This document shows, in pieces, positions 1 to 60,334 of a stretch of DNA of 60,334 nucleotides. The notes beneath the pieces are model-generated. The model saw only the letters and a list, made by a program, of their open reading frames with translations. It was not told where the DNA came from and searched no databases. Both the position numbers and the translations under genes were made by a program. The first letter of the stretch is position 1; each line of letters begins with the position of its first letter. Source of the DNA: Chloroflexota bacterium (lineage in GTDB: Bacteria; Chloroflexota; Dehalococcoidia; Bin125); contig JAPOXB010000100.1 in NCBI GenBank assembly GCA_026707335.1, positions 1-60,334 of the forward strand, read 5' to 3'.

Positions 1-35
1 CGCCGCCGCGCCGCACGAAGGAGCCGCCCCCGCCC

Positions 36-425
36 ATGTCCACCGACGCCGCCCCAACCGACGCCCCCGCGAGTGCGACCGCGCACCTGGAGGAGGCGGA
101 GGCCATGGGGCGGCGGATCGTCGATGCGCTGGCGGATCGGCAGGCGGAGGAGATCGTGCTGCTCGACGTGAGCGCCGTGGCGGGCTTCACCGACTACTTC
201 GTGATCGCCTCCGCGACCTCGTCGCGGCAGTTCGAGGCGCTGGGCGAGGCCGTCGAACGGGCGGCCGGCGACCGCCACCTGCGGCGCGAGGGCGGCAGCG
301 AAGGCGGCTGGCAGTTGTTCGACTACAGCGACGTCGTGGTGCATCTCTTCGCCCGCGAGGAGCGCGCCTACTACGACCTGGAGGGGCTGTGGTCGGCGGG
401 GCGGCAACTGCTGCGCATTCAGTGA
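36..425 (+). CDS. rsfS: Ribosome silencing factor RsfS (iojap/DUF143 family)
   Basis: 129-aa ORF. GFTDYFVIASATSSRQ ... WQLFDYSDVVVHLF ... REERAYYDLEGLW matches the conserved RsfS core. GAAGGAG lies about 12 nt upstream of ATG 36. Confidence 0.85.
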   Translation: MSTDAAPTDAPASATAHLEEAEAMGRRIVDALADRQAEEIVLLDVSAVAGFTDYFVIASATSSRQFEALGEAVERAAGDRHLRREGGSEGGWQLFDYSDVVVHLFAREERAYYDLEGLWSAGRQLLRIQ

Positions 426-487
426 TCGCAGGGACGGCGAGGTCATAAGGGCAGGGTACCGATCGCCTGCGCCGGGGGACGGGCGCG

Positions 488-943
488 CTACTCGCGCACC
501 CAGCGGGCGGCGTCCTGCGTCCACGAGAGCAGCTCCTCGGGACGGAAGAAGAGGGCCACCTCTCGCTCCCCGGACTCCGGGGAGTCGGAGCCATGCACGA
601 TGTTGCGCCCCAGGTCGAGCGCCAGGTCGCCGCGGATGGAGCCGGGCGGCGACGCCAGCGGGTCGGTCGCGCCCATCGCCTGACGCACCGCGCGGACGGC
701 GTTCTCGCCCTCGAAGACGGCGGCGACCAGCGGGCCGCTGGTCATGAAGTCGCGCAGGCCGGGGTAGAACGGCTTCTCGACGTGCTCCGCGTAGTGGCGC
801 GCCGCGAGCGCCTCGTCCATGCGCATGAGCTTGAGGCCCACGAGTTGCAGCCCCCGCCGTTCGAGGCGGCCCAGCACCTCGCCGATCAGGCCGCGCTGCA
901 CGCCGTCGGGTTTGACCAGCACCAATGTCCGCTCGCTGCTCAT
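488..943 (-). CDS. ndk: Nucleoside diphosphate kinase
   Basis: 151 aa from ATG 943 (AAGGAGA SD upstream; ATGA overlap with the tsaB stop). Motifs RTLVLVKPDGVQRGLIGEV and NIVHGSDS (active-site His). The 277-aa track ORF is a 5' over-extension. Confidence 0.95.
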   Translation of the reverse strand: MSSERTLVLVKPDGVQRGLIGEVLGRLERRGLQLVGLKLMRMDEALAARHYAEHVEKPFYPGLRDFMTSGPLVAAVFEGENAVRAVRQAMGATDPLASPPGSIRGDLALDLGRNIVHGSDSPESGEREVALFFRPEELLSWTQDAARWVRE

Positions 944-1674
944 CGACTCGTCTCCTTCATCGCCTGGGGTTCCTCCGCGGGCGGCGGGGGCTGCGGGCCG
1001 ATGGCCGGCTCGCGCAGGTAGATCGGCTGCAGGCGCGCCGGATGCAGGTCGTCGCCGCGTGCGCGCGCGGCTTCCAGCCGCCGCCAGCCCAGCTCGGCCA
1101 GCAGCGCCGCCCGGCGCATGTTTGCGCCCGGGCCGGCCGGCGTCCAGCCGGCGTCTCGCAGAGCGGCGCGGGCCGCGTCGGGCAGGTCGTCCAGGTCGCC
1201 GCAGCAGACGCCGGCGGGACCGCCGCCGAGGGCGGCGACCAGATCGTCGGCCGCGACGAGGCGCGGTCCGGCTTCCTCCCGCCACTCCGCCGCCGGGCCG
1301 CGGTAGCGCGCGACGGCCCACTGCCGCCGCCCCGCCGAGTGCACGGCCGCCACGACGCCGGCGGCCGCGTGCGCGTAGGCCTCGATCTCGAGGCGCCCCA
1401 CGCCGAGGGCCGGCAGGCCCAGGGCCAGCGCGATGGCCGTCGCGGCGGCCATGCCGGCGCGGATGCCGCCGTAGGCGCCCGGCCCCACGTCGACGAAGAC
1501 GGCCGTCAGCTGGGAGCGCTCGGCGCCGGCGCGGCGCATCGCCTCGTCGACCGTGGGGACCAGGCTGGGGGTGTGGCGGCGGCCCGTCGGCCAGTTGATC
1601 TCGACCAGCGGCCGGCCGGCGTCGCTGACGGCGACGCTCGACTGCAGGCCGACGCTGTCGATGGAGAGTTCCAC
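940..1674 (-). CDS. tsaB: tRNA threonylcarbamoyladenosine biosynthesis protein TsaB (YeaZ)
   Basis: GTG 1674 lies 3 nt after the tsaE stop. ELSIDSVGLQSSVAV and FVDVGPGAYGGIRAGMAAATAIA are typical of the TsaB/YeaZ ASKHA fold. The track ORF 940..2223 runs on out of frame through tsaE. Confidence 0.8.
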   Translation of the reverse strand: MELSIDSVGLQSSVAVSDAGRPLVEINWPTGRRHTPSLVPTVDEAMRRAGAERSQLTAVFVDVGPGAYGGIRAGMAAATAIALALGLPALGVGRLEIEAYAHAAAGVVAAVHSAGRRQWAVARYRGPAAEWREEAGPRLVAADDLVAALGGGPAGVCCGDLDDLPDAARAALRDAGWTPAGPGANMRRAALLAELGWRRLEAARARGDDLHPARLQPIYLREPAIGPQPPPPAEEPQAMKETSR

Positions 1675-1676
1675 GC

Positions 1677-2195
1677 TTACGCGGTCTCCGACTCCGCTGC
1701 GGCGCGCAGCCGGCCCAGCAGCGCCTCCGAGCGGCCGCCCCGCGCCTCCCAGGTCAGCGTGCGATCCTCGGGGCCTTCGCCGGGCGTGATGGTGACGCGG
1801 AGGGCGTCCTCGGCGATGGGCTCCGCGCTGCGCTCGGGCCACTCGACGAGCAGCACGCCGTCCGCCGCCAGCTCGTCGAGCACGAGCTCCGCGATCTCGG
1901 CCGCCTCGTCGAGGCGGTAGAGGTCGGCGTGGAGCATGGGCAGCCGCCCGCCCAGGTGCTCGTTGACGAGCACGAAGGTGGGGCTGTTGACTACACCCCG
2001 CACGTTGAGGCCGCGGCCGACGCCCTGGGCGATCACGGTCTTGCCGGCGCCCAGATCGCCCTGCAGCAGCACGACCGCGCCCCGCGGCGCGATCGCCCCC
2101 AGCGTCGCGCCGAGGGCGCGCGTCTCGGCGGGATCGTGCGTGCGGACCTGCCAGACGGCGGCCGGCGCGTCGGCGAGCTTCGGATCGGCGGTCAT
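1677..2195 (-). CDS. tsaE: tRNA t6A biosynthesis ATPase TsaE (YjeE)
   Basis: 172 aa. P-loop LLQGDLGAGKTVIAQG, plus SPTFVLVNEH and HADLYRL motifs of TsaE. Confidence 0.9.
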   Translation of the reverse strand: MTADPKLADAPAAVWQVRTHDPAETRALGATLGAIAPRGAVVLLQGDLGAGKTVIAQGVGRGLNVRGVVNSPTFVLVNEHLGGRLPMLHADLYRLDEAAEIAELVLDELAADGVLLVEWPERSAEPIAEDALRVTITPGEGPEDRTLTWEARGGRSEALLGRLRAAAESETA

Positions 2196-2299
2196 GGGGC
2201 CAGTGTGCTGGAGCGGATAGCATGGGGCCAGTCAGAGGGCATCCAGTGCGGACGCACGCGGCGCCGCGCCGCGCGGCCGCCGTCGCCCAGGAGCCATCG

Positions 2300-2539
2300 A
2301 TGTCCGACCCGGCGCTCCGCAGTGCACTCCCCAGGTGGCTCGGCCGCTGCCTCTCCGCGCCGGTTGGCGTCTGCCGCCTCGTGCGCAGGCTGTTGCCCCG
2401 GCTGCGGCGATCGCTGCTCAGCCTGCGCGACTACGACGCCTCCACGGCGACGACGCTGCGGCTGTTCGCGCGCAACTACTGGCTCAAGGCGCGTCGACTG
2501 TCGCTCTGCTGCGGCAACCCCGGCCAGCCGGGCTGTTGA
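2300..2539 (+). CDS. Hypothetical small basic Cys-rich protein (79 aa, C-terminus LCCGNPGQPGC)
   Basis: ATG 2300 is preceded by AGGAG (2289..2293, 6-nt spacer). Third-position G/C is about 90 percent in this frame, as in known genes of the window. No family recognised. Confidence 0.45.
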   Translation: MSDPALRSALPRWLGRCLSAPVGVCRLVRRLLPRLRRSLLSLRDYDASTATTLRLFARNYWLKARRLSLCCGNPGQPGC

Positions 2540-2623
2540 ATGGATGCGCCGGGCTCCGGTGCGGAGCCGTCGGACGGGACGCACGACCACCACCATCACC
2601 ATCACCACGGATCGAACGACTAG
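2540..2623 (+). CDS. Candidate 27-codon micro-ORF MDAPGSGAEPSDGTHDHHHHHHHGSND (His-rich)
   Basis: Its ATG directly abuts the TGA of the preceding ORF (TGAATG) and is in the same frame. It contains 7 consecutive His codons. Its TAG stop abuts the gyrA stop on the other strand. No SD of its own. Confidence 0.25.
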   Translation: MDAPGSGAEPSDGTHDHHHHHHHGSND

Positions 2624-5212
2624 TCAGCGGCCGTTGCGACGCCGCCCGCTGCCGGCGCCGTTGCGCGCGGCTCCGTTGCGGGAGGACGCGCGGCGCGGGG
2701 CCGACGCCGGCTTGCCCTCGCGCCCGCCGTTGGCGGGCGCCTGCGGCCCCGCCGATCCCTCCCACGCGCTGGGCCGTACGACGGCGACGGCGGCGACGTC
2801 CATGCCAGCATCCGTCTTCATCACGGTGACGCCTTGCGTGGAGCGCCCGCAGGCCCGGATGGAGTCGACGGCGGTACGGATGAACTTGCCCTCCTCGGAG
2901 ATCAGGACGAGTTGCTCGTCGCCGGCGACCTGATGCAGCGACACCAGCGCGCCGGTGCGGTCGGAGACCTTGTGCGCGATCATGCCCTTGCCCCCGCGCC
3001 CCTTGCGCGGGTACTCCGACTCCGGCGTGCGCTTGCCGAAGCCGTTGGCCGTCACGGTGAGCAGTTCCTGGTCTGGCGCGACCTTGAGCAGGCCGACGAG
3101 CCGCCCGTCCTTGGGCAGCGTGATCGCGCGGACGCCGCCGCTCGATCGGGACGCCTCGCGCAGCGCATCGACGGGGAAGCGCACGGCCAGCCCGGCATCC
3201 GAGGCGACCATCACGTCGTCGCCCGCGTGCGCCGTGGTGGCGAGCACCAGTTCGTCGCCGTTCCGCAGGTTGAACGCCTTCAGACCCGCCCGGCGCACGT
3301 CGGCGAATTCTTTGAGCGCCGTCTTCTTGATCTGGCCGTCGCGCGTCGCCAGCAGCAGGTAGTCGTGGTCCAACTCGGGCGCGGCGACCATCGCCGTGAT
3401 GCGCTCCTCGGGCTCCACCTGCACGAGGTTGCGGATGGGCAGCCCGCGCCATTCGCGCGTGCGCTCCTCGACCTCGTGCGCCTTGAGGCTGAAGACGCGC
3501 CCGCGGTCGCTGAAGAGCAGCAGGCTGTCGTGCGTGTCGGCGACGAGCAGCTCGCGGACGGCGTCCTCGGGGCGGGTCTGCATCGCCTTGACGCCCTTGC
3601 CGCCCCGGTTCTGGGTGCGATAGGTGGCCAGCGGCATGCGCTTGATGTAGCCGCCGCGTGAGTAGGAGATCACCGTCTCCTCGTGCGCGACGAGGTCCTC
3701 CGGGCTGAAGCTCTCAGCGTCCCGCTCGACCACCTTCGAGCGCCGCTCGCCGGCGAAGCGCTCCGTCAGTTCGTCCACGTCCTCCGCGATCACGCCGTCG
3801 ATCTTCTTCGGGTCGGCCAGCAGGCCCTCCAGGTAGGCGATGGTCTCGCTGAGTTCGTTGTACTCCTCCTCCAGCTTGGTCCGCTCCAGCGCGGCCAGGC
3901 GGCGCAACTGCATGTCGAGCACGGCCTGCGCCTGCCGCTCCGACAGGCCGAAGGGGGCGCGCTGCAGGCGGCTCTTGGCGGCGTCGGCCGACTCGGCCCG
4001 CCGGATCGCCGCGATGATCTCGTCGATCATGCCGATGGCCTTCAGCAGCCCCTCGACGACGTGATGGCGGTCGCGCGCCTTCTCCAGGTCGAACTCCGAG
4101 CGGCGGCGGATCACGTCGCGGCGGTGGTCGATGTAGGCCTCGATGGCCTGCTTGAGCGAGATCGCGCGCGGGCGGCCGTCGATCAGGGCGACCATGTTGG
4201 CGGCGTAGTTCGTCTGCAGGGGCGTCAGCTTCCAGAGGAAGGCCAGCGCCAGCTGCAGGTTGCCGTCGCGCTTGAGCTCCACGACGACGCGCAGGCCGTC
4301 GCGGTCCGACTCGTCGCGCAGGTCGGCGATGCCGTCGATGCGCTTGTCGCGCACGTGGTTGGCGATCTGCTCGATCAGGGCCGCCTTGTTGACCTGGTAG
4401 GGCAGCTCGGTGAAGACGATCTGGATGCGGCCGCCGCGGGCGGTCTCCTCGGTGTGGTGGACGGCGCGCAGCGTGATGCGGCCGTGGCCCGTGCCGAAGA
4501 TCTCTCGCACGGCCGAGCGCCCCTCGCCGGCGAAGAGCAGCCCGCCGGAGGGGAAGTCGGGCGCCTCGACGACCTCCATCAGCTCGTCGACGCCGGCCTC
4601 GGGGTTGGCCAGCACGAGCTTCACGGCGGCCCCGATCTCGCCCAGGTGATGCGGCGGGATGTTGGTCGCCATGCCCACGGCGATGCCCTGGGCGCCGTTG
4701 ACCAGCAGGTTGGGCAGCCGCCCGGGCAGCACGGTCGGCTCGTTCAGGGAGCTGTCGAAGTTGGGCGCGAAATCGACCGTCTGCTTGTCGAGGTCGGCCA
4801 GCATCTCCTCGGCGATCTGGCTGAGGCGGGCCTCGGTGTAGCGCATCGCGGCGGGCGGGTCGGCGTCGATCGAGCCGAAGTTGCCCTGCCCGTCGACCAG
4901 CGCGTAGCGCAGCGAGAAGTCCTGCGCCATGCGCACCATGGCCTCGTAGACGGGGGAGTCGCCGTGCGGGTGATACTTGCCCAGCACCTCGCCGATGATG
5001 CGGGCGCTCTTCTTGAAGGCCGCGCCGGAGCGCAGGCCCAGGTCGTCCATGGCGAAGAGGATGCGGCGCTGGACGGGCTTGAGGCCGTCGCGCACGTCGG
5101 GCAGCGCGCGCGCGACGATCACGCTCATCGCGTAATCGAGGTACGAGGTGCGCATCTCCGTCTCGATGTCGCGCGGTCGCGGCGGACGGATCGCTTCCTC
5201 GGCTCTCACCAT
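2624..5212 (-). CDS. gyrA: DNA gyrase subunit A
   Basis: Start set at ATG 5212 (GAGGGGGA 8 nt upstream); the track ORF begins 19 codons earlier at 5269. Motifs [46 protein letters not shown], and the catalytic Tyr region [11 protein letters not shown]-terminal beta-pinwheel repeats are present. Confidence 0.97.
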
Positions 5213-5335
5213 GCGGGCAGTCCCCCTCGGAGAGAAATCAGGTTCGAACGCGGGATCGCGTGCCCCCACATTCTATCACTCCCGGGGCTGCGTCATAGGG
5301 CGAATAACGGCCGCGAGCCGGGCCGATCGGGGGGC

Positions 5336-6121
5336 TCAGGCGTCGCCCGAGCGGTACGCCGCCAAGGCCGCCGGATCGCGCTCCACGACCCGCCACGAGG
5401 CGGGCAGCGGATTCGCGACGCCATGCTGCCGCAGCCAGCGCCGCAGCGGCGCGACCGCCGCCTCGGGCAGCCGGCAGCCGTCCCACGCCGCGGCCGGATC
5501 GACGGCCCGCAGCGCCTCGCCGAGCAACGCCCGCTGGTCCATCGCTCCCGGGCCGAAGGGGCCGTCGCCCAGATCCAGCAGCGACTCGTGCGCCCAGCCG
5601 AGCGCGGTCGGCCGCCCCGGCCCCAGGGCGGGCGCGACGACGCCGGGTATCGCGGCGAGCCGGTAGGCCGTCCCCTCGGTCGCCGAGATGCGGACGAGTT
5701 GCTCGACCGTCAGCCATTGCAGCCAGGTCTCGCAGTGGCCGCCGGGCCGGACCCGCAGCGACACGGGGATGTAGCCCCGTCCCGAGAGCGCGCCGGCGTA
5801 GGCGATCGCGGCCCGCGGGACGCGGCAGCGCAGTGTGGGGACGCTGTCGTCGGAGAGGCCGGCGTCCGCGAACTTGTCGAGCAGTTGCCGCGGGTAGGCG
5901 TTCGAGCCCACGGCGAGCACCGGGATGCGCGCCGAGATGGGCGCGCCACCGAGCGCGCGCAGCAGGTCGTCGGGGCGCTCTCCCTCGCCGAGGACGTGAA
6001 CGCTGCCGGCGGCGTAGACGTAGGGCGGGCGCGCATCGGCGGGCCGGGCGTCGGGATAGGCGCAGGGGCGCTCCCGCAGCGAGGGCAGCGCTCGCGCGTC
6101 GAGAACGGTTCGCGGCGGCAT
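5336..6121 (-). CDS. Hypothetical protein, possibly gamma-glutamylcyclotransferase/AIG2-like fold
   Basis: High-GC3 ORF. PVLAVGSNAYPRQLL resembles the YGSN motif of the GGCT fold, and SATEGTAYRL resembles the LD..EG..Y.R motif. Start is uncertain: ATG 6121, or ATG 6193 giving 24 more aa. Confidence 0.5.
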   Translation of the reverse strand: MPPRTVLDARALPSLRERPCAYPDARPADARPPYVYAAGSVHVLGEGERPDDLLRALGGAPISARIPVLAVGSNAYPRQLLDKFADAGLSDDSVPTLRCRVPRAAIAYAGALSGRGYIPVSLRVRPGGHCETWLQWLTVEQLVRISATEGTAYRLAAIPGVVAPALGPGRPTALGWAHESLLDLGDGPFGPGAMDQRALLGEALRAVDPAAAWDGCRLPEAAVAPLRRWLRQHGVANPLPASWRVVERDPAALAAYRSGDA

Positions 6122-6281
6122 CGGCGCGCTCCGATCGTCCGCGGTCGGGCCCGCGTTGTGACTATCCCGCCAGTCGATACACTGGCGAGCCATAGACCGA
6201 CGCGCCAGATCGGGCCGTGGCGCCGGGCGACCGCCGGGCCCGTTGGGGCTCCACCCGGACCGCCGGCCGGGGACATCCGCC

Positions 6282-6932
6282 GTGACGGGTAACGAGATCC
6301 CCGAAGTCGTCATCAACCGGTTGCCGGTGTACGTGCGCGCCCTCGCCCTGCTCGCGCTGGAGGGCCGCCGGGTGGTCAGCTCTCGGGAGTTGGGCGGGGA
6401 GTTGGGCGTGACGCCCGCCCAGATCCGCAAGGACCTCTCCTACTTCGGCCGCTTCGGCAAGCAGGGACGCGGCTACAACGTGGGCCACCTGCTGGACACG
6501 CTGCGCTCCATCCTGGGCCTGGACCGCGAGTGGAAGATGGCGCTGGTAGGCGCCGGGCGCCTGGGCCAGGCGATCCTCGGCTACGGCGGCTTCGGCCCGC
6601 AGGGCTTCCACATCGTCAAGGCGTTCGACTCCGCCCCCGGGCTGATCGGCCGCCGCGAGGGCGCCCTGATCGTCGAGGACGTGGCGCACCTCGGCGCGTC
6701 GCTGCGCGAGGAGCCGGTCGACATCGGCATCGTGGCGGTGCCGGGGGAGATCGCGCAGGAGGTGATCGACGTGCTGGTCGAGAGCGGCGTGCACGCGGTG
6801 CTGAACTACGCGCCCATCGCCGTGCGCGTCCCGGCCGGGGTGCAGCTGCGCCAGATCGACCCGGTGCTGTCGCTGCAGAGCATGACGTACTTCCTGGCGC
6901 AGGACGGATCGTCGGCCGCGCCCGCCGGGTGA
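6282..6932 (+). CDS. rex: Redox-sensing transcriptional repressor Rex
   Basis: N-terminal winged helix (IPEVVINRLPVYVRAL, SSRELG..LGVTPAQIRKDLSYFG.FGKQGRGY) plus Rossmann motif VGAGRLGQAI. Start is GTG 6282, or TTG 6243 as in the track. Confidence 0.9.
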   Translation: MTGNEIPEVVINRLPVYVRALALLALEGRRVVSSRELGGELGVTPAQIRKDLSYFGRFGKQGRGYNVGHLLDTLRSILGLDREWKMALVGAGRLGQAILGYGGFGPQGFHIVKAFDSAPGLIGRREGALIVEDVAHLGASLREEPVDIGIVAVPGEIAQEVIDVLVESGVHAVLNYAPIAVRVPAGVQLRQIDPVLSLQSMTYFLAQDGSSAAPAG

Positions 6933-6960
6933 GCGGGGCGCGACCCGGCCCTACTCGGCC

Positions 6961-8001
6961 CTACTCGATCGCGCCGGCCAGCGTGCCTTCGTCGCTGGGC
7001 AGCGAGCGCCGGATCACGTCGATGTACTCCAGCGCGATCGACGCCCCCTCGGCCACGCAATCCAGGGGCCGGTCGGCGATGTGGCAGGGGATGCCCGTCT
7101 CCTCGGTCAGCAGCCGGTCGACGTTGCGCAGCAGCGCGCCGCCGCCGGTCAGCACGACGCCGCGGTCGATGACGTCGGCGGACAACTCCGGCGGCATCTC
7201 CTCCAGCACGGAGCGGATCACGCCCACCACGCCGGCCAGCGGCTCCTGCAGCGCGGTGGCGATTTCGTTCGACGTGACGGTGATCGTGCGCGGCATGCCG
7301 CTGACCTGGTCGCGGCCGCGCAGCTGGGTGCGCAGCGTGTCCTCGACGGGCAGGGCCGAGCCGATGGCGATCTTCAGATCCTCGGCCGTGCGCTCGCCGA
7401 TGATCAGGCTGTGACGCCGCTTGATGTAGCTCTGGATGGCCTCGTCGAAGCGGTTGCCGGCCACGCGCTCGGAGTGCCAGACGACCATGCCGTACATGGA
7501 GATCACGGCCGCCTCGGTGCGCCCGCCGCCGATGTCGACGACGAGATTGCCGCGCGGGGTGGCGACGGGCAGCCCGGCGCCGATCGCCGCCGCCAGGGGC
7601 TCCGGGACGAGTTGCGCCGGGCGCCGGGCGCCGGCCTGCTCGGCCGCGTCGCGGACGGCCCGCTGCTCGACGGTGTTGACGCCGGCCGGGGCGGAGATCA
7701 TGACCTCCGGCCGGACCAGGTTGAGGCGCCCGGTGACGCGGCCCAGGAAGTAGCGCAGCATCGCCTCCACGACCACGTAGTCGGCGATGACGCCGTCGCG
7801 CATGGGCCGCACGATGCTGATCCCCTCGGGGCTGCGGCCCATCATCGCGCGGGCGTCCTCGCCCACGGCGACGACGGTGTTATCGCGATGGTCGAGCGCC
7901 ACGACGGCCGGTTCGCGCAGCACGACGCCCTGGCCCCGGATCGCGACGAGGATGTTCGCCGTGCCCAGGTCGATGCCGATCTTCTTGCCGAGCGCCATCA
8001 C
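6961..8001 (-). CDS. mreB: Rod shape-determining protein MreB
   Basis: 346 aa. [27 protein letters not shown] and [16 protein letters not shown] are actin-like ATPase motifs. Confidence 0.95.
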
Positions 8002-8084
8002 TCCCTCGAGGTTCCGCGCGCCGCCCGCGCGCCGCGCTGATCATACCGGCCGCGCCGTCGCCCGACAGTCAAGCCGGGGCCGCG

Positions 8085-9365
8085 TCAGGCGCGGGGCGTC
8101 TCGGGCGCGACGCCGCGGCGCTCGATGACCGCGCCCAGGCCGCGCAGCTTCTCGCCGAAGTCCTCGTAGCCGCGCTCCAGGTGCACGACGTCCCGCAGCT
8201 CGGTCTCGCCGTCGGCGACCAGCGCGGCGACGACCAGCGCCGCCGAGGCCCGCACGTCGAGACCCTGGACGACCGCCCCGTGCAACGGCGTCGGGCCCTG
8301 CACGATGGCCGCGCTGCCCGCCGTGACGATGCGCGCGCCCATCTTGCGCAACTCCGCCACGTAGCCCAGGCGGTTCTCGAAGACGCGCTCATTGACGGTG
8401 CTCACGCCCTCGGCCTGGGTGAGCAGGGTGGTCACCAGCGCCTGCAGGTCGGTCGCCAGGCCGGGGTAGGGCACCGCCTGCGCGGTGGTTGCCTGGAGGG
8501 GCCCCCGGCGGCGCACGCGCAGCGCCTCGTCGTCCTCGTCGATCTCGACGCCGATCTCGCGCAGCTTCGAGAGCAGCGCTTCGAGGTGCCGCGGCCGCAC
8601 GTCGTGGATGCGCACGTCGCCGCCGGTGATCGCGGCCGCCACGGCGAAGGTGCCGGCCTCGATGCGATCGGGGATGAGCGTGTAGTCGGCGCCGTGGAGG
8701 GCCGCGACGCCGGTGACGGTGATCGTGTGGGAGCCGGCCCCGCGGATGCGCGCGCCCATCGCGCAGAGGAGGTCGGCGAGCGCGGCGACCTCCGGTTCGG
8801 CGGCGGCGTTGACGATCACGGTCTCGCCTTCGGCGCGGACGGCGGCGAGCATCAGGTTCTCGGTGCCGAGCACGCTGGGATAGTCGAGCACCATGCGCGC
8901 GCCGCGCAGGCGCCCCGAGGCGACGAATCGCCCCGCCTCGGTGCGCACGTCGGCGCCCAGCGCGCGGAAGCCGCGCAGGTGCACGTCGAGCGGGCGCTGG
9001 CCGATGAGGTCGCCGCCGGGCGCCGCGCAGGCGCCGCGCCCCTCGCGGGCCAGCAGCGGCCCCATGACCAGGAACGAGGCGCGCTGGTTACCGACGAGCT
9101 GATCCGGCGGCGCCTCGGCCAGCGGCCCCGCCGCGCGCACCGTGACACGATGCGCGGCCGGGTCGTGGTCCACCTCGGCGCCGAGTTGGCTCAGGATTGC
9201 GAGGAGGCCGCCCACGTCGGCGATGTCGGGCAGGTTGCGGATCGTGCAGGGCTCGGCGGTGAGCAGCGTGGCGGCCAGGCAGGGCAGGGCGGCGTTCTTG
9301 GCGCCGCTGGCGCCCACGTCGCCGCGCAGCGGTCCGCCCCCCTGCACCCGGTACAGCGGCTCCAT
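8085..9365 (-). CDS. murA: UDP-N-acetylglucosamine 1-carboxyvinyltransferase
   Basis: 426 aa. Motifs [16 protein letters not shown] and NLPDIADV. The Cys-loop region [15 protein letters not shown] has the typical MurA layout. Confidence 0.95.
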
Positions 9366-9467
9366 CGTGGGACGCCCTTCCGCCGCGCCGGAGCGCGCCT
9401 CACCCCTCGATCAAACTACCACGGGCGACCACGGCACGACGGGCGCCACCGGCGGAGGAGCGCGCGA

Positions 9468-9914
9468 CTACTCGGCCCCACCCGAGCCGGCGGGCATGTC
9501 GGCCCGGCCGCGGCGCCGGCGGCGGGCCACCTTGAGGCGCATGAGCGAGCGCCGCAGCGCGACCTCGGCCCGCACGCGGTCGACGGTCGCCTCCCCGCGC
9601 AGGCGCTCCTCGGCGCGCTGCCGGGCCGCCTCGGCGCGTTCGAGGTCGATCTCGGCGCCGCGCTCGGCGGCGTCGGCGAGGACCTTGACGTGGTTGTCGC
9701 GGATCTCCAGGAAGCCGCCGCTGACGAAGAAGTCGTCCTCGTCGCCGGCGCGCTTCACGCGCAGCGATCCGGCTTGCAGGCTCGTGACCAGCGGGGCGTG
9801 GCTGGGCAGGATGCCCAACTCGCCCAGGCTGCCCGGCGCGACGACCTCGTCGATCTCCTCCTCCCGCAGGAGGAGTTGTTCGCCCGTGATGATCTCCAGC
9901 GTCAGCTTCGCCAT
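9468..9914 (-). CDS. atpC: F1 ATP synthase epsilon subunit
   Basis: 148 aa. LEIITGEQLLL..., LGILPSHAPLVT and FVSGGFLEI are present. Last gene of the atp operon. Arg-rich C-terminal tail. Confidence 0.9.
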   Translation of the reverse strand: MAKLTLEIITGEQLLLREEEIDEVVAPGSLGELGILPSHAPLVTSLQAGSLRVKRAGDEDDFFVSGGFLEIRDNHVKVLADAAERGAEIDLERAEAARQRAEERLRGEATVDRVRAEVALRRSLMRLKVARRRRRGRADMPAGSGGAE

Positions 9915-9944
9915 CGCGGCGCCCTTTCGCGATCCGGCGTCCGC

Positions 9945-11423
<1,479 letters not shown>

Positions 11424-12125
11424 CTAGGCATGGGCCTGCGCCCCCTCACGCTGCGGCGTCTCGACCCAGCCCAGGTCGAAGTCCGCCAGCGACTCGATGA
11501 TACGGTCCGCCCCGTCGAGCGGGCGGCCGCTGCCGCCGTTGATGCGCACGCCGATGGCGCGCATGCCCGCCGCCCGCGCCGAGGCGACGCCCGCCGGCGA
11601 GTCCTCGAGCACCAGGCAGCGCTCGGGAGGGACGTCCAGGCGGGCGGCCGCGGTCAGGTAGATCTCCGGGTCCGGCTTGCCCCGCGAGACTTCGTCGCCC
11701 GAGACGGTGACGGTCAGGAAGCGGGCCAGGTCGAGCCGGGCCAGCGCGATGTCGACGCGCGGCCGCTTGGTCGAGGTGGCCAGGCCCAGGGGCACGCCGG
11801 CGGCGCGCAGGCGGCCGAGGAGGTCGTGGGCGCCCGGCATCGCGACGGCGTGCCGCTCGTACTGCTCCTGCACGCGCGGCCCGAAGGCGCGCTCGTACTC
11901 GCCGCGGTCCACCGGCAGCGCGAAGCGGCGCTGGATGTCGGGCCAGATCGTGTCGAACGTCTCGCCGATCCAGTCCGTGTAGGTCTCCCAGGTCAGCTCG
12001 GCCCCGAAGCCGGCCAGCACGTCGCGGGCGGCGGCGAAGTGCAGCGGCTCGCCGTCGACGAGCACGCCGTCCATGTCGAAGATGACGGCGCGGGCGGGCG
12101 GCTGGTGGGGGGTGAGCGGCGGCAT
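11424..12125 (-). CDS. HAD-IA family hydrolase (beta-phosphoglucomutase/phosphatase-like)
   Basis: 233 aa. Motif I is VIFDMDGVLVD, motif II LATST, motif III GKPDPEIY, motif IV LEDSPAGVASARAAGM. The ATG lies 7 nt after the atpG stop. Confidence 0.85.
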   Translation of the reverse strand: MPPLTPHQPPARAVIFDMDGVLVDGEPLHFAAARDVLAGFGAELTWETYTDWIGETFDTIWPDIQRRFALPVDRGEYERAFGPRVQEQYERHAVAMPGAHDLLGRLRAAGVPLGLATSTKRPRVDIALARLDLARFLTVTVSGDEVSRGKPDPEIYLTAAARLDVPPERCLVLEDSPAGVASARAAGMRAIGVRINGGSGRPLDGADRIIESLADFDLGWVETPQREGAQAHA

Positions 12126-12132
12126 GGCGGGG

Positions 12133-13014
12133 TCAGGCCATCGCCTCGACGCCGCCGACGATGTCGAGCAGCTCGGACGTGATCTGTTCCTGGCGCGCCT
12201 TGTTGTATTGCAGTGTCAGGTCGCCCACCATCTCGTTGGCGGCGTCGGTCGCGTTGCGCATCGCGACCATGCGGGCCGACTGCTCGCTCGCGGCCGACTC
12301 GAGGACGGCCTGGTAGACCTGCATCTCCACGTAGCGCGGCAGCAGGTCGTCGAGCACCGCCTCCGGGCTGGGCTCGAAGATGTACTCCACCTCCGCCGCG
12401 GCGTCGCCATCGTCCGAGGCGGGCGCCTCGACGGGCAGCAGCGGCACCGTCGTGGGGCGCTGCTGCACGGTGCTCACGAAGGCCGCGTAGACGAGCGACA
12501 CCTGGTCCACCTCGCCGCGCATGTAGTCCTGGATGGCGATCTGCGAGATCGGCCGCGTGTCGTCGAGGCTGGGGTAGTCGCCCAGACGCTGGAACTCGCC
12601 CCGGAAGGGCACGTCGAAGCGCGCGAAGTAGTCGAGCCCCTTGCGGCCGACCGGGATCATGGAGACGTCGCCGCCCTGATCGGGGCTCAGCACCAGCGAC
12701 CCGGCGTGCCGCTGCAGGTTGGAGATCAGGCCGCCGGCGAGGCCGCGGTCGGGCGTGATCAGAATGATCGCGGTCTTCCCCACCTCGCGGCGCTCCAGCA
12801 GCGGGTGCAGCGGGCCCGGATCCTGACCGTCGCCGCCGGCCCCGGCCAGGTTGGCCAGCAGGCCGCGCATGCTCTCGGCGTAGGGCCGCGCCGCCTCGGC
12901 GCGCATCTGGGCGCGGCGCATCTTCGACGCGGCGACGAGTTGCACCGCGTTGGTGATCTTCGCCGTGTTCTCCACGGAGCGAATGCGGCGGCGAATCTCG
13001 CGCGTGCTCGGCAT
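12133..13014 (-). CDS. atpG: F1 ATP synthase gamma subunit
   Basis: 293 aa. N-terminal IRRRIRSVENTAKITNAVQLVAASKMRRAQ and C-terminal NKARQEQITSELLDIVGG. Confidence 0.95.
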   Translation of the reverse strand: MPSTREIRRRIRSVENTAKITNAVQLVAASKMRRAQMRAEAARPYAESMRGLLANLAGAGGDGQDPGPLHPLLERREVGKTAIILITPDRGLAGGLISNLQRHAGSLVLSPDQGGDVSMIPVGRKGLDYFARFDVPFRGEFQRLGDYPSLDDTRPISQIAIQDYMRGEVDQVSLVYAAFVSTVQQRPTTVPLLPVEAPASDDGDAAAEVEYIFEPSPEAVLDDLLPRYVEMQVYQAVLESAASEQSARMVAMRNATDAANEMVGDLTLQYNKARQEQITSELLDIVGGVEAMA

Positions 13015-13049
13015 CTCAGCCCTTCCTCAGCGCTCTCCCGGGGCCGCTC

Positions 13050-14579
<1,530 letters not shown>

Positions 14580-14652
14580 GCTGTGCTCCTTGCTCTCCGT
14601 CGGCCGGCTGTTCGCCGGCGCGCTGTCCGTCGGCCGGCCGGCCGCCGGCCGC

Positions 14653-15198
14653 TTAGCCGATACTGCCGGCGATGCTGCGGCGCAGCCCCCGCAGGCGGGT
14701 GCGCACGCTACCGTCGATGATGTGGTCGCCGATCTGGACGATCGCGCCGCCCAGGATCTCCCGATCGACCTGCTCGTCCAGTTCCACGTCCTGCGCGCCA
14801 GTGCCGGCGCGCACGGCCTGCTCGACCGACGCCCGGCCGGCGTCGCTGAGCGGGCGCGCGGTGGTCACGCGGGCGCTGGCGAGGCCGCGCTCGGCGTTGA
14901 CCAGGCCGCCGAAGACCCGCGCGATGTCGCCGGCCAGGGCCGTGCGGCGCTTGCGCACGAGCAGCTTGGCCAGGTTGCGGGCCTTCGGATCGACGCCGGC
15001 TAGCGCCTGGTCGAGGGTGGCGAACTTGGCCGCCTCCTCCACCTTGGTCGTCGCCAGGTAGGCGCCCACGGTCGGGTCGGCCGCCAGCGCGGCGAGACCG
15101 TCGAGCGCCGTCTGCCAGGCGTCGACGCTGTCGTCCGCGCTCGCGATGGCGAACGCGGCCTGGGCGTAGCGCTTGGCGGCGACCTCGGATCCCGGCAT
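14653..15198 (-). CDS. atpH: F1 ATP synthase delta subunit (OSCP)
   Basis: 181 aa. AKRYAQAAF at the N-terminus and [20 protein letters not shown] at the C-terminus. Located between atpF and atpA. Confidence 0.85.
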
Positions 15199-15219
15199 CG
15201 CGTGTTCCCTGCCCTACAA

Positions 15220-15735
15220 CTAATTCTGCCGTCCGCCGATCGACGAGTCGGCCAGGACTTCGTCGATCAGGCGTTGGTGCGCATCGGCGTCGAGGGCCTG
15301 CCCGATCACGCGCTCGGCCGCGCGGATCGTGAGGTCGGCGAACTCCGATCGCAACTGCGCGATCGCGATGTCGCGCTCGCGCTGGATCTCCTGCCGGGCG
15401 CGATCGAGCATCGCTTCGCTCTCCGCCGTGGCGGAGTCGCGGGCGTCGCTCTGGATGCGGGCAGCGATCTGCTGGGCCTGCGCGACCAGTTCCTGGCCCT
15501 GCTCGCGGCCGGCTTGCACCTCGGCCTCGGCCTGGACCTTGGCCGCTTCCGCCTCTTCCTGGGCGGCCTCGGAGGCGTGCAGGCCCTCCTCGATGCGGCG
15601 GCGGCGCTCGGCGAGCACGCGCCCCAATGGCTTGTGCAGGAAGATCCACAGCAACGCCAGCAGCAGGCCGAAGTTGACGAACTGGGTGATCAGGCTGGGG
15701 AGGTTGATGCCGAGACCGTCCACGGCGCGCCTCAC
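15220..15735 (-). CDS. atpF: Fo ATP synthase subunit b
   Basis: Single N-terminal TM helix (LITQFVNFGLLLALLWIFL) followed by a long charged coiled coil. Alternative GTG start at 15723, 6 nt after GGTGAGG. Confidence 0.85.
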   Translation of the reverse strand: MRRAVDGLGINLPSLITQFVNFGLLLALLWIFLHKPLGRVLAERRRRIEEGLHASEAAQEEAEAAKVQAEAEVQAGREQGQELVAQAQQIAARIQSDARDSATAESEAMLDRARQEIQRERDIAIAQLRSEFADLTIRAAERVIGQALDADAHQRLIDEVLADSSIGGRQN

Positions 15736-15834
15736 CTTTCTACGGCCGTCGCCTCAGCGGCGCGGACCACGCGCGTGGCCCCGCCGCGGGACGAACCGCG
15801 GGCGGCCGGACGGCCGCCCCGCTGCGTCCGTCCG

Positions 15835-16167
<333 letters not shown>

Positions 16168-17781
16168 CTAGTGCCCGGCAGTCTCCCCGGTTTCTTCCTC
16201 ATCATGGCCGTGCTCCCCGTGGGACACCGCCGTGACCGCAAAGACGAGCGTGAGCATCGCAAACACGAAGGCCTGGATGAAGCCCACGAACACTTCCAGG
16301 CCGTAGAACACCGTCGCCGCCAGGAACGGCACCAGGAACGCGGCCATGAACAGCACGACTTCCCCGGCGAAGATGTTGCCGAAGAGTCGGAAGGTGAACG
16401 AGATGATGCGGGCCAGCTCGGAGATGATCTCGAGCAGCCCGACGACGAAGCCGATTGGCCCCTTGACGACGGCCGCGCCGCCGACGCCGATGAACTTGCC
16501 GAAGTTCGTGCGCAGGCCCAGGCTCTGGATGCCCCACAACTGCACGAAGATGAAGGCCCAGAGCGCGATGGCGAGGGGCAGGTTGAGGTCGGTGGCGATG
16601 GCGCGGAAGAGCGGGAAGATCTCGGCGACGCCCTTGCTGCGCTCGAACTCCCCGGCCGCGCCGATGTCGATCACGCCCGCTTTGTCCTGCTTCAGGATGA
16701 TGCCCACGTGGGCCGTGTTGAGGCTCACGGGCAGGGCCGCCTCGCCGGCGCTGGGCGCGCGGTTCTCGGCGCTCTCGGGCTCCCGGTCGGTGTAGATGCG
16801 GAAGCTGCCGTCGCTGCCGGCGATGACCGGTTCGAGGAAGGGGTCGTAGGTGAAGTCGTCGGCCTTGACCGGCACGATGTTGACGCCGCCGCTGTCCATC
16901 ACCCAGCCCGATAACTCGGGCTCGCCGACGTCGGCCACGGCGATGGGGAGGTTGAAGAGGACGGCGTGCTTGGCCGCCTCCTTCAGTTCCTCCGCCGCGT
17001 AGCGGTGCTGCACGTCCTCGGAGAAGCCGACCTCCGCCAGCACATGTTCGATGCGCGCCTCAATGCCGTGCACGAGGTCGGCCCCGCTCGCCCCCTCGGG
17101 GAGGGGATCGTCCCGGAAGGCGGCGCGCACGGCGACCTCGGACTCGCTCAGGTCGTCGCGCAGGATGGCGCCGATGCGCTCGTCGGCCTCGTCGAGATAG
17201 GCCGGCTTGAAGGGAATGGGGTCGAAGTAGTAGCTGCTGAAGTGCGTGTTGAGCAGGCCGACCAACTCGGCCGGCTGGGCGTTCTCGTCGTGCTCGAGCT
17301 CCTCCAGGTGGTGGTGGACGTCGATCTCGAGCAGGTGGCTGTACTCGTAGCGCAGGTCGACGGTGCGCCCCAGGGCGTTGTTCCAGGGGAAGAGGCCGAA
17401 CCAGTTGGCGAAGAGCAGGATGAGGAAGATCGAGGCGACGACGGGGAAGAAGCGGCGGCCGTTCTTCTCGCCAGCCACCAGCTTGACGATGTTGAAGAAG
17501 AAGTCGAGCAGGCCCTCGAGGACGTTCTGGAAGCCGCTCGGGACCATCGCCTTCTCGATGTCGCGCAGCTTTGTGAAGTAGAGCCAGAAGACGATGACCG
17601 CCATGAGGACGATGACCACCCAGGCGGAGAGCATCGTGTTGGTGACGGTGTAGCCGCCGTCGATGATGGGCTCGGCCGCGATCGAGATGATCGGCGTCGG
17701 CGGCTTGATCAGGACGAAGCCCAGGACGATCAGCCCCAGGCACAGCAGCCCGATGAGTTTGCCGCGGTGCCGTCGTGGCAC
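16168..17781 (-). CDS. atpB: Fo ATP synthase subunit a carrying a ~255-aa insertion
   Basis: GTG 17781 (GGGGGA SD upstream). The C-terminal part has canonical a-subunit helices including ISFTFRLFGNIFAGE (essential Arg). An N-terminal TM pair is present. About 255 residues lie between FANWFGLFPWNN and ATDLNLPLAIALW, where normal a-subunits have a short loop. Confidence 0.85.
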   Translation of the reverse strand: MPRRHRGKLIGLLCLGLIVLGFVLIKPPTPIISIAAEPIIDGGYTVTNTMLSAWVVIVLMAVIVFWLYFTKLRDIEKAMVPSGFQNVLEGLLDFFFNIVKLVAGEKNGRRFFPVVASIFLILLFANWFGLFPWNNALGRTVDLRYEYSHLLEIDVHHHLEELEHDENAQPAELVGLLNTHFSSYYFDPIPFKPAYLDEADERIGAILRDDLSESEVAVRAAFRDDPLPEGASGADLVHGIEARIEHVLAEVGFSEDVQHRYAAEELKEAAKHAVLFNLPIAVADVGEPELSGWVMDSGGVNIVPVKADDFTYDPFLEPVIAGSDGSFRIYTDREPESAENRAPSAGEAALPVSLNTAHVGIILKQDKAGVIDIGAAGEFERSKGVAEIFPLFRAIATDLNLPLAIALWAFIFVQLWGIQSLGLRTNFGKFIGVGGAAVVKGPIGFVVGLLEIISELARIISFTFRLFGNIFAGEVVLFMAAFLVPFLAATVFYGLEVFVGFIQAFVFAMLTLVFAVTAVSHGEHGHDEEETGETAGH

Positions 17782-17803
17782 TCCGTCGTCCCCCGCTGGG
17801 CGG

Positions 17804-18025
17804 CTAGCGCCGCCGCTGCCTCGCTGGCCGGACCACGTCGATCAGCATGCGGTAACCGCCGTAGCCCGCGGTAACCAGCCCCAGCGCGACGCCGAGGAGC
17901 GTACAGACAGGCTTGATACCGACCGCATCATCGATCCAGAGCCCGGCCAGGGTGCCCAGAACGATGCAGGTTGCGACATACCATCCGATGCCGATCAGGC
18001 CCAGTGCTGGTGGGAGCTTTCCCAT
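17804..18025 (-). CDS. atpZ: AtpZ/AtpI-like small membrane protein (ATPase_gene1 family)
   Basis: 73 aa from ATG 18025; the track uses TTG 18046. Two TM helices (LGLIGIGWYVATCIVLGTLAGLWID and LLGVALGLVTAGYGGY). First gene of the atp operon. Confidence 0.7.
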   Translation of the reverse strand: MGKLPPALGLIGIGWYVATCIVLGTLAGLWIDDAVGIKPVCTLLGVALGLVTAGYGGYRMLIDVVRPARQRRR

Positions 18026-18049
18026 CCGAAACCGGCCCCCGTGCAAACC

Positions 18050-18067
18050 TGGTGAACCGTATCACAA
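18050..18067. promoter_or_regulatory. Candidate Rex operator upstream of the atp operon
   Basis: TGGTGAA-CCGT-ATCACAA matches the Rex box consensus TTGTGAA-N4-TTCACAA in 12 of 14 specified positions. It lies 25 nt upstream of the atpZ ATG. It overlaps a possible minus-strand TTGCCC-N16-GATACG promoter. Confidence 0.45.
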
Positions 18068-18135
18068 GCCATCTGGTGCGGGCAACGAACGGCGCGACCC
18101 CGGCCGGTGACCCGCGCCGCCGGGCGCGCGCGGCG

Positions 18136-18678
18136 CTAGCGCTGGTCGAAATCGTCCAGATCGAGGCTCTCGATGAAGTCGGTGAAGGCCGACATCTTCT
18201 CCAGCTCCTCCGGCTTGACGGCGGGGCCGCGCGGGCGGCCGCCCTCGCCGTCCTCGCCTTCGGTCGAGTCGTCCAGCGTGACGCCGGCCTCCTCCAACAC
18301 CGAGTGCGCGACGTAGATCGGCGCCTCGCTGCGCACCGCCAGGGCGAGCGCGTCGCTGGGCCGGGCGTCGATCTCCAGTTCGCGCTCATCGACGCGCACG
18401 AAGAGTTGGGCGAAGAAGGTGGCGTTGGAGATGCTGCTCACGACCACCCGGTCGACGACGCCGCCCAGCTCCTCCAGCACGTTGGCCAGCAGGTCGTGCG
18501 TCATGGGCCGGGCCACGTGGACCCGCTGCAGGCGCATGGCGATGGCGTCGGCCTCGGGCGCGCCGATGTAGATCGGCAGGTAGCGGTTGCTGTCGGGCTC
18601 GCGCAGCACGACGACGCGGTTGTAGTTCATGAGGGAGACGCGGATGCTCTCGATCGTGACTTCCGTGACTTCGGTCAT
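18136..18678 (-). CDS. Bifunctional nuclease family protein (DNase-RNase / BFN domain, DUF151)
   Basis: 180 aa from ATG 18678 (GGAGGG SD upstream). Motifs VVVLREPDSNRYLPIYIGAPEADAIA, RPMTHDLL and ARPSDALALAVR. The 748-aa track ORF is an over-extension. Confidence 0.85.
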   Translation of the reverse strand: MTEVTEVTIESIRVSLMNYNRVVVLREPDSNRYLPIYIGAPEADAIAMRLQRVHVARPMTHDLLANVLEELGGVVDRVVVSSISNATFFAQLFVRVDERELEIDARPSDALALAVRSEAPIYVAHSVLEEAGVTLDDSTEGEDGEGGRPRGPAVKPEELEKMSAFTDFIESLDLDDFDQR

Positions 18679-18788
18679 CGTGACCCTCCGATCGCTGACG
18701 GCGACACCGCGCGCCGCGCGCGGCGCCGCGCCGCCCATCCTACAACCGCGCGGCCGTCGGACTCCAGCGCGCCCGCGCCGCGACCCTG

Positions 18789-20375
18789 TCAGTGCCGTTG
18801 CGCCTCCGGCTGCGCGTCCGGCGGCGGCGGCCGGCCGTCGCCCTCCCGGCGCACCTGCCGCCGGATGTGGACGCTGCCCAGCGCCGACAGCAGCGTGAGC
18901 ACGGCGACCGCGAACAGCGCCGCCTCGACGCTGGTCGCGTCGGCGATGCCGCCGACGACGAGCAGCGCCGCCATCGACACGCCGTTGGCGAACATCAGCT
19001 GCGAGGCGAAGACGCGGCCGCGGATGGCGGCGGGCGTGCGCTCGTGCAGCACCGTCTGGGCGGGCGCGTTGACCATCGCGTAGGTCACGCCCATCGGGAA
19101 GGCGAGCACCAGCGTCACGCCGATGAACAGCACGTCGCCCTCGACGTGTTCGAGGCCGACCGGCGTGCCCTGGAGCGCGTCGACGAGGAAGCGGATGGCG
19201 GCGAACGCGCCGATGGAGACGGTCAGGCCGAACAGCGCCGCCGTGACGATGCCGGTGGGCGTGAAGCGCCGGCCGAGCCACGGCAGCGCGCGCAGCGCCA
19301 GCAGCGCCCCCACGCCGACGGGCCAGAAGACGAACACCGAGTCCTCGGCCGGCCGGTCGAGCACGTCGGTCACGAAGCGCGGCACCAGCAGGGCGAACAT
19401 GAACAGCAGCATGCCGCCCATGGAGAGCTGCAACATGGCGAGCTGCGTGAGGCGGTCGCGGCGCACGACCAGCCAGGTGTCGTGCAGGTCGCGGGGGACG
19501 GCGCGCGCCCGCGCCTGCCAGGACTCGCCCCGCGGCGACGCCTCCGGGGGCAGCGCCGGCATGCGGGCCAGCAGCGGGACCGTGGCCAGCAGCAGCACCG
19601 CGCCCACGATGTACGACCAGTCGAAGCCCAGGGCCTTCAGCATCACCGGCGCCACGAGGACCATCCCCGTCAGCTGGCCGACCGCCGTCGTGAGCTGGAA
19701 GACCGAGTTGGCGGTGAGGAACTGGGCGCGCGGCACGAAGGCCGGCACGGCCGCGCTGGCCGCGGGCAGGTTGAACTGCCCCATCGTGGCGGTGATGAAG
19801 GCGACCGCGTAGATCGAGGCCACCGAGACGTCGGCCAGCAGCAGCATGGCCGTCGCGCCGGCGCGCACGACGTTGGTCACGATCAGCACCGTGCGTTTGT
19901 CGATCCGGTCGACGATGACGCCCGAGATGGGGCCGAAGAGCACCGGCGGCGCGGCCAGGAAGATGATCAGCCCCGACCCGGCGATGCTGCTGCCGGTGCG
20001 CTCGACGATGAGGATCAGCCAGACGAACTGCAGGGCCGTGTTGATGATCAGCGAGAGGCCCTGCGCCGACCACAGCAGCAGGAAGTCGCGGTTGCGGAAG
20101 ATCGAGGCCGTCGGCTCGGTCGGCCGGGCCGGCCGCGGCGCCTCCGACTCGACCTCCGGCAGGTCGGCCGTCTGCGGGGCGGCGGCCATCGGCGGCGGCG
20201 CGATGCTGCGGATGGCGCGGCCGGCCTGACCCGTGCCCTGCGGGGCGATCGCGCCCAATGCCCGCTCCAGCCGCGGCGCGCGCCATCGGGAGCGTCGTGG
20301 GGGGTCGCCCGGCCTGTCGGGACCGGGGCCGTCGCCGCCGGGCGCAGGGTCGGCGGGGCCGGCGGGGTCGCTCAT
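18789..20375 (-). CDS. MFS transporter (EntS-like, MFS_3 type) with a long Pro/Ala/Arg-rich N-terminal extension
   Basis: About 12 predicted TM helices. Contains VDRIDKR-type loop GVIVDRIDKRTVL. ATG 20375 overlaps the DUF951 stop (ATGA). Confidence 0.85.
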   Translation of the reverse strand: MSDPAGPADPAPGGDGPGPDRPGDPPRRSRWRAPRLERALGAIAPQGTGQAGRAIRSIAPPPMAAAPQTADLPEVESEAPRPARPTEPTASIFRNRDFLLLWSAQGLSLIINTALQFVWLILIVERTGSSIAGSGLIIFLAAPPVLFGPISGVIVDRIDKRTVLIVTNVVRAGATAMLLLADVSVASIYAVAFITATMGQFNLPAASAAVPAFVPRAQFLTANSVFQLTTAVGQLTGMVLVAPVMLKALGFDWSYIVGAVLLLATVPLLARMPALPPEASPRGESWQARARAVPRDLHDTWLVVRRDRLTQLAMLQLSMGGMLLFMFALLVPRFVTDVLDRPAEDSVFVFWPVGVGALLALRALPWLGRRFTPTGIVTAALFGLTVSIGAFAAIRFLVDALQGTPVGLEHVEGDVLFIGVTLVLAFPMGVTYAMVNAPAQTVLHERTPAAIRGRVFASQLMFANGVSMAALLVVGGIADATSVEAALFAVAVLTLLSALGSVHIRRQVRREGDGRPPPPDAQPEAQRH

Positions 20376-20572
20376 GCCTCACCGCCGCGCGCGAGCACGC
20401 GCTTCAGCCGCCGCTCGAGCAGACGGCGCTCCAGCGTCACCCGACGGGCGCAGCCCGCGCAGACGATGCCGATGTCGGCGCCGATGCGCACCACCGACCA
20501 GCGGCGGCTGCCGCAGGGATGCGCCTTGCGCAGTTCCAGCAGATCGCCGGGCTGGAAGTCCACCACCGTCAT
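20372..20572 (-). CDS. DUF951 family small protein (YyzM-like)
   Basis: 66 aa from ATG 20572. FQPGDLLELRKAHPCGSRRWSVVRIGADIGIVCAGCARRV matches the DUF951 pattern as I remember it (HPCG...W...R.GADI...C..C). Confidence 0.75.
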   Translation of the reverse strand: MTVVDFQPGDLLELRKAHPCGSRRWSVVRIGADIGIVCAGCARRVTLERRLLERRLKRVLARGGEA

Positions 20573-20612
20573 CGCAACAGGCGCCTCCGGCGGCCCGGCG
20601 GGGCCGCGATGC

Positions 20613-21428
20613 TCAGCCGGACGCCGGCCGGGCGGCGATCGCCGCGTTGATGGCGTCGCGCAGGCGTTCGGCCTCCGCCCGCGCCGCGTTCGCGAAGCCG
20701 GGGCCATCGGCGGCGTAGATCACCGATCGCGAGGCGCTCACCAGCAGGCCGCCGCCGGCCCCCGCCCGCACCGACGCCTCCAGGTCGCCGCCCTGCGCCC
20801 CGATGCCGGGCAGCAGGATGGGCAGGCCGGGGGCGCGGGCGCGCACGGCGGCCAGCTCGCGCGGGTACGTCGCGCCCACGACGAGGCCGGCGTTGCCGTG
20901 CTCGGCGCCCCACTCCCGCACCAGCGATGCGACGCGCAGGTAGAGCGGCTCGCCGCCGGTGTCGAGGTTCTGCAGATCGGCCCCACCCACGTTCGACGTG
21001 CGGCAGAGGATGAACGCGCCCTTGTCGGGCCGGGCCAGGAACGGGGCCACGGCGTCCCGGCCCAGGTACGGGTTCACCGTCACGGCGTCGGCGCCCAGGA
21101 CGTCGAAGCAGGCCGCCGCGTAGGCCTCGGCCGTGTGCGCGATGTCGCCCCGCTTGGCGTCCAACACGACGGGGATGTGCCCCGGCACGGCCGCGATCGT
21201 CGCCGCCAAGGCGTCCCAGCCGGCCCGGCCGTGCGCCTCGAAGAAGGCCGCTTGCGGCTTGTAGGCGCAGACCAGGTCGCTTGTCGCCTCGACGATGGCG
21301 CGCGTGAAGGGCACGATCTCCTCGACGGGCGTGCGCGCCGGCTGCGGATCGAGGCCGACGCACAGCCAGGAACGGTTGCGCTCCGCGGCGGCGGCGAGCT
21401 TTTGCGAGAAGGTCGTTGGGGGGGTCAT
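20613..21428 (-). CDS. pyrF: Orotidine 5'-phosphate decarboxylase (type 2)
   Basis: 271 aa. Motifs LCVGLDP, YKPQAAFFE, VVLDAKRGDI, GLPILLPGIGAQGG. Confidence 0.93.
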   Translation of the reverse strand: MTPPTTFSQKLAAAAERNRSWLCVGLDPQPARTPVEEIVPFTRAIVEATSDLVCAYKPQAAFFEAHGRAGWDALAATIAAVPGHIPVVLDAKRGDIAHTAEAYAAACFDVLGADAVTVNPYLGRDAVAPFLARPDKGAFILCRTSNVGGADLQNLDTGGEPLYLRVASLVREWGAEHGNAGLVVGATYPRELAAVRARAPGLPILLPGIGAQGGDLEASVRAGAGGGLLVSASRSVIYAADGPGFANAARAEAERLRDAINAAIAARPASG

Positions 21429-21505
21429 CCGGCTGCACGGGTCATACGGTCATACTACTCATCGCCACCCGGATGACGGGCAGGCGCAGCAGGGAGCCAT
21501 CACCG

Positions 21506-22261
21506 ATGCCACGGTTTCGACGCCTCAACGTGTTCTTCAGCCCGCCCGAGCCCTCGCACGTCCGCGGGCGGGTTCTCGCCGTGATCGACACGGCGCGCGC
21601 CGCCACGACGCTCACCACGCTCATCGCCGGCGGCGCCACCGCCGTCTACCCCGTCCCCAGCGAGGCCGAGGCGCGGGCCCTCGCGAAGACGCTGCCGGGG
21701 GCGCAGTTGTGCGGCGAGCGCGGCGGGCAGCGCATCGCCGGCTTCGACTTCGGCAACTCGCCGACCGTGTTCGCCGCCATGGACGTGCGCGGCCTGCAAC
21801 TCGTGCAGACGACGAGCAACGGCACGCGCGCCGCGGCGCTGGCCGCGCACGCCGCCGCGGCATTCGTCGTCTGCCTGCGCAACCGCGCCGCGGCGGCGCG
21901 GGCACTGCGCGACGCCGCCGCGCCCGACGAGCTCGACCTCGCCATCGTCTGCGCCGGCGAACAGCGCGCCACCACCGCCTCGGTCGAGGACGCCTTCACG
22001 GCCGGGGCGCTGACCGCGCTGCTGCTGGACGGCGACGGCCCCGGCGCGCTCTTCGCCGAGTCGGGCGCGCGGCTGGCGCTGCGCATCTTCGACGCCTACG
22101 ACCGCGACCCCGCGCAGGCGCTGGCCGACGCCCCCCACGCCAATTACCTGACAAGCCTCGGCTACGGGGAGGACATCCGCTACGCGGGCGAACTGGATTG
22201 CGAGCCCATCGTGCCGCGCGCGGGGGTGGACAAGGCGGGCCGGGTCGTCGTGCGGCGCTAG
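21506..22261 (+). CDS. comB: 2-phosphosulfolactate phosphatase family protein (ComB-like)
   Basis: 251 aa from ATG 21506 (AGGGAG SD upstream). Motifs VIDTARAATTLTTL, GFDFGNSP, TTSNGTRA, VCAGE..... SVEDAFTAGAL. Confidence 0.8.
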   Translation: MPRFRRLNVFFSPPEPSHVRGRVLAVIDTARAATTLTTLIAGGATAVYPVPSEAEARALAKTLPGAQLCGERGGQRIAGFDFGNSPTVFAAMDVRGLQLVQTTSNGTRAAALAAHAAAAFVVCLRNRAAAARALRDAAAPDELDLAIVCAGEQRATTASVEDAFTAGALTALLLDGDGPGALFAESGARLALRIFDAYDRDPAQALADAPHANYLTSLGYGEDIRYAGELDCEPIVPRAGVDKAGRVVVRR

Positions 22262-22300
22262 GCTCTGCCACGGAGCAGGGCGCCGGAGGGGAGCGGCAGC

Positions 22301-23593
22301 ATGCGCGCGGAGATCATCGCCATCGGGACCGAGATCCTGCTGGCGGACATCCAGGACAGCAACAGCCACTACATCGCGCAGCGGCTGCCGGCGCTGGGCG
22401 TCGACCTGTACTACATGCACCAGGTGGGCGACAACGTCGAGCGGCTGAGCGGGCTGATCCGCACGGCGCTCGACCGCTCCGACGTGGTGCTCTGCACGGG
22501 CGGACTGGGGCCGACCGAGGACGACGTCACGCGCGACGCCATCGCGCGGGCGGTCGGCGAGGAGGCGCGGGTCGACGTGGAGGCCGAGGCGACGCTGCGC
22601 GCGTTCTTCTCGCGGCGCGGCAGCGAGATGCCGGCGCGCAACATCAAGCAGGCGACGATCATCCCTTCGGGCACGATCCTGCCCAACCCGCGCGGCACGG
22701 CGCCGGGCTGGTGGGTCGAGAACGCCGATGGCATCGTCGTCGCGATGCCGGGCCCGCCGGCCGAGATGACCGGCATGTGGGCCAACGAGGTCGCGCCGCG
22801 GCTGGCCGCGCGCAGCGACGGCGACGTGATCATCAGCCGCACGCTGAAGACCGTGGGGATCGGCGAGGCGACGGTCGATGAGATGGCCAGCCCACTGCTC
22901 AAGAGCCGCAATCCGACGGTGGGCGTCTACGCCAAGGCCGACGGCGTCCACCTGCGGCTGACCGCCAAGGCCGCCACCGAGGCCGCGGCCCGCGCCCGCA
23001 TCGAGCCCATCGAGGAGCAGGTGCGGGCGCTGTTCGGCACGGCCGTCTGGGGCGCCGACGAGACGACGCTGGCCGGCGGGGTGGGCGACCTGCTGCGGGA
23101 GCGCGGCCTGAGCGTCGCGGTGATGGAGTCGCTGACGGGCGGGCTGCTGGCCAGCACGCTGACCGACGTCGCCGGGTCGAGCGACTATTTCCGCGGCGGC
23201 CTCGTGACCTACAGCGAGGCGACCAAGATCCGCTACGGCGTGCCGGCCGACACGATCGCCGAGCACGGCGTGGTCAGCGAGCAGACGGCGGTCGCGATGG
23301 CGGAAGCCGTGCGCGAGGCGCTCGGAGCCGACATCGGCATCGGGATCACGGGCGTGGCCGGGCCGGCGACGCACGGCGGCCGGCCGGTCGGGACGACGCA
23401 CATCGGCGTCGCCACCGCGACGGGGCGCTCGCACTCGGAGTATGTGTTTGCCCAGACGCGGGCGGCGATCAAGCGGCGGGCCGTGACGTCGTGCCTGCTG
23501 CTGCTGCGGCGCGCGGCGCTGGGCCAACTGCGGGAGAAGGAGTTGATCTTCGCCCGCTCGCGCGAGGACGCGCAACGGGCCGGGTCGGCCTGA
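22301..23593 (+). CDS. cinA: Competence/damage-inducible protein CinA (MoCF-binding domain plus PncC NMN amidohydrolase domain)
   Basis: 430 aa. Motifs AEIIAIGTEILL, TGGLGPTEDDVTRDA, GTAPGW and ESLTGGLLAS....AGSSDYFRGG. Confidence 0.93.
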   Translation: MRAEIIAIGTEILLADIQDSNSHYIAQRLPALGVDLYYMHQVGDNVERLSGLIRTALDRSDVVLCTGGLGPTEDDVTRDAIARAVGEEARVDVEAEATLRAFFSRRGSEMPARNIKQATIIPSGTILPNPRGTAPGWWVENADGIVVAMPGPPAEMTGMWANEVAPRLAARSDGDVIISRTLKTVGIGEATVDEMASPLLKSRNPTVGVYAKADGVHLRLTAKAATEAAARARIEPIEEQVRALFGTAVWGADETTLAGGVGDLLRERGLSVAVMESLTGGLLASTLTDVAGSSDYFRGGLVTYSEATKIRYGVPADTIAEHGVVSEQTAVAMAEAVREALGADIGIGITGVAGPATHGGRPVGTTHIGVATATGRSHSEYVFAQTRAAIKRRAVTSCLLLLRRAALGQLREKELIFARSREDAQRAGSA

Positions 23594-23609
23594 GGACGGG
23601 AGGGAAGCG

Positions 23610-24839
23610 ATGCCCGAGATCGAGATCCGCTCGGCGACGCCCGAGGAGGCGGAGGCCTACCGCTTCATCAACAGCACCGTGTTCGCCTATCGGCCGGAGG
23701 GGGAGCCGTTCACGCCCGGAGAGACGACGATCTGCGCCTTCGAGGACGGGGAGATGGTCTCCTCGTTCAACGCCTGGCCGTTCGAGTGGATGCTGAACGG
23801 GGCGCGGGTGGCGGCGGCCGGGGTCGCGGACGTGGGGACGCTGCCGCACCGCCGGCGGCGGGGGCACGTGCGCCGCCTCCTCGAGGAATCGCTGCGGCGG
23901 CAGCGGGCGGCCGGGCAGGCGTTCGCGATCCTGTGGGGGACGCACACGGCCATCTACCGTCGCTTCGGCTACGAGGTCGTGACGCAGAACGTGCACTACC
24001 AGATGCGGCCGGCCGACGTCGATTTCGCCGCGCTGCCCGGCGCCGCCGCGCGGGAGGCGGCGGGCGATGTGCAATTGAGCGGCCAGCCCGACGTCGAGAC
24101 GCTGCGCCCGATCTATGACGCCTGGATCGCCGATCGGACGGGAGAACTGCATCGCAGCCAGCCGATGTGGGAGCGCGGCCCGCTGCGTGACCGCTCCCGC
24201 GAGGGGCGGCTCTACGCCGCGATCTACGAGGAAGGCGGGGCCGCACGCGGCTACGCGCTCTACACCGTGCGCGACGGCGTCTACGGGCCCACGACTGAGG
24301 ATCTGCACCCGGACGAGAGCCAGCGCCTGACGCTGCGCGAGTTGGTCGCGCTGAGCCCGGCGGCATACGAGGCGCTCTGGCGGGTGGTCGGCAGCCACGA
24401 CCTCGTGCGCTGGATCCACTACGACAACGCGCCCGAGGACGACCCACTGTTCGACCTCGTGCAGGAGCCGCGCATGCTGCGCCGCGCGACACAGGACGGG
24501 ATCATGGCGCGCGTCGTCGACGTGGCGGCGGGCCTGCAGCAGCGGCCCTACGGCGGTCCGCTCTCGCTGCGGCTGCGGGTGATCGATCCGCTCTGCGCCT
24601 GGAACGACGGCGTCTGGGCGATGGAGACGGACGGCGCCCGGACGACCGTCGCGCGCAGCGACGGCGCCGCGGAACTCACGCTGCCGGTGCAATCGCTGGC
24701 GACGCTGGTGACGGGCTACCGCAGCGCCGCCGCGCTCGTCGGCATGGGGCGGGCGGAGGCGTCGGCGGGGCTCGACCTGGCCGCCGTCGATCGCGCCTTC
24801 GCGACGCGGCACCGCCCGCACTGCTTCCACCACTTCTAG
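23610..24839 (+). CDS. Eis-like GNAT acetyltransferase with C-terminal SCP2-like domain
   Basis: 409 aa (GGGAGGGAAG SD upstream). GNAT core VADVGTLPHRRRRGHVRRLL...IYRRFGY. The three-domain length is typical of Eis/MbtK-like proteins. Confidence 0.8.
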   Translation: MPEIEIRSATPEEAEAYRFINSTVFAYRPEGEPFTPGETTICAFEDGEMVSSFNAWPFEWMLNGARVAAAGVADVGTLPHRRRRGHVRRLLEESLRRQRAAGQAFAILWGTHTAIYRRFGYEVVTQNVHYQMRPADVDFAALPGAAAREAAGDVQLSGQPDVETLRPIYDAWIADRTGELHRSQPMWERGPLRDRSREGRLYAAIYEEGGAARGYALYTVRDGVYGPTTEDLHPDESQRLTLRELVALSPAAYEALWRVVGSHDLVRWIHYDNAPEDDPLFDLVQEPRMLRRATQDGIMARVVDVAAGLQQRPYGGPLSLRLRVIDPLCAWNDGVWAMETDGARTTVARSDGAAELTLPVQSLATLVTGYRSAAALVGMGRAEASAGLDLAAVDRAFATRHRPHCFHHF

Positions 24840-24895
24840 CCGCCCACCCGCCGCGACCGCGCCCCCGAGGATGTGGGCCCGCTCGGCCGACGCCC

Positions 24896-25711
24896 TCACC
24901 AGCGCCGCTCGGCCGCGGAAAGCCGATGACGCTTCCAGAGGAGCGCGCCCAGGGGCGCCGCCACAAGCAGGAGGATGATCACGAATCCAAGGAATTGATT
25001 GAATCCGTGGAGCGACCCGTCGTCGAAGCGGTCGAACATCTCGTGCAGGGTGGCGAACCAGCCGATGAAAGCGGCGGCGCACAAGACGGCCAGAACGACG
25101 CCCCAGCCGACCGTCACCAGCACAGGCTCCGCTTGGTGGATCGGTCTGCGCCAGGCCATTCGGCGCCGCAGCAGGATGCCGATCACGGGGATCGAGGCGA
25201 GGACGAGCAGCAGGCCGAGCGCCGCGACCTCGCCCGCAGCGACGGGCTGAGGACGCTCAAGGATTTCCTCGATCTCGTGGAAGGCCCGGAGCCAAGCGCC
25301 GGCCGCGGTGAAGCCGACGAGCGCGGTGACGGTGAGGAAGACGATCGTCCGCGCGACGACAAGGCGATCGCCGAAGCGTGCCCCGCCCAGGTCCGCCGGC
25401 TCGGGCGACTCGCCACCCGTGCGAGTGGCCTCGCCGGATTCCGCTTCGGCCTGCGCGGCGGCGGCGGCGGGCAGGGCGACGAAGAATCGCAGTCCACGGC
25501 GCCAGCGCTCACCGGACGGGGCGGCATCGATCTCCTCGTAGTAAGCCCAGGAGAGCGGTGTGCGCGCCCGCGGGTACAGGCGGAACCAGAGCGCCATCCA
25601 GGGCCGACCGAAGATGCCGAGGATCAAGAAGTCGAGGAGGGCGGCGGTCCGGCCCGGTCGTCGGGGACGCTTCGGCGCGGGCGGAGGCGGCAGGTCGCGC
25701 CGCGCGCTCAC
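24896..25711 (-). CDS. Hypothetical multi-pass membrane protein, translationally coupled to the PadR gene
   Basis: 271 aa with about 5 hydrophobic helices. GTG 25711 overlaps the PadR stop (GTGA). Confidence 0.6.
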   Translation of the reverse strand: MSARRDLPPPPAPKRPRRPGRTAALLDFLILGIFGRPWMALWFRLYPRARTPLSWAYYEEIDAAPSGERWRRGLRFFVALPAAAAAQAEAESGEATRTGGESPEPADLGGARFGDRLVVARTIVFLTVTALVGFTAAGAWLRAFHEIEEILERPQPVAAGEVAALGLLLVLASIPVIGILLRRRMAWRRPIHQAEPVLVTVGWGVVLAVLCAAAFIGWFATLHEMFDRFDDGSLHGFNQFLGFVIILLLVAAPLGALLWKRHRLSAAERRW

Positions 25712-25986
25712 GACGCCGCCTCCTGCGGGATGACCCGTCGGATCGCCTGCTCCGCCCGGAGGGCGTCACGGCCGGCGCCGTTGATCTGGATGAGACGCCG
25801 CGGATGCGAGCCGCCGTGGTCCCAACGAGCGTCGACGAGCCCGTCCCGCTGGAGGGCGGCGAGGGCGGCGTAGACGGAACTGCGGCCGCTGCCCTCGATG
25901 CCGTCGGCGACCTCGATCCCTGCGACTTCGGCGGGGAGATCTGCGAGATAGTTCAGGACGATGTACTGGTTGCGCGCCAGCGCCAT
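25708..25986 (-). CDS. PadR-family winged-helix transcriptional regulator
   Basis: 92 aa from ATG 25986 (GAGAGGAG SD upstream). SGRSSVYAALAALQRDGLVDARW and INGAGRDAL resemble the PadR recognition helix and wing. The track start TTG 26013 would lie inside the operator palindrome. Confidence 0.75.
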   Translation of the reverse strand: MALARNQYIVLNYLADLPAEVAGIEVADGIEGSGRSSVYAALAALQRDGLVDARWDHGGSHPRRLIQINGAGRDALRAEQAIRRVIPQEAAS

Positions 25987-25998
25987 AGCCACTCCTCT

Positions 25999-26031
25999 CT
26001 TGGAACGTTCCAAGTATCGGATCGTTCCAAG
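25999..26031. promoter_or_regulatory. Perfect 16-bp palindrome CTTGGAACGTTCCAAG plus a third half-site GTTCCAAG; likely PadR operator
   Basis: The palindrome at 25999..26014 lies immediately upstream of the PadR SD. An extra half-site copy is at 26024..26031. Confidence 0.55.
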
Positions 26032-26041
26032 ACTTTGTCAA
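26013..26041 (-). promoter_or_regulatory. Candidate sigma70-type promoter of the PadR operon (TTGACA-N17-GATACT)
   Basis: On the minus strand, TTGACA is at 26041..26036 and GATACT at 26018..26013, separated by 17 nt. The operator half-sites overlap the spacer and the predicted start region. Confidence 0.45.
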
Positions 26042-26137
26042 GGTGTCGCCGCCATGGGGCTCCTCACCCAAAAAGACCGTGGCTGCGAGTGAAGCGGTCG
26101 CCTTGTCCGCCGTCCGCCCGCCCCTCACACTCGACCG

Positions 26138-27172
26138 ATGAACTCCCAGCCCGCCATGCTCGACGACTGCCGGGTGCTGCCGATCTCACTGGGGGCGAAC
26201 TGGGTCTACGCGCTGCCCGCCGCCGACCCGGCCCGCGACGGCATCCTGCTGGTAGACGCCGGGCCCGACTACGACGGCGCCTGGGAGGCGCTGACGGCCC
26301 AGCTCGAGGCGGCGGGGCTGACCCCCGACGACGTCCGTACGGTCGTCGTGACGCACGCCCACATCGACCACTGCGGGCTCGCCCGTCGCTGGCAGGAGAT
26401 GGGGGCGGAGGTCGTCGGGTCGGCGGCGGAGGTCGAGCGCTTCGCGCAGGGCGACCGGGTGGTCCGCTACCAGGAGGACCTCATCGATGGGTTGCTGCGG
26501 GAGGCGGGCTTCCCGGACGAGCGGCGCGAGGAGGCGCTGCGTCGGCGGCGACGCGCCGGCCGCAGCAAGCAGGACGCCGCCCGCGACCGCTGGCCGGCCG
26601 TGCTGCGCGGCACGCCCTTCGCGCCGGACCGCGCCCTGGAGGACGGCGACGTTCTGACCATCGGCGAGCGACAACTGCGCTTCGTCGCCGCGCCGGGGCA
26701 CACGCCGGGCAACGCGGTGTGCCTGGAGGAGGCGTCGGGCTCACTGTTCAGCGGCGACCAACTGCTGCCGCGGATCACGCCCAACCCCGGCATCCACTTC
26801 TTGCGCCCGGACGAGCGCTTCCGCGGCCTGCCCGGCTACACGCGATCGCTGGAGCGCATCGCGACGCTGGGCGCGGAGCACCTCTACCCGGGCCATGGCG
26901 AGCCGCGTCAGACGCCGGTCGGGCAGGCGATCCGCTGGACGCTCGCGCGTCACACGCAGCGGCGGGATCGCCTGCTGCGCTGCCTGCGCGACGGGCCGCT
27001 CACCCCCTACGAGTTGCTGCTCCAGTTCTTCCGCCCGCGGCCGGACGCCCGCCTGCTGCCCGCCTTCGCCGAGGTGCAGGGGCACATCGACGTGCTGCTG
27101 GAGCGCGGGGAGATCGTCGAGGAGCAGTCCGAGGGCGCGGTGCAAGTGCGCCTGGCCGGCGCTACTGGGTGA
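26138..27172 (+). CDS. MBL-fold metallo-hydrolase with C-terminal winged-helix-like extension
   Basis: 344 aa. Motifs VVVTHAHIDHCG (HxHxDH), APGHTPG and PGHG. Confidence 0.85.
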   Translation: MNSQPAMLDDCRVLPISLGANWVYALPAADPARDGILLVDAGPDYDGAWEALTAQLEAAGLTPDDVRTVVVTHAHIDHCGLARRWQEMGAEVVGSAAEVERFAQGDRVVRYQEDLIDGLLREAGFPDERREEALRRRRRAGRSKQDAARDRWPAVLRGTPFAPDRALEDGDVLTIGERQLRFVAAPGHTPGNAVCLEEASGSLFSGDQLLPRITPNPGIHFLRPDERFRGLPGYTRSLERIATLGAEHLYPGHGEPRQTPVGQAIRWTLARHTQRRDRLLRCLRDGPLTPYELLLQFFRPRPDARLLPAFAEVQGHIDVLLERGEIVEEQSEGAVQVRLAGATG

Positions 27173-30100
27173 GGCGGCGGTAGAGGGAGGGCAGGCGGCG
27201 CGGCAGCGACTCGATGTCGCCGACGACCTCGTAGCCCATGTCCTCGCACATCTGCTTGAGGTAGTCGTGCCCGGCCCGGTCGACGGTGAGGCAGAAGGGG
27301 GTCATGCCCTCGCGGCGGGCCTCGGTGAGCGCCATCTTGGTGTCGTGGATGGCGTACTCCTTCTCCGTGCGGTCGCGCCCGTAGCCGTGGTCCTGGGGGC
27401 GGCCGTCCGAGAGCAGCACCAGGATCTGCACCTTGGCGGCGGTCTGCTTGAGCTTGTAGATGCAGTGCCGGATGGCCGGACCCATGCGCGTGCTGCGCAC
27501 CGGTGCGACCTTGTCGAGCCGCTCCTTGGCGTCGTTGTTGAGCGTCTCGTCCATGTCCTTGATGACGAAGAATTCCACGTTGTCGCGGCCGTAACCGCTG
27601 AAGCCGTAGACGCCGTAGGTATCGCCGATCGTCTCCAGCGCCTCGATCAGCAGGACGGCGGCCTCCTTCTCCAGGTCGATGATGCGCTTGGCCGGGTGGC
27701 GCGCGTCCTGCGCCCGCTTCTGCGCCCACCAACTCAGGTACTTGCGGGGGTCGTCGTCGAAGTTGTTGTCCGTCCCCTCGGGACGGGGCTGGTGCTTGGT
27801 GATCTCCTCGTCGGTCGAGGCCGACATGTCCAGGAGGAACGCTACCGCGACGTCGCGCTCCACCTTGTTGCGCCGGTAGTAGAGCTTGGCCTCCGACTGC
27901 GCCTGCGCCTTGCGCTCGACGATCCACTCGATCACGCCGTCCAGGTCGTAGTCGTCGCCGTCGGGCAGCCGCTTGATCTTGCGGAACATCTCGGGCTTGA
28001 GCTGCTCGAACTGGCGCCGCGTCTCCTGCACCAGTTGCGCGTAGTCGGACAGGGTGCGCTGGTAGTAGTCGATCTCGCCGTGCTCCATGCGCATCTCCTG
28101 CACGCGGCACCAGCGGGGCTTGTAATCGGAGGCGCGGAAGTCCCACTCGTCGTAGTAGAACGACTCGGCGATCTCCGGCAGCGGCTCGCCGCTGTCCTCG
28201 GGGTCGCTGCCGTCGCCGCGCTTGCCCGCCTGCTGCTGGGCGGCCTGCTGGATCTGCTGCTCGACCTCCTTCATCAGGTTGTCGAGGAACATCCCCGACG
28301 ACTCGTCCAGGTCGCCCTCCGACAACTCCGTGATGTTGATCTCGGTCGACTTCTCCAGCAGCTCCTGCAGTTGCTCCTTGCTCAGTTGCACGGGCGGGGT
28401 ATCGCCGTCGCCCATCTGCTGGTTCTTGAGCTTCATCAGCAACTGCACGAGCTCCGGCTTGAAGTCGCCGCGGAAGTCGATCGGCTCGGGCGACTCGTAG
28501 GGCTGCTCCTCGCCCTGGGGCAGGTTGGGCTGGTACGACTCCATCTGGCCGTCGCCGCTGCCGGGGCCGATGTCGACCATCTCCTCGTCGGCCGCCCCCT
28601 CCGTCATCTCCGACCAGTCGGCCTCGTCCAACTCCACGTTGGGGACCTGCCGGATCCAGTCGTAGAGCACGCGGGTGGCGGCGCCGGAGTCCTCGACGGT
28701 CGCGCCCTCCTCGCGGATGCGGCCCAGGATGCCCAGCGGGCGCTGCATGACCGCGTGCAGCTCGGCGGGCCAGTGCAGCCGCAAGCCCTCGTCGAGCGAG
28801 GCGCGCAGCAGGTTCTCGATCATCGCCTGGCGGACGGGCATCTCCTCCAGCGGGCGGCGCCTTTCGAGGGCGGCCTCCTGCAGCCGCGACATCGGCCGGC
28901 GGATGCCCGCGTACTCGCGCTTGACCATCGTGTCGATGCGGGTGTCCTCGACGATGGTGAAGATGTCGTGCGCCAGCCGGCGGTCGGCGAAGCCGTCGAA
29001 GAAGCGCTCCATGGCCGTGACGGCCTCGGCCTGCTCGGGGTCGCGCGCGGGGGCGTCCTCGCGAGCGGCGCGCTGGAAGATGCGCCCCGGCCGGGCGTAA
29101 TCGAAGGCGAAGGAGCCGAACTCCAGGCGCGCGGCCTGATGCGTGGCGAAGACCTTGTAGACCGCGAAGTTCTCGTCCTTCTCGGTGTACTGCTCGACGG
29201 TCGGCGGCAGGTAGATGGCCGTGCCCTCCGTCGTGGGGCTGCTCTCGTCGACCCAGCCGACGCCCTTCTCGGCCAGCTGCTCGGCCGAGTGCACGGCCAC
29301 GTCGGCGCCGGTCAGCGCCTTGCAGTACATGCGGATCAATTCGGAGACGCGCTCCAACTCCACCCGCGACGAGAGCGCCTCGATGATGTCCTCGCCCTTG
29401 GACGACTCCAGGCGGAAGAAGGCCTCGCCGCCGTCGGGGCTCACGTCCAGGATCTGCCGGCCCGCCTCCTGCCAGCGCGGCAGGTCCTCGGGGCGCAGCC
29501 GCCGCAGCACCTCGGGGGCGGACTTGACGAACTCCATCGCGGCGATGCCGGAGGTGGGCGCGATGCCCTCGGCCAGTTCGAGCATGTCGCGGTGGGCGTC
29601 GCGGTCGATCTCCGCCAGCGACTGCGCGGCCTCCATGAAGTAGGGATGCCCCAGCCGCCCCACGCCGACCGCCACGCGGCCCGCCAGGGCCAGGAAGCGC
29701 GCCCGCTGCTGCGGGTGCAGATGGCGCACCAGCGTGGGTCCGCGCTCGAAGTAGACGCGCGCGTCGACCCAGGCCGTGCCCGCGACCACGGAACCGAACT
29801 CCAGGAACGGCGCCCGGTCGGGCCGGTCGAGCTGGCCCAGCACGTCGGGCGACATATTCAGGCAGGCGCTGGCCAGTTCGTAGGAGTGGCCGGCCAGCGA
29901 CTCGACCAGGTCGACCAGCAGCCGCATCTGGTTGAGCGGCAGTTGGGGCAGCACTTGGGGGCTGACCTCGAAGTACTGCGCGGCCAGCGAGCCCGACTTC
30001 CAGGTGCCCTTGTAGAGCGAGCGCCCCTGCGCCGCCCAGTCGGGCGCCTGCGTGACGGAGAGGTATTGCAGCGAGGCGGGGCTCGACCGGAAGTAGGCCC

Positions 30101-30419
30101 CGGCCAGCGCCGGCGAGGCCTCGACGAGTTCCACGCCGGTGCGGGTCCACTCGCGGAAGCGGCTGAAGGTCAGCCGCTCCAGCATGCCGGGGCTGGCGCG
30201 GAAGTACTCGCCCGCCGCCTCCCAGGAGCGCAGCGAGTGCCGCGCGATCTCGACGCCGTCGTCGGCCCACGAGGCGAGTTCCTGCGGGGCCAGGACCGGC
30301 GCCAGGGCGCCGCGCGCGGCCTCGTAGTCCTGCTGCAGGCTGGGCGGGAACGCGCCCAGGGCCTCCTGCGCCCGGTCGAGCGTGTCAGCCACGGGGCACC
30401 AGCCGGGGAGGGAGGGCAT
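27162..30419 (-). CDS. NorD/CbbO-type VWA-domain protein (1085 aa)
   Basis: N-terminal degenerate helical repeats (YFRASPGMLERL, YFRSSPASLQYL, YFEVSPQVLPQL ...). Acidic low-complexity linker. YDEWDFRASDYKPRWCRVQE motif. C-terminal VWA with MIDAS FLLDMSASTD ... LLSDGRP. ATG lies 3 nt after the upstream stop. Confidence 0.85.
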   Translation of the reverse strand: MPSLPGWCPVADTLDRAQEALGAFPPSLQQDYEAARGALAPVLAPQELASWADDGVEIARHSLRSWEAAGEYFRASPGMLERLTFSRFREWTRTGVELVEASPALAGAYFRSSPASLQYLSVTQAPDWAAQGRSLYKGTWKSGSLAAQYFEVSPQVLPQLPLNQMRLLVDLVESLAGHSYELASACLNMSPDVLGQLDRPDRAPFLEFGSVVAGTAWVDARVYFERGPTLVRHLHPQQRARFLALAGRVAVGVGRLGHPYFMEAAQSLAEIDRDAHRDMLELAEGIAPTSGIAAMEFVKSAPEVLRRLRPEDLPRWQEAGRQILDVSPDGGEAFFRLESSKGEDIIEALSSRVELERVSELIRMYCKALTGADVAVHSAEQLAEKGVGWVDESSPTTEGTAIYLPPTVEQYTEKDENFAVYKVFATHQAARLEFGSFAFDYARPGRIFQRAAREDAPARDPEQAEAVTAMERFFDGFADRRLAHDIFTIVEDTRIDTMVKREYAGIRRPMSRLQEAALERRRPLEEMPVRQAMIENLLRASLDEGLRLHWPAELHAVMQRPLGILGRIREEGATVEDSGAATRVLYDWIRQVPNVELDEADWSEMTEGAADEEMVDIGPGSGDGQMESYQPNLPQGEEQPYESPEPIDFRGDFKPELVQLLMKLKNQQMGDGDTPPVQLSKEQLQELLEKSTEINITELSEGDLDESSGMFLDNLMKEVEQQIQQAAQQQAGKRGDGSDPEDSGEPLPEIAESFYYDEWDFRASDYKPRWCRVQEMRMEHGEIDYYQRTLSDYAQLVQETRRQFEQLKPEMFRKIKRLPDGDDYDLDGVIEWIVERKAQAQSEAKLYYRRNKVERDVAVAFLLDMSASTDEEITKHQPRPEGTDNNFDDDPRKYLSWWAQKRAQDARHPAKRIIDLEKEAAVLLIEALETIGDTYGVYGFSGYGRDNVEFFVIKDMDETLNNDAKERLDKVAPVRSTRMGPAIRHCIYKLKQTAAKVQILVLLSDGRPQDHGYGRDRTEKEYAIHDTKMALTEARREGMTPFCLTVDRAGHDYLKQMCEDMGYEVVGDIESLPRRLPSLYRRLTQ

Positions 30420-30422
30420 CGT

Positions 30423-31040
30423 TCATCGGCCGCGGCTCCCCGAGTGCTTCGCGATGGTCCGGGTGGGATCGGAGAAGTCGCCGATCTGCACGGCGTCGGT
30501 CTCCGTGTCCAGCACAGCATAGGAGACCTGGAAGTCGTTGTTCGGATCTCGCGGGTCGCCGATGGAGCCGGGGTTCACGACCAGCGCCCGCCCGATCCGC
30601 CGCGCCATCTGGTAGTGCGTGTGTCCGTAGATGATGTAGTCGGCCTCCTCGGCGGCGAGTTTGCGCAGCTCCGGGCTGGATGGGTACAGGTAGTCGCGGT
30701 TGGGTGCCCAGGGCGTGGCGTGGAACATCAGCAGGCGCTTGCCGCCCAGCTGCACGCGGATCGTCGAGGGCTGGGCGCGCGTCCACTCCAGCAACTCCTG
30801 GTCCACGCGCGGCGACTGCTGCGCGCGGATGCCCGCCGGGCTGAGCAGGATCTCCTCGTGGTTGCCCAGCACGTAGCGCGCGCCGACCTCGCGCAGGCGC
30901 GCGGCGACCTCGTTGGAGAAGCGGAACTGGTAGCAGGCGTCGCCGGCGCAGAGCAACTCATCGACGGCGCCCATCCGCTCGATGGCGATGTCGAGCGCCT
31001 CGATGTTGCCGTGTACGTCGGAGACGATGCCGAGCCGCAC
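30423..31040 (-). CDS. Metallophosphoesterase, YfcE/MJ0936-like
   Basis: 205 aa with the full motif set: SDVHGN, CAGDA, LGNHE, FHATP, YGHTH, NPGS. Confidence 0.9.
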   Translation of the reverse strand: MRLGIVSDVHGNIEALDIAIERMGAVDELLCAGDACYQFRFSNEVAARLREVGARYVLGNHEEILLSPAGIRAQQSPRVDQELLEWTRAQPSTIRVQLGGKRLLMFHATPWAPNRDYLYPSSPELRKLAAEEADYIIYGHTHYQMARRIGRALVVNPGSIGDPRDPNNDFQVSYAVLDTETDAVQIGDFSDPTRTIAKHSGSRGR

Positions 31041-31059
31041 GCCGCTACCCGGAGATCCG

Positions 31060-31956
31060 TTACTCGAAGATCGAGGAGATGACCTCCTCGATGCTGCGCT
31101 GCACGTCGCCGTCGTCGGTCAGGGCCCAGGCCACGGCGACCTGGCAGGCGCGGCGCGGCGCGATGCCGTTCTGGATCAGCTTGCCGGCGTAGATCAGCAG
31201 CCGCGTGCTGGCGCCCTCGGAGAGGCCGTGCTCGCGCAGGTTGCGCACCTTCTCCGCCATCTTGGCGAGGTTCATTGCGACGTCCATGTCGACGCCCGAC
31301 TCGTGCGCCACGATGCGCGCCTCCGTCTCGCGCGGCGGGTAGCCGAACTCGATCGAGATGAACCGCTGACGGGTGCTCTGCTTGAGGTCCTTGAGCGCGC
31401 TCTGGTAGCCGGGGTTGAAGGAGATGACCAGCAGGAAGCCGTCGCGCGCCTGCAGCAGCTGCGACTTCTTCTCGATCGGCAGGATGCGGCGGTGGTCGGT
31501 GAGGGGGTGGATGAGGACGGTCGTGTCCTTGCGCGCCTCCACGACCTCGTCCAGGTAGCAGATCGCGCCCGCCTTGACGGACCGCGCGAGCGGCCCGTCG
31601 ATCCACTTCGTCTCCTCGCCCTCCAGCAGGTAGCGGCCGACGAGGTCGCTGGCGGTCAGGTCCTCGTGACAGGCGACGGTGACCAGCGGCAGGTTGTCCT
31701 CGGACTCGATCACCTTGCGGCCGTCGCGGATGACGAGGGCCGGCCGGTTGAGGTGGTAGGCCATGTACTCGACGAAGCGGGTCTTGCCGCAGCCCGTGGG
31801 GCCCTTCAGCAGGACGGGCACCTTCGAGTCCCAGGCCGCCTGGAAGAGTTCCACTTCGTCCCCGACCGGCACGTAGTAGGGCTCCTCCTCGGCGCGGAAC
31901 TCCTCGACGGCCCAGGAGCGGTACTGCGTGATGGTGCCTTCGGAAGCGGTGGTCAT
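31060..31956 (-). CDS. CbbQ/NorQ/NirQ-type MoxR-class AAA+ ATPase
   Basis: 298 aa from ATG 31956 (GGAGAGGA SD upstream). Walker [32 protein letters not shown], Walker [16 protein letters not shown], and [21 protein letters not shown]. The 527-aa track ORF runs out of frame through coaE. Confidence 0.9.
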
Positions 31957-32015
31957 GAGCGTCCTCTCCGGTCCCGGCGCCCGCGCGGGCGACGATGCGT
32001 TAGCGCGACGCGGCG

Positions 32016-32627
32016 TCAGCCGGTCGCGGCGATCCGATCTTGCAGCGCGCTCCAGGCAGCTTCTACCCGGCCGCGGACTTGGTCCAGGGAACAGTCGGTG
32101 CGGATGACGACGTCGCCGCGCGCCTCCCGTTCGGCGTTGCCGAGTTGCGAGGCGATGCGCTTGCCCGCCTCCTCGGCGCTGAAGCCGTTGCGATCCATCA
32201 GCCGCTGCCTCGCGACGTCGGGCGGCGCGCTGATCACCCAGACCTCGTCGAAGTGGCTCTCCCAGCCCGCCTCGAACAGGACGGCGGCCTCCACCGCGGC
32301 CACGGACGCGCCGGCAGCGCGCGCCAGATCCAACTCCTCGTCGACGAGCTCGGCGATGGCGGGCCAGACGATGTCGGTCAGCTTGGTCATCTCCGTCGGC
32401 GCGCCGAACACCCTCGCGCCCAGCGCGGCGCGGTCGATCGTCCCGCCGGGGCCGACGATCTCCTCGCCGAAGGCGGCGACGACCTGGGCGTGCGCGGCCG
32501 CGCCGGGCTCGTACACCCGGTGGCCCAGCTTGTCGGCGTCGACCACCGTCGCGCCGAGGTCGGCCAGCGCGGCCGTGACCGTGGACTTGCCGGAGGCGAT
32601 CCCCCCGGCGAGACCGATCGAGCGCAT
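32016..32627 (-). CDS. coaE: Dephospho-CoA kinase
   Basis: 203 aa (GGGAGAG SD upstream). P-loop [12 protein letters not shown], then VVDADKLGH, then an R...R lid region. Confidence 0.93.
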
Positions 32628-32964
32628 GTGTCTGCTCTCCCATCGGAGACGGTCGCTCCGGCCGCCGTGAGACCGGGGCCGGCGTCGGCGATGCTGGTGC
32701 GAATCATAGGGAAGGGCCCCGGCGGACCCGGTGGGGAGGCTAGCCAGCCCGGATCGGCAGCGTCAACTGGTCAACGCACGGGGCAACCGGCGCGCGCGAC
32801 CGCCGGCCGCCGGGCGGCGTATCGAATGGAAAGGGCCGGACATTCGCCGCGTTCGCCCGGGTCTGCGTCTGTTCAATTCGATGGCGACGACCCGGCGGCG
32901 GCTCTGATACGGTCCGGCGCATACCGCGAGAGCCCGGCCGTCACGGCCCCGATGCGGAGTTCGC

Positions 32965-33441
32965 ATGGTCGTTGAAGCGCTCAGCAGCACCGCCGACCTG
33001 GCCGACGCGCGCGAGAAGCTCGTGCAGAGCTTCGCCGGCCTCGACGACGCGCTGCTCGACCTGCCGGACGTGGTCGGGCGGTGGAGCATCCGCCAGACGC
33101 TGGCGCACCTGCTGGGCTGGGACGCCTGGGGCGTGATGGCGATCGTGGCGCTGGAGCGCGGCCGGGAGGTCGCGGAGCCCGACGACGACGCGATGAACCG
33201 GGACTGGTTGCGGCGCACGCGGTCACTGAGCGGCGCCGAGTTGCAGCGGCTGCTGCGCGCCTCCCGCCGCGAGATGCTCGACCTGCTGGCGGCGATGCCG
33301 GACGAAGTGCGGTCGCAACCGCGCTACGACCTGGGCGGCGCCATGCTGTCGCCCGACGAATTCGTCGACGGCTTCATCGACCACGACGCCGAGCACGCGT
33401 CGGAGATCCGCGCCTGGCGCAAGGCCCGCGGGAACGCCTAA
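32965..33441 (+). CDS. DinB-family (four-helix bundle, His-triad) protein
   Basis: 158 aa. WSIRQTLAHLLGWD and IDHDAEHASEI fit the DinB_2-type metal-binding histidines. Confidence 0.7.
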   Translation: MVVEALSSTADLADAREKLVQSFAGLDDALLDLPDVVGRWSIRQTLAHLLGWDAWGVMAIVALERGREVAEPDDDAMNRDWLRRTRSLSGAELQRLLRASRREMLDLLAAMPDEVRSQPRYDLGGAMLSPDEFVDGFIDHDAEHASEIRAWRKARGNA

Positions 33442-34424
33442 GCGTCGGCGACCAGCCGCTTGAGTTCCGCCTCCAACTGGGGCAGCACCTTCTTGTAGTC
33501 ATCGACGATGCCGAAGCGCGAGTAGCGGAAGATGTTGGCGTCGGGGTCCTTGTTGATCGCGACGATGTTCTTGCTGCCGCCGCAGCCGGCCATGTGCTGA
33601 CTGGCTCCGCTGATGGCGATGGCGACGTACAACTCTGGCGACACCACGGTGCCCGTCAGCCCCACCTGCTGGCTGGGCGGGTACCAGCCCAGGTCGCAGG
33701 CGGCGCGGCTGGCCCCCACGGCGGCGCCGAGATCGGCGGCGATGCGCTCCAAGTCGGCGAAGGCCTCGGGCGCGCCCAGGCCGCGGCCGCCGGATACGAC
33801 GATGCCGGCGTCCTCCAGCCGCACCCCGGCCGAGTCGGCGGTCTCCTTCTCCAGCAGGCGGGCGCGCGCGGCGCCCGGGGCCGCCGCCACCGGCACGACC
33901 TCCCCCGTGCGGCCGGCGTCCTCCGGCAGCGGATCCTGCGACTTGGCACGCACCGTCACGACCTGCGGGTCGCTCTCCACGGTGACGACCTGGCGGGCGT
34001 TGCCGCCGTAGCAGGAGCGCGTGACCCGCACGCGGCCGTCGCCGGCCTCCAACTCCAGCGCGTCCATGGCGACGGCGCTGCCCAGCCGGGTGGCCAGCCG
34101 CGGCGCGAGGTCGCGGCCCATGCTCGTCTGGCCGAAGAGCACGACGGCCGGCGCCGCCTGCTCGACGATCGCCGCCGCGACGGGCAGATAGGCGTCGGCG
34201 CCGTACTGCGCGAGGGCGGCGTCCTGGGCCGTGTAGACGGCGCCCGCGCCGGCGGCGATGGCGGCCTGCGCCACGGCGTCCAACTCCGCGCCGATCAGCG
34301 CGCAGGCAACGCCGTCGCCGCCGAGGGCGGCGTTGAGACGCGTCGCGGCGCCCAGCAGTTCGGCCGTGATGGCGGCCGGGCCGCCGCCGGGGGCGCTCTC
34401 TCCGAAGACGAGGATGCTGGCCAT
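33438..34424 (-). CDS. etfA: Electron transfer flavoprotein alpha subunit
   Basis: 328 aa from ATG 34424. FAD-binding C-terminal region VVSGGRGLG, GASRAACDLGW.P...QVGLTG..VSP.LYVAIAISGASQHMAG. Confidence 0.92.
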   Translation of the reverse strand: MASILVFGESAPGGGPAAITAELLGAATRLNAALGGDGVACALIGAELDAVAQAAIAAGAGAVYTAQDAALAQYGADAYLPVAAAIVEQAAPAVVLFGQTSMGRDLAPRLATRLGSAVAMDALELEAGDGRVRVTRSCYGGNARQVVTVESDPQVVTVRAKSQDPLPEDAGRTGEVVPVAAAPGAARARLLEKETADSAGVRLEDAGIVVSGGRGLGAPEAFADLERIAADLGAAVGASRAACDLGWYPPSQQVGLTGTVVSPELYVAIAISGASQHMAGCGGSKNIVAINKDPDANIFRYSRFGIVDDYKKVLPQLEAELKRLVADA

Positions 34425-34473
34425 GGGGGTTTCTTTCCGACGCACTATCCGGCGCCGCCGGGCCGCGGCCCGG

Positions 34474-35280
34474 CTAGACGAGCTTGGCTTCGCGCAGTTT
34501 GGCGGCGAGCAGACCGGCCTTCTCCTCGGCGGTGTCGGCCTCGATGAACTCGCACTCGGTCTCGTTCCGCGGCTGGTAGAGGGCGTGCATCTTGACGCGC
34601 GCCCCGGTCGCGCCGATCTCGCCCGGGTCGAGGCCGAGGTCGGCGGGGGTCCACACAGTGACCTGCTTGCGCGCCGCCTGCATGATCTGGCGCAGCTGCG
34701 GGTAGCGCGGGTCGCCGAATTCGTTGCTGATCGTGAGTACGGCGGGCGTCGGCGTGCTGATCGACTCGAAGCCGTCGGCGACGACGCGCGACACGCGGAT
34801 CTCGCCGTCGGCCAGCTCGGCCGAGCGCAGCACCGTCACGGAGGGCAGGCCGAGCAGCTCCGCCACGATGCTGCCCACCGTCCCCTGGTCGAGGTCGGCG
34901 GCCTGGCGGCCGAAGATGAGCACGTCGGGCAGGCCGATCTTCTCGATCGCCTTGGCCAGCGCGAGGGCCGTCGTCCAGGCGTCGCCGCCCTCGAAAGCGG
35001 GGTCGTTGAGCTGGTAGCCCTCGTCGGCGCCCATCGCGAGGCCGGTCTTGATGGCGTCGCGGGCGGAGTCGGGCCCCAGCGACAGCACGGAGATCGTGCC
35101 CGCGCCGCCGTCGGCCTCGCGCAGTCGCAGGGCGGCCTCGACGGCCTGCTGGTCGAAGGGGTTGATCACGGGCGAGACGCCGGGCGCCTCGACCACCCGC
35201 ATCGCCGCCTCATCGACGCTGAAGGCGGCGGCGGGCGTCTCCGGGTCGGGGATCTGTTTGACGCAGACGATCGCGTCCAT
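34474..35280 (-). CDS. etfB: Electron transfer flavoprotein beta subunit
   Basis: 268 aa from ATG 35280 (AAGGAG SD upstream). IVCVKQIPDPETP, VINPFDQQAVEAALRL and LIFGRQAADLDQGTVG are present. Confidence 0.92.
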   Translation of the reverse strand: MDAIVCVKQIPDPETPAAAFSVDEAAMRVVEAPGVSPVINPFDQQAVEAALRLREADGGAGTISVLSLGPDSARDAIKTGLAMGADEGYQLNDPAFEGGDAWTTALALAKAIEKIGLPDVLIFGRQAADLDQGTVGSIVAELLGLPSVTVLRSAELADGEIRVSRVVADGFESISTPTPAVLTISNEFGDPRYPQLRQIMQAARKQVTVWTPADLGLDPGEIGATGARVKMHALYQPRNETECEFIEADTAEEKAGLLAAKLREAKLV

Positions 35281-35357
35281 CGTGCATGCTCCTTGACGCC
35301 GGCGGGGGCGTGCGCGGCGATCCTCGTGCCGCCCGCGGCGCGCATCCAGCCGGGGGC

Positions 35358-35386
35358 ATTCTTGCGCCGCGACGGGGCCCAATCAA
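35358..35386 (-). promoter_or_regulatory. Candidate promoter of etfBA (TTGATT-N17-AAGAAT)
   Basis: On the minus strand, TTGATT is at 35386..35381 and AAGAAT at 35363..35358, with a 17-nt spacer. It lies about 80 nt upstream of the etfB ATG. Confidence 0.35.
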
Positions 35387-35395
35387 ACGGCTGCG

Positions 35396-37684
35396 TTACG
35401 GAGCGGCCCCGGACGGCGGTTCGGCGGCCGGCTCGCCCTCGGGCAGGGCCACGTCGAGCAGCTCCACGACGTCGAACACGCCCAGCCGCTGCGACTCGTC
35501 GGTCCCCATCTGCACGCTGCCGACGCCGGCCTCGAACATCTGCACGCAGAAGGGGCAGACCGTGCAGGCGCTGTCGGCGCCGGTGTCCAGCGCTTCCGCG
35601 ACGCGCACCTCGTTGACGCGCGCCCGTCCCTGCTCCTCCATCCACATGTTGCCGCCGCCGGCGCCGCAGCAGAGCCCCCGCTCGCGGTTGCGGGGCATCT
35701 CCACGAGCGTCAGGTTGGGGATCTGCTTGAGGATGTTGCGGGGGGCCTCGTAGAGGTTGTTGTGGCGGCCCAGGTAGCAGGAGTCGTGGAAGGTGACGGT
35801 TTGCGCCGCGGCGCCGGGCTTGGGCCGCAGCCTGCCCTCCTCGACGAGCCGCTCCAGCAGGGTGCTGTGGTGCAGCACCTCGTAGTGCCCGCCCAGGTCG
35901 GGGTACTCGTTCTTGAACGTGTTGAAGCAGTGCGGGCAGTGGGTGACGATCTTCTTGACGCCGCCGCCGTCGAGCGTGGCGATCAACCCCTCGGCCAGGA
36001 TCTGGAAGAGGTATTCGTTGCCCAGCCGCCGGGCCGGGTCGCCGTTGCACGACTCCTGCCCGGCCAGCACGCCGAAACTGACGCCCGCCTCGCGCAGCAG
36101 CCGCACGACGGAGCGGGTGATCGGCTGCACCCGATCGACCAGGGCGCCGGTGCAGCCCACGAAGTAGAGGTACTCTTGCTCGCCCGTCCAGCGCGGCACG
36201 TCCAGCCCGTCCATCCACGACTCGCGGGTGTGCGGCGTGCCGCGCCAGGGATGGCCCTGGCGCTCCAGCGTCTCCAGCGTCGATTGCACGGTGTCGGGCA
36301 TGCGCGCCTCCTCCATGACGAGGCTGCGGCGCATGTCGACGATCGTGGGGATGTGCTCGATGAACACGGGGCACTCCTGCACGCAGGCCCCGCAGGTCCG
36401 GCAGGCCCAGAGCGACTCGTCGCGGATCACCTCGCCGACCATGACCGGCGCGTCGTCGAGGCCGTCATCGATCGGCGCCCCGCGGGCGAGGTTGCCCGCC
36501 TTGCGCTCGCCCACGTCGGTCGCGTACGTCTTGAGGTCCTGGATGATGTGCATCGGCGAGAGCGGCTGCCCGGCGATGTCGGCCGGGCAGTGATCGGTGC
36601 AGCGGCCGCAGCGCACGCAGACGTCCAACTCGAAGAGTTGCTTCTGGGTGAAGTGTTCGAGCTGGCTGACGCCGAAGTGCTCCTGCTCCTCGATGTTGGC
36701 GATGAGCGGCAACTTGCCGCTGGAGCCGGGGCTCTTGAGGAAGGCGTTGGCCGGCGCGAGCGCGAGATGGTTGAGCTTGGTGAAGCCCAGCAGGCCGATC
36801 CAGCTCAGCGCCAGAACCATGTGGAACCACCACAGCGCCTTGTGGGCAGCGAGCAGCGCGGCGGTCTCGACGCCGCCCACGGCCAGCGCGACCACGAAGC
36901 CCACCGGCGACCAGTAGGACCAGTCGCGGTGCTCGGCGATCTCCGACGTCTGGATGCGGAAGCCCTCAAGCAGGAAGCCAGTCACCAGCAGCAGGCCCAG
37001 CCCGCCCAGGATCAGCTTGTCCTCGGTGCTGGGCAGCCAGGTCGTGCGGGGGCGGACCCAGCGGTGCGCGACGGCCATGCCCACGCCGATCAGCCCGATC
37101 AGCCCGAACAGGTCGCCCACCAGCGAGTAGCCCAGATAGCGGTCGCCGACGAGGATGCGCACCTTGTCGTCGGGCAGATAGTCGTCGATGGCCAGTAGGG
37201 CGGTGACGAGGAACAGCACCAGGATGCTGGACATGATGCAGAGATGCATGACGCCGGCGTAGGGGTCGCGCAGGACGCGCTCGGTGCCGGCGCCGCCGCG
37301 CAGCATGCGGCGCAGACGCACGCGGGGCTGGTCGAAGTGGAAGTCGGGGCGGCCGATGCGCCACACCCGCGCCCGTCGCGCCACGCCGTAGACGACGACG
37401 GCCACGAGCAGCGGCAGCAGCGCGTAGAGCACCCAGAAGTCGGCGATGTTGAAGAACAACTCGCGGTGGGGGCCGTCGATGCGGCCCGTCTCCGCCGCCG
37501 TCACGAGGCCGAGCCCGGCCAGCGGCACCCAGATCGGCACCGCGATGCCGCCGATCTTCACCGTGCGGCGCAGGCGGCCGCGCCTCACCGGCGTGGGTGG
37601 CGGCGGATCCTCGGGGTGCGATGGGCACCCGCCCGCGGCGGGACGGCCGATCGGCAGCGGACCACGAGGCGCGGCAGGCGGCAC
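35396..37684 (-). CDS. Membrane-anchored Fe-S oxidoreductase, HdrD/GlpC/DsrK-like (EtfD-like)
   Basis: 762 aa. N-terminal multi-TM (NarI-like) domain. Two ferredoxin motifs, CVRCGRCTDHCP and CRTCGACVQECP. Two CCG domains (VGCTG..., HCPHCFNTF; FHDSCYLGR, CCGAGGG). The N-terminal start (GTG 37684) is uncertain. Confidence 0.85.
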   Translation of the reverse strand: MPPAAPRGPLPIGRPAAGGCPSHPEDPPPPTPVRRGRLRRTVKIGGIAVPIWVPLAGLGLVTAAETGRIDGPHRELFFNIADFWVLYALLPLLVAVVVYGVARRARVWRIGRPDFHFDQPRVRLRRMLRGGAGTERVLRDPYAGVMHLCIMSSILVLFLVTALLAIDDYLPDDKVRILVGDRYLGYSLVGDLFGLIGLIGVGMAVAHRWVRPRTTWLPSTEDKLILGGLGLLLVTGFLLEGFRIQTSEIAEHRDWSYWSPVGFVVALAVGGVETAALLAAHKALWWFHMVLALSWIGLLGFTKLNHLALAPANAFLKSPGSSGKLPLIANIEEQEHFGVSQLEHFTQKQLFELDVCVRCGRCTDHCPADIAGQPLSPMHIIQDLKTYATDVGERKAGNLARGAPIDDGLDDAPVMVGEVIRDESLWACRTCGACVQECPVFIEHIPTIVDMRRSLVMEEARMPDTVQSTLETLERQGHPWRGTPHTRESWMDGLDVPRWTGEQEYLYFVGCTGALVDRVQPITRSVVRLLREAGVSFGVLAGQESCNGDPARRLGNEYLFQILAEGLIATLDGGGVKKIVTHCPHCFNTFKNEYPDLGGHYEVLHHSTLLERLVEEGRLRPKPGAAAQTVTFHDSCYLGRHNNLYEAPRNILKQIPNLTLVEMPRNRERGLCCGAGGGNMWMEEQGRARVNEVRVAEALDTGADSACTVCPFCVQMFEAGVGSVQMGTDESQRLGVFDVVELLDVALPEGEPAAEPPSGAAP

Positions 37685-37736
37685 GGTGGGCCTCCCCCCA
37701 GCCCCCGCCGAAGCCGGGGCGCGCGGCGGGCGCAGG

Positions 37737-39299
37737 CTACTCGTTGTTGGGCCCGCCGTGGAATTTGCGGATGTCGTTCTTGAGCAGCTTGCCCATGTGA
37801 TTGCGCGGCAGGACGTCGGTGAAGGCCAGGTATTCGGGGGCCTTGTAGCTGGCGAGGCGGCCCTTGCAGAACTCGCGCAGCTCGTCGACCGTGATCTCCG
37901 CGCCGGGCGCGAGCACGGCCACCGCCTTGACGGCCTCGCCCATCTCGGCGTCCTCGACGCCGATGATCGCCACGTCGTCGAGCTGGGGCATCTCCTCCAG
38001 CACCTGCTCGATCTCCCCCGGCGCGATGTTCTCGCCGCCGCGGATGATGAGGTCCTTCACGCGGCCGGTGATGAAGAGGTAGCCCTCCTCGTCCAGGTGG
38101 CCCTCGTCGCCGGTGTGCAGCCAGCCGTCGCGGATGGCCTCGTGCGTGGCCTCCTCCTGCTTGTAGTAGCCCTTCATCGTGCGGCCCGAGCGGACGCAGA
38201 TCTCGCCGTCCTTGCCGGCCGGGAGGGCGGTCCCGTCGGGCGCCTGGATCGACAGGTCGACGTCGTCCATGACCTTGCCGACGGAGCGCAGCCGCCGCTC
38301 CTTGAGCGCGATCTCCTCCGGCGTGCCCTCCAGGCGGTGGTCGTCGGGGCCCAGGAAGGTGATGGCCGAGGTGGCCTCGGTCTGGCCGTAGGCGTTCATC
38401 AGACCGCAGTCGAACACGTCGATGGCCCGCCGCACGACCTCGTAGGGCATCGGCGCGGCGCCGTAGGCGAGCAGCTTCAGGCTGGCGCCGCTGAAGTTGG
38501 GGAAGTCCTCGTGGTCGATCAAGCGCTTGACCATCGTCGGCACGACCATGCTGTGGGTGACGCCGTGCGTGTCGACGGCCTCCATCCAGGCCTCGGGCGT
38601 GAACTGCGGCAGGATGACCAGGCTGCGGCCGCCCCAGATCGCCGAGATCATCGCCGTGGCGCCGGCGATGTGGAAGAGCGGCACGCTGAGCAGCGTCTTC
38701 TCGTGCTCGGCGGTGGGGTCGGCGGGCGCCATGGTGTTGGTCACGTAGACGGTGAGATCCTGGTAGGTCACCTCGACGCCCTTCGGCAGCGCGGTGGTGC
38801 CCGAGGTGTAGATGATGATCGTGGGGTCGTCGTCGTCGATCTCGGTGTAGACGTAGTCGTCGGAGCCCTGCGCGACGAGGTCGGCGTAGGGAATCTGGCC
38901 GTCGCGCGAGGTCTCCAGCGCGACGATGTTCTCGACGCTGGGGATGCCCTCGCGGATCGACTCGACCAAGTTCTGGTAGCGGTCGGCGAGGAACAGCACC
39001 TTCACCTCGGCCGTGTCGATCATGTAGGCCAGTTCGTCGGACTTGGCGCGGTAGTTGAGCGGCACGAAGGTGACGCCCAGCTTGGCGCAGGCGTAGTAGG
39101 TGATGACGTAGCGCGACGAGTTGACCGACATCACGCCGAGGTGGTCGCCCCGCTGCAGGCCCAGGCCCAGCAGCGCGTTCGCCAGCCGCGTCACCTCCGC
39201 GCTCATCTCCATGAAGCTGGTGGGCTGGTTCTCCGTGACCAGCGCCGCCCGATCGGGCACGACCGCCGCCGAGATGTCCAGGAATTCCGCCGTGTTCAT
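37737..39299 (-). CDS. AMP-dependent acyl-CoA synthetase/ligase (FadD-like)
   Basis: 520 aa. Motifs IIYTSGTTALPKGV, YGQTE, WLHTGDEG, GRVKDLIIRGGENI and MGKLLK. Confidence 0.9.
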   Translation of the reverse strand: MNTAEFLDISAAVVPDRAALVTENQPTSFMEMSAEVTRLANALLGLGLQRGDHLGVMSVNSSRYVITYYACAKLGVTFVPLNYRAKSDELAYMIDTAEVKVLFLADRYQNLVESIREGIPSVENIVALETSRDGQIPYADLVAQGSDDYVYTEIDDDDPTIIIYTSGTTALPKGVEVTYQDLTVYVTNTMAPADPTAEHEKTLLSVPLFHIAGATAMISAIWGGRSLVILPQFTPEAWMEAVDTHGVTHSMVVPTMVKRLIDHEDFPNFSGASLKLLAYGAAPMPYEVVRRAIDVFDCGLMNAYGQTEATSAITFLGPDDHRLEGTPEEIALKERRLRSVGKVMDDVDLSIQAPDGTALPAGKDGEICVRSGRTMKGYYKQEEATHEAIRDGWLHTGDEGHLDEEGYLFITGRVKDLIIRGGENIAPGEIEQVLEEMPQLDDVAIIGVEDAEMGEAVKAVAVLAPGAEITVDELREFCKGRLASYKAPEYLAFTDVLPRNHMGKLLKNDIRKFHGGPNNE

Positions 39300-39467
39300 G
39301 CCCGACCCTTCCGGCGGGCGTCCGCCTGCGCGGAGGCGCCGCTACTTGCGATCACGCTGCTCTGGCCCACGCCCTCGCGCGGGCGTCGTCGCTCCGCAGT
39401 TGGGGATACCGCCTGCGCGCGTTGGCGTCCAGCGTAGCGAGCCGCGGCTGCGCCGGATCGGACGCGG

Positions 39468-39890
39468 CTAGCCGCGCGGCTCCAGCACCACGACCGGGAT
39501 CCGTCGCTCCGTCTTCGCCTGATAGTCGGCGTAGCGCTTCGCGGTCTCCGCGAACGCCGCGAACAGGCGATCGCGCTCCTCGCCTTCGGCCATCCGCGCC
39601 TGCACGGACGTCGTCTGCTTGCCGACGCGCACCTGCGCCTCGGGCGCGGCCGCGAGGTTCAGGTACCAGGCGGGGTGTTGGTCGCGGCCCGCCGCCGACC
39701 CGACCACCACGTAGCCGCCGTCCTGGTCGAGGCACAGGAGGGGGGTCGTCCGGCGCTTGCCGCTCTTCCGGCCGGTGGTCGTCAGCAGCAGGATCGGCAT
39801 CTGGTCGAAGCTGCTCATCAGACGGCCGCCGCTGTGGCTGTAGATGCACTTGTGCAGCCCGGTGAACGTCTTCTCGAACAAGTTGGGCAT
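39468..39890 (-). CDS. Deazaflavin (F420H2)-dependent nitroreductase family protein (DDN/FDOR-A)
   Basis: 140 aa from ATG 39890 (GAGGGGA SD upstream). TTTGRKSGKRRTTPL and HPAWYLNL are signature DDN-family motifs. Confidence 0.85.
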   Translation of the reverse strand: MPNLFEKTFTGLHKCIYSHSGGRLMSSFDQMPILLLTTTGRKSGKRRTTPLLCLDQDGGYVVVGSAAGRDQHPAWYLNLAAAPEAQVRVGKQTTSVQARMAEGEERDRLFAAFAETAKRYADYQAKTERRIPVVVLEPRG

Positions 39891-39966
39891 CGCGTTCCCC
39901 TCGCTCCCGCGGACGCCGCGCGCCCGCACTGCTACAACGTTGGGCCCCCGGCGGGACCCGGGCAAG

Positions 39967-40722
39967 TCACCCGGCGAGCGCGACGGCGGCATCCAGGGCG
40001 ACGGCGTCGGCGAGCGGCAGATCGAGCCCGCGCCGGATCGCGCGCGCGGCGGCGGTCAGGGCGGCCGTGTCCCGCGCGGCCAAGTCCGTCGCGGCCTGCA
40101 AGGCGCGCTCGTCGAGGCGGGCGACCGGCACGACCTCGTTCACGAGGCCCCAGGCCAGCGCCCGGTCGGCGTCGATCACGTCGCCGCTGAGCACGAGGCC
40201 GCGCGCGACGCCGGGCGGCATCAGCCGCGGCAGCATCTGCGTGCCGCCCGCGGAGGGGATGTAGCCCAGCGTCACCTCGGGCAGCGCGATGCGGGTGTCG
40301 TCGGCCGCGATGCGCAGGTCGCAGTACAGCGGCAGCTCGATGCCGGCGCCGTAGCAGAAGCCGTGCAGCGCCGCGATCGTCAGCACGGGCAGGCGCTCCA
40401 GGCGGTCCCAGACGTCGCGCTCGTGCCGGGCGGCGCGGGCGGCCAGCAGGCTGGGGGCGGCGCCGAACTCGCTGATGTCGGCGCCGGCCGAGAAGGCGCG
40501 CGGCCCGGCCCCGCGGAAGACCAGCACACGCACGTCAGGGTCGACCGCGACGGCCTCCAGGTAGCCCCAGAGCTCGTCGCGCATGGCCAGGTTGATGGCG
40601 TTCAGCGCCCGCGGCCGGTTGAGCGTCAGCGTCGCGACGCCGGGCGCGGGCTTCTCGTACAGCAGGACCGGTGCGGCGTCCGCGGCGTCGGCGCCGTCGG
40701 ACGGGGGCGCGGCCGGGGGCAC
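39967..40722 (-). CDS. Enoyl-CoA hydratase/isomerase (crotonase) family protein
   Basis: Motifs LTLNRPRALNA, FRGAGPRAFSAGADI and GFCYGAGIELPLYCDLRIAADDTRIALPEVTLGYIPSAGGTQ. Start is uncertain: GTG 40722, or TTG 40743 overlapping the upstream small ORF. The track start 40944 is an over-extension. Confidence 0.85.
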   Translation of the reverse strand: MPPAAPPSDGADAADAAPVLLYEKPAPGVATLTLNRPRALNAINLAMRDELWGYLEAVAVDPDVRVLVFRGAGPRAFSAGADISEFGAAPSLLAARAARHERDVWDRLERLPVLTIAALHGFCYGAGIELPLYCDLRIAADDTRIALPEVTLGYIPSAGGTQMLPRLMPPGVARGLVLSGDVIDADRALAWGLVNEVVPVARLDERALQAATDLAARDTAALTAAARAIRRGLDLPLADAVALDAAVALAG

Positions 40723-40733
40723 GGCGGGGCCCG

Positions 40734-40976
40734 TCAGCGCCAATCGGGGCGGCGGATCTCGCTCTTGCGCCGCACCTCCCAGAGGCGCGAGATGTCGGCG
40801 TTGATCTTCTCCTGCAGGGCGCGCATCTCCTCGCTGGCGGTGCGCATCTCGTTCGTCTTCCAGCGCCGGACCTTGGCGCGGTCCGACTTGTCCATCGGCA
40901 CGTCCTTGAGCATGTAGTTGACGATGAAGGACATCATCTCCCACGACTCATCGACGTTGAATTCAATTTGGGCCAT
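40734..40976 (-). CDS. Hypothetical small protein P1 (80 aa), paralog of the adjacent 90-aa ORF
   Basis: Balanced amino-acid composition, unlike the Arg/Pro/Ala shadow ORFs. High GC3 in frame with locally lower overall GC. MAQIE N-terminus, VRRWKTNEM core and EIRRPDW C-terminus align with P2. Confidence 0.7.
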   Translation of the reverse strand: MAQIEFNVDESWEMMSFIVNYMLKDVPMDKSDRAKVRRWKTNEMRTASEEMRALQEKINADISRLWEVRRKSEIRRPDWR

Positions 40977-41013
40977 GGCTGCGGCTCGCTTTCGGCGGCG
41001 TGCGCGGACGGAC

Positions 41014-41286
41014 CTACGCGTTGCGGTAGTAGTCGCGGCGCCGGATGGTGCGCCGGAGTTCTTCGTCGATCTTGTTGCCCAGCGTCTCGTTGAGCGCCGC
41101 GGCGAAGCTCAGCAGGTCGTCGCTGCCGCGCTCCATCGTGCGGTTGCGCCACTCCCGGATCGCCTCCACGGCCTCCTCCGACAGCTCGACCCCGTCGACG
41201 ACCTGCGCGCTCACCAGCTGCAGTAACGACAGCGACTCTTCCTCGTCGAGAATGATGTGCACGCGGCTCTCCTCAATCCTTGCCAT
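41014..41286 (-). CDS. Hypothetical small protein P2 (90 aa), paralog of P1
   Basis: MARIE N-terminus, IREWRNRTM core and TIRRRDYY C-terminus align with P1 (roughly 30 percent identity by eye). Acidic N-terminal half, basic C-terminal end. Confidence 0.7.
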   Translation of the reverse strand: MARIEESRVHIILDEEESLSLLQLVSAQVVDGVELSEEAVEAIREWRNRTMERGSDDLLSFAAALNETLGNKIDEELRRTIRRRDYYRNA

Positions 41287-41299
41287 CCCGGTGCGGTCC

Positions 41300-41313
41300 G
41301 CGGGACGTCCCGC
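41300..41313. promoter_or_regulatory. Perfect 14-bp palindrome GCGGGACGTCCCGC upstream of P2
   Basis: Located 14 to 27 nt upstream of the P2 ATG. Could be an operator or a 5'-UTR hairpin. Confidence 0.3.
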
Positions 41314-41431
41314 TGCTTCGGCTCGTCGCGGCGCCGCTCTGGCCGGCCGCGAGGGGCCGCCGGCGGACGGCGCACCGAATGATCATGCCTGATACCCGCG
41401 CCAGTGTCACGGCGGCGCGGCTGCGGGCCGC

Positions 41432-42154
41432 TCAGCGGCCGCGGAATTCGGGCGGCCGCTTCTCGAGGAAGGCGCGCACGCCCTCCGCGCGATCGTCGGT
41501 GCTTTGCAGCAGGATCGTCAGGTCGGTCTCGTAGCGCAGGGCCTGATCGAGCGGCATCTCCAGGCCCCGCGCGACGGCCTCCTTGGCCAGCCGCGTGGCG
41601 ATGGGGCCTCGCGCCGCGATCCGATCGGCGACCGCGCCGGCGAGCGCGGCCGGGTCGTCGCCGCTCTCGGTGACGAGGCCCCAGTCGCGCGCCCACGCGG
41701 CGTCGATCGGGTCGCCCAGCAGGAGTTGCGTGGCTCGCGAACGGCCCACCGCGCGGGCCAGCCGCTGCAATCCCCCCGCGACGGGCAGGCGCCCCGCCGC
41801 GACGCCCGGCAGCCCGAAGCGGGCCCCAGCCTCGCAGACGCGCAGGTCGGCGCAGAGGGCCAGCTCCAGGCCGGCGTCGAGGACGTCGCCGCGCAGCACG
41901 GCGACGGTCGGCTGCGGCAGCGCCGCCAGCGGCCCGAACGGGTCGCCCACCAGGCCCGCCGCCGCCAGCCCGGGCAGCAGCGACGCGGGCCAGCCGCGCC
42001 AGCAGCCCGGCGGCGCGTCGAGGATGAGGACGCGGACCTCCGGCTCCTCCGCGACCGCGACGCAGGCGCCGCGCAGCAGCGCGACCGTGTCCGCGTCCAG
42101 CGTCGCCGGCAGCGTCAGCCGCGCGATGTGCTCGTCCCGGGTGAGTTGGTCCAT
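41432..42154 (-). CDS. Crotonase-fold protein with degenerate active-site motifs
   Basis: 240 aa from ATG 42154 (GGAGGAGAG SD upstream). The C-terminal half is crotonase-like (LDAGLELALCADLRV..., GGLQRLAR, DDRAEGVRAFLEKRPPEF). The G.G..F.AG.D oxyanion motif is replaced by DAPPGCWRGWPAS, and LPE is replaced by LPG. Confidence 0.75.
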   Translation of the reverse strand: MDQLTRDEHIARLTLPATLDADTVALLRGACVAVAEEPEVRVLILDAPPGCWRGWPASLLPGLAAAGLVGDPFGPLAALPQPTVAVLRGDVLDAGLELALCADLRVCEAGARFGLPGVAAGRLPVAGGLQRLARAVGRSRATQLLLGDPIDAAWARDWGLVTESGDDPAALAGAVADRIAARGPIATRLAKEAVARGLEMPLDQALRYETDLTILLQSTDDRAEGVRAFLEKRPPEFRGR

Positions 42155-42216
42155 GCCTGCCGCTCTCCTCCGCAGGATCGCCGCTTCGGCGGCGCGCCGC
42201 AACAGGGAAGTGCGCG

Positions 42217-44646
42217 CTATTCGGCGGGCTCCAGGCGCAAGCGGTGCGCCGCGTCGGCCTCGATGTCCGCGCGCTGCGTGCGCAGTGGCCGCAGGTCGCC
42301 GGCGCGCCAATCGCGCAGCAGGTCGTCGTGGTGCGGGTCGCCGCGACGTCCCACCTGCCCGCCGGCCAGCGTGAACCGGGCGACGGGCGGATCCTGCATC
42401 TCGACGGCCAGCCGCAGGGCGGGGACGCCCGTCACCACCGCGAACGGGTCGGGGCCCAACGGGCTGGCCTGTAGCGGCGCCTGCGCGTCGGAGCCCACCG
42501 GGAACGGCCCGAGGCTGAAAAGCCTGGCCAGGATCGGCACGTCGCCCAGGCCGTGCTTCAGGGTCACCCGGCGCACCCGGCCCCAGGTCCAGCGATCGGG
42601 ATCCCGCCCCAGCCGCTCCTCGAGCAGGGCGACGGCGTCGCGGAAGCTGCGCAGCAGCACGGCGCGCCAGAGGTCGCGGCCACCTCCGGGCGGTGGGGCC
42701 GCATCGAACCAATCGGCGGGGGCGTCGTCGAGCAGCCCGACGACGAGCGATGCCGTGCGCGCGAGCAGAATGTTGAGGTTGGGCACGGCGTGCACGTCGC
42801 CGAAGAAGAGCGGCGCGTGTTCGCCGAGTTTGGCCCGCACGACCGCCTCCAGCAGCCGCGTGTAGGTGACGCCCACGATCGCGGCGGCGACCGACTCGAC
42901 GCCGGCCTCCCCGTCCCAGTCGCGCACGCGCTGGAGCAATCCCTCCTCGCGCTGCCCCACGCCATCGAGGCCGCCGACGTGGCGCGCAACCGCGCGCAAG
43001 GCGATCGAACGCCGGTCGACCTGCAGGGCGCGCATTGTCTCGGGCGTGTGCCGGTCCGACCCGTTGAGCGCCTCGCCGATCCGCTCGGCGCGGTAGGCGT
43101 CGAGGAACTCGCCGTCGAAGTTGAGCCGCTCGACGGGCAGGGGCGCGTGATTGGCGGCCCAGACCCGGCCGCCCGGCGGGTCGAAGAGGTGGGGCAACTC
43201 CTCGGCCGGGACCAGGCGGCCGGGCGCCGCGTCGGGATCCCAGCCGCAGGGCGGCAGCCAGGCCGAGCCGGGCGGCCGCGCCGGCACGTCGCCCGTCATC
43301 TGCAGGCCGATGTGCCCCTCCACGTCGGCGTAGCCGATGACGAGGTTGTACTCGCGGTACGACCTGAGCGCGGCCCGGAACTCGGCGATGTCGCCCGCGC
43401 GCGGCAGGTCCAGCAGCACGCCCAGCGACGTGGGGGCGTCGAGCGCCGCCGATCGCAGGGCCAGAGCGTGGCGCACGCCCGGGATCTGCGGCGAGACGAT
43501 GGGGCCGTTGCGGGTCGTGCGGATGCGGACGACCTCGTCGGGGTGGCCCCGCACCGCGATCCGCTCCTCGATCTCGCCGGCGCGCTCCCAGCCGTCGGGC
43601 GTGCGGTAGCGGCCCGCGTCGTCGAACTCCTCCACGACGGCGTCCTGCGTGCTGGCCAGCCCCGCCGTCGCGCCCCAGGCGATGCGGCGGTTGCATCCCC
43701 AGATGATGCCGGGGAAGCCCGGCGCCGTCGCCCCAGCGACGCTGAACTCGGGGCACTCGACGTGCGCGAAGTGCCCGTAGGGCGGATTGACGGCCGTGAG
43801 GTGGGGGTCGCATGCGAAGAGCGTCGTCCCGGCGGCGGTGGCGCCGGCCGCGACGGCCCAGGCGTTGCTGCCCCCGCGACTCGCGAGGCCGGTCCGCCGG
43901 ACCAGGTCGGCGTAGGCCCCGCGCAGCTCGCGGGACAGGTGGCCGAAGGGGACGCCGGGCGGGATCATCGCGGGCCCGCCGGCCGGGTAGCCGGGGTCGA
44001 GCGCGATCAGCGCCTCCGGGCCCACCTGCTCGATCAGCCGGGCGCGCTGGATCTGCGTCTCCCAGGCCGGCGACAGCATGAAGGTCAGCAGCTTCCCGAA
44101 GAGCGCCGAGTCCCACGGCTGCCAGGGCTCGGGCTCGTAGTCGAGGATGCGCGTCTCCAGCGGGCGCGGGCCGCGCTCCATCGCCGCGTTCACGCCGGCG
44201 ACGTAGGGCAGCACCCGCTCCCGCAGGTCGGCCGGCGTCGAGTCCCAGGCGGCGCGGGCGGCGCGGTGCAGGCCGACGCTGCGCATCAAGCGGTCGGCGG
44301 GCAGCGCCGCCGGCCCGGCGACCTCGGCCATGCGCCCCTGCGACACCCGCCGGTAGAACTCCATCTGCCAGTAGCGATCCTGGGCGTGCACGAAGCCCAG
44401 GCCGAACAGGGCGTCGGCCTCGCCCCCCGCGTAGATGTGCGGCACGGCCGACGCGTCGCGGATGATCTCGACCGGGCCGTTCAGGCCGGGCAGCCGCAGC
44501 GCGCCGTCGATCTGCGGCGGCGCGGGGCGGCGCAGCAGCTCCCCGCCCATCGCACGGACGAAGGCCCCGCCCTGCGACAGGCTCAGGCGCAGCCCGCGCG
44601 CACGGTCGCGCGCATCCGCGGCGGTTGGAGACGGGTATCGGGGCAC
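42217..44646 (-). CDS. Penicillin/aculeacin/AHL acylase family Ntn-hydrolase (peptidase S45)
   Basis: 809 aa. Motifs VPHIYA, FGLGFVHAQDRYWQMEF and the autoprocessing site GGSNAWAV. Start is GTG 44646 or ATG 44550. No hydrophobic signal peptide is visible. Confidence 0.9.
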   Translation of the reverse strand: MPRYPSPTAADARDRARGLRLSLSQGGAFVRAMGGELLRRPAPPQIDGALRLPGLNGPVEIIRDASAVPHIYAGGEADALFGLGFVHAQDRYWQMEFYRRVSQGRMAEVAGPAALPADRLMRSVGLHRAARAAWDSTPADLRERVLPYVAGVNAAMERGPRPLETRILDYEPEPWQPWDSALFGKLLTFMLSPAWETQIQRARLIEQVGPEALIALDPGYPAGGPAMIPPGVPFGHLSRELRGAYADLVRRTGLASRGGSNAWAVAAGATAAGTTLFACDPHLTAVNPPYGHFAHVECPEFSVAGATAPGFPGIIWGCNRRIAWGATAGLASTQDAVVEEFDDAGRYRTPDGWERAGEIEERIAVRGHPDEVVRIRTTRNGPIVSPQIPGVRHALALRSAALDAPTSLGVLLDLPRAGDIAEFRAALRSYREYNLVIGYADVEGHIGLQMTGDVPARPPGSAWLPPCGWDPDAAPGRLVPAEELPHLFDPPGGRVWAANHAPLPVERLNFDGEFLDAYRAERIGEALNGSDRHTPETMRALQVDRRSIALRAVARHVGGLDGVGQREEGLLQRVRDWDGEAGVESVAAAIVGVTYTRLLEAVVRAKLGEHAPLFFGDVHAVPNLNILLARTASLVVGLLDDAPADWFDAAPPPGGGRDLWRAVLLRSFRDAVALLEERLGRDPDRWTWGRVRRVTLKHGLGDVPILARLFSLGPFPVGSDAQAPLQASPLGPDPFAVVTGVPALRLAVEMQDPPVARFTLAGGQVGRRGDPHHDDLLRDWRAGDLRPLRTQRADIEADAAHRLRLEPAE

Positions 44647-44742
44647 TGCCCCGCAGCGTACAGCGGCGCAGTGTACGGAGACGCTCCGTGGGGGCCGTAT
44701 GCTGGCATCCGCCGGCGCGACGCCGGCACGGGAGGGCAGACG

Positions 44743-45516
44743 ATGGATCTGGGACTCAACGGCCGGGCGGCGCTGATCACCGGCGCGTCCGAGGGGATCG
44801 GCAAAGCCTGCGGCTTGGCGCTGGCGGCGGAGGGCGCGGACGTCGCCATCTGCGCCCGGCGGCCGGAGGTCCTGGAGCGCGCCCGCGCCGAGATCGAGGC
44901 CGCCGGTCCGGGGCGCTGCCTGGCCGTGTCCGCCGACATGGGGGTCGCGGCCGACGTGGAGCGCGTCGTCGCGGAGACCGCGGCCGGGCTGGGCGGGATC
45001 GACATCGTCGTCAACAACATGGGCGTCTCAATCCGCGGCGAGGGCGACGACGTCTGGCGGCAGATGTTCGATCTCAACCTGCTGGCCGCCGTGCGCACGA
45101 CCCGCGCCGCGCTGCCCCACCTGCGCGCCCGCGCGACCGCCGAGGCGCCGGCCGCCGTGATCCACATCGGCTCGATCTTCGGGCGCGAGGCGGGCGGCTC
45201 GGCGCAGTACAACGCCATGAAGGCGGCGCTGCACAGCCACGCCAAGGCCCTCTCGGAGGAGCTGGCCCCGGCGCACATCCGGGTCAACTCGGTCGCGCCG
45301 GGGTCGATCGCTTGGCCCGGCAGCCGCTGGCAGACCCGCTACGACGACGACCCGGAGACGATCCAGCGCACGATCCTCGACGGCATCGCCTGGGGGCGCT
45401 TCGGGCGGCCGGAGGAGGTGGCCGACGTCGTCGCCTTCCTCGCCTCGCCGCGGGCCTCGTGGATCACGGGCGCGTGCATTAACGTCGATGGCGGCCAGAG
45501 CCGCTCCAACATCTGA
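44743..45516 (+). CDS. Short-chain dehydrogenase/reductase (classical SDR)
   Basis: 257 aa from ATG 44743 (GGGAGGG SD upstream). Motifs ALITGASEGIGKA, NNMG, S...YNAMKAA and RVNSVAPG. Confidence 0.9.
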   Translation: MDLGLNGRAALITGASEGIGKACGLALAAEGADVAICARRPEVLERARAEIEAAGPGRCLAVSADMGVAADVERVVAETAAGLGGIDIVVNNMGVSIRGEGDDVWRQMFDLNLLAAVRTTRAALPHLRARATAEAPAAVIHIGSIFGREAGGSAQYNAMKAALHSHAKALSEELAPAHIRVNSVAPGSIAWPGSRWQTRYDDDPETIQRTILDGIAWGRFGRPEEVADVVAFLASPRASWITGACINVDGGQSRSNI

Positions 45517-45555
45517 GCCGCGCAACGTCCGCCGCCGGGAGATCGCGCCGCCGCC

Positions 45556-46047
45556 ATGACCGACTCCTCCAGCCCCACGCCGACGCCGGAGCACGCTCGC
45601 CGCGAGCGCACGCGCTACCGCCGCCCCGGCCTCGAGGGGCCGGCCGGCCGCTGGGGACGGCCGTTGCTGGGCGGGGGCGTGGCGATGGCGATCGTCGTCG
45701 CGTTCCTGGCGATCCGCGGCGGCGAGCCGGGCGAGGAGGTCAACGCGCTCACCGGCACCGCGCGCGGCGGCTGGAACCGCGAGGAGGACATCGTGCTGGC
45801 GCTCGTCGCGGGCGGGGCCGCGGCGGTGGGGCTCGGCGCGGCCTTCCTGAGCGAGTACGTGCGTCACTGGACCGCGATCTTCGTCGCAGTGCTGCTGGGC
45901 GCGACGTTCCTCGCGCTGCGCGCCCTGGGCGACCACGAAGGCGCCACGGCCGCGGTCCTGCTGGGCCTGACGATCGGCTTCCTGGCGCTGGGCCTGGGCA
46001 TCGCACTGTTCGACGCCGGGCGCGACCGGCGCCGCAGCCCGCACTGA
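45556..46047 (+). CDS. Hypothetical membrane protein (about 4 TM)
   Basis: 163 aa with hydrophobic stretches VAMAIVVAFLAI, VLALVAGGAAAVGLGAAFL, AIFVAVLLGATFLAL and LLGLTIGFLALGLGIALF. Confidence 0.55.
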   Translation: MTDSSSPTPTPEHARRERTRYRRPGLEGPAGRWGRPLLGGGVAMAIVVAFLAIRGGEPGEEVNALTGTARGGWNREEDIVLALVAGGAAAVGLGAAFLSEYVRHWTAIFVAVLLGATFLALRALGDHEGATAAVLLGLTIGFLALGLGIALFDAGRDRRRSPH

Positions 46048-46064
46048 ACGAGGGAGCGTGAGCG

Positions 46065-47012
46065 ATGACAAGCCAGCAGGTCCCGGACGGCGCCGCGCTG
46101 CCACCGCCGCACATTGAGGAGGTCGGGCCGGGCATCTTCGCCTACCTGCAGCCCGACGGGAGCTGGTGCCTCAACAACGCCGCCTTTCTGACGGACGGCC
46201 GCGGCGTGGTCGTGATCGATGCGCTGGCCACGGAGCGGCGCACGCGCGACCTGCGGGCGGCCATCGCCCGCACGACCGACAAGCCCGTGAGCACGCTGAT
46301 CAACACCCACCACCACCTCGACCACACGCTGGGCAACGCGATCTTCGGGCCCGAGGTGACGATCGTGGCGCACGACCTGTGCCGCGAGGAGATCGTCGCG
46401 GCCGGCGACGGCGTGCTGGCCGGCGCGCAACGGCTCTTCCCGGCCGTCGACTTCGGCGAGGTGGGGGTCGTGCCGCCGATGCTGACCTTCGAAGAGTCGG
46501 CCACGCTCTACGCGGGCGACCTGGCGGTGGAGCTGGAGTACGTCGGGCCGGCGCACACGACGAACGACGTCGTGGCGTGGATCCCGGAGCGCCGCCTGCT
46601 GATCACCGGCGACGTGATCTTCAACCAGGGCACGCCGTTCGCGGCGGCCGGCTCCATCGCGGGCTGGCTGCAGACGCTTGAGGACCTGCGCGAGATCGGC
46701 GCGGAAACGCTGATCCCGGGGCACGGCCCGGTCTGCGGCCCCGAGGTCATCGACGAGGTCGCGGCCTACCTGCGCTTCGTGCAGGAGGTAGCGCGGCGCG
46801 GATTCGAAGCCGGCGCCACCCCGCTGGAACTGGCCCGCGACACCGATCTGGGCCGCTTCGCCCATCTGCTGGACAGCGAGCGCTTGGTGGGCAACCTGCA
46901 CCGGGCCTACTCGGAGTTGCGGGGCGAGGCGCTGGGCGCGGCGATCGACTTCGCCCGCATGGCCGAGGACATGGTGGCGTTCAACGGCGGCCCGGTGCGC
47001 TGCCTGGCCTGA
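46065..47012 (+). CDS. MBL-fold metallo-hydrolase
   Basis: 315 aa. LINTHHHLDHTLGN (HxHxDH), GPAHTTNDV and IPGHGP are present. Confidence 0.85.
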   Translation: MTSQQVPDGAALPPPHIEEVGPGIFAYLQPDGSWCLNNAAFLTDGRGVVVIDALATERRTRDLRAAIARTTDKPVSTLINTHHHLDHTLGNAIFGPEVTIVAHDLCREEIVAAGDGVLAGAQRLFPAVDFGEVGVVPPMLTFEESATLYAGDLAVELEYVGPAHTTNDVVAWIPERRLLITGDVIFNQGTPFAAAGSIAGWLQTLEDLREIGAETLIPGHGPVCGPEVIDEVAAYLRFVQEVARRGFEAGATPLELARDTDLGRFAHLLDSERLVGNLHRAYSELRGEALGAAIDFARMAEDMVAFNGGPVRCLA

Positions 47013-47363
47013 TCAGGGGGCCTCTTCGATCACCGCCGACATCGAGCCTAGGCAGCGCTCGATGCGCGGGTCCGGGCCGTAGTCGTGGATGCGCTGCTGG
47101 TCGTGGCGCACACGGTCGTACGAATTCGTCTCGACGATCGCGCGGCCCTGCGTGTCGACCATGGCGGCGATGGCGAACGCCTTCTCCCGGCTGTAGCCGA
47201 ACAGCCGGCCCAGCATCTCGACGACGTAGGCGTAGCTGTGGTCGTCGTCGTCGAGCAGGATGAGGTGGTAGCGCTTCTCGGGCTCGGCCGACTCCGCATG
47301 GCCGATCTCGGGGCGGCTGACGGTCTCCGGCGCGGATCGCTGCGCCAGGATGCGGTGCGGCAT
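47013..47363 (-). CDS. clpS: ATP-dependent Clp protease adaptor ClpS
   Basis: 116 aa. YHLILLDDDDHSYAYVVEMLGRLFGYSREKAFAIAAMVDTQGRAIV matches the ClpS core pattern. Confidence 0.85.
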   Translation of the reverse strand: MPHRILAQRSAPETVSRPEIGHAESAEPEKRYHLILLDDDDHSYAYVVEMLGRLFGYSREKAFAIAAMVDTQGRAIVETNSYDRVRHDQQRIHDYGPDPRIERCLGSMSAVIEEAP

Positions 47364-47365
47364 GC

Positions 47366-47386
47366 CGTCAGTTTAGCCGCCAGACG
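47366..47386. repeat. 21-nt direct repeat, copy 1 (CGTCAGTTTAGCCGCCAGACG)
   Basis: 19 of 21 nt identical to copy 2 at 47572..47592. Lies 3 nt upstream of the clpS ATG. Confidence 0.7.
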
Positions 47387-47457
47387 CGATGGGCCGCAGG
47401 ACGATCGGTCGGACGCAAAGCGCCCCCGGCGCTATGGTCGGGGGCGGCGGGGCCGCC
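47384..47457 (+). ncRNA. Weak candidate c-di-GMP-I (GEMM-I)-like riboswitch motif, antisense to both neighbours
   Basis: Plus strand reads ACGCGATGGGCC - 5-bp hairpin - GGACGCAAAGC - 10-bp hairpin (47421..47446) - GCGGGGCC. The order and spacing resemble the Vc2 aptamer blocks ACGCACAGGGC / GGACGCAAAGC / GCGGGG as I remember them. Not validated. Confidence 0.2.
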
Positions 47458-47511
47458 GCTTCGGCGGTGTCGGTGCGGGCCGCTCTCCCCTTGCCAACGG
47501 CCCGCGTCGTC

Positions 47512-47527
47512 GGGGGTAGCTACCCCC
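47512..47527. terminator. Perfect palindromic hairpin GGGGGTAGCTACCCCC in the SDR-clpS spacer
   Basis: 6-bp G/C stem with an AGCT loop, and no U-tract. Could terminate either strand. Confidence 0.35.
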
Positions 47528-47571
47528 CGGCGCCGCGCCAGAGTAGCGGACTCCGCGACGGCGCGGCGTGT

Positions 47572-47592
47572 CGTCGGTTTAGCCGCCCGACG
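47572..47592. repeat. 21-nt direct repeat, copy 2 (CGTCGGTTTAGCCGCCCGACG)
   Basis: Contains the TAA stop of the SDR-like gene. Can itself fold (CGTCGG/CCGACG stem). Confidence 0.7.
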
Positions 47593-48331
47593 GTTGCAGC
47601 CGCCGCACGACGCCCGACTCCCCGCTCTCGATCAGCGCCGCCACGGCGGCCGCGATCTCCCGGTTCGGCAGGTCCGGGCGGTCCGGCAGCGCGACCGGGT
47701 GGGCGGCTCCGGCCGGCGCCGCCTCCTCCAGCTGGTCCCGGCCGAAGCCGACCTCCAGGGCGGCCACGGCGATGTCCCATTCGGCCCACTCCGCAGCCAG
47801 CGACCGGGTCAGCGCCAGCAGGCCGCCCGCCGCCGCCGCGTAGGCCGCGAACCCCGCGTGGCCCTCGACGGCGGGGGCGCAGACCAGGCTCACGATCGCG
47901 CCGCCGCGGCCGTGCATCGCGTGGTCGCGCATCATCACGCGGCCCGCCGCCTGACAGGCCAGCGCCGCCGACGTCAGGTTGGCGTCCAGCATCTCCGCCC
48001 ACTCGTCGGGGCCGGTCTCGTCGAAGGGCAGCGCCAGCAGGCGGTCCTGCGCGTTGACCAGGATGTCGAGCCGCGACCACTCGCTGTCGACCTGCTGCAC
48101 CGCGGCTTCGACCAGGCTGGGCACGCGCAGGTCGATGGGCACTGCCAAGCCGCGCCGGTCCAGCGCCCAGAGTTCATTGGCGACCGAGTGGACCCGGAAG
48201 TCCTCGCGCTCGTCGCGGCTCACACCGGCCACCGCCACGTCGGCCCCGCGCTCCCCCAGCGCGACCGCGATCGCGCGGCCCAGCGGGCGCTGCGCGCCGA
48301 TCACCAGGGCGGTCCGGCCCGCCAGGTCCAT
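47579..48331 (-). CDS. SDR-fold protein with degenerate cofactor and catalytic motifs (probable non-catalytic SDR)
   Basis: 250 aa from ATG 48331. The Rossmann start reads ALVIGAQRPLGRA instead of TGxxxGxG. The catalytic segment reads AAYAAAAGG instead of YxxxK (Lys replaced by Ala). Confidence 0.8.
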   Translation of the reverse strand: MDLAGRTALVIGAQRPLGRAIAVALGERGADVAVAGVSRDEREDFRVHSVANELWALDRRGLAVPIDLRVPSLVEAAVQQVDSEWSRLDILVNAQDRLLALPFDETGPDEWAEMLDANLTSAALACQAAGRVMMRDHAMHGRGGAIVSLVCAPAVEGHAGFAAYAAAAGGLLALTRSLAAEWAEWDIAVAALEVGFGRDQLEEAAPAGAAHPVALPDRPDLPNREIAAAVAALIESGESGVVRRLQPSGG

Positions 48332-48357
48332 GGCGCTCTCCGCCGGCCCGGCGCGCG

Positions 48358-49227
48358 TCAGCTCCGGGCGGCCTCCCGCCGACGCTGATAGGCGGCCGTG
48401 CCGCGACCGTCGCCGAACTTGGTGTCGCGCCACTCCAGCGCCGACTTGAGCCCCTGATCACGGCTGATGCGGTTGAACTCCAGCGCCGCGGGGGCCTGAT
48501 GGGCGCGGGAGTCGATCTCGCAGGCGACGCGCTGCATCGTGCGGGCGCCCATGATCTCCAGGCCCATGTTGATCAGCCGCTTCTGCGCGGCGAGCAGATC
48601 GGAGTCGATCATCGCGAGGCGGGCGGCCAGCGCGTCGACGTGCGCGTCGAGTTCGTCGGCCGGGAAGGATTCCAGCGCGAAGCCGATCCGCGCCGCCTCG
48701 GCGCCGCTGATGCTGTCGCCGCTGAAGAGCATGCGCTTGGCCCACTGCGGGCCCAGGTGATAGAGCCACATCTGGTGCGGCGGCGTGCCCTGGGCGCGCG
48801 TGGGGGGGAAGCCGATCACCGCGTCGTCGGCGACGATGATGAGGTCGCAGAGCAGCGCGACGTCGGTGCCGCCGGCCAGGCAGTAGCCGTGGACCTTGGC
48901 GATGACCGGCTTGTGCATGTCGAACAGCGCCATCTTGTCGCGCTGCGACTTCTCCATGCGCCAGGAATCGTCGTCGATGCTGGTGCGGCCGCGATAGCCG
49001 GGGCCGGGCCCGGCGCGCCCGGGCGTGATGTCGTAGCCGGCGCTGAACGCGCGGCCCGCCCCGCTCAGCACGGCGAGATGGACGTCGGTGCGGTTGTCGG
49101 CCTCCCAAAGGGCCTCATTCAACTCCTGCATCAGGTCCGTGGAGAGGGCGTTGAGCTTCTCGGGGCGATTGAGCGTGACATAGGCCACCCCGCCGCGCTC
49201 CTCGTAGCGGATGTTCTCGAGTTCCAT
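48358..49227 (-). CDS. Enoyl-CoA hydratase/isomerase family protein
   Basis: 289 aa from ATG 49227 (AAGGAG SD upstream). Motifs VTLNRPEKLNAL, LSGAGRAFSAGYDI and GYCLAGGTDVALLCDLIIVADDAVIGFP. The 525-aa track ORF is over-extended. Confidence 0.9.
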   Translation of the reverse strand: MELENIRYEERGGVAYVTLNRPEKLNALSTDLMQELNEALWEADNRTDVHLAVLSGAGRAFSAGYDITPGRAGPGPGYRGRTSIDDDSWRMEKSQRDKMALFDMHKPVIAKVHGYCLAGGTDVALLCDLIIVADDAVIGFPPTRAQGTPPHQMWLYHLGPQWAKRMLFSGDSISGAEAARIGFALESFPADELDAHVDALAARLAMIDSDLLAAQKRLINMGLEIMGARTMQRVACEIDSRAHQAPAALEFNRISRDQGLKSALEWRDTKFGDGRGTAAYQRRREAARS

Positions 49228-49286
49228 GGGGGCTCCTTGTGCCGTTGCCGCCGGGACGCGACCGCGCGCCCGCCATCGGCGGGAGT

Positions 49287-49757
49287 CTAGCGCGCCCCGC
49301 CGTCCCGGAGCAGGGCGAGCAGTTGGGCGACGGGATCGGGCTCGGAGAGGGTGTGCAGCGGGACGCCGCGCAGGTCGGGGATGTCCTCGACGCCGGTCGC
49401 CTCGCCGACGACGAACAGGCGCGGGTGGGGCGATCGGGCCAGCTCGCGCGCGGCGACCTCGAGCAGGGCGGAGCCGCCCGCCGCGGTGGCCACGACCGCC
49501 ACGTCGAGGCCGCCCAGTTGCTTGGCCAGCTTGCGCGTCGCCACCCGGATGTTGGTGGGGTTGGTCAGATCGACGGCCTGCGCCGCCCCGCCCGGTCCCG
49601 CTAGCCGCTTGAGCGCGAAGAGGGCGGCGCCCTCGGTCGTGGCGGAGGTGATCGCCACCTGCGCTCCGGCCGCGCGCAGCGCGCGCACGAGCGCGGGGCC
49701 GTGCCCCGTCTCCGCGCCGTAGACGATGCAGCGTCGATCGTGGATCGCTTCGACCAT
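49287..49757 (-). CDS. Hypothetical 156-aa Rossmann-like protein (half-SDR: nucleotide-binding motif present, catalytic half absent)
   Basis: CIVYGAETGHGPALVRALRAAGAQVAITS contains GxxxGxG. No YxxxK region is present, and the protein ends after about 156 aa. Confidence 0.55.
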   Translation of the reverse strand: MVEAIHDRRCIVYGAETGHGPALVRALRAAGAQVAITSATTEGAALFALKRLAGPGGAAQAVDLTNPTNIRVATRKLAKQLGGLDVAVVATAAGGSALLEVAARELARSPHPRLFVVGEATGVEDIPDLRGVPLHTLSEPDPVAQLLALLRDGGAR

Positions 49758-49933
49758 CGCCGCCTCCCGTCGGTCGCATCGTACGCATTGGGCCGCTTCC
49801 CGGTCCCCAACGTTGCCCCGCCGCTAGCGCGGACGCGCGCCGATCGGATAGCCTGCCGCGCGCGACGCCGCGAGAGCGACGCCCGCCTGTGCGCGGCCCG
49901 CGGCGCGAGACGCGAGGAACCGAGGGAGCACTC

Positions 49934-51064
49934 ATGGACCTGGGCCTGTCCGAAGAACAGGAAATGTTGAAGAACTTCGCGCGCGACTTCCTGGAGAAGG
50001 AGTCGCCCGAGAAGCTCGTCCGCGAGATGGAAGAGGACGAGCGCGGCTACACCGACGCGCTCTGGCAGGGCATGGCCGCCCAGGGCTGGCAGGGCCTAAT
50101 GATCGCGGAGGAGCACGGCGGCATCGGCATGGACTTCCTGGATCTCTGCGTGCTGCTGGAGGAGTTCGGCCGGGCGCTGGTGCCGGGGCCGTTCATCAGC
50201 ACCGTCGTGCTGGGGGCCATCCCGGTGCAACTGGCCGGCAGCGACGCCCAGAAGCAGGAGATCCTGCCCAAGGTCGCCGCCGGCGAGCGCGTCATGACGC
50301 TGGCCTTCACGGAGCCGTCCGGCCGCTTCGACGCCGAGGGCGTCGAGCTGCGCGCCGAGCCCCAGGGCGACGGCTACGTGCTGAACGGGACCAAGCTGTT
50401 CGTCCCCGACGCGCACGTGGCCGACCAGATGGTCGTCGTGGCGCGGACGGGCGGCAGCGGCGAGGACGGGATCACGCTCTTCCTCGTCGACGGCAAGGCG
50501 GCCGGCGTGACCAGCACCGTCCTCAAGACGATCGCCGCCGACAAGCAGTGCGAGGTGAGCTTCGAGAACGTCGCCGTCGGGGCCGACGCGGTGCTGGGCG
50601 AGGTCGGCGGCGGCTGGGCGACGATGCACCAGCTCCAGCGCCGGGCGACCGTCGCCTACTGCGCCTACCTGGTCGGCCTGGCACAGCGCGACTTCGAGAT
50701 CAGCGTGGACTACGCCAAGGAGCGCATCCAGTTCGGGCGCCCGATCGGCTCCTTCCAGGCGATCCAGCACAAGGCGGCCGACATGGTCACCGACGTCGAC
50801 GGCTCCCGCTTCATCATGTACCGCGCGGCCTGGGCGGTGAACGAGGACGAGGACGACCAGGACCTGCAGGTCAGCATGGCCAAGGCCTGGTGCTCCGACG
50901 CCAGCCGCCGGGTGGTCGCGCACGGGCAGCAGATCCACGGCGGCATCGGCTTCACGAAGGAGTACATCATCCAGCTCTACTTCCGCCGGCAGAAGATGGC
51001 CGAGCTGATGTGGGGCGACGGCGAGTACCATCGCGAGAAGGTCGCGGACCTGCTGGCGATCTAG
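49934..51064 (+). CDS. Acyl-CoA dehydrogenase
   Basis: 376 aa from ATG 49934 (GAGGGAG SD upstream). Motifs LSEEQEMLKNFARDF, FTEPSGRFD, YAKERIQFGRPIGSFQAIQHK and QIHGGIGFTKEY. Confidence 0.93.
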   Translation: MDLGLSEEQEMLKNFARDFLEKESPEKLVREMEEDERGYTDALWQGMAAQGWQGLMIAEEHGGIGMDFLDLCVLLEEFGRALVPGPFISTVVLGAIPVQLAGSDAQKQEILPKVAAGERVMTLAFTEPSGRFDAEGVELRAEPQGDGYVLNGTKLFVPDAHVADQMVVVARTGGSGEDGITLFLVDGKAAGVTSTVLKTIAADKQCEVSFENVAVGADAVLGEVGGGWATMHQLQRRATVAYCAYLVGLAQRDFEISVDYAKERIQFGRPIGSFQAIQHKAADMVTDVDGSRFIMYRAAWAVNEDEDDQDLQVSMAKAWCSDASRRVVAHGQQIHGGIGFTKEYIIQLYFRRQKMAELMWGDGEYHREKVADLLAI

Positions 51065-51107
51065 CGCCGCGGTAACTCAGTGGGTGGCGGGGTGAGCCCC
51101 CGATGTG

Positions 51108-51132
51108 GAAGCCCGGGCATCGCCCGGGCTTC
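51108..51132. terminator. Strong hairpin GAAGCCCGGGC-ATC-GCCCGGGCTTC between convergent ACAD and ADH genes
   Basis: 11-bp perfect inverted repeat 44 nt after the ACAD stop. No U-tract, which is common in high-GC genomes. Confidence 0.45.
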
Positions 51133-51322
51133 CCGGCGTCCGGGGGCGGGAGTCCGGCAGTTCGCCGGACATCTCCCGTGACAAGATCGATGACAAGTTC
51201 TCCCCGGATGCGGCGAATTCGCCAAGCATCACGGGGCCATTGTCGACACCGCAGAACGGCAGTTCTGTTGACAACTTGCGTGTCAGTGACCGCCGACAGC
51301 GCGTCCGTCCCCCTGAGGGCGA

Positions 51323-52429
51323 TCAGTCGAACACGATGACGCCGCGGCCGTTCTCCCCGCGCGCGAGGTCGGCGTAGGCGGCGTCGATCTGCTCCAGCCG
51401 GTAGCGGCGCTGGACGAGACCATCGACATCGAGGCGGCCGCTGCGGTAGAGGTCGACCATCGTGCGGAACGATTCGTGCGGGCTGACGAAGCCGTAGTAG
51501 CAGCCCAGGATGCGCTTCTGGGCGCGGACGAGGTCGACGAGGTTGATCGGCGCGCTGTCCTCGACGCCGGCCAGGCCGACGACGACGGCCGTGCCGCCCT
51601 TGCCCAGGCTGTCGACGGCGTTGCGCGTGGTCTCGGGGCTGCCGAAGACGTCGTAGCTGAAGTCGGCGCCGCCGCCGGTCAGTTCGCGCACCGCCTTGAC
51701 CGCGTCGACGTCCCGCGCGTTGACGGTGTCGGTGGCGCCGAAGCCGCGGGCAAATTCCAGCTTGTGGTCGTGGATGTCGACGGCGATGATGCGCGCGGCG
51801 TTCATCAGCGCCGCCCCCTGCACGACGTTGAGCCCCACGCCGCCGCAGCCGAACACGGCCACGGTCGAGCCGGGCTGGATCTCCGGCGTGTTGACGACCG
51901 CGCCGACACCGGTCGTGACGCAGCAGCCGATCAGCGCCGCGGCCTCCATCGACACGTCGTCGGGGACCGGGTAGCAGGCCTGGGTGGGGCAGACGAGCCG
52001 CTCGGCGAAGACGCCCAGCTTGCCCATCTGCGGGATGCCCAGCCCCTCGGCGTCGGTCAGCCGAGTGGTGCCGTCGTACTGGCGGGTGCCGGTCGCCGCG
52101 TTGGTGTCGCACAGGTTCGAACGCCCGCGCCGGCAGCTTGAGCAGTGCCCGCAGTTGGAAACGAAGGAAAGGATGCAGCGGTCGCCGGGCTGGACGGCGG
52201 TGACGCCCGGCCCCACCGACTCGACCGTGCCCGCCCCCTCGTGGCCGAGGACGGAGGGCAAGGGGAGCGCGGTCATCCCCTGCATGACGTGGTGGTCGCT
52301 GGCGCAGATGCCGGCCGCCCCCACCCGCACGACGACCTCCCCGGGGTGCGGGTCCTCCATCTGCAGCTCGCGGATCCGATGCGGCTCGTTGGCGCGGTAG
52401 AGCACCGCGGCGCGGGTCGTGCTGGTCAT
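51323..52429 (-). CDS. Zn-dependent alcohol dehydrogenase (MDR family, class III/mycothiol-type-like)
   Basis: 368 aa from ATG 52429 (GAGGAG SD upstream). Motifs GICASDHH, VLGHEGAGTVESVG, structural Zn site CGHCSSCRRGRSNLC, and GCGGVGLNVVQGA. Confidence 0.92.
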   Translation of the reverse strand: MTSTTRAAVLYRANEPHRIRELQMEDPHPGEVVVRVGAAGICASDHHVMQGMTALPLPSVLGHEGAGTVESVGPGVTAVQPGDRCILSFVSNCGHCSSCRRGRSNLCDTNAATGTRQYDGTTRLTDAEGLGIPQMGKLGVFAERLVCPTQACYPVPDDVSMEAAALIGCCVTTGVGAVVNTPEIQPGSTVAVFGCGGVGLNVVQGAALMNAARIIAVDIHDHKLEFARGFGATDTVNARDVDAVKAVRELTGGGADFSYDVFGSPETTRNAVDSLGKGGTAVVVGLAGVEDSAPINLVDLVRAQKRILGCYYGFVSPHESFRTMVDLYRSGRLDVDGLVQRRYRLEQIDAAYADLARGENGRGVIVFD

Positions 52430-52530
52430 GACGCTCCTCGTCCCTGCGCGGTCCGTCGGGACGCGGTGCGCCGCGCCCCGCGAGGCGCCGCACAGGATAG
52501 GGCCGCGGGCGGGGAAACGCCCGGAGCGCG

Positions 52531-53484
52531 TCAGCGCCGGCGCGAGAGCCAGAGCCGGTAGAGCGCGCCCGTCGCGACGGCGGCGGCCGCGACCGCGCCG
52601 ATCACGCCCCAGACCCAGGCCGGCACGTCGCTGTCGGCGAGACCGCCGCTGCCGGAGGCGGGCAGCCCCTCGGGCGCCGCGGCGGCCTCCGGTTCGTCGT
52701 CCGGCTGCGGCGCGTCCGGCGGCGGCTCGATGTGGCCCTCGGGCAGCGGCGCGCCCGCGACCTGGCCCAGCGGGATGCCGGACTCGGCCAGCCGCACGGC
52801 AGTCCCCGTGTCGTCCGTGTGGTAGCGGTAGGCGACCTCGCCGTCGCTCAGCCACACCGCGAAGCCGTCGACCAGGGCGGTCGTGCAGACGCCGTCGGGC
52901 TCGTACACGCCGAGGCAGCCGTCGCGCCAAGTCAGCGCCTCGGCGCGCAGCACCGTGTATGCGGCCGGATCGTCGCCGCCCAGGCGCTCCGCGAGGTCCG
53001 CCTGCGCCGCTTCGAAGGCGTCGTCGGGGATCCGGACGGGCGGCGGCGGTGGCGCAGGCTCGTCGTCTGGCGGCGCGACCTGGCCCTCGGGCAGCGGCGC
53101 TCCAGCGACCCGGTCCAGCGGGATGCCGGACTCGGCCAGCCGCACGGAGGTTCCCGTCCCGTCCGTGTGGTAGCGGTAGCCGACCGTGCCGTCGCTCAGC
53201 CAGAGCGCGAAGCCATCGACGATAGCGGTCGCACAGGCGGTGTCAGGCTCGTACACGCCGAGGCAGTAGTCGCTCCAGGTCACCGCCTCGGATCGCAGCA
53301 GCTCGTACGCGGCCGGATCGGCGCCGCCCAGCCGCTCCGCGAGGTCCGCCTGCGCCGCCTCGACGACGCTGTCGGGGGCCTCGGCATACAGACGCCCCGG
53401 CGCGGCCAGCGCCGCCAGGACGGCCAACAGGGCCAGGGCGACCACGAGGAGGTGAGCGGGGCGAGCGGTGCGGGCCAAGTGCAT
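52531..53484 (-). CDS. Secreted/anchored protein with two tandem ~100-aa domains and an LPASG-TM-RRR C-terminus
   Basis: N-terminal signal-like LLVVALALLAVLAALAAPG. Two repeats (EAAQADLAERLGG.DPAAY ... CLGVYEPD..C ... WLSDG.V.YRYHTD.TGT.VRLAESGIPL). Pro-rich linkers. C-terminal LPASG, hydrophobic helix, then RRR. Confidence 0.7.
   Translation of the reverse strand: MHLARTARPAHLLVVALALLAVLAALAAPGRLYAEAPDSVVEAAQADLAERLGGADPAAYELLRSEAVTWSDYCLGVYEPDTACATAIVDGFALWLSDGTVGYRYHTDGTGTSVRLAESGIPLDRVAGAPLPEGQVAPPDDEPAPPPPPVRIPDDAFEAAQADLAERLGGDDPAAYTVLRAEALTWRDGCLGVYEPDGVCTTALVDGFAVWLSDGEVAYRYHTDDTGTAVRLAESGIPLGQVAGAPLPEGHIEPPPDAPQPDDEPEAAAAPEGLPASGSGGLADSDVPAWVWGVIGAVAAAAVATGALYRLWLSRRR
52735..53376 (-). 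repeat. Intragenic tandem duplication (two units, period 351 nt)
   Basis: Unit 1 is 53083..53376 and unit 2 is 52735..53025. The protein units are more than 70 percent identical by eye. Confidence 0.85.
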
Positions 53485-53620
53485 GGCGTCTCCAGTTCAA
53501 CGGGTCCGTTCACCGCGGCAGGACGCCGGCGACGCGCCGGCGGTTCCCGGCCCCATGATTACAGCGTTGCACATCCGCCGTGGGTAGACGGCCTCGGCCC
53601 CGCGTCGATAGCCTGCGCGG

Positions 53621-54229
53621 GTGAGCCCACCTCGTCAACCCGAGTCGAAGGACGCCGCGCCGCGCAGCGGCTTCGTTCGCATCGAGCAGGTCGGCGACGA
53701 CGGCCTGCGCGTGCGCACGATCTGGACGCCGTTCCCGGCCTGGCTGATCCCCGTCGCCTTCTCGCTGGCCGTCGGCCTCATCGCGATCCTCATCGCCGGG
53801 GCCATGGGCGCCGAGGAGCCCACGCGGGTGGGCGGCTTCGCGGTCCTGGCCGGCTACCTGGCGGGCGCGATCCTGTGGGCCGTGATCGGCGCGGCCGGCG
53901 GCGACCGGCAGGAGATTTTCCTGGACGGCCGCACGGAGACCGGGCAGGTCGACCAGCGCATGCTCTGGATCTGGGGGCGCAACTGGGACTTCGAGATGGA
54001 CGACGTCGATCGCATCTACGTGTGGATGAAGCGCGGCCGCTTCATCTTCCGGATGAACCAGACCCACTACGCCGCGATCGGCTTCTACGAGCGACCGCCC
54101 CTCTCGCTGGGCACCTACCACACGGATCACGAAGTGATGGCCGCGGCCGTGCCGCTGGGGACGTTCATCGGCGTGCCGGTGCGCCGCAACGAGCAGCCTC
54201 CCAGACGCCCGCGAACGCTCGACCCATGA
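53621..54229 (+). CDS. Hypothetical membrane protein (2 TM plus soluble C-terminal domain)
   Basis: 202 aa from a GTG start. TM helices WLIPVAFSLAVGLIAILIAGAM and FAVLAGYLAGAILWAVIGAA. Its stop overlaps the HIT gene start (ATGA). Confidence 0.55.
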   Translation: MSPPRQPESKDAAPRSGFVRIEQVGDDGLRVRTIWTPFPAWLIPVAFSLAVGLIAILIAGAMGAEEPTRVGGFAVLAGYLAGAILWAVIGAAGGDRQEIFLDGRTETGQVDQRMLWIWGRNWDFEMDDVDRIYVWMKRGRFIFRMNQTHYAAIGFYERPPLSLGTYHTDHEVMAAAVPLGTFIGVPVRRNEQPPRRPRTLDP

Positions 54230-54579
54230 GCGGCCCCGCCGCCGACTGCCTGTTCTGCAAGATGGCGTGCGGCGAGATCCCCATCGATCCCCTGGTCGAG
54301 AACACGCACGTCTTCGCCATCCGCGACATCAATCCGCGCGCGCCGGTGCACGTGCTCATCATCCCGCGGCGGCACATCCCCGACGCCAACGCGCTGCGGC
54401 CCGCCGACGCGCCGCTGCTGGGCGAGGTGTTCACGGCCGCCGCGACGGTCGCCGGGATGGAGGGCGTCGCCGCCGACGGCTATCGCCTGGCGTTCAACGT
54501 CGGCGAGGCGGCCGGCATGACCATCCCGCACCTGCACCTGCACCTCGTGGGCGGGCGGCGGCTGGCCGCCGAGGGCTAG
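54226..54579 (+). CDS. HIT-family nucleotide hydrolase/transferase (HinT-like)
   Basis: 117 aa. CLFCKM..GEIP, HVLIIPRRH, and the histidine triad HLHLHLVGG. Confidence 0.92.
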   Translation: MSGPAADCLFCKMACGEIPIDPLVENTHVFAIRDINPRAPVHVLIIPRRHIPDANALRPADAPLLGEVFTAAATVAGMEGVAADGYRLAFNVGEAAGMTIPHLHLHLVGGRRLAAEG

Positions 54580-54583
54580 CCTC

Positions 54584-55192
54584 GTGCCGGGCGCGGACAC
54601 CACGGCGGCGGTCGAGACGCTGCGGGCGCGGGCGGCGGAGTTGCCCGACTGGCTGCGGGCGCACACGGGGCGGGTCGTGGCCGAAGGGCGGCGGCTGGCG
54701 CAGCTGCACGAGACCGACCCGCTGCGCGTGCAGGCCGCCGCCTGGGGCCACGACCTCTACCGCCACCTCGACGACGAGGCGCTGCTGTGCGCCGCCCGCG
54801 ATCTGGCGATCGCGCCGGACGCGGCCGAGCGGGCCGAGCCCATCCTCCTGCACGGCCCCCTGGCCGCGGCGCGGGCGCGGCGGGCCTGGGGCGTCGGCGA
54901 CGCCGAGGTGCTCGACGCGATCCGCGTCCACACCACGGGCCGTCCGGGGATGGGCCCCGTCGCGCTGACGCTCTTCCTGGCCGACAAGCTGGAGCCGGCC
55001 AAAGTCGCGGCCGACCCCGGACTGGCGGGCATCCGCGTGCTGGCGGAGCGCGACCCCATCGCGGCGCTGCTGGCCTTCCTCGATCGCCGCATCATGCACT
55101 ACGTGTCGGCCGGGCGCGTGCTGCATCCGCTGGCGCTCGAGACGCGGAACTGGGCGCTGGCGCAGGTGACCGGCGACGGTGGCGGAGGCTAG
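54584..55192 (+). CDS. yqeK: HD-domain protein YqeK (bis(5'-nucleosyl)-tetraphosphatase, symmetrical)
   Basis: 202 aa from a GTG start 4 nt after the HIT stop. Contains the HD motif AAWGHDLYR, plus HGPLAA, IRVHTTG and LFLADKLEP. Confidence 0.8.
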   Translation: MPGADTTAAVETLRARAAELPDWLRAHTGRVVAEGRRLAQLHETDPLRVQAAAWGHDLYRHLDDEALLCAARDLAIAPDAAERAEPILLHGPLAAARARRAWGVGDAEVLDAIRVHTTGRPGMGPVALTLFLADKLEPAKVAADPGLAGIRVLAERDPIAALLAFLDRRIMHYVSAGRVLHPLALETRNWALAQVTGDGGGG

Positions 55193-55218
55193 GCGGAAGA
55201 CCAGAACACCTGTGCGTG

Positions 55219-55224
55219 TATAGT
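55219..55224 (+). promoter_or_regulatory. Possible -10 box TATAGT upstream of ruvB
   Basis: TATAGT lies 29 nt upstream of the ruvB ATG, in the short gap after yqeK. No convincing -35 element. Confidence 0.25.
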
Positions 55225-55252
55225 AGTGCGGACGGCGGCGGGGCGGGACGGC

Positions 55253-56359
<1,107 letters not shown>

Positions 56360-56373
56360 CGCGCGGGACGGCG

Positions 56374-58359
56374 TCAGTCGCCGGTGGTGGGGGCGGCGGC
56401 CGGCGCGCCGCCGGCCTTTTCGATGCGGGCGCGCTCCCAGAGGCGGCTGAGCACGCCCAGCGACGCCGCCTCGTCGAACTCCGTCTCGTCCTGCTGCTCG
56501 GCGTAGGTCAGCCGGTAGAGCTCGGCGTAGCGGCCGCCGGCGGCGAGCAGCTCCTCGTGGCTGCCCGACTCGACGATGCGGCCGTCGCTCATCACCAGGA
56601 TGCGGTCGACGGAGCGGATCGTGCTCAGCCGGTGCGCGATGACGAAGGCCGTGCGGCCGCGCATCACGCGCGCGATCGCGGCCTGGATCATGGCCTCGGT
56701 CTGCGAGTCCACGTTGGCGGTCGCCTCGTCCAGGATCAGGATGCGCGGGTCGGCCACGATGGCCCGCGCGAAGGCCAGCAACTGCCGCTGCCCCACCGAG
56801 AGATTCTGCGCGCGCTCCGTCAGGACGGTGTCGTAGCCGTCGCGCAGGCGCCGGATCCACTCGTCCGCGCCGACGATCTGCGCCGCCCGGCGGACGTCCG
56901 CGTCGGTCGCGTCGAGGTTCCCGTAGCGGATGTTCTCGGCCACCGTGCCGGAGAAGAGGAACGGATCCTGCAGCACGACGCCCATCTGCCGGGTGAGCGA
57001 GCGCCGCTGCACGTCGCGCACGTCGTGCCCGTCGACCCGCACGGCGCCCTGCGTGACGTCGTAGCTGCGCGAGATCAGCGAGGTCATCGACGTCTTGCCG
57101 GCCCCGGTCGCGCCGACGAAGGCGACCGTCTCGCCCGCGCGGACGTGCAGGTCGATGTCGTGCAGCACCGGCAGGCCCTCCACGTAGGCCAGGGTGACGT
57201 TGTCGAAGACGACCTCGCCGGCGATGTCCTGGAGCTCCACCGCGTCGGGCTTGTCGACGATCTCGGGCTTCGTGTCGAGCACTTCGAAGATGCGCTCGGC
57301 GCCGGCGATCGCGCGCTGGAACATCGTGTATTGCAGCACCAGGTCGCGCACGGGGTCGAAGAAGCGCTGGATGTAGAGCGAGAAGCCCAGCACCGCCGCG
57401 AAGCCCAGCGCGGGGTCGAGCCCGCCGCCCACGATGCGCATCCCCGCGACGATGATGACCAGCGCCGTGGCGACCGCGATCAGCACCTCGACGAGGGGGA
57501 TGACGGAGGCGGTGAGCATGCCGGCGCGGCGGGTGGCGCGCAGGTTACGGGCGTTGATCCGGTCGAAGCGCCGCGCGTTCTCCTCCTCGCGGCTCAGCCC
57601 CTGCACGACGCGGACGCCGTTGAGGTCCTCGTTCAGGGTGCTGTTGACCCCGGCGATGGTGACGCGCACTTCCAGGAAGGCGCGCCGCGCGAACTTGCTC
57701 CAGACGATCATCACGACGATCAGGACCGGCAGCACGGCGAAGGTGACCAGCGCGAGCTGCCAGTCGAGGATCACGACCGCGGCGACGACGATGCCCAGCC
57801 CGATGACGTCGGCGATGACGGTCAGCACGCCGCTCGTTAGGAGCTCCTGCAGCACCTGCACGTCGGAGGTGACGCGCGACATCACGCGGCCGACCTCGGC
57901 GTCGTCGTAGAAGCGCTGCGAGAGCGACATCAGGTGGTCGAACATCTGGCGGCGCATGCGCAGCAGCACGCGGTGGCCGACGTGGGCCATGGCCCACTGG
58001 CGCACGTACTCCGCGGCCCAGGCGCCCAGCGCCACGCCGATGAAGGCGATCATCAGCCACTTGAGGCCCGAGAGGTCGCCCTCGGTGATGAAGTCCCGCA
58101 CGGCGATCGTGATCAGGAAGGGCTGGATGTAGGAGAAGCAGGCGAAGGCCACCATCGCGAGGAAGGCCACGCCCGCCTGGCGCTTGTGCGGGGCCAGGTA
58201 GCGCACCATGCGCCGGACCAGCGCCGGGTTGTAGAGCGAGCCGTACTCGTCCTGCCAGTCGCTCTGGTGGGAGCTGCCCCAGTTGGCCGCCCGCGAGCCG
58301 TGCCCCTGACCGCCGAGGTTGGTGGTCCAGCCGCCCGCCATCGATCCCCCGAAGCCCAT
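56374..58359 (-). CDS. ABC transporter, fused permease/ATP-binding subunit (type I exporter half-transporter B)
   Basis: 661 aa from ATG 58359 (TAATG overlap with the upstream stop). Six TM helices, then an NBD with GATGAGKTS, LSVGQRQLLAFARA and ILILDEATANVD. The 1218-aa track ORF is an out-of-frame over-extension. Confidence 0.92.
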   Translation of the reverse strand: MGFGGSMAGGWTTNLGGQGHGSRAANWGSSHQSDWQDEYGSLYNPALVRRMVRYLAPHKRQAGVAFLAMVAFACFSYIQPFLITIAVRDFITEGDLSGLKWLMIAFIGVALGAWAAEYVRQWAMAHVGHRVLLRMRRQMFDHLMSLSQRFYDDAEVGRVMSRVTSDVQVLQELLTSGVLTVIADVIGLGIVVAAVVILDWQLALVTFAVLPVLIVVMIVWSKFARRAFLEVRVTIAGVNSTLNEDLNGVRVVQGLSREEENARRFDRINARNLRATRRAGMLTASVIPLVEVLIAVATALVIIVAGMRIVGGGLDPALGFAAVLGFSLYIQRFFDPVRDLVLQYTMFQRAIAGAERIFEVLDTKPEIVDKPDAVELQDIAGEVVFDNVTLAYVEGLPVLHDIDLHVRAGETVAFVGATGAGKTSMTSLISRSYDVTQGAVRVDGHDVRDVQRRSLTRQMGVVLQDPFLFSGTVAENIRYGNLDATDADVRRAAQIVGADEWIRRLRDGYDTVLTERAQNLSVGQRQLLAFARAIVADPRILILDEATANVDSQTEAMIQAAIARVMRGRTAFVIAHRLSTIRSVDRILVMSDGRIVESGSHEELLAAGGRYAELYRLTYAEQQDETEFDEAASLGVLSRLWERARIEKAGGAPAAAPTTGD

Positions 58360-60245
58360 TACTCGGCCCCCCCGGCGATCTGGGCGTAGGCCTCGGCCTG
58401 ATCGCGCAACTCCAGGTCGTGGATCTCGCGGTACAGCCCGCCGGCCGCGAGCAGTTCCGCGTGCCGGCCGCGCTGCACGATGCGCCCCTGATCGAGGACC
58501 AGGATCTGGTCGGCGTCGCGCACGCTGCGCAGGCGGTGGGCGATGATGAACGTCGTCCGGCCCCGCATCAGCGCCGCCATGGCGGCCTGGATTTCCTGCT
58601 CGGTGCCCGTGTCGACGCTGGAGGTGGAGTCGTCGAAGACGAGCACGCGCGGGTCCATCAGCAGCGCCCGCGCGATGGCGATACGCTGCTTCTGCCCGCC
58701 CGAGAGCGTGTCGCCGCGCTCGCCCACCCAGGTGCGGTAGCCGGCCGGCAGCGAGTCGATGTAGTCGTGCACGCGGGCCAGCCGCGCCGCCGCCTCGACC
58801 TCCTCGTCGCTGGCGTCCGGGCGGCCGTAGGCGATGTTGTCGCGCAGGGTGGCGGAGAAGAGGAAGACGTCCTGCTGCACGATGGCGACCTCGGCCCGCA
58901 GGCCGAGCAGCGTCAGGTCGCGCACGTCGGCGCCGTCGAAGGTGACCGCGCCGCCGCTGACGTCGTAGAAGCGCGGGATCAGGTTGACGATGCTCGTCTT
59001 GCCGGAGCCGGTCGGCCCGAGCAGCGCCACGACCGCGCCGGGCTTGGCCTCGAAGCTGACCCGGTCGAGGACCGGCCGGGCGCCGTCGTAGCTGAAGCTC
59101 ACGTCGTCGAAGTGGATGTGCCCGCGCGGGGCCCGCGGCGCGACCGCGGTGGGGGACTCCAGCACCTCCGACTCGCGATCGACGATCTCGAAGATGCGCT
59201 GGCCGGCCGTCGCGGCGCGGGGCACCATCATCACGGCGAAGCCCAGCATGCGCACCGGCATCTGGATCAGCGCGATGAAGAAGAGCAGCTTGGTCAGCCC
59301 GCCGGCCGAGAGGCTGCCGTTCGCGACTTCGATCCCGCCGACCCAGACGGTGGCGATCATCGCGCCCATCCAGAGGGCGGTCAGCATGGGCTGCTGCTTG
59401 GCCTGGATGATGCTGGTGCGGAAGCTGGTGCGGTAGAGCCACTCCGCCTTGTCGCCGAACTTGCGGCCCTCCACCGGCTCGCGCGCGAAGGCCTTGACGA
59501 CGCGGATGCCGGTCAGCGCCTCCTGCAGCACGGTACCGAGTTGCGCCTGCCCCTCCTGCACGTCGCGCCAGAGTGGGAAGAGGGTGCGGGCGACCTGGGC
59601 GGAGCGCACGGCCAGCAGCACCATGAACGGCAGCGCGACCAGCGCCACCAGCCAGCTGGTGAGGAACATCAGCACGGTCACCGTGGTCAGCAGCCCCAGC
59701 ATGAAGATCAGGCGCACGCTGCCGAAGTTGAGGAACATCCGCACGACCTCGACGTCCTGCGTGGCGCGGACCATCACCTGCCCCGTCTCCGCATCGTCGT
59801 GGTAGGCGAAGGAGAGCCGCTGCAGGCGCTCGTAGATGTGGTTGCGGAGGTCGTAGGCGACGGCCTGCGCGACCGACTCGGCCAGGTAGGACTGGAGGAA
59901 CTGGAAGAGGCCGCGCAGCAGCGCCGCGCCCAGCAGCGCCACGCCGGCGATGATCAGCAGGCCCTCGTCGACGTCGACCGTCGTCACGCCGTCGCGGACC
60001 TGGACGCCGAGGCCGGTGTTGACCGCCCACTCCAGCAGCTCGGGCGTCGCGATGGCGAAGCCGCCCGTGGCGATGATCGCCAGCAGCGTGACGATGAGCC
60101 CGCGCCAGTAGGGCAGGGCGTAGCGGAACAGACGTCCCAGCACCCGCGCCCCGGCGCTCACGCCCTGCGGCCCCCGGCCGGCGGTGGCCGCGTTGGGGGC
60201 AGGCGCCGGAGCCCGCGCTCCGGGTGAGGAGGCAGCGTCGGCCAT
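58359..60245 (-). CDS. ABC transporter, fused permease/ATP-binding subunit (type I exporter half-transporter A)
   Basis: 628 aa. Six TM helices, then an NBD with GPTGSGKTS, LSGGQKQRIAIARA and VLVFDDSTSSVD. A possible TATACT -10 box lies at 60271..60276 on the minus strand. Confidence 0.92.
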   Translation of the reverse strand: MADAASSPGARAPAPAPNAATAGRGPQGVSAGARVLGRLFRYALPYWRGLIVTLLAIIATGGFAIATPELLEWAVNTGLGVQVRDGVTTVDVDEGLLIIAGVALLGAALLRGLFQFLQSYLAESVAQAVAYDLRNHIYERLQRLSFAYHDDAETGQVMVRATQDVEVVRMFLNFGSVRLIFMLGLLTTVTVLMFLTSWLVALVALPFMVLLAVRSAQVARTLFPLWRDVQEGQAQLGTVLQEALTGIRVVKAFAREPVEGRKFGDKAEWLYRTSFRTSIIQAKQQPMLTALWMGAMIATVWVGGIEVANGSLSAGGLTKLLFFIALIQMPVRMLGFAVMMVPRAATAGQRIFEIVDRESEVLESPTAVAPRAPRGHIHFDDVSFSYDGARPVLDRVSFEAKPGAVVALLGPTGSGKTSIVNLIPRFYDVSGGAVTFDGADVRDLTLLGLRAEVAIVQQDVFLFSATLRDNIAYGRPDASDEEVEAAARLARVHDYIDSLPAGYRTWVGERGDTLSGGQKQRIAIARALLMDPRVLVFDDSTSSVDTGTEQEIQAAMAALMRGRTTFIIAHRLRSVRDADQILVLDQGRIVQRGRHAELLAAGGLYREIHDLELRDQAEAYAQIAGGAE

Positions 60246-60334
60246 TTCACTCGTTCCCGTGGATGCGTCGAGTATAGGCCGGGTCGCTGCGACGCGGTCT
60301 CAGGCAACGTGCGCGGCGACACACGCGCGCGCGG

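Follow-up and report, generated by a model that had tools for sequence, protein, structure and literature searches.

Gene layout of the coaE-Q-MPE-D locus

The window analysed is a 60-kb stretch of DNA with 72% GC. Three of its ORFs, Q, MPE and D, are co-directional on the minus strand, and coaE lies upstream of them (Table 1). The intergenic gaps along coaE-Q-MPE-D are 59, 19 and 3 nt, and no terminator-like site was found between the four genes of the module. The GC3 values of Q, MPE and D (0.94–0.97) are like those of the other real genes of the window. The earlier note, made from the sequence alone, had described the last three genes with gaps of 19 nt (Q/MPE) and 3 nt (MPE/D); its coordinates are exact, the Pfam and structure matches agree with its gene identities, and all motifs quoted there, including the MIDAS DMSAS, are found in the sequences. 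It had also reported no classical client of such a pair, and this holds: every candidate ORF of sufficient size in the window was annotated, and none proved to be a gene for Rubisco, NOR, CODH or a chelatase. The MBL-fold gene is convergent with D and overlaps its 3′ end by 11 nt. Such a gene adjoins D in 12 Chloroflexota loci only, and a shorter, co-directional MBL gene lies 3′ of D in a Spirochaetota locus.

Table 1. Genes and protein features of the locus (positions in the window).
Feature	Position	Strand	Evidence
coaE, dephospho-CoA kinase; module gene 1, 59 nt upstream of Q	32016..32627	-	Pfam CoaE 3.1e-44; TIGR00152
Q, CbbQ/NorQ-type MoxR AAA+ ATPase, 298 aa	31060..31956	-	AAA_5 + CbbQ_C
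Q Walker A / P-loop GPTGCGKT, residues 52-59	31780..31803	-	sequence
Q insertion after Walker-A helix, 18 residues (73-90)	31687..31740	-	gap in 5c3c, 6l1q, 9qh4 alignments
MPE, YfcE/MJ0936-type binuclear metallophosphoesterase, 205 aa; variable accessory-hydrolase slot between Q and D	30423..31040	-	PF12850, TIGR00040
D, NorD/CbbO-type VWA adaptor, 1085 aa	27162..30419	-	NorD 9qhd_G match
D extra N-terminal alpha-helical repeat (solenoid) domain, residues 9-347	29379..30395	-	AF2 pLDDT >90, ~18 helices
D middle alpha/beta domain, residues 350-610	28590..29372	-	AF2 pLDDT ~80-90; profile search
D acidic linker, residues 611-750, mostly low-confidence	28170..28589	-	24% D+E, 6% K+R; pLDDT mostly <60
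D beta-hairpin 'finger', residues 752-775 (YYDEWDFRASDYKPRWCRV)	28095..28166	-	modelled as two long strands
D VWA domain + MIDAS + C-terminal tail (LPRRLPSLYRRLTQ)	27165..27857	-	Pfam VWA; NorD alignment over 910-1083
MBL-fold hydrolase gene; system membership uncertain	26138..27172	+	Lactamase_B 9.8e-23

The ATPase and its VWA adaptor

Q contains the Pfam domains AAA_5 (1.8e-29) and CbbQ_C (3.6e-31). The best-scoring solved relative is CbbQ 5c3c (6e-101, about 68% identity outside the insertion), and NorQ 9qh4 is matched at 1e-89, P-loop and cysteine pair included. Homology shows Q to be a CbbQ/NorQ-type ATPase, predicted to be hexameric. Its residues C56 and C96 align onto C46 and C68 of NorQ, which form an inhibitory disulphide acting as a redox switch (PMC13036017). 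Q identity across 80 genome loci is 67–96%. Whatever the operon type, each Q whose partner is a giant D carries an insertion of 6–23 residues at the same site.

In D, Pfam detects only the VWA domain (1.6e-5); residues 751–1083 match the solved NorD 9qhd_G at 3e-36 with a single sequence and at 5e-69 with a profile. Homologues of D amount to 1856 representatives of 50% clusters at E<=1e-30, and the full-length ones, from several phyla, share 27–92% identity. The earlier note put the excess of D over CbbO/NorD proteins at about 300 aa. Measured against solved NorD (638–646 aa), D has about 440 aa more, and by a comparison of lengths with CbbO2 of A. ferrooxidans (759 residues per PMC5437159), about 325 aa more. 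The added helical-repeat N-terminus accounts for roughly 345 aa, and the acidic linker is also longer than in NorD. YF..SP..L repeats lie at residues 72, 109, 149, 223 and 260 of D. Foldseek gave no more than generic helical-repeat resemblance for this solenoid, which is missing both from NorD and from short D forms (~730 aa), whose match begins at D residue ~345.

In profile searches, positions 401–432 align weakly with NorD 90–121, and positions 483–654 match CobT 9uka_G at 6e-5; judging from these matches, the middle domain is the predicted counterpart of the NorD/CobT N-terminal domain. The linker occupies the same position as that of NorD, which is essential for function (PMC13036017). 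The hairpin aligns with NorD region 351–375, N-terminal of the VWA domain, and its YDEWD..Y..W.C residues are invariant across clades; from its position, it probably corresponds to the finger-like VWA extension that penetrates the AAA+ pore in NorQD (PMC13036017). The MIDAS residues D864, S866, S868, T977 and D1005 are invariant in 13 divergent clade representatives, and relative to NorD, the VWA domain carries a 36-residue insertion after the DxSxS motif. D is thus shown by homology to be a NorD/CbbO-type protein, the predicted adaptor of Q, with a finger, a C-terminal tail and an intact MIDAS. Q and D together are a separate branch of the CbbQO/NorQD family, marked by the Q insertion and the extra N-terminus of D.

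The likeness of both proteins to NorQ and NorD, which insert FeB into cytochrome c nitric oxide reductase (cryo-EM structures 9qh4–9qhg; PMC13036017), is accompanied by a difference in context: the constant neighbour here is coaE, and no nor genes were found in the window or in about 170 loci. Similarly, no Rubisco gene was found in the window or the examined loci, despite the similarity of Q to CbbQ (5c3c, 6l1q) and one VWA adaptor per hexamer in both systems. The CobS/CobT and BchI/BchD chelatases also combine an AAA+ motor with a VWA subunit bearing an acidic linker; however, window annotation revealed no CobN/BchH-type catalytic subunit nearby, and the VWA domain and finger of D are much closer to those of NorD.

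Conservation of the operon and the position between Q and D

The coaE product passes the TIGR00152 equivalog cut-off (142.9 versus 65.55 bits), as do all Q-linked CoaE proteins of the Chloroflexota, metagenome and Tectomicrobia loci; no features set them apart from ordinary CoaE, and they are plain members of this family. The earlier note regarded coaE as a mere flank, which does not agree with its distribution. Among loci having Q and adequate flanks, coaE is directly upstream of Q in 59 of the 61 Chloroflexota loci and 26 of the 36 metagenome loci, and in Tectomicrobia/Entotheonellaceae it lies directly downstream of D (PHP-Q-D-coaE or D-coaE). Of the 80 Chloroflexota genome loci, 60 have the whole coaE-Q-MPE-D order, down to D identities of 52–55% and with the outer flanks replaced. 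The Q-MPE-D triad is retained by about 65 species-level genomes and metagenome contigs of the Chloroflexota. The module is single-copy and vertically conserved, and its surroundings, which include an essential gene, are of a fixed housekeeping kind. The linkage concerns the long, solenoid-bearing D (short forms with adequate flanks, 0/4). Overall, coaE is the most constant partner of Q-D.

Most of the loci with a linked coaE come from a single phylum, and a wider synteny (ETF...coaE-Q-D...CinA-ComB-PyrF) is also kept across much of the Chloroflexota set, so part of this signal reflects shared ancestry. Q-D might then serve an unlinked client, for example a respiratory or other metalloenzyme complex, with coaE and the hydrolases being lineage-inherited neighbours. 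The clients of RavA-ViaA are reportedly encoded away from RavA-ViaA (PMC3893208), and no CoA-related neighbour occurs at 16 Q-D loci, whose surroundings are uninformative, or beside the short D forms. We regard this explanation as unlikely, although it retains some weight: coaE-Q-X-D persists through the replacement of the outer flanks, coaE has been re-linked in another order in Tectomicrobia, and the genes inserted independently between Q and D have repeatedly been CoA-related ones.

MPE matches Metallophos_2 (PF12850, 5.7e-29) and exceeds the TIGR00040 (YfcE) cut-off (63 versus 56.25 bits). Its catalytic motifs D8xH10, GD34, GNHE, H97, GHTH and NPGS are invariant in 67 orthologues. The nearest solved relatives are 3qfm, 3rqz and YfcE 1su1; the entry 3qfm, titled 'Putative uncharacterized protein', is presumably SapH, an Ap4A hydrolase/phosphodiesterase.

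The gene between Q and D is variable. In sister Chloroflexota, a Nudix gene stands exactly there (coaE-Q-Nudix-D, nine loci and five more on cut contigs). The best NCBIfam match of these proteins is the CoA pyrophosphatase NF007980, with scores of 93–124 bits, below the curated equivalog cut-off of 134 bits, and their signature LLxKRSxxVxxHKGExSFPGG is like that of the CoA Nudix enzymes of the NudL/Pcd1/NUDT7 type. Two of these loci also hold an acyl-CoA-synthetase-alpha-like protein with CoA_binding_2 and Succ_CoA_lig. In Tectomicrobia, a PHP phosphoesterase is encoded beside Q. In compact coaE-Q-D operons the slot is empty, with Q and D overlapping by 8 nt and MPE cleanly missing; these are the operons of a whole nested clade (about 15) and that of a close relative, locus L043 (D 70% identical). 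The operon types track the D phylogeny, and the loss of MPE is nested inside MPE-bearing lineages, so the empty slot looks like a secondary loss. Comparative genomics thus shows that the MPE position is an accessory-hydrolase slot, occupied by MPE or Nudix or left empty. Outside the coaE-linked operons, Q-D is found immediately behind an enoyl-CoA hydratase gene in Gammaproteobacteria (ECH-Q-D, six loci), and a complete Pseudomonadota genome contains an abhydrolase-ECH-Q-D-...-TPP-enzyme operon. Other contexts comprise one Acidobacteria locus and one molybdoenzyme-adjacent locus.

The earlier note proposed that Q-D is a metallation or remodelling machine dedicated to the binuclear phosphoesterase or, alternatively, a three-component NTP-dependent module. 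The embedding of MPE between Q and D and its retention in the triad are in line with the former, as is the handling of metals by kin: NorQD inserts non-haem iron, and CoxD/E and chelatases also handle metals (PMC13036017). However, a dedicated MPE chaperone does not explain the presence of three unrelated hydrolase folds in or near the slot, nor a slot with nothing in it, and the neighbourhood survey found MPE missing from L043 and the nested clade while Q and D are kept. D, N-terminal extension included, shows the same conservation over its full length whether or not the lineage has MPE. YfcE-type enzymes, moreover, normally load Mn2+ by themselves. We therefore consider a dedicated MPE machine improbable; MPE is probably an exchangeable accessory hydrolase and not an obligate client. 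What stands from the earlier note are the gene identities, the lack of a classical client in the window and the fallback to a module of unknown role, which is nearer the truth, although the module has four genes and a recognisable CoA theme.

By the rule that MoxR/VWA pairs adjoin their client, CoaE itself might be the client. Q-D would then remodel or regulate dephospho-CoA kinase (release of tightly bound product, oligomeric state), while the hydrolases of the slot would adjust the CoA pool the other way. In line with this, coaE is the most constant neighbour, across two phyla that differ in gene order; it goes with the long D, and the compact operons offer no other candidate. On the other hand, CoaE, a small P-loop kinase (about 200 aa), lacks a metal centre and is not known to require a chaperone, there is nothing distinctive in the CoaE proteins concerned, and ECH-Q-D and many other Q-D operons have no coaE. 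This makes such a role rather improbable.

A possible CoA-linked remodelling system

As the best explanation, we tentatively propose that coaE-Q-MPE-D is one operon for a CoA-linked AAA+/VWA remodelling system, its functional links being drawn from gene neighbourhood. In NorQD, the finger, the C-terminal tail and the MIDAS of the adaptor insert into and dock on the AAA+ ring and hold the client, and ATP-driven rotation stretches the acidic linker, prying the client open (PMC13036017); client engagement by CbbQO depends on the MIDAS (PMC5437159). By comparison, Q6-D would open a CoA-dependent enzyme blocked by a dead-end CoA species, with the helical-repeat N-terminus of D as the likely platform binding the client or a partner. 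The accessory hydrolase would then destroy the ligand set free, and CoaE, with CoaD encoded elsewhere, would remake CoA from salvaged 4′-phosphopantetheine. This cycle is suggested by analogy with CbbQO/Rca and the XuBP phosphatase CbbY, a model for a remodeller combined with an inhibitor-destroying phosphatase. Q-D may accordingly be an ATP-driven remodeller that serves the turnover or repair of CoA; MPE would break down a nucleotide derived from CoA, and CoaE would make CoA anew.

On this view, MPE would depend on Mn/Fe and cleave such a nucleotide as a pyrophosphatase or phosphodiesterase, the candidates being CoA, its oxidised or acylated forms, dephospho-CoA and 3′,5′-ADP. Its fold is unrelated to that of the Nudix proteins, and a substrate common to both is suggested by their shared slot. 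There is precedent for Nudix/MPE equivalence: Ap4A hydrolases include both Nudix enzymes and the MPE ApaH, and ADP-ribose pyrophosphatases include both Nudix enzymes and the MPE ADPRibase-Mn. We know of no MoxR/VWA system acting on a CoA enzyme, and no description of a coaE-linked Q-D operon was found in the literature; the locus points to an undescribed CoA-linked job for a Rubisco-activase-like ATP motor.

The MoxR-vWA ternary conflict systems (Kaur, Burroughs, Iyer, Aravind 2020; PMC7159879) likewise unite a MoxR AAA+ with a vWA protein, and some of them add a phosphoesterase of the calcineurin type, a common effector there; MPE could accordingly be pictured as a nucleotide-degrading effector of a defence system. 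This is disfavoured as highly improbable. The PADLOC matches of Q are weak and at the P-loop level (E 9e-5 to 9e-3), those of MPE and D are absent, and the locus has no third adaptor and no VMAP/iSTAND component. The fixed housekeeping context is also unlike that of a conflict system, and Q falls in another branch of MoxR, that of CbbQ/NorQ.

Gene block and properties of the encoded proteins

Three co-directional genes, encoding a CbbQ/NorQ-type AAA+ protein (Q), a YfcE-type metallophosphoesterase (MPE) and a NorD/CbbO-type VWA protein (D), are separated by 19 nt and 3 nt, as described in the earlier note. The dephospho-CoA kinase gene coaE is located just upstream of Q. The GC3 values of Q, MPE and D (0.94-0.97) are the same as those of the other real genes in this window of 72% GC. 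A scan of the 26.9-33.0 kb region revealed neither promoter-like sites nor terminators between the genes, which supports their co-transcription and is otherwise uninformative. The window also contains gyrA, Rex, MreB, MurA, the ATP synthase operon, PyrF, ComB, CinA, GNAT, PadR, DinB, RuvB and ABC exporters.

Coordinates of the genes and protein regions discussed (window positions unless a compared locus is named)
Feature	Position	Strand	Residues or length	Remarks
coaE	32016-32627	minus		flank of Q
Q	31060-31956	minus	298 aa
Q, P-loop motif with Cys56	31780-31803
Q, Cys96	31669-31671
Q, insertion			73-90
MPE	30423-31040	minus	205 aa
D	27162-30419	minus	1085 aa
D, all-helical repeat domain (solenoid)			9-347	AF2; YF..SP..L repeats at 72, 109, 149, 223, 260
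D, alpha/beta domain			350-610	AF2 model
D, acidic linker			611-750	low confidence in AF2; 24% D+E
D, long beta-hairpin (finger)			752-775	AF2 model; aligned with NorD 351-375
D, VWA domain			C-terminal to hairpin	AF2 model
D, insertion in VWA domain	27714-27821		874-909
MBL-fold gene	26138-27172	+		convergent with D; 11-nt overlap with D 3' end on opposite strand
CinA	22301-23593			MoCF_biosynth, CinA_KH and CinA domains
CoA-ester metabolism genes	33438-41286 and 41432-51064			upstream of coaE
MBL gene, locus L083	9132-9797
Histidine phosphatase gene, locus L079	13797-14426
CinA, locus L112	6732-7988
DnaJ/Hsp20 genes, locus L115	7501-8562
DnaJ/Hsp20 genes, locus L120	5814-6377
Cyclophilin-type isomerase, locus L101	2970-3746
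Cyclophilin-type isomerase, locus L147	6322-7098
c83, locus L050	8879-9319		146 aa

The Q protein contains the AAA_5 (PF07728, 1.8e-29) and CbbQ_C (PF08406, 3.6e-31) domains with the Walker motifs GPTGCGKT and YLDEVVEAR. It aligns end to end with the solved CbbQ/NorQ proteins (5c3c, 6e-101; 6l1q, 3e-94; 9qh4, 1e-89) save for an 18-aa insertion, and it bears all three hallmarks of the CbbQ/NorQ (CGN) subfamily of MoxR AAA+ ATPases, including a VWA partner: D is located two genes downstream, and in the operons lacking MPE it adjoins or overlaps Q. The additional residues, which distinguish Q from both CbbQ and NorQ, are located immediately behind the Walker-A helix, and wherever Q is accompanied by a giant D, whatever the operon type, an insertion of 6-23 residues is present at this place. 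Cys56 of the P-loop and Cys96 align with C46 and C68 of NorQ, which form an inhibitory, ATPase-blocking disulphide (PMC13036017). The P-loop cysteine is replaced by A, T or V in several of the compared loci (L083, L141, L154, L157, L159 and L164); a redox switch, if any, is therefore not universal in the family.

MPE belongs to the YfcE/MJ0936 metallophosphoesterases. It passes the YfcE model TIGR00040 (63 bits, cut-off 56.25) and PF12850 (101.6 bits, cut-off 27), and the catalytic motifs of the binuclear site are all invariant in 67 orthologues. The nearest solved structures are 3qfm (titled 'Putative uncharacterized protein'), 3rqz and YfcE; we take 3qfm to be SapH, an Ap4A hydrolase/phosphodiesterase. 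The CoaE of the window scores 142.9 bits with the TIGR00152 equivalog (cut-off 65.55).

As for D, the search in Pfam gives only a weak VWA match. Its residues 751-1083 align with the solved NorD 9qhd_G (3e-36), including the MIDAS and the C-terminal tail, and the YDEWDFR sequence of D is paired with YPEWDTR of NorD. The family profile of D matches NorD at 5e-69, including a weak stretch (positions 401-432 against NorD 90-121), and CobT 9uka_G weakly (6e-5, positions 483-654). Since the profile matches both NorD and CobT there, the middle alpha/beta domain is the counterpart of the NorD/CobT N-terminal domain. The AF2 model has a mean pLDDT of 75, with values above 90 for the solenoid. Judging by the sequence alignment and the modelled hairpin, D appears to share with NorD/CbbO the hairpin preceding the VWA domain and the C-terminal tail. 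However, NorD and CbbO consist of an N-terminal domain, a linker and a VWA domain in about 640-770 aa, whereas the longer D has an added helical-repeat domain ahead of the NorD/CobT-like domain. It is this solenoid that accounts for the 'giant' size of D. In a Foldseek search of the PDB with the AF2 model, the NorD VWA domain alone was significant; the matches of the N-terminal solenoid were to helical repeats in general (mTERF, designed repeats), so its fold provides no functional clue.

The MIDAS of D (DxSxS...T...D) is intact, and its residues D864, S866, S868, T977 and D1005 are invariant across divergent clades, as is the finger sequence YDEWD..Y..W.C. In comparison with NorD, the VWA domain of D contains a 36-residue insertion immediately after the MIDAS DxSxS (TKHQPRPEGTDNNFDDDPRKYLSWWAQKRAQDARHPA), inside which the DDDPRKYLSWW motif is conserved. 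A Rosetta-stone fusion to CoaE or a hydrolase was considered for family members of 1150-1170 aa and rejected, the extra length being more solenoid repeats.

Distribution of the family and exchange of the gene between Q and D

Exact copies of the window D were found on two ENA metagenome scaffolds, and it is 99% identical to the D protein of a Dehalococcoidia MAG (L003). A scan of one genome per species revealed 464 relatives, and the best 80 of them, which were analysed, all belong to Chloroflexota (Dehalococcoidia in the broad sense, Tepidiformaceae included). The genes coaE, Q, MPE and D occur in this order in 60 of these 80 loci, with D identity down to 52-55%, and five further loci end at a contig edge and are compatible with it. 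Seven loci have the order coaE-Q-D, MPE being absent from all 23 kb, and Q and D overlap by 8 nt in four of these; in a few loci D was found without a nearby Q. According to ORF clustering of the 80 loci, the only constant part is coaE-Q-MPE-D, while the flanks vary: ETF (electron-transfer flavoprotein)/DinB or HxlR/FO-synthase genes are located upstream, and an MBL gene, a large permease-like gene or a histidine phosphatase gene downstream. The D gene is present in a Tepidiforma sp. genome entry (P0108) and in Tepidiformaceae MAGs, with the operon visible at the MAG loci; the genus Tepidiforma has cultured members. Complete chromosomes that contain the operon include OZ244557.1, OZ252031.1 and OY820591.1.

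A profile search with the D family over 1.84 billion representatives of 50%-identity clusters revealed 1856 proteins at E<=1e-30, the top 150 of which each exceed 460 bits. Together with the more than 460 species-level genome matches, these clusters indicate a large and deeply conserved branch. Most homologues are full-length (950-1150 aa, 27-49% identity to D); in the short forms of ~730 aa the match begins at D residue ~345. The clades comprise Chloroflexota (the window clade, including marine TARA sequences), Tectomicrobia/Entotheonellaceae, Spirochaetota, Pseudomonadota/Gammaproteobacteria and Acidobacteria. Most members of the family are annotated in public databases as 'nitric oxide reductase activation protein NorD' or 'hypothetical'.

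The genomic context was surveyed by nine exact-protein look-ups and a metagenome scan of 80 loci, with ORFs typed by HMMs made from Chloroflexota clusters, and six operon types were distinguished. Type a, coaE-Q-MPE-D, is represented by about 65 loci in total, and the compact type b, coaE-Q-D, by about 18. In type c (nine loci and five on cut contigs), the slot between Q and D is occupied by a Nudix hydrolase of 196-218 aa, whose by far best NCBIfam match is the CoA pyrophosphatase NF007980 (93-124 bits, E to 4e-36, under the 134-bit equivalog cut-off). Its motif, LLxKRSxxVxxHKGExSFPGG, closely resembles what we take to be the CoA-Nudix signature. Two type c loci also hold a CoA_binding_2 + Succ_CoA_lig protein similar to the alpha subunit of ADP-forming acetyl-CoA synthetase (ACS). 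Type d, in which a gene of the PHP phosphoesterase family precedes Q-D-coaE, was found in Tectomicrobia-type loci (L086, L091, L096); D-coaE was found on seven cut contigs, and one Tectomicrobia MAG has the order abhydrolase-abhydrolase-D-CoaE. In type e (six loci of the gammaproteobacterial clade), overlapping genes encode enoyl-CoA hydratase (ECH), Q and D, and a complete genome contains the operon abhydrolase-ECH-Q-D-glyoxalase-abhydrolase-TPP-enzyme-PdxA. The remaining 16 loci (type f) have uninformative or other neighbours, including a molybdopterin oxidoreductase beside one Q-D, a Spirochaetota Q-D-MBL and an Acidobacteria Q-D followed by an uncharacterised 1354-aa protein. The CoaE proteins of the PHP- and Nudix-type operons and of a Tectomicrobia D-coaE locus (L170) score 154-168 bits with TIGR00152.

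The earlier note regarded coaE as a mere flank; in fact, it is the best-conserved partner of Q-D. Where flanks were adequate, coaE is adjacent in 59/61 Chloroflexota loci, in 26/36 metagenome loci with a long D and in 0/4 loci with a short D, a signal much of which stems from a single phylum whose synteny is extended. A CoA neighbour is lacking in many of the Q-D loci. In a neighbour-joining tree of 157 D proteins, the operon type tracks the D phylogeny: the outside branches are Q-D forms, Tectomicrobia and Gammaproteobacteria, followed by the Nudix group, and the crown is the MPE group, within which one MPE-less clade is nested; the locus L043 is a separate single loss.

These data bear on the earlier suggestion that Q-D is a machine dedicated to MPE. 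The Q-MPE-D triad is real and conserved, but MPE is neither constant nor unique in it. MPE has been lost while Q-D and coaE remain tightly coupled; sister lineages have Nudix in the slot, and another phylum has a PHP enzyme with Q-D. A docking site for MPE was sought as positions or regions of D decaying in MPE-less lineages, and none was found: there are 18 scattered substitutions, and regional conservation is unchanged. None of this is expected of a chaperone whose sole task is to load the MPE di-metal site.

A CbbQO Rubisco activase or a NorQD maturase of NOR would be expected beside its client, yet cbbL/S, cbbM and norC/B are absent from the 60-kb window and from the recurrent neighbours in ~170 loci; the annotation bears out the previous statement that the window encodes no Rubisco, NOR, CODH or chelatase. 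The ATP-dependent chelatases CobSTN/BchIDH differ in having a CobN/BchH catalytic subunit, the gene for which was not found in the window, and the likeness of D to CobT is weak and confined to the middle domain. A MoxR-vWA ternary conflict (anti-phage) system was also considered. PADLOC gave weak P-loop-level matches for Q and none for MPE or D, and this reading was therefore rejected; a third VMAP/iSTAND component is missing, and the context, which is conserved, housekeeping and vertically inherited instead of a variable island, also speaks against it.

Possible link to coenzyme A

Comparative genomics shows a genetic coupling of Q-D with CoaE and with hydrolases of nucleotide phosphoesters that replace one another. 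Almost every gene that independently enters or abuts Q-D binds or processes CoA, namely those of the Nudix resembling CoA pyrophosphatase, the ACS-alpha-like protein with its CoA-binding domain and the crotonase; this theme may extend to the alpha/beta hydrolases and to the TPP enzyme of the CoA-ester-type operon. Through guilt by association, this points tentatively to a CoA-linked system with MPE as an accessory, a reading that we consider a serious possibility, if somewhat short of probable. A specific mechanism of CoA activase or repair seems rather unlikely.

In the solved NorQD, NorQ is an ATP-driven hexamer with the hairpin finger of NorD in the pore and the C-terminal tail docked on the ring; ATP-driven rotation of the VWA domain relative to the N-terminal domain stretches the linker, and an acidic client residue is held by the MIDAS (PMC13036017). 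By homology, Q should form an ATP-driven hexamer, into the pore of which D should insert its finger, with the tail docked; turning of the VWA domain against the N-terminal domain would stretch the linker, while the MIDAS would grip an acidic residue of the client. Q-D would thereby remodel a CoA-dependent enzyme blocked by a dead-end CoA species, or CoaE itself, MPE would cleave a CoA-derived nucleotide and CoaE would finish CoA resynthesis. Nudix and MPE enzymes of equivalent function are known for Ap4A and ADP-ribose, and the closest functional analogy is CbbQO/Rca with the XuBP phosphatase CbbY. We propose, as a doubtful model, a CbbQO-like motor that frees CoA-dependent enzymes or CoaE of dead-end or damaged CoA species, with a coupled hydrolase (MPE, Nudix or PHP, depending on the lineage) destroying the evicted nucleotide and CoaE completing resynthesis. 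If true, this would be the first AAA+/VWA 'activase' for a cofactor, not a metal centre or Rubisco, and a CoA damage-control cycle kept in Chloroflexota and Tectomicrobia, with kin in the CoA-ester operons of Gammaproteobacteria.

Apart from the mechanism, Q-D forms a distinct branch within the CbbQO/NorQD machines, which is widespread, has structural signatures of its own and occurs in a CoA-related context that is new. In full-text literature searches, we found no account of a CbbQ/NorQ-VWA system tied to coaE, CoA pyrophosphatase or metallophosphoesterase, and nothing relevant on CbbQ, NorQ, MoxR or VWA proteins together with any of these three. To our knowledge, few AAA+ machines are as poorly understood as the MoxR/VWA remodellers, for which only a small set of clients is known (Rubisco, cNOR, CODH, chelatases, fumarate reductase/Complex I). 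Unlike these clients, the genomic partners of the Q-D branch are CoA enzymes. If functional, the CoA link would define a class of client not known before and add a layer to CoA homeostasis or repair, and it would account for 'NorD/NorQ' genes in non-denitrifying heterotrophs. The assignment sets right the systematic mislabelling of such proteins as 'nitric oxide reductase activation protein'. Being sufficiently small or modular, the four proteins all lend themselves to heterologous work, which makes the system tractable.

Further genes at the Q-D loci

Upstream of coaE, CoA-ester metabolism genes are abundant in the window; they encode ETF alpha/beta, an Fe-S/CCG oxidoreductase, an acyl-CoA synthetase, three or four enoyl-CoA hydratases, SDRs and an acyl-CoA dehydrogenase. 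The ETF-coaE-Q-D synteny recurs in many metagenome loci (ORF clusters 24/25). One MAG 'chromosome' (OZ219765.1) has the whole 23-kb region, with coaE-Q-MPE-D, at two loci (L021 and L026) ~2.9 Mb apart, which share ~85% of their nucleotides; the two copies stem either from a large ancient duplication or from two strains joined in a chimeric assembly.

An ORF (c83) is located between Q and MPE in nine Tepidiformales-like loci (L047, L050, L053, L055, L063, L074, L076, L078, L080). As a candidate fifth component it was set aside, since by eye it resembles the four-helix-bundle 'intervening-sequence' type and is absent elsewhere; it looks like a selfish or unrelated insertion.

Downstream of D, the MBL-fold gene stays adjacent in 12 Chloroflexota loci, and the Spirochaetota locus L083 has a shorter, co-directional MBL gene after D; the MBL gene may encode a further accessory hydrolase, or its position may be fortuitous. 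A gene of the histidine phosphatase superfamily, with best matches to alpha-ribazole phosphatase/PspA, is located directly 3' of D on the same strand in ~18 loci (L054, L055, L058, L060, L061, L070, L072, L076-L079, L116, L134, L141, L145) and is a further phosphatase associated with the module. In 19 metagenome loci (e.g., L112), CinA closely follows D in convergent orientation, and in the window it is about 3.5 kb downstream; the CinA family includes ADP-ribose pyrophosphatase and NMN deamidase activities. In L101 (between Q and D) and L147 (between Q and MPE), there is a gene for a cyclophilin-type peptidyl-prolyl isomerase, the N-terminal segment of which is signal/lipoprotein-like. DnaJ and Hsp20 genes are located immediately 3' of D in several Nudix-type and Q-D loci (L115, L120, L129, L132, L149, L160), which hints at a proteostasis link.
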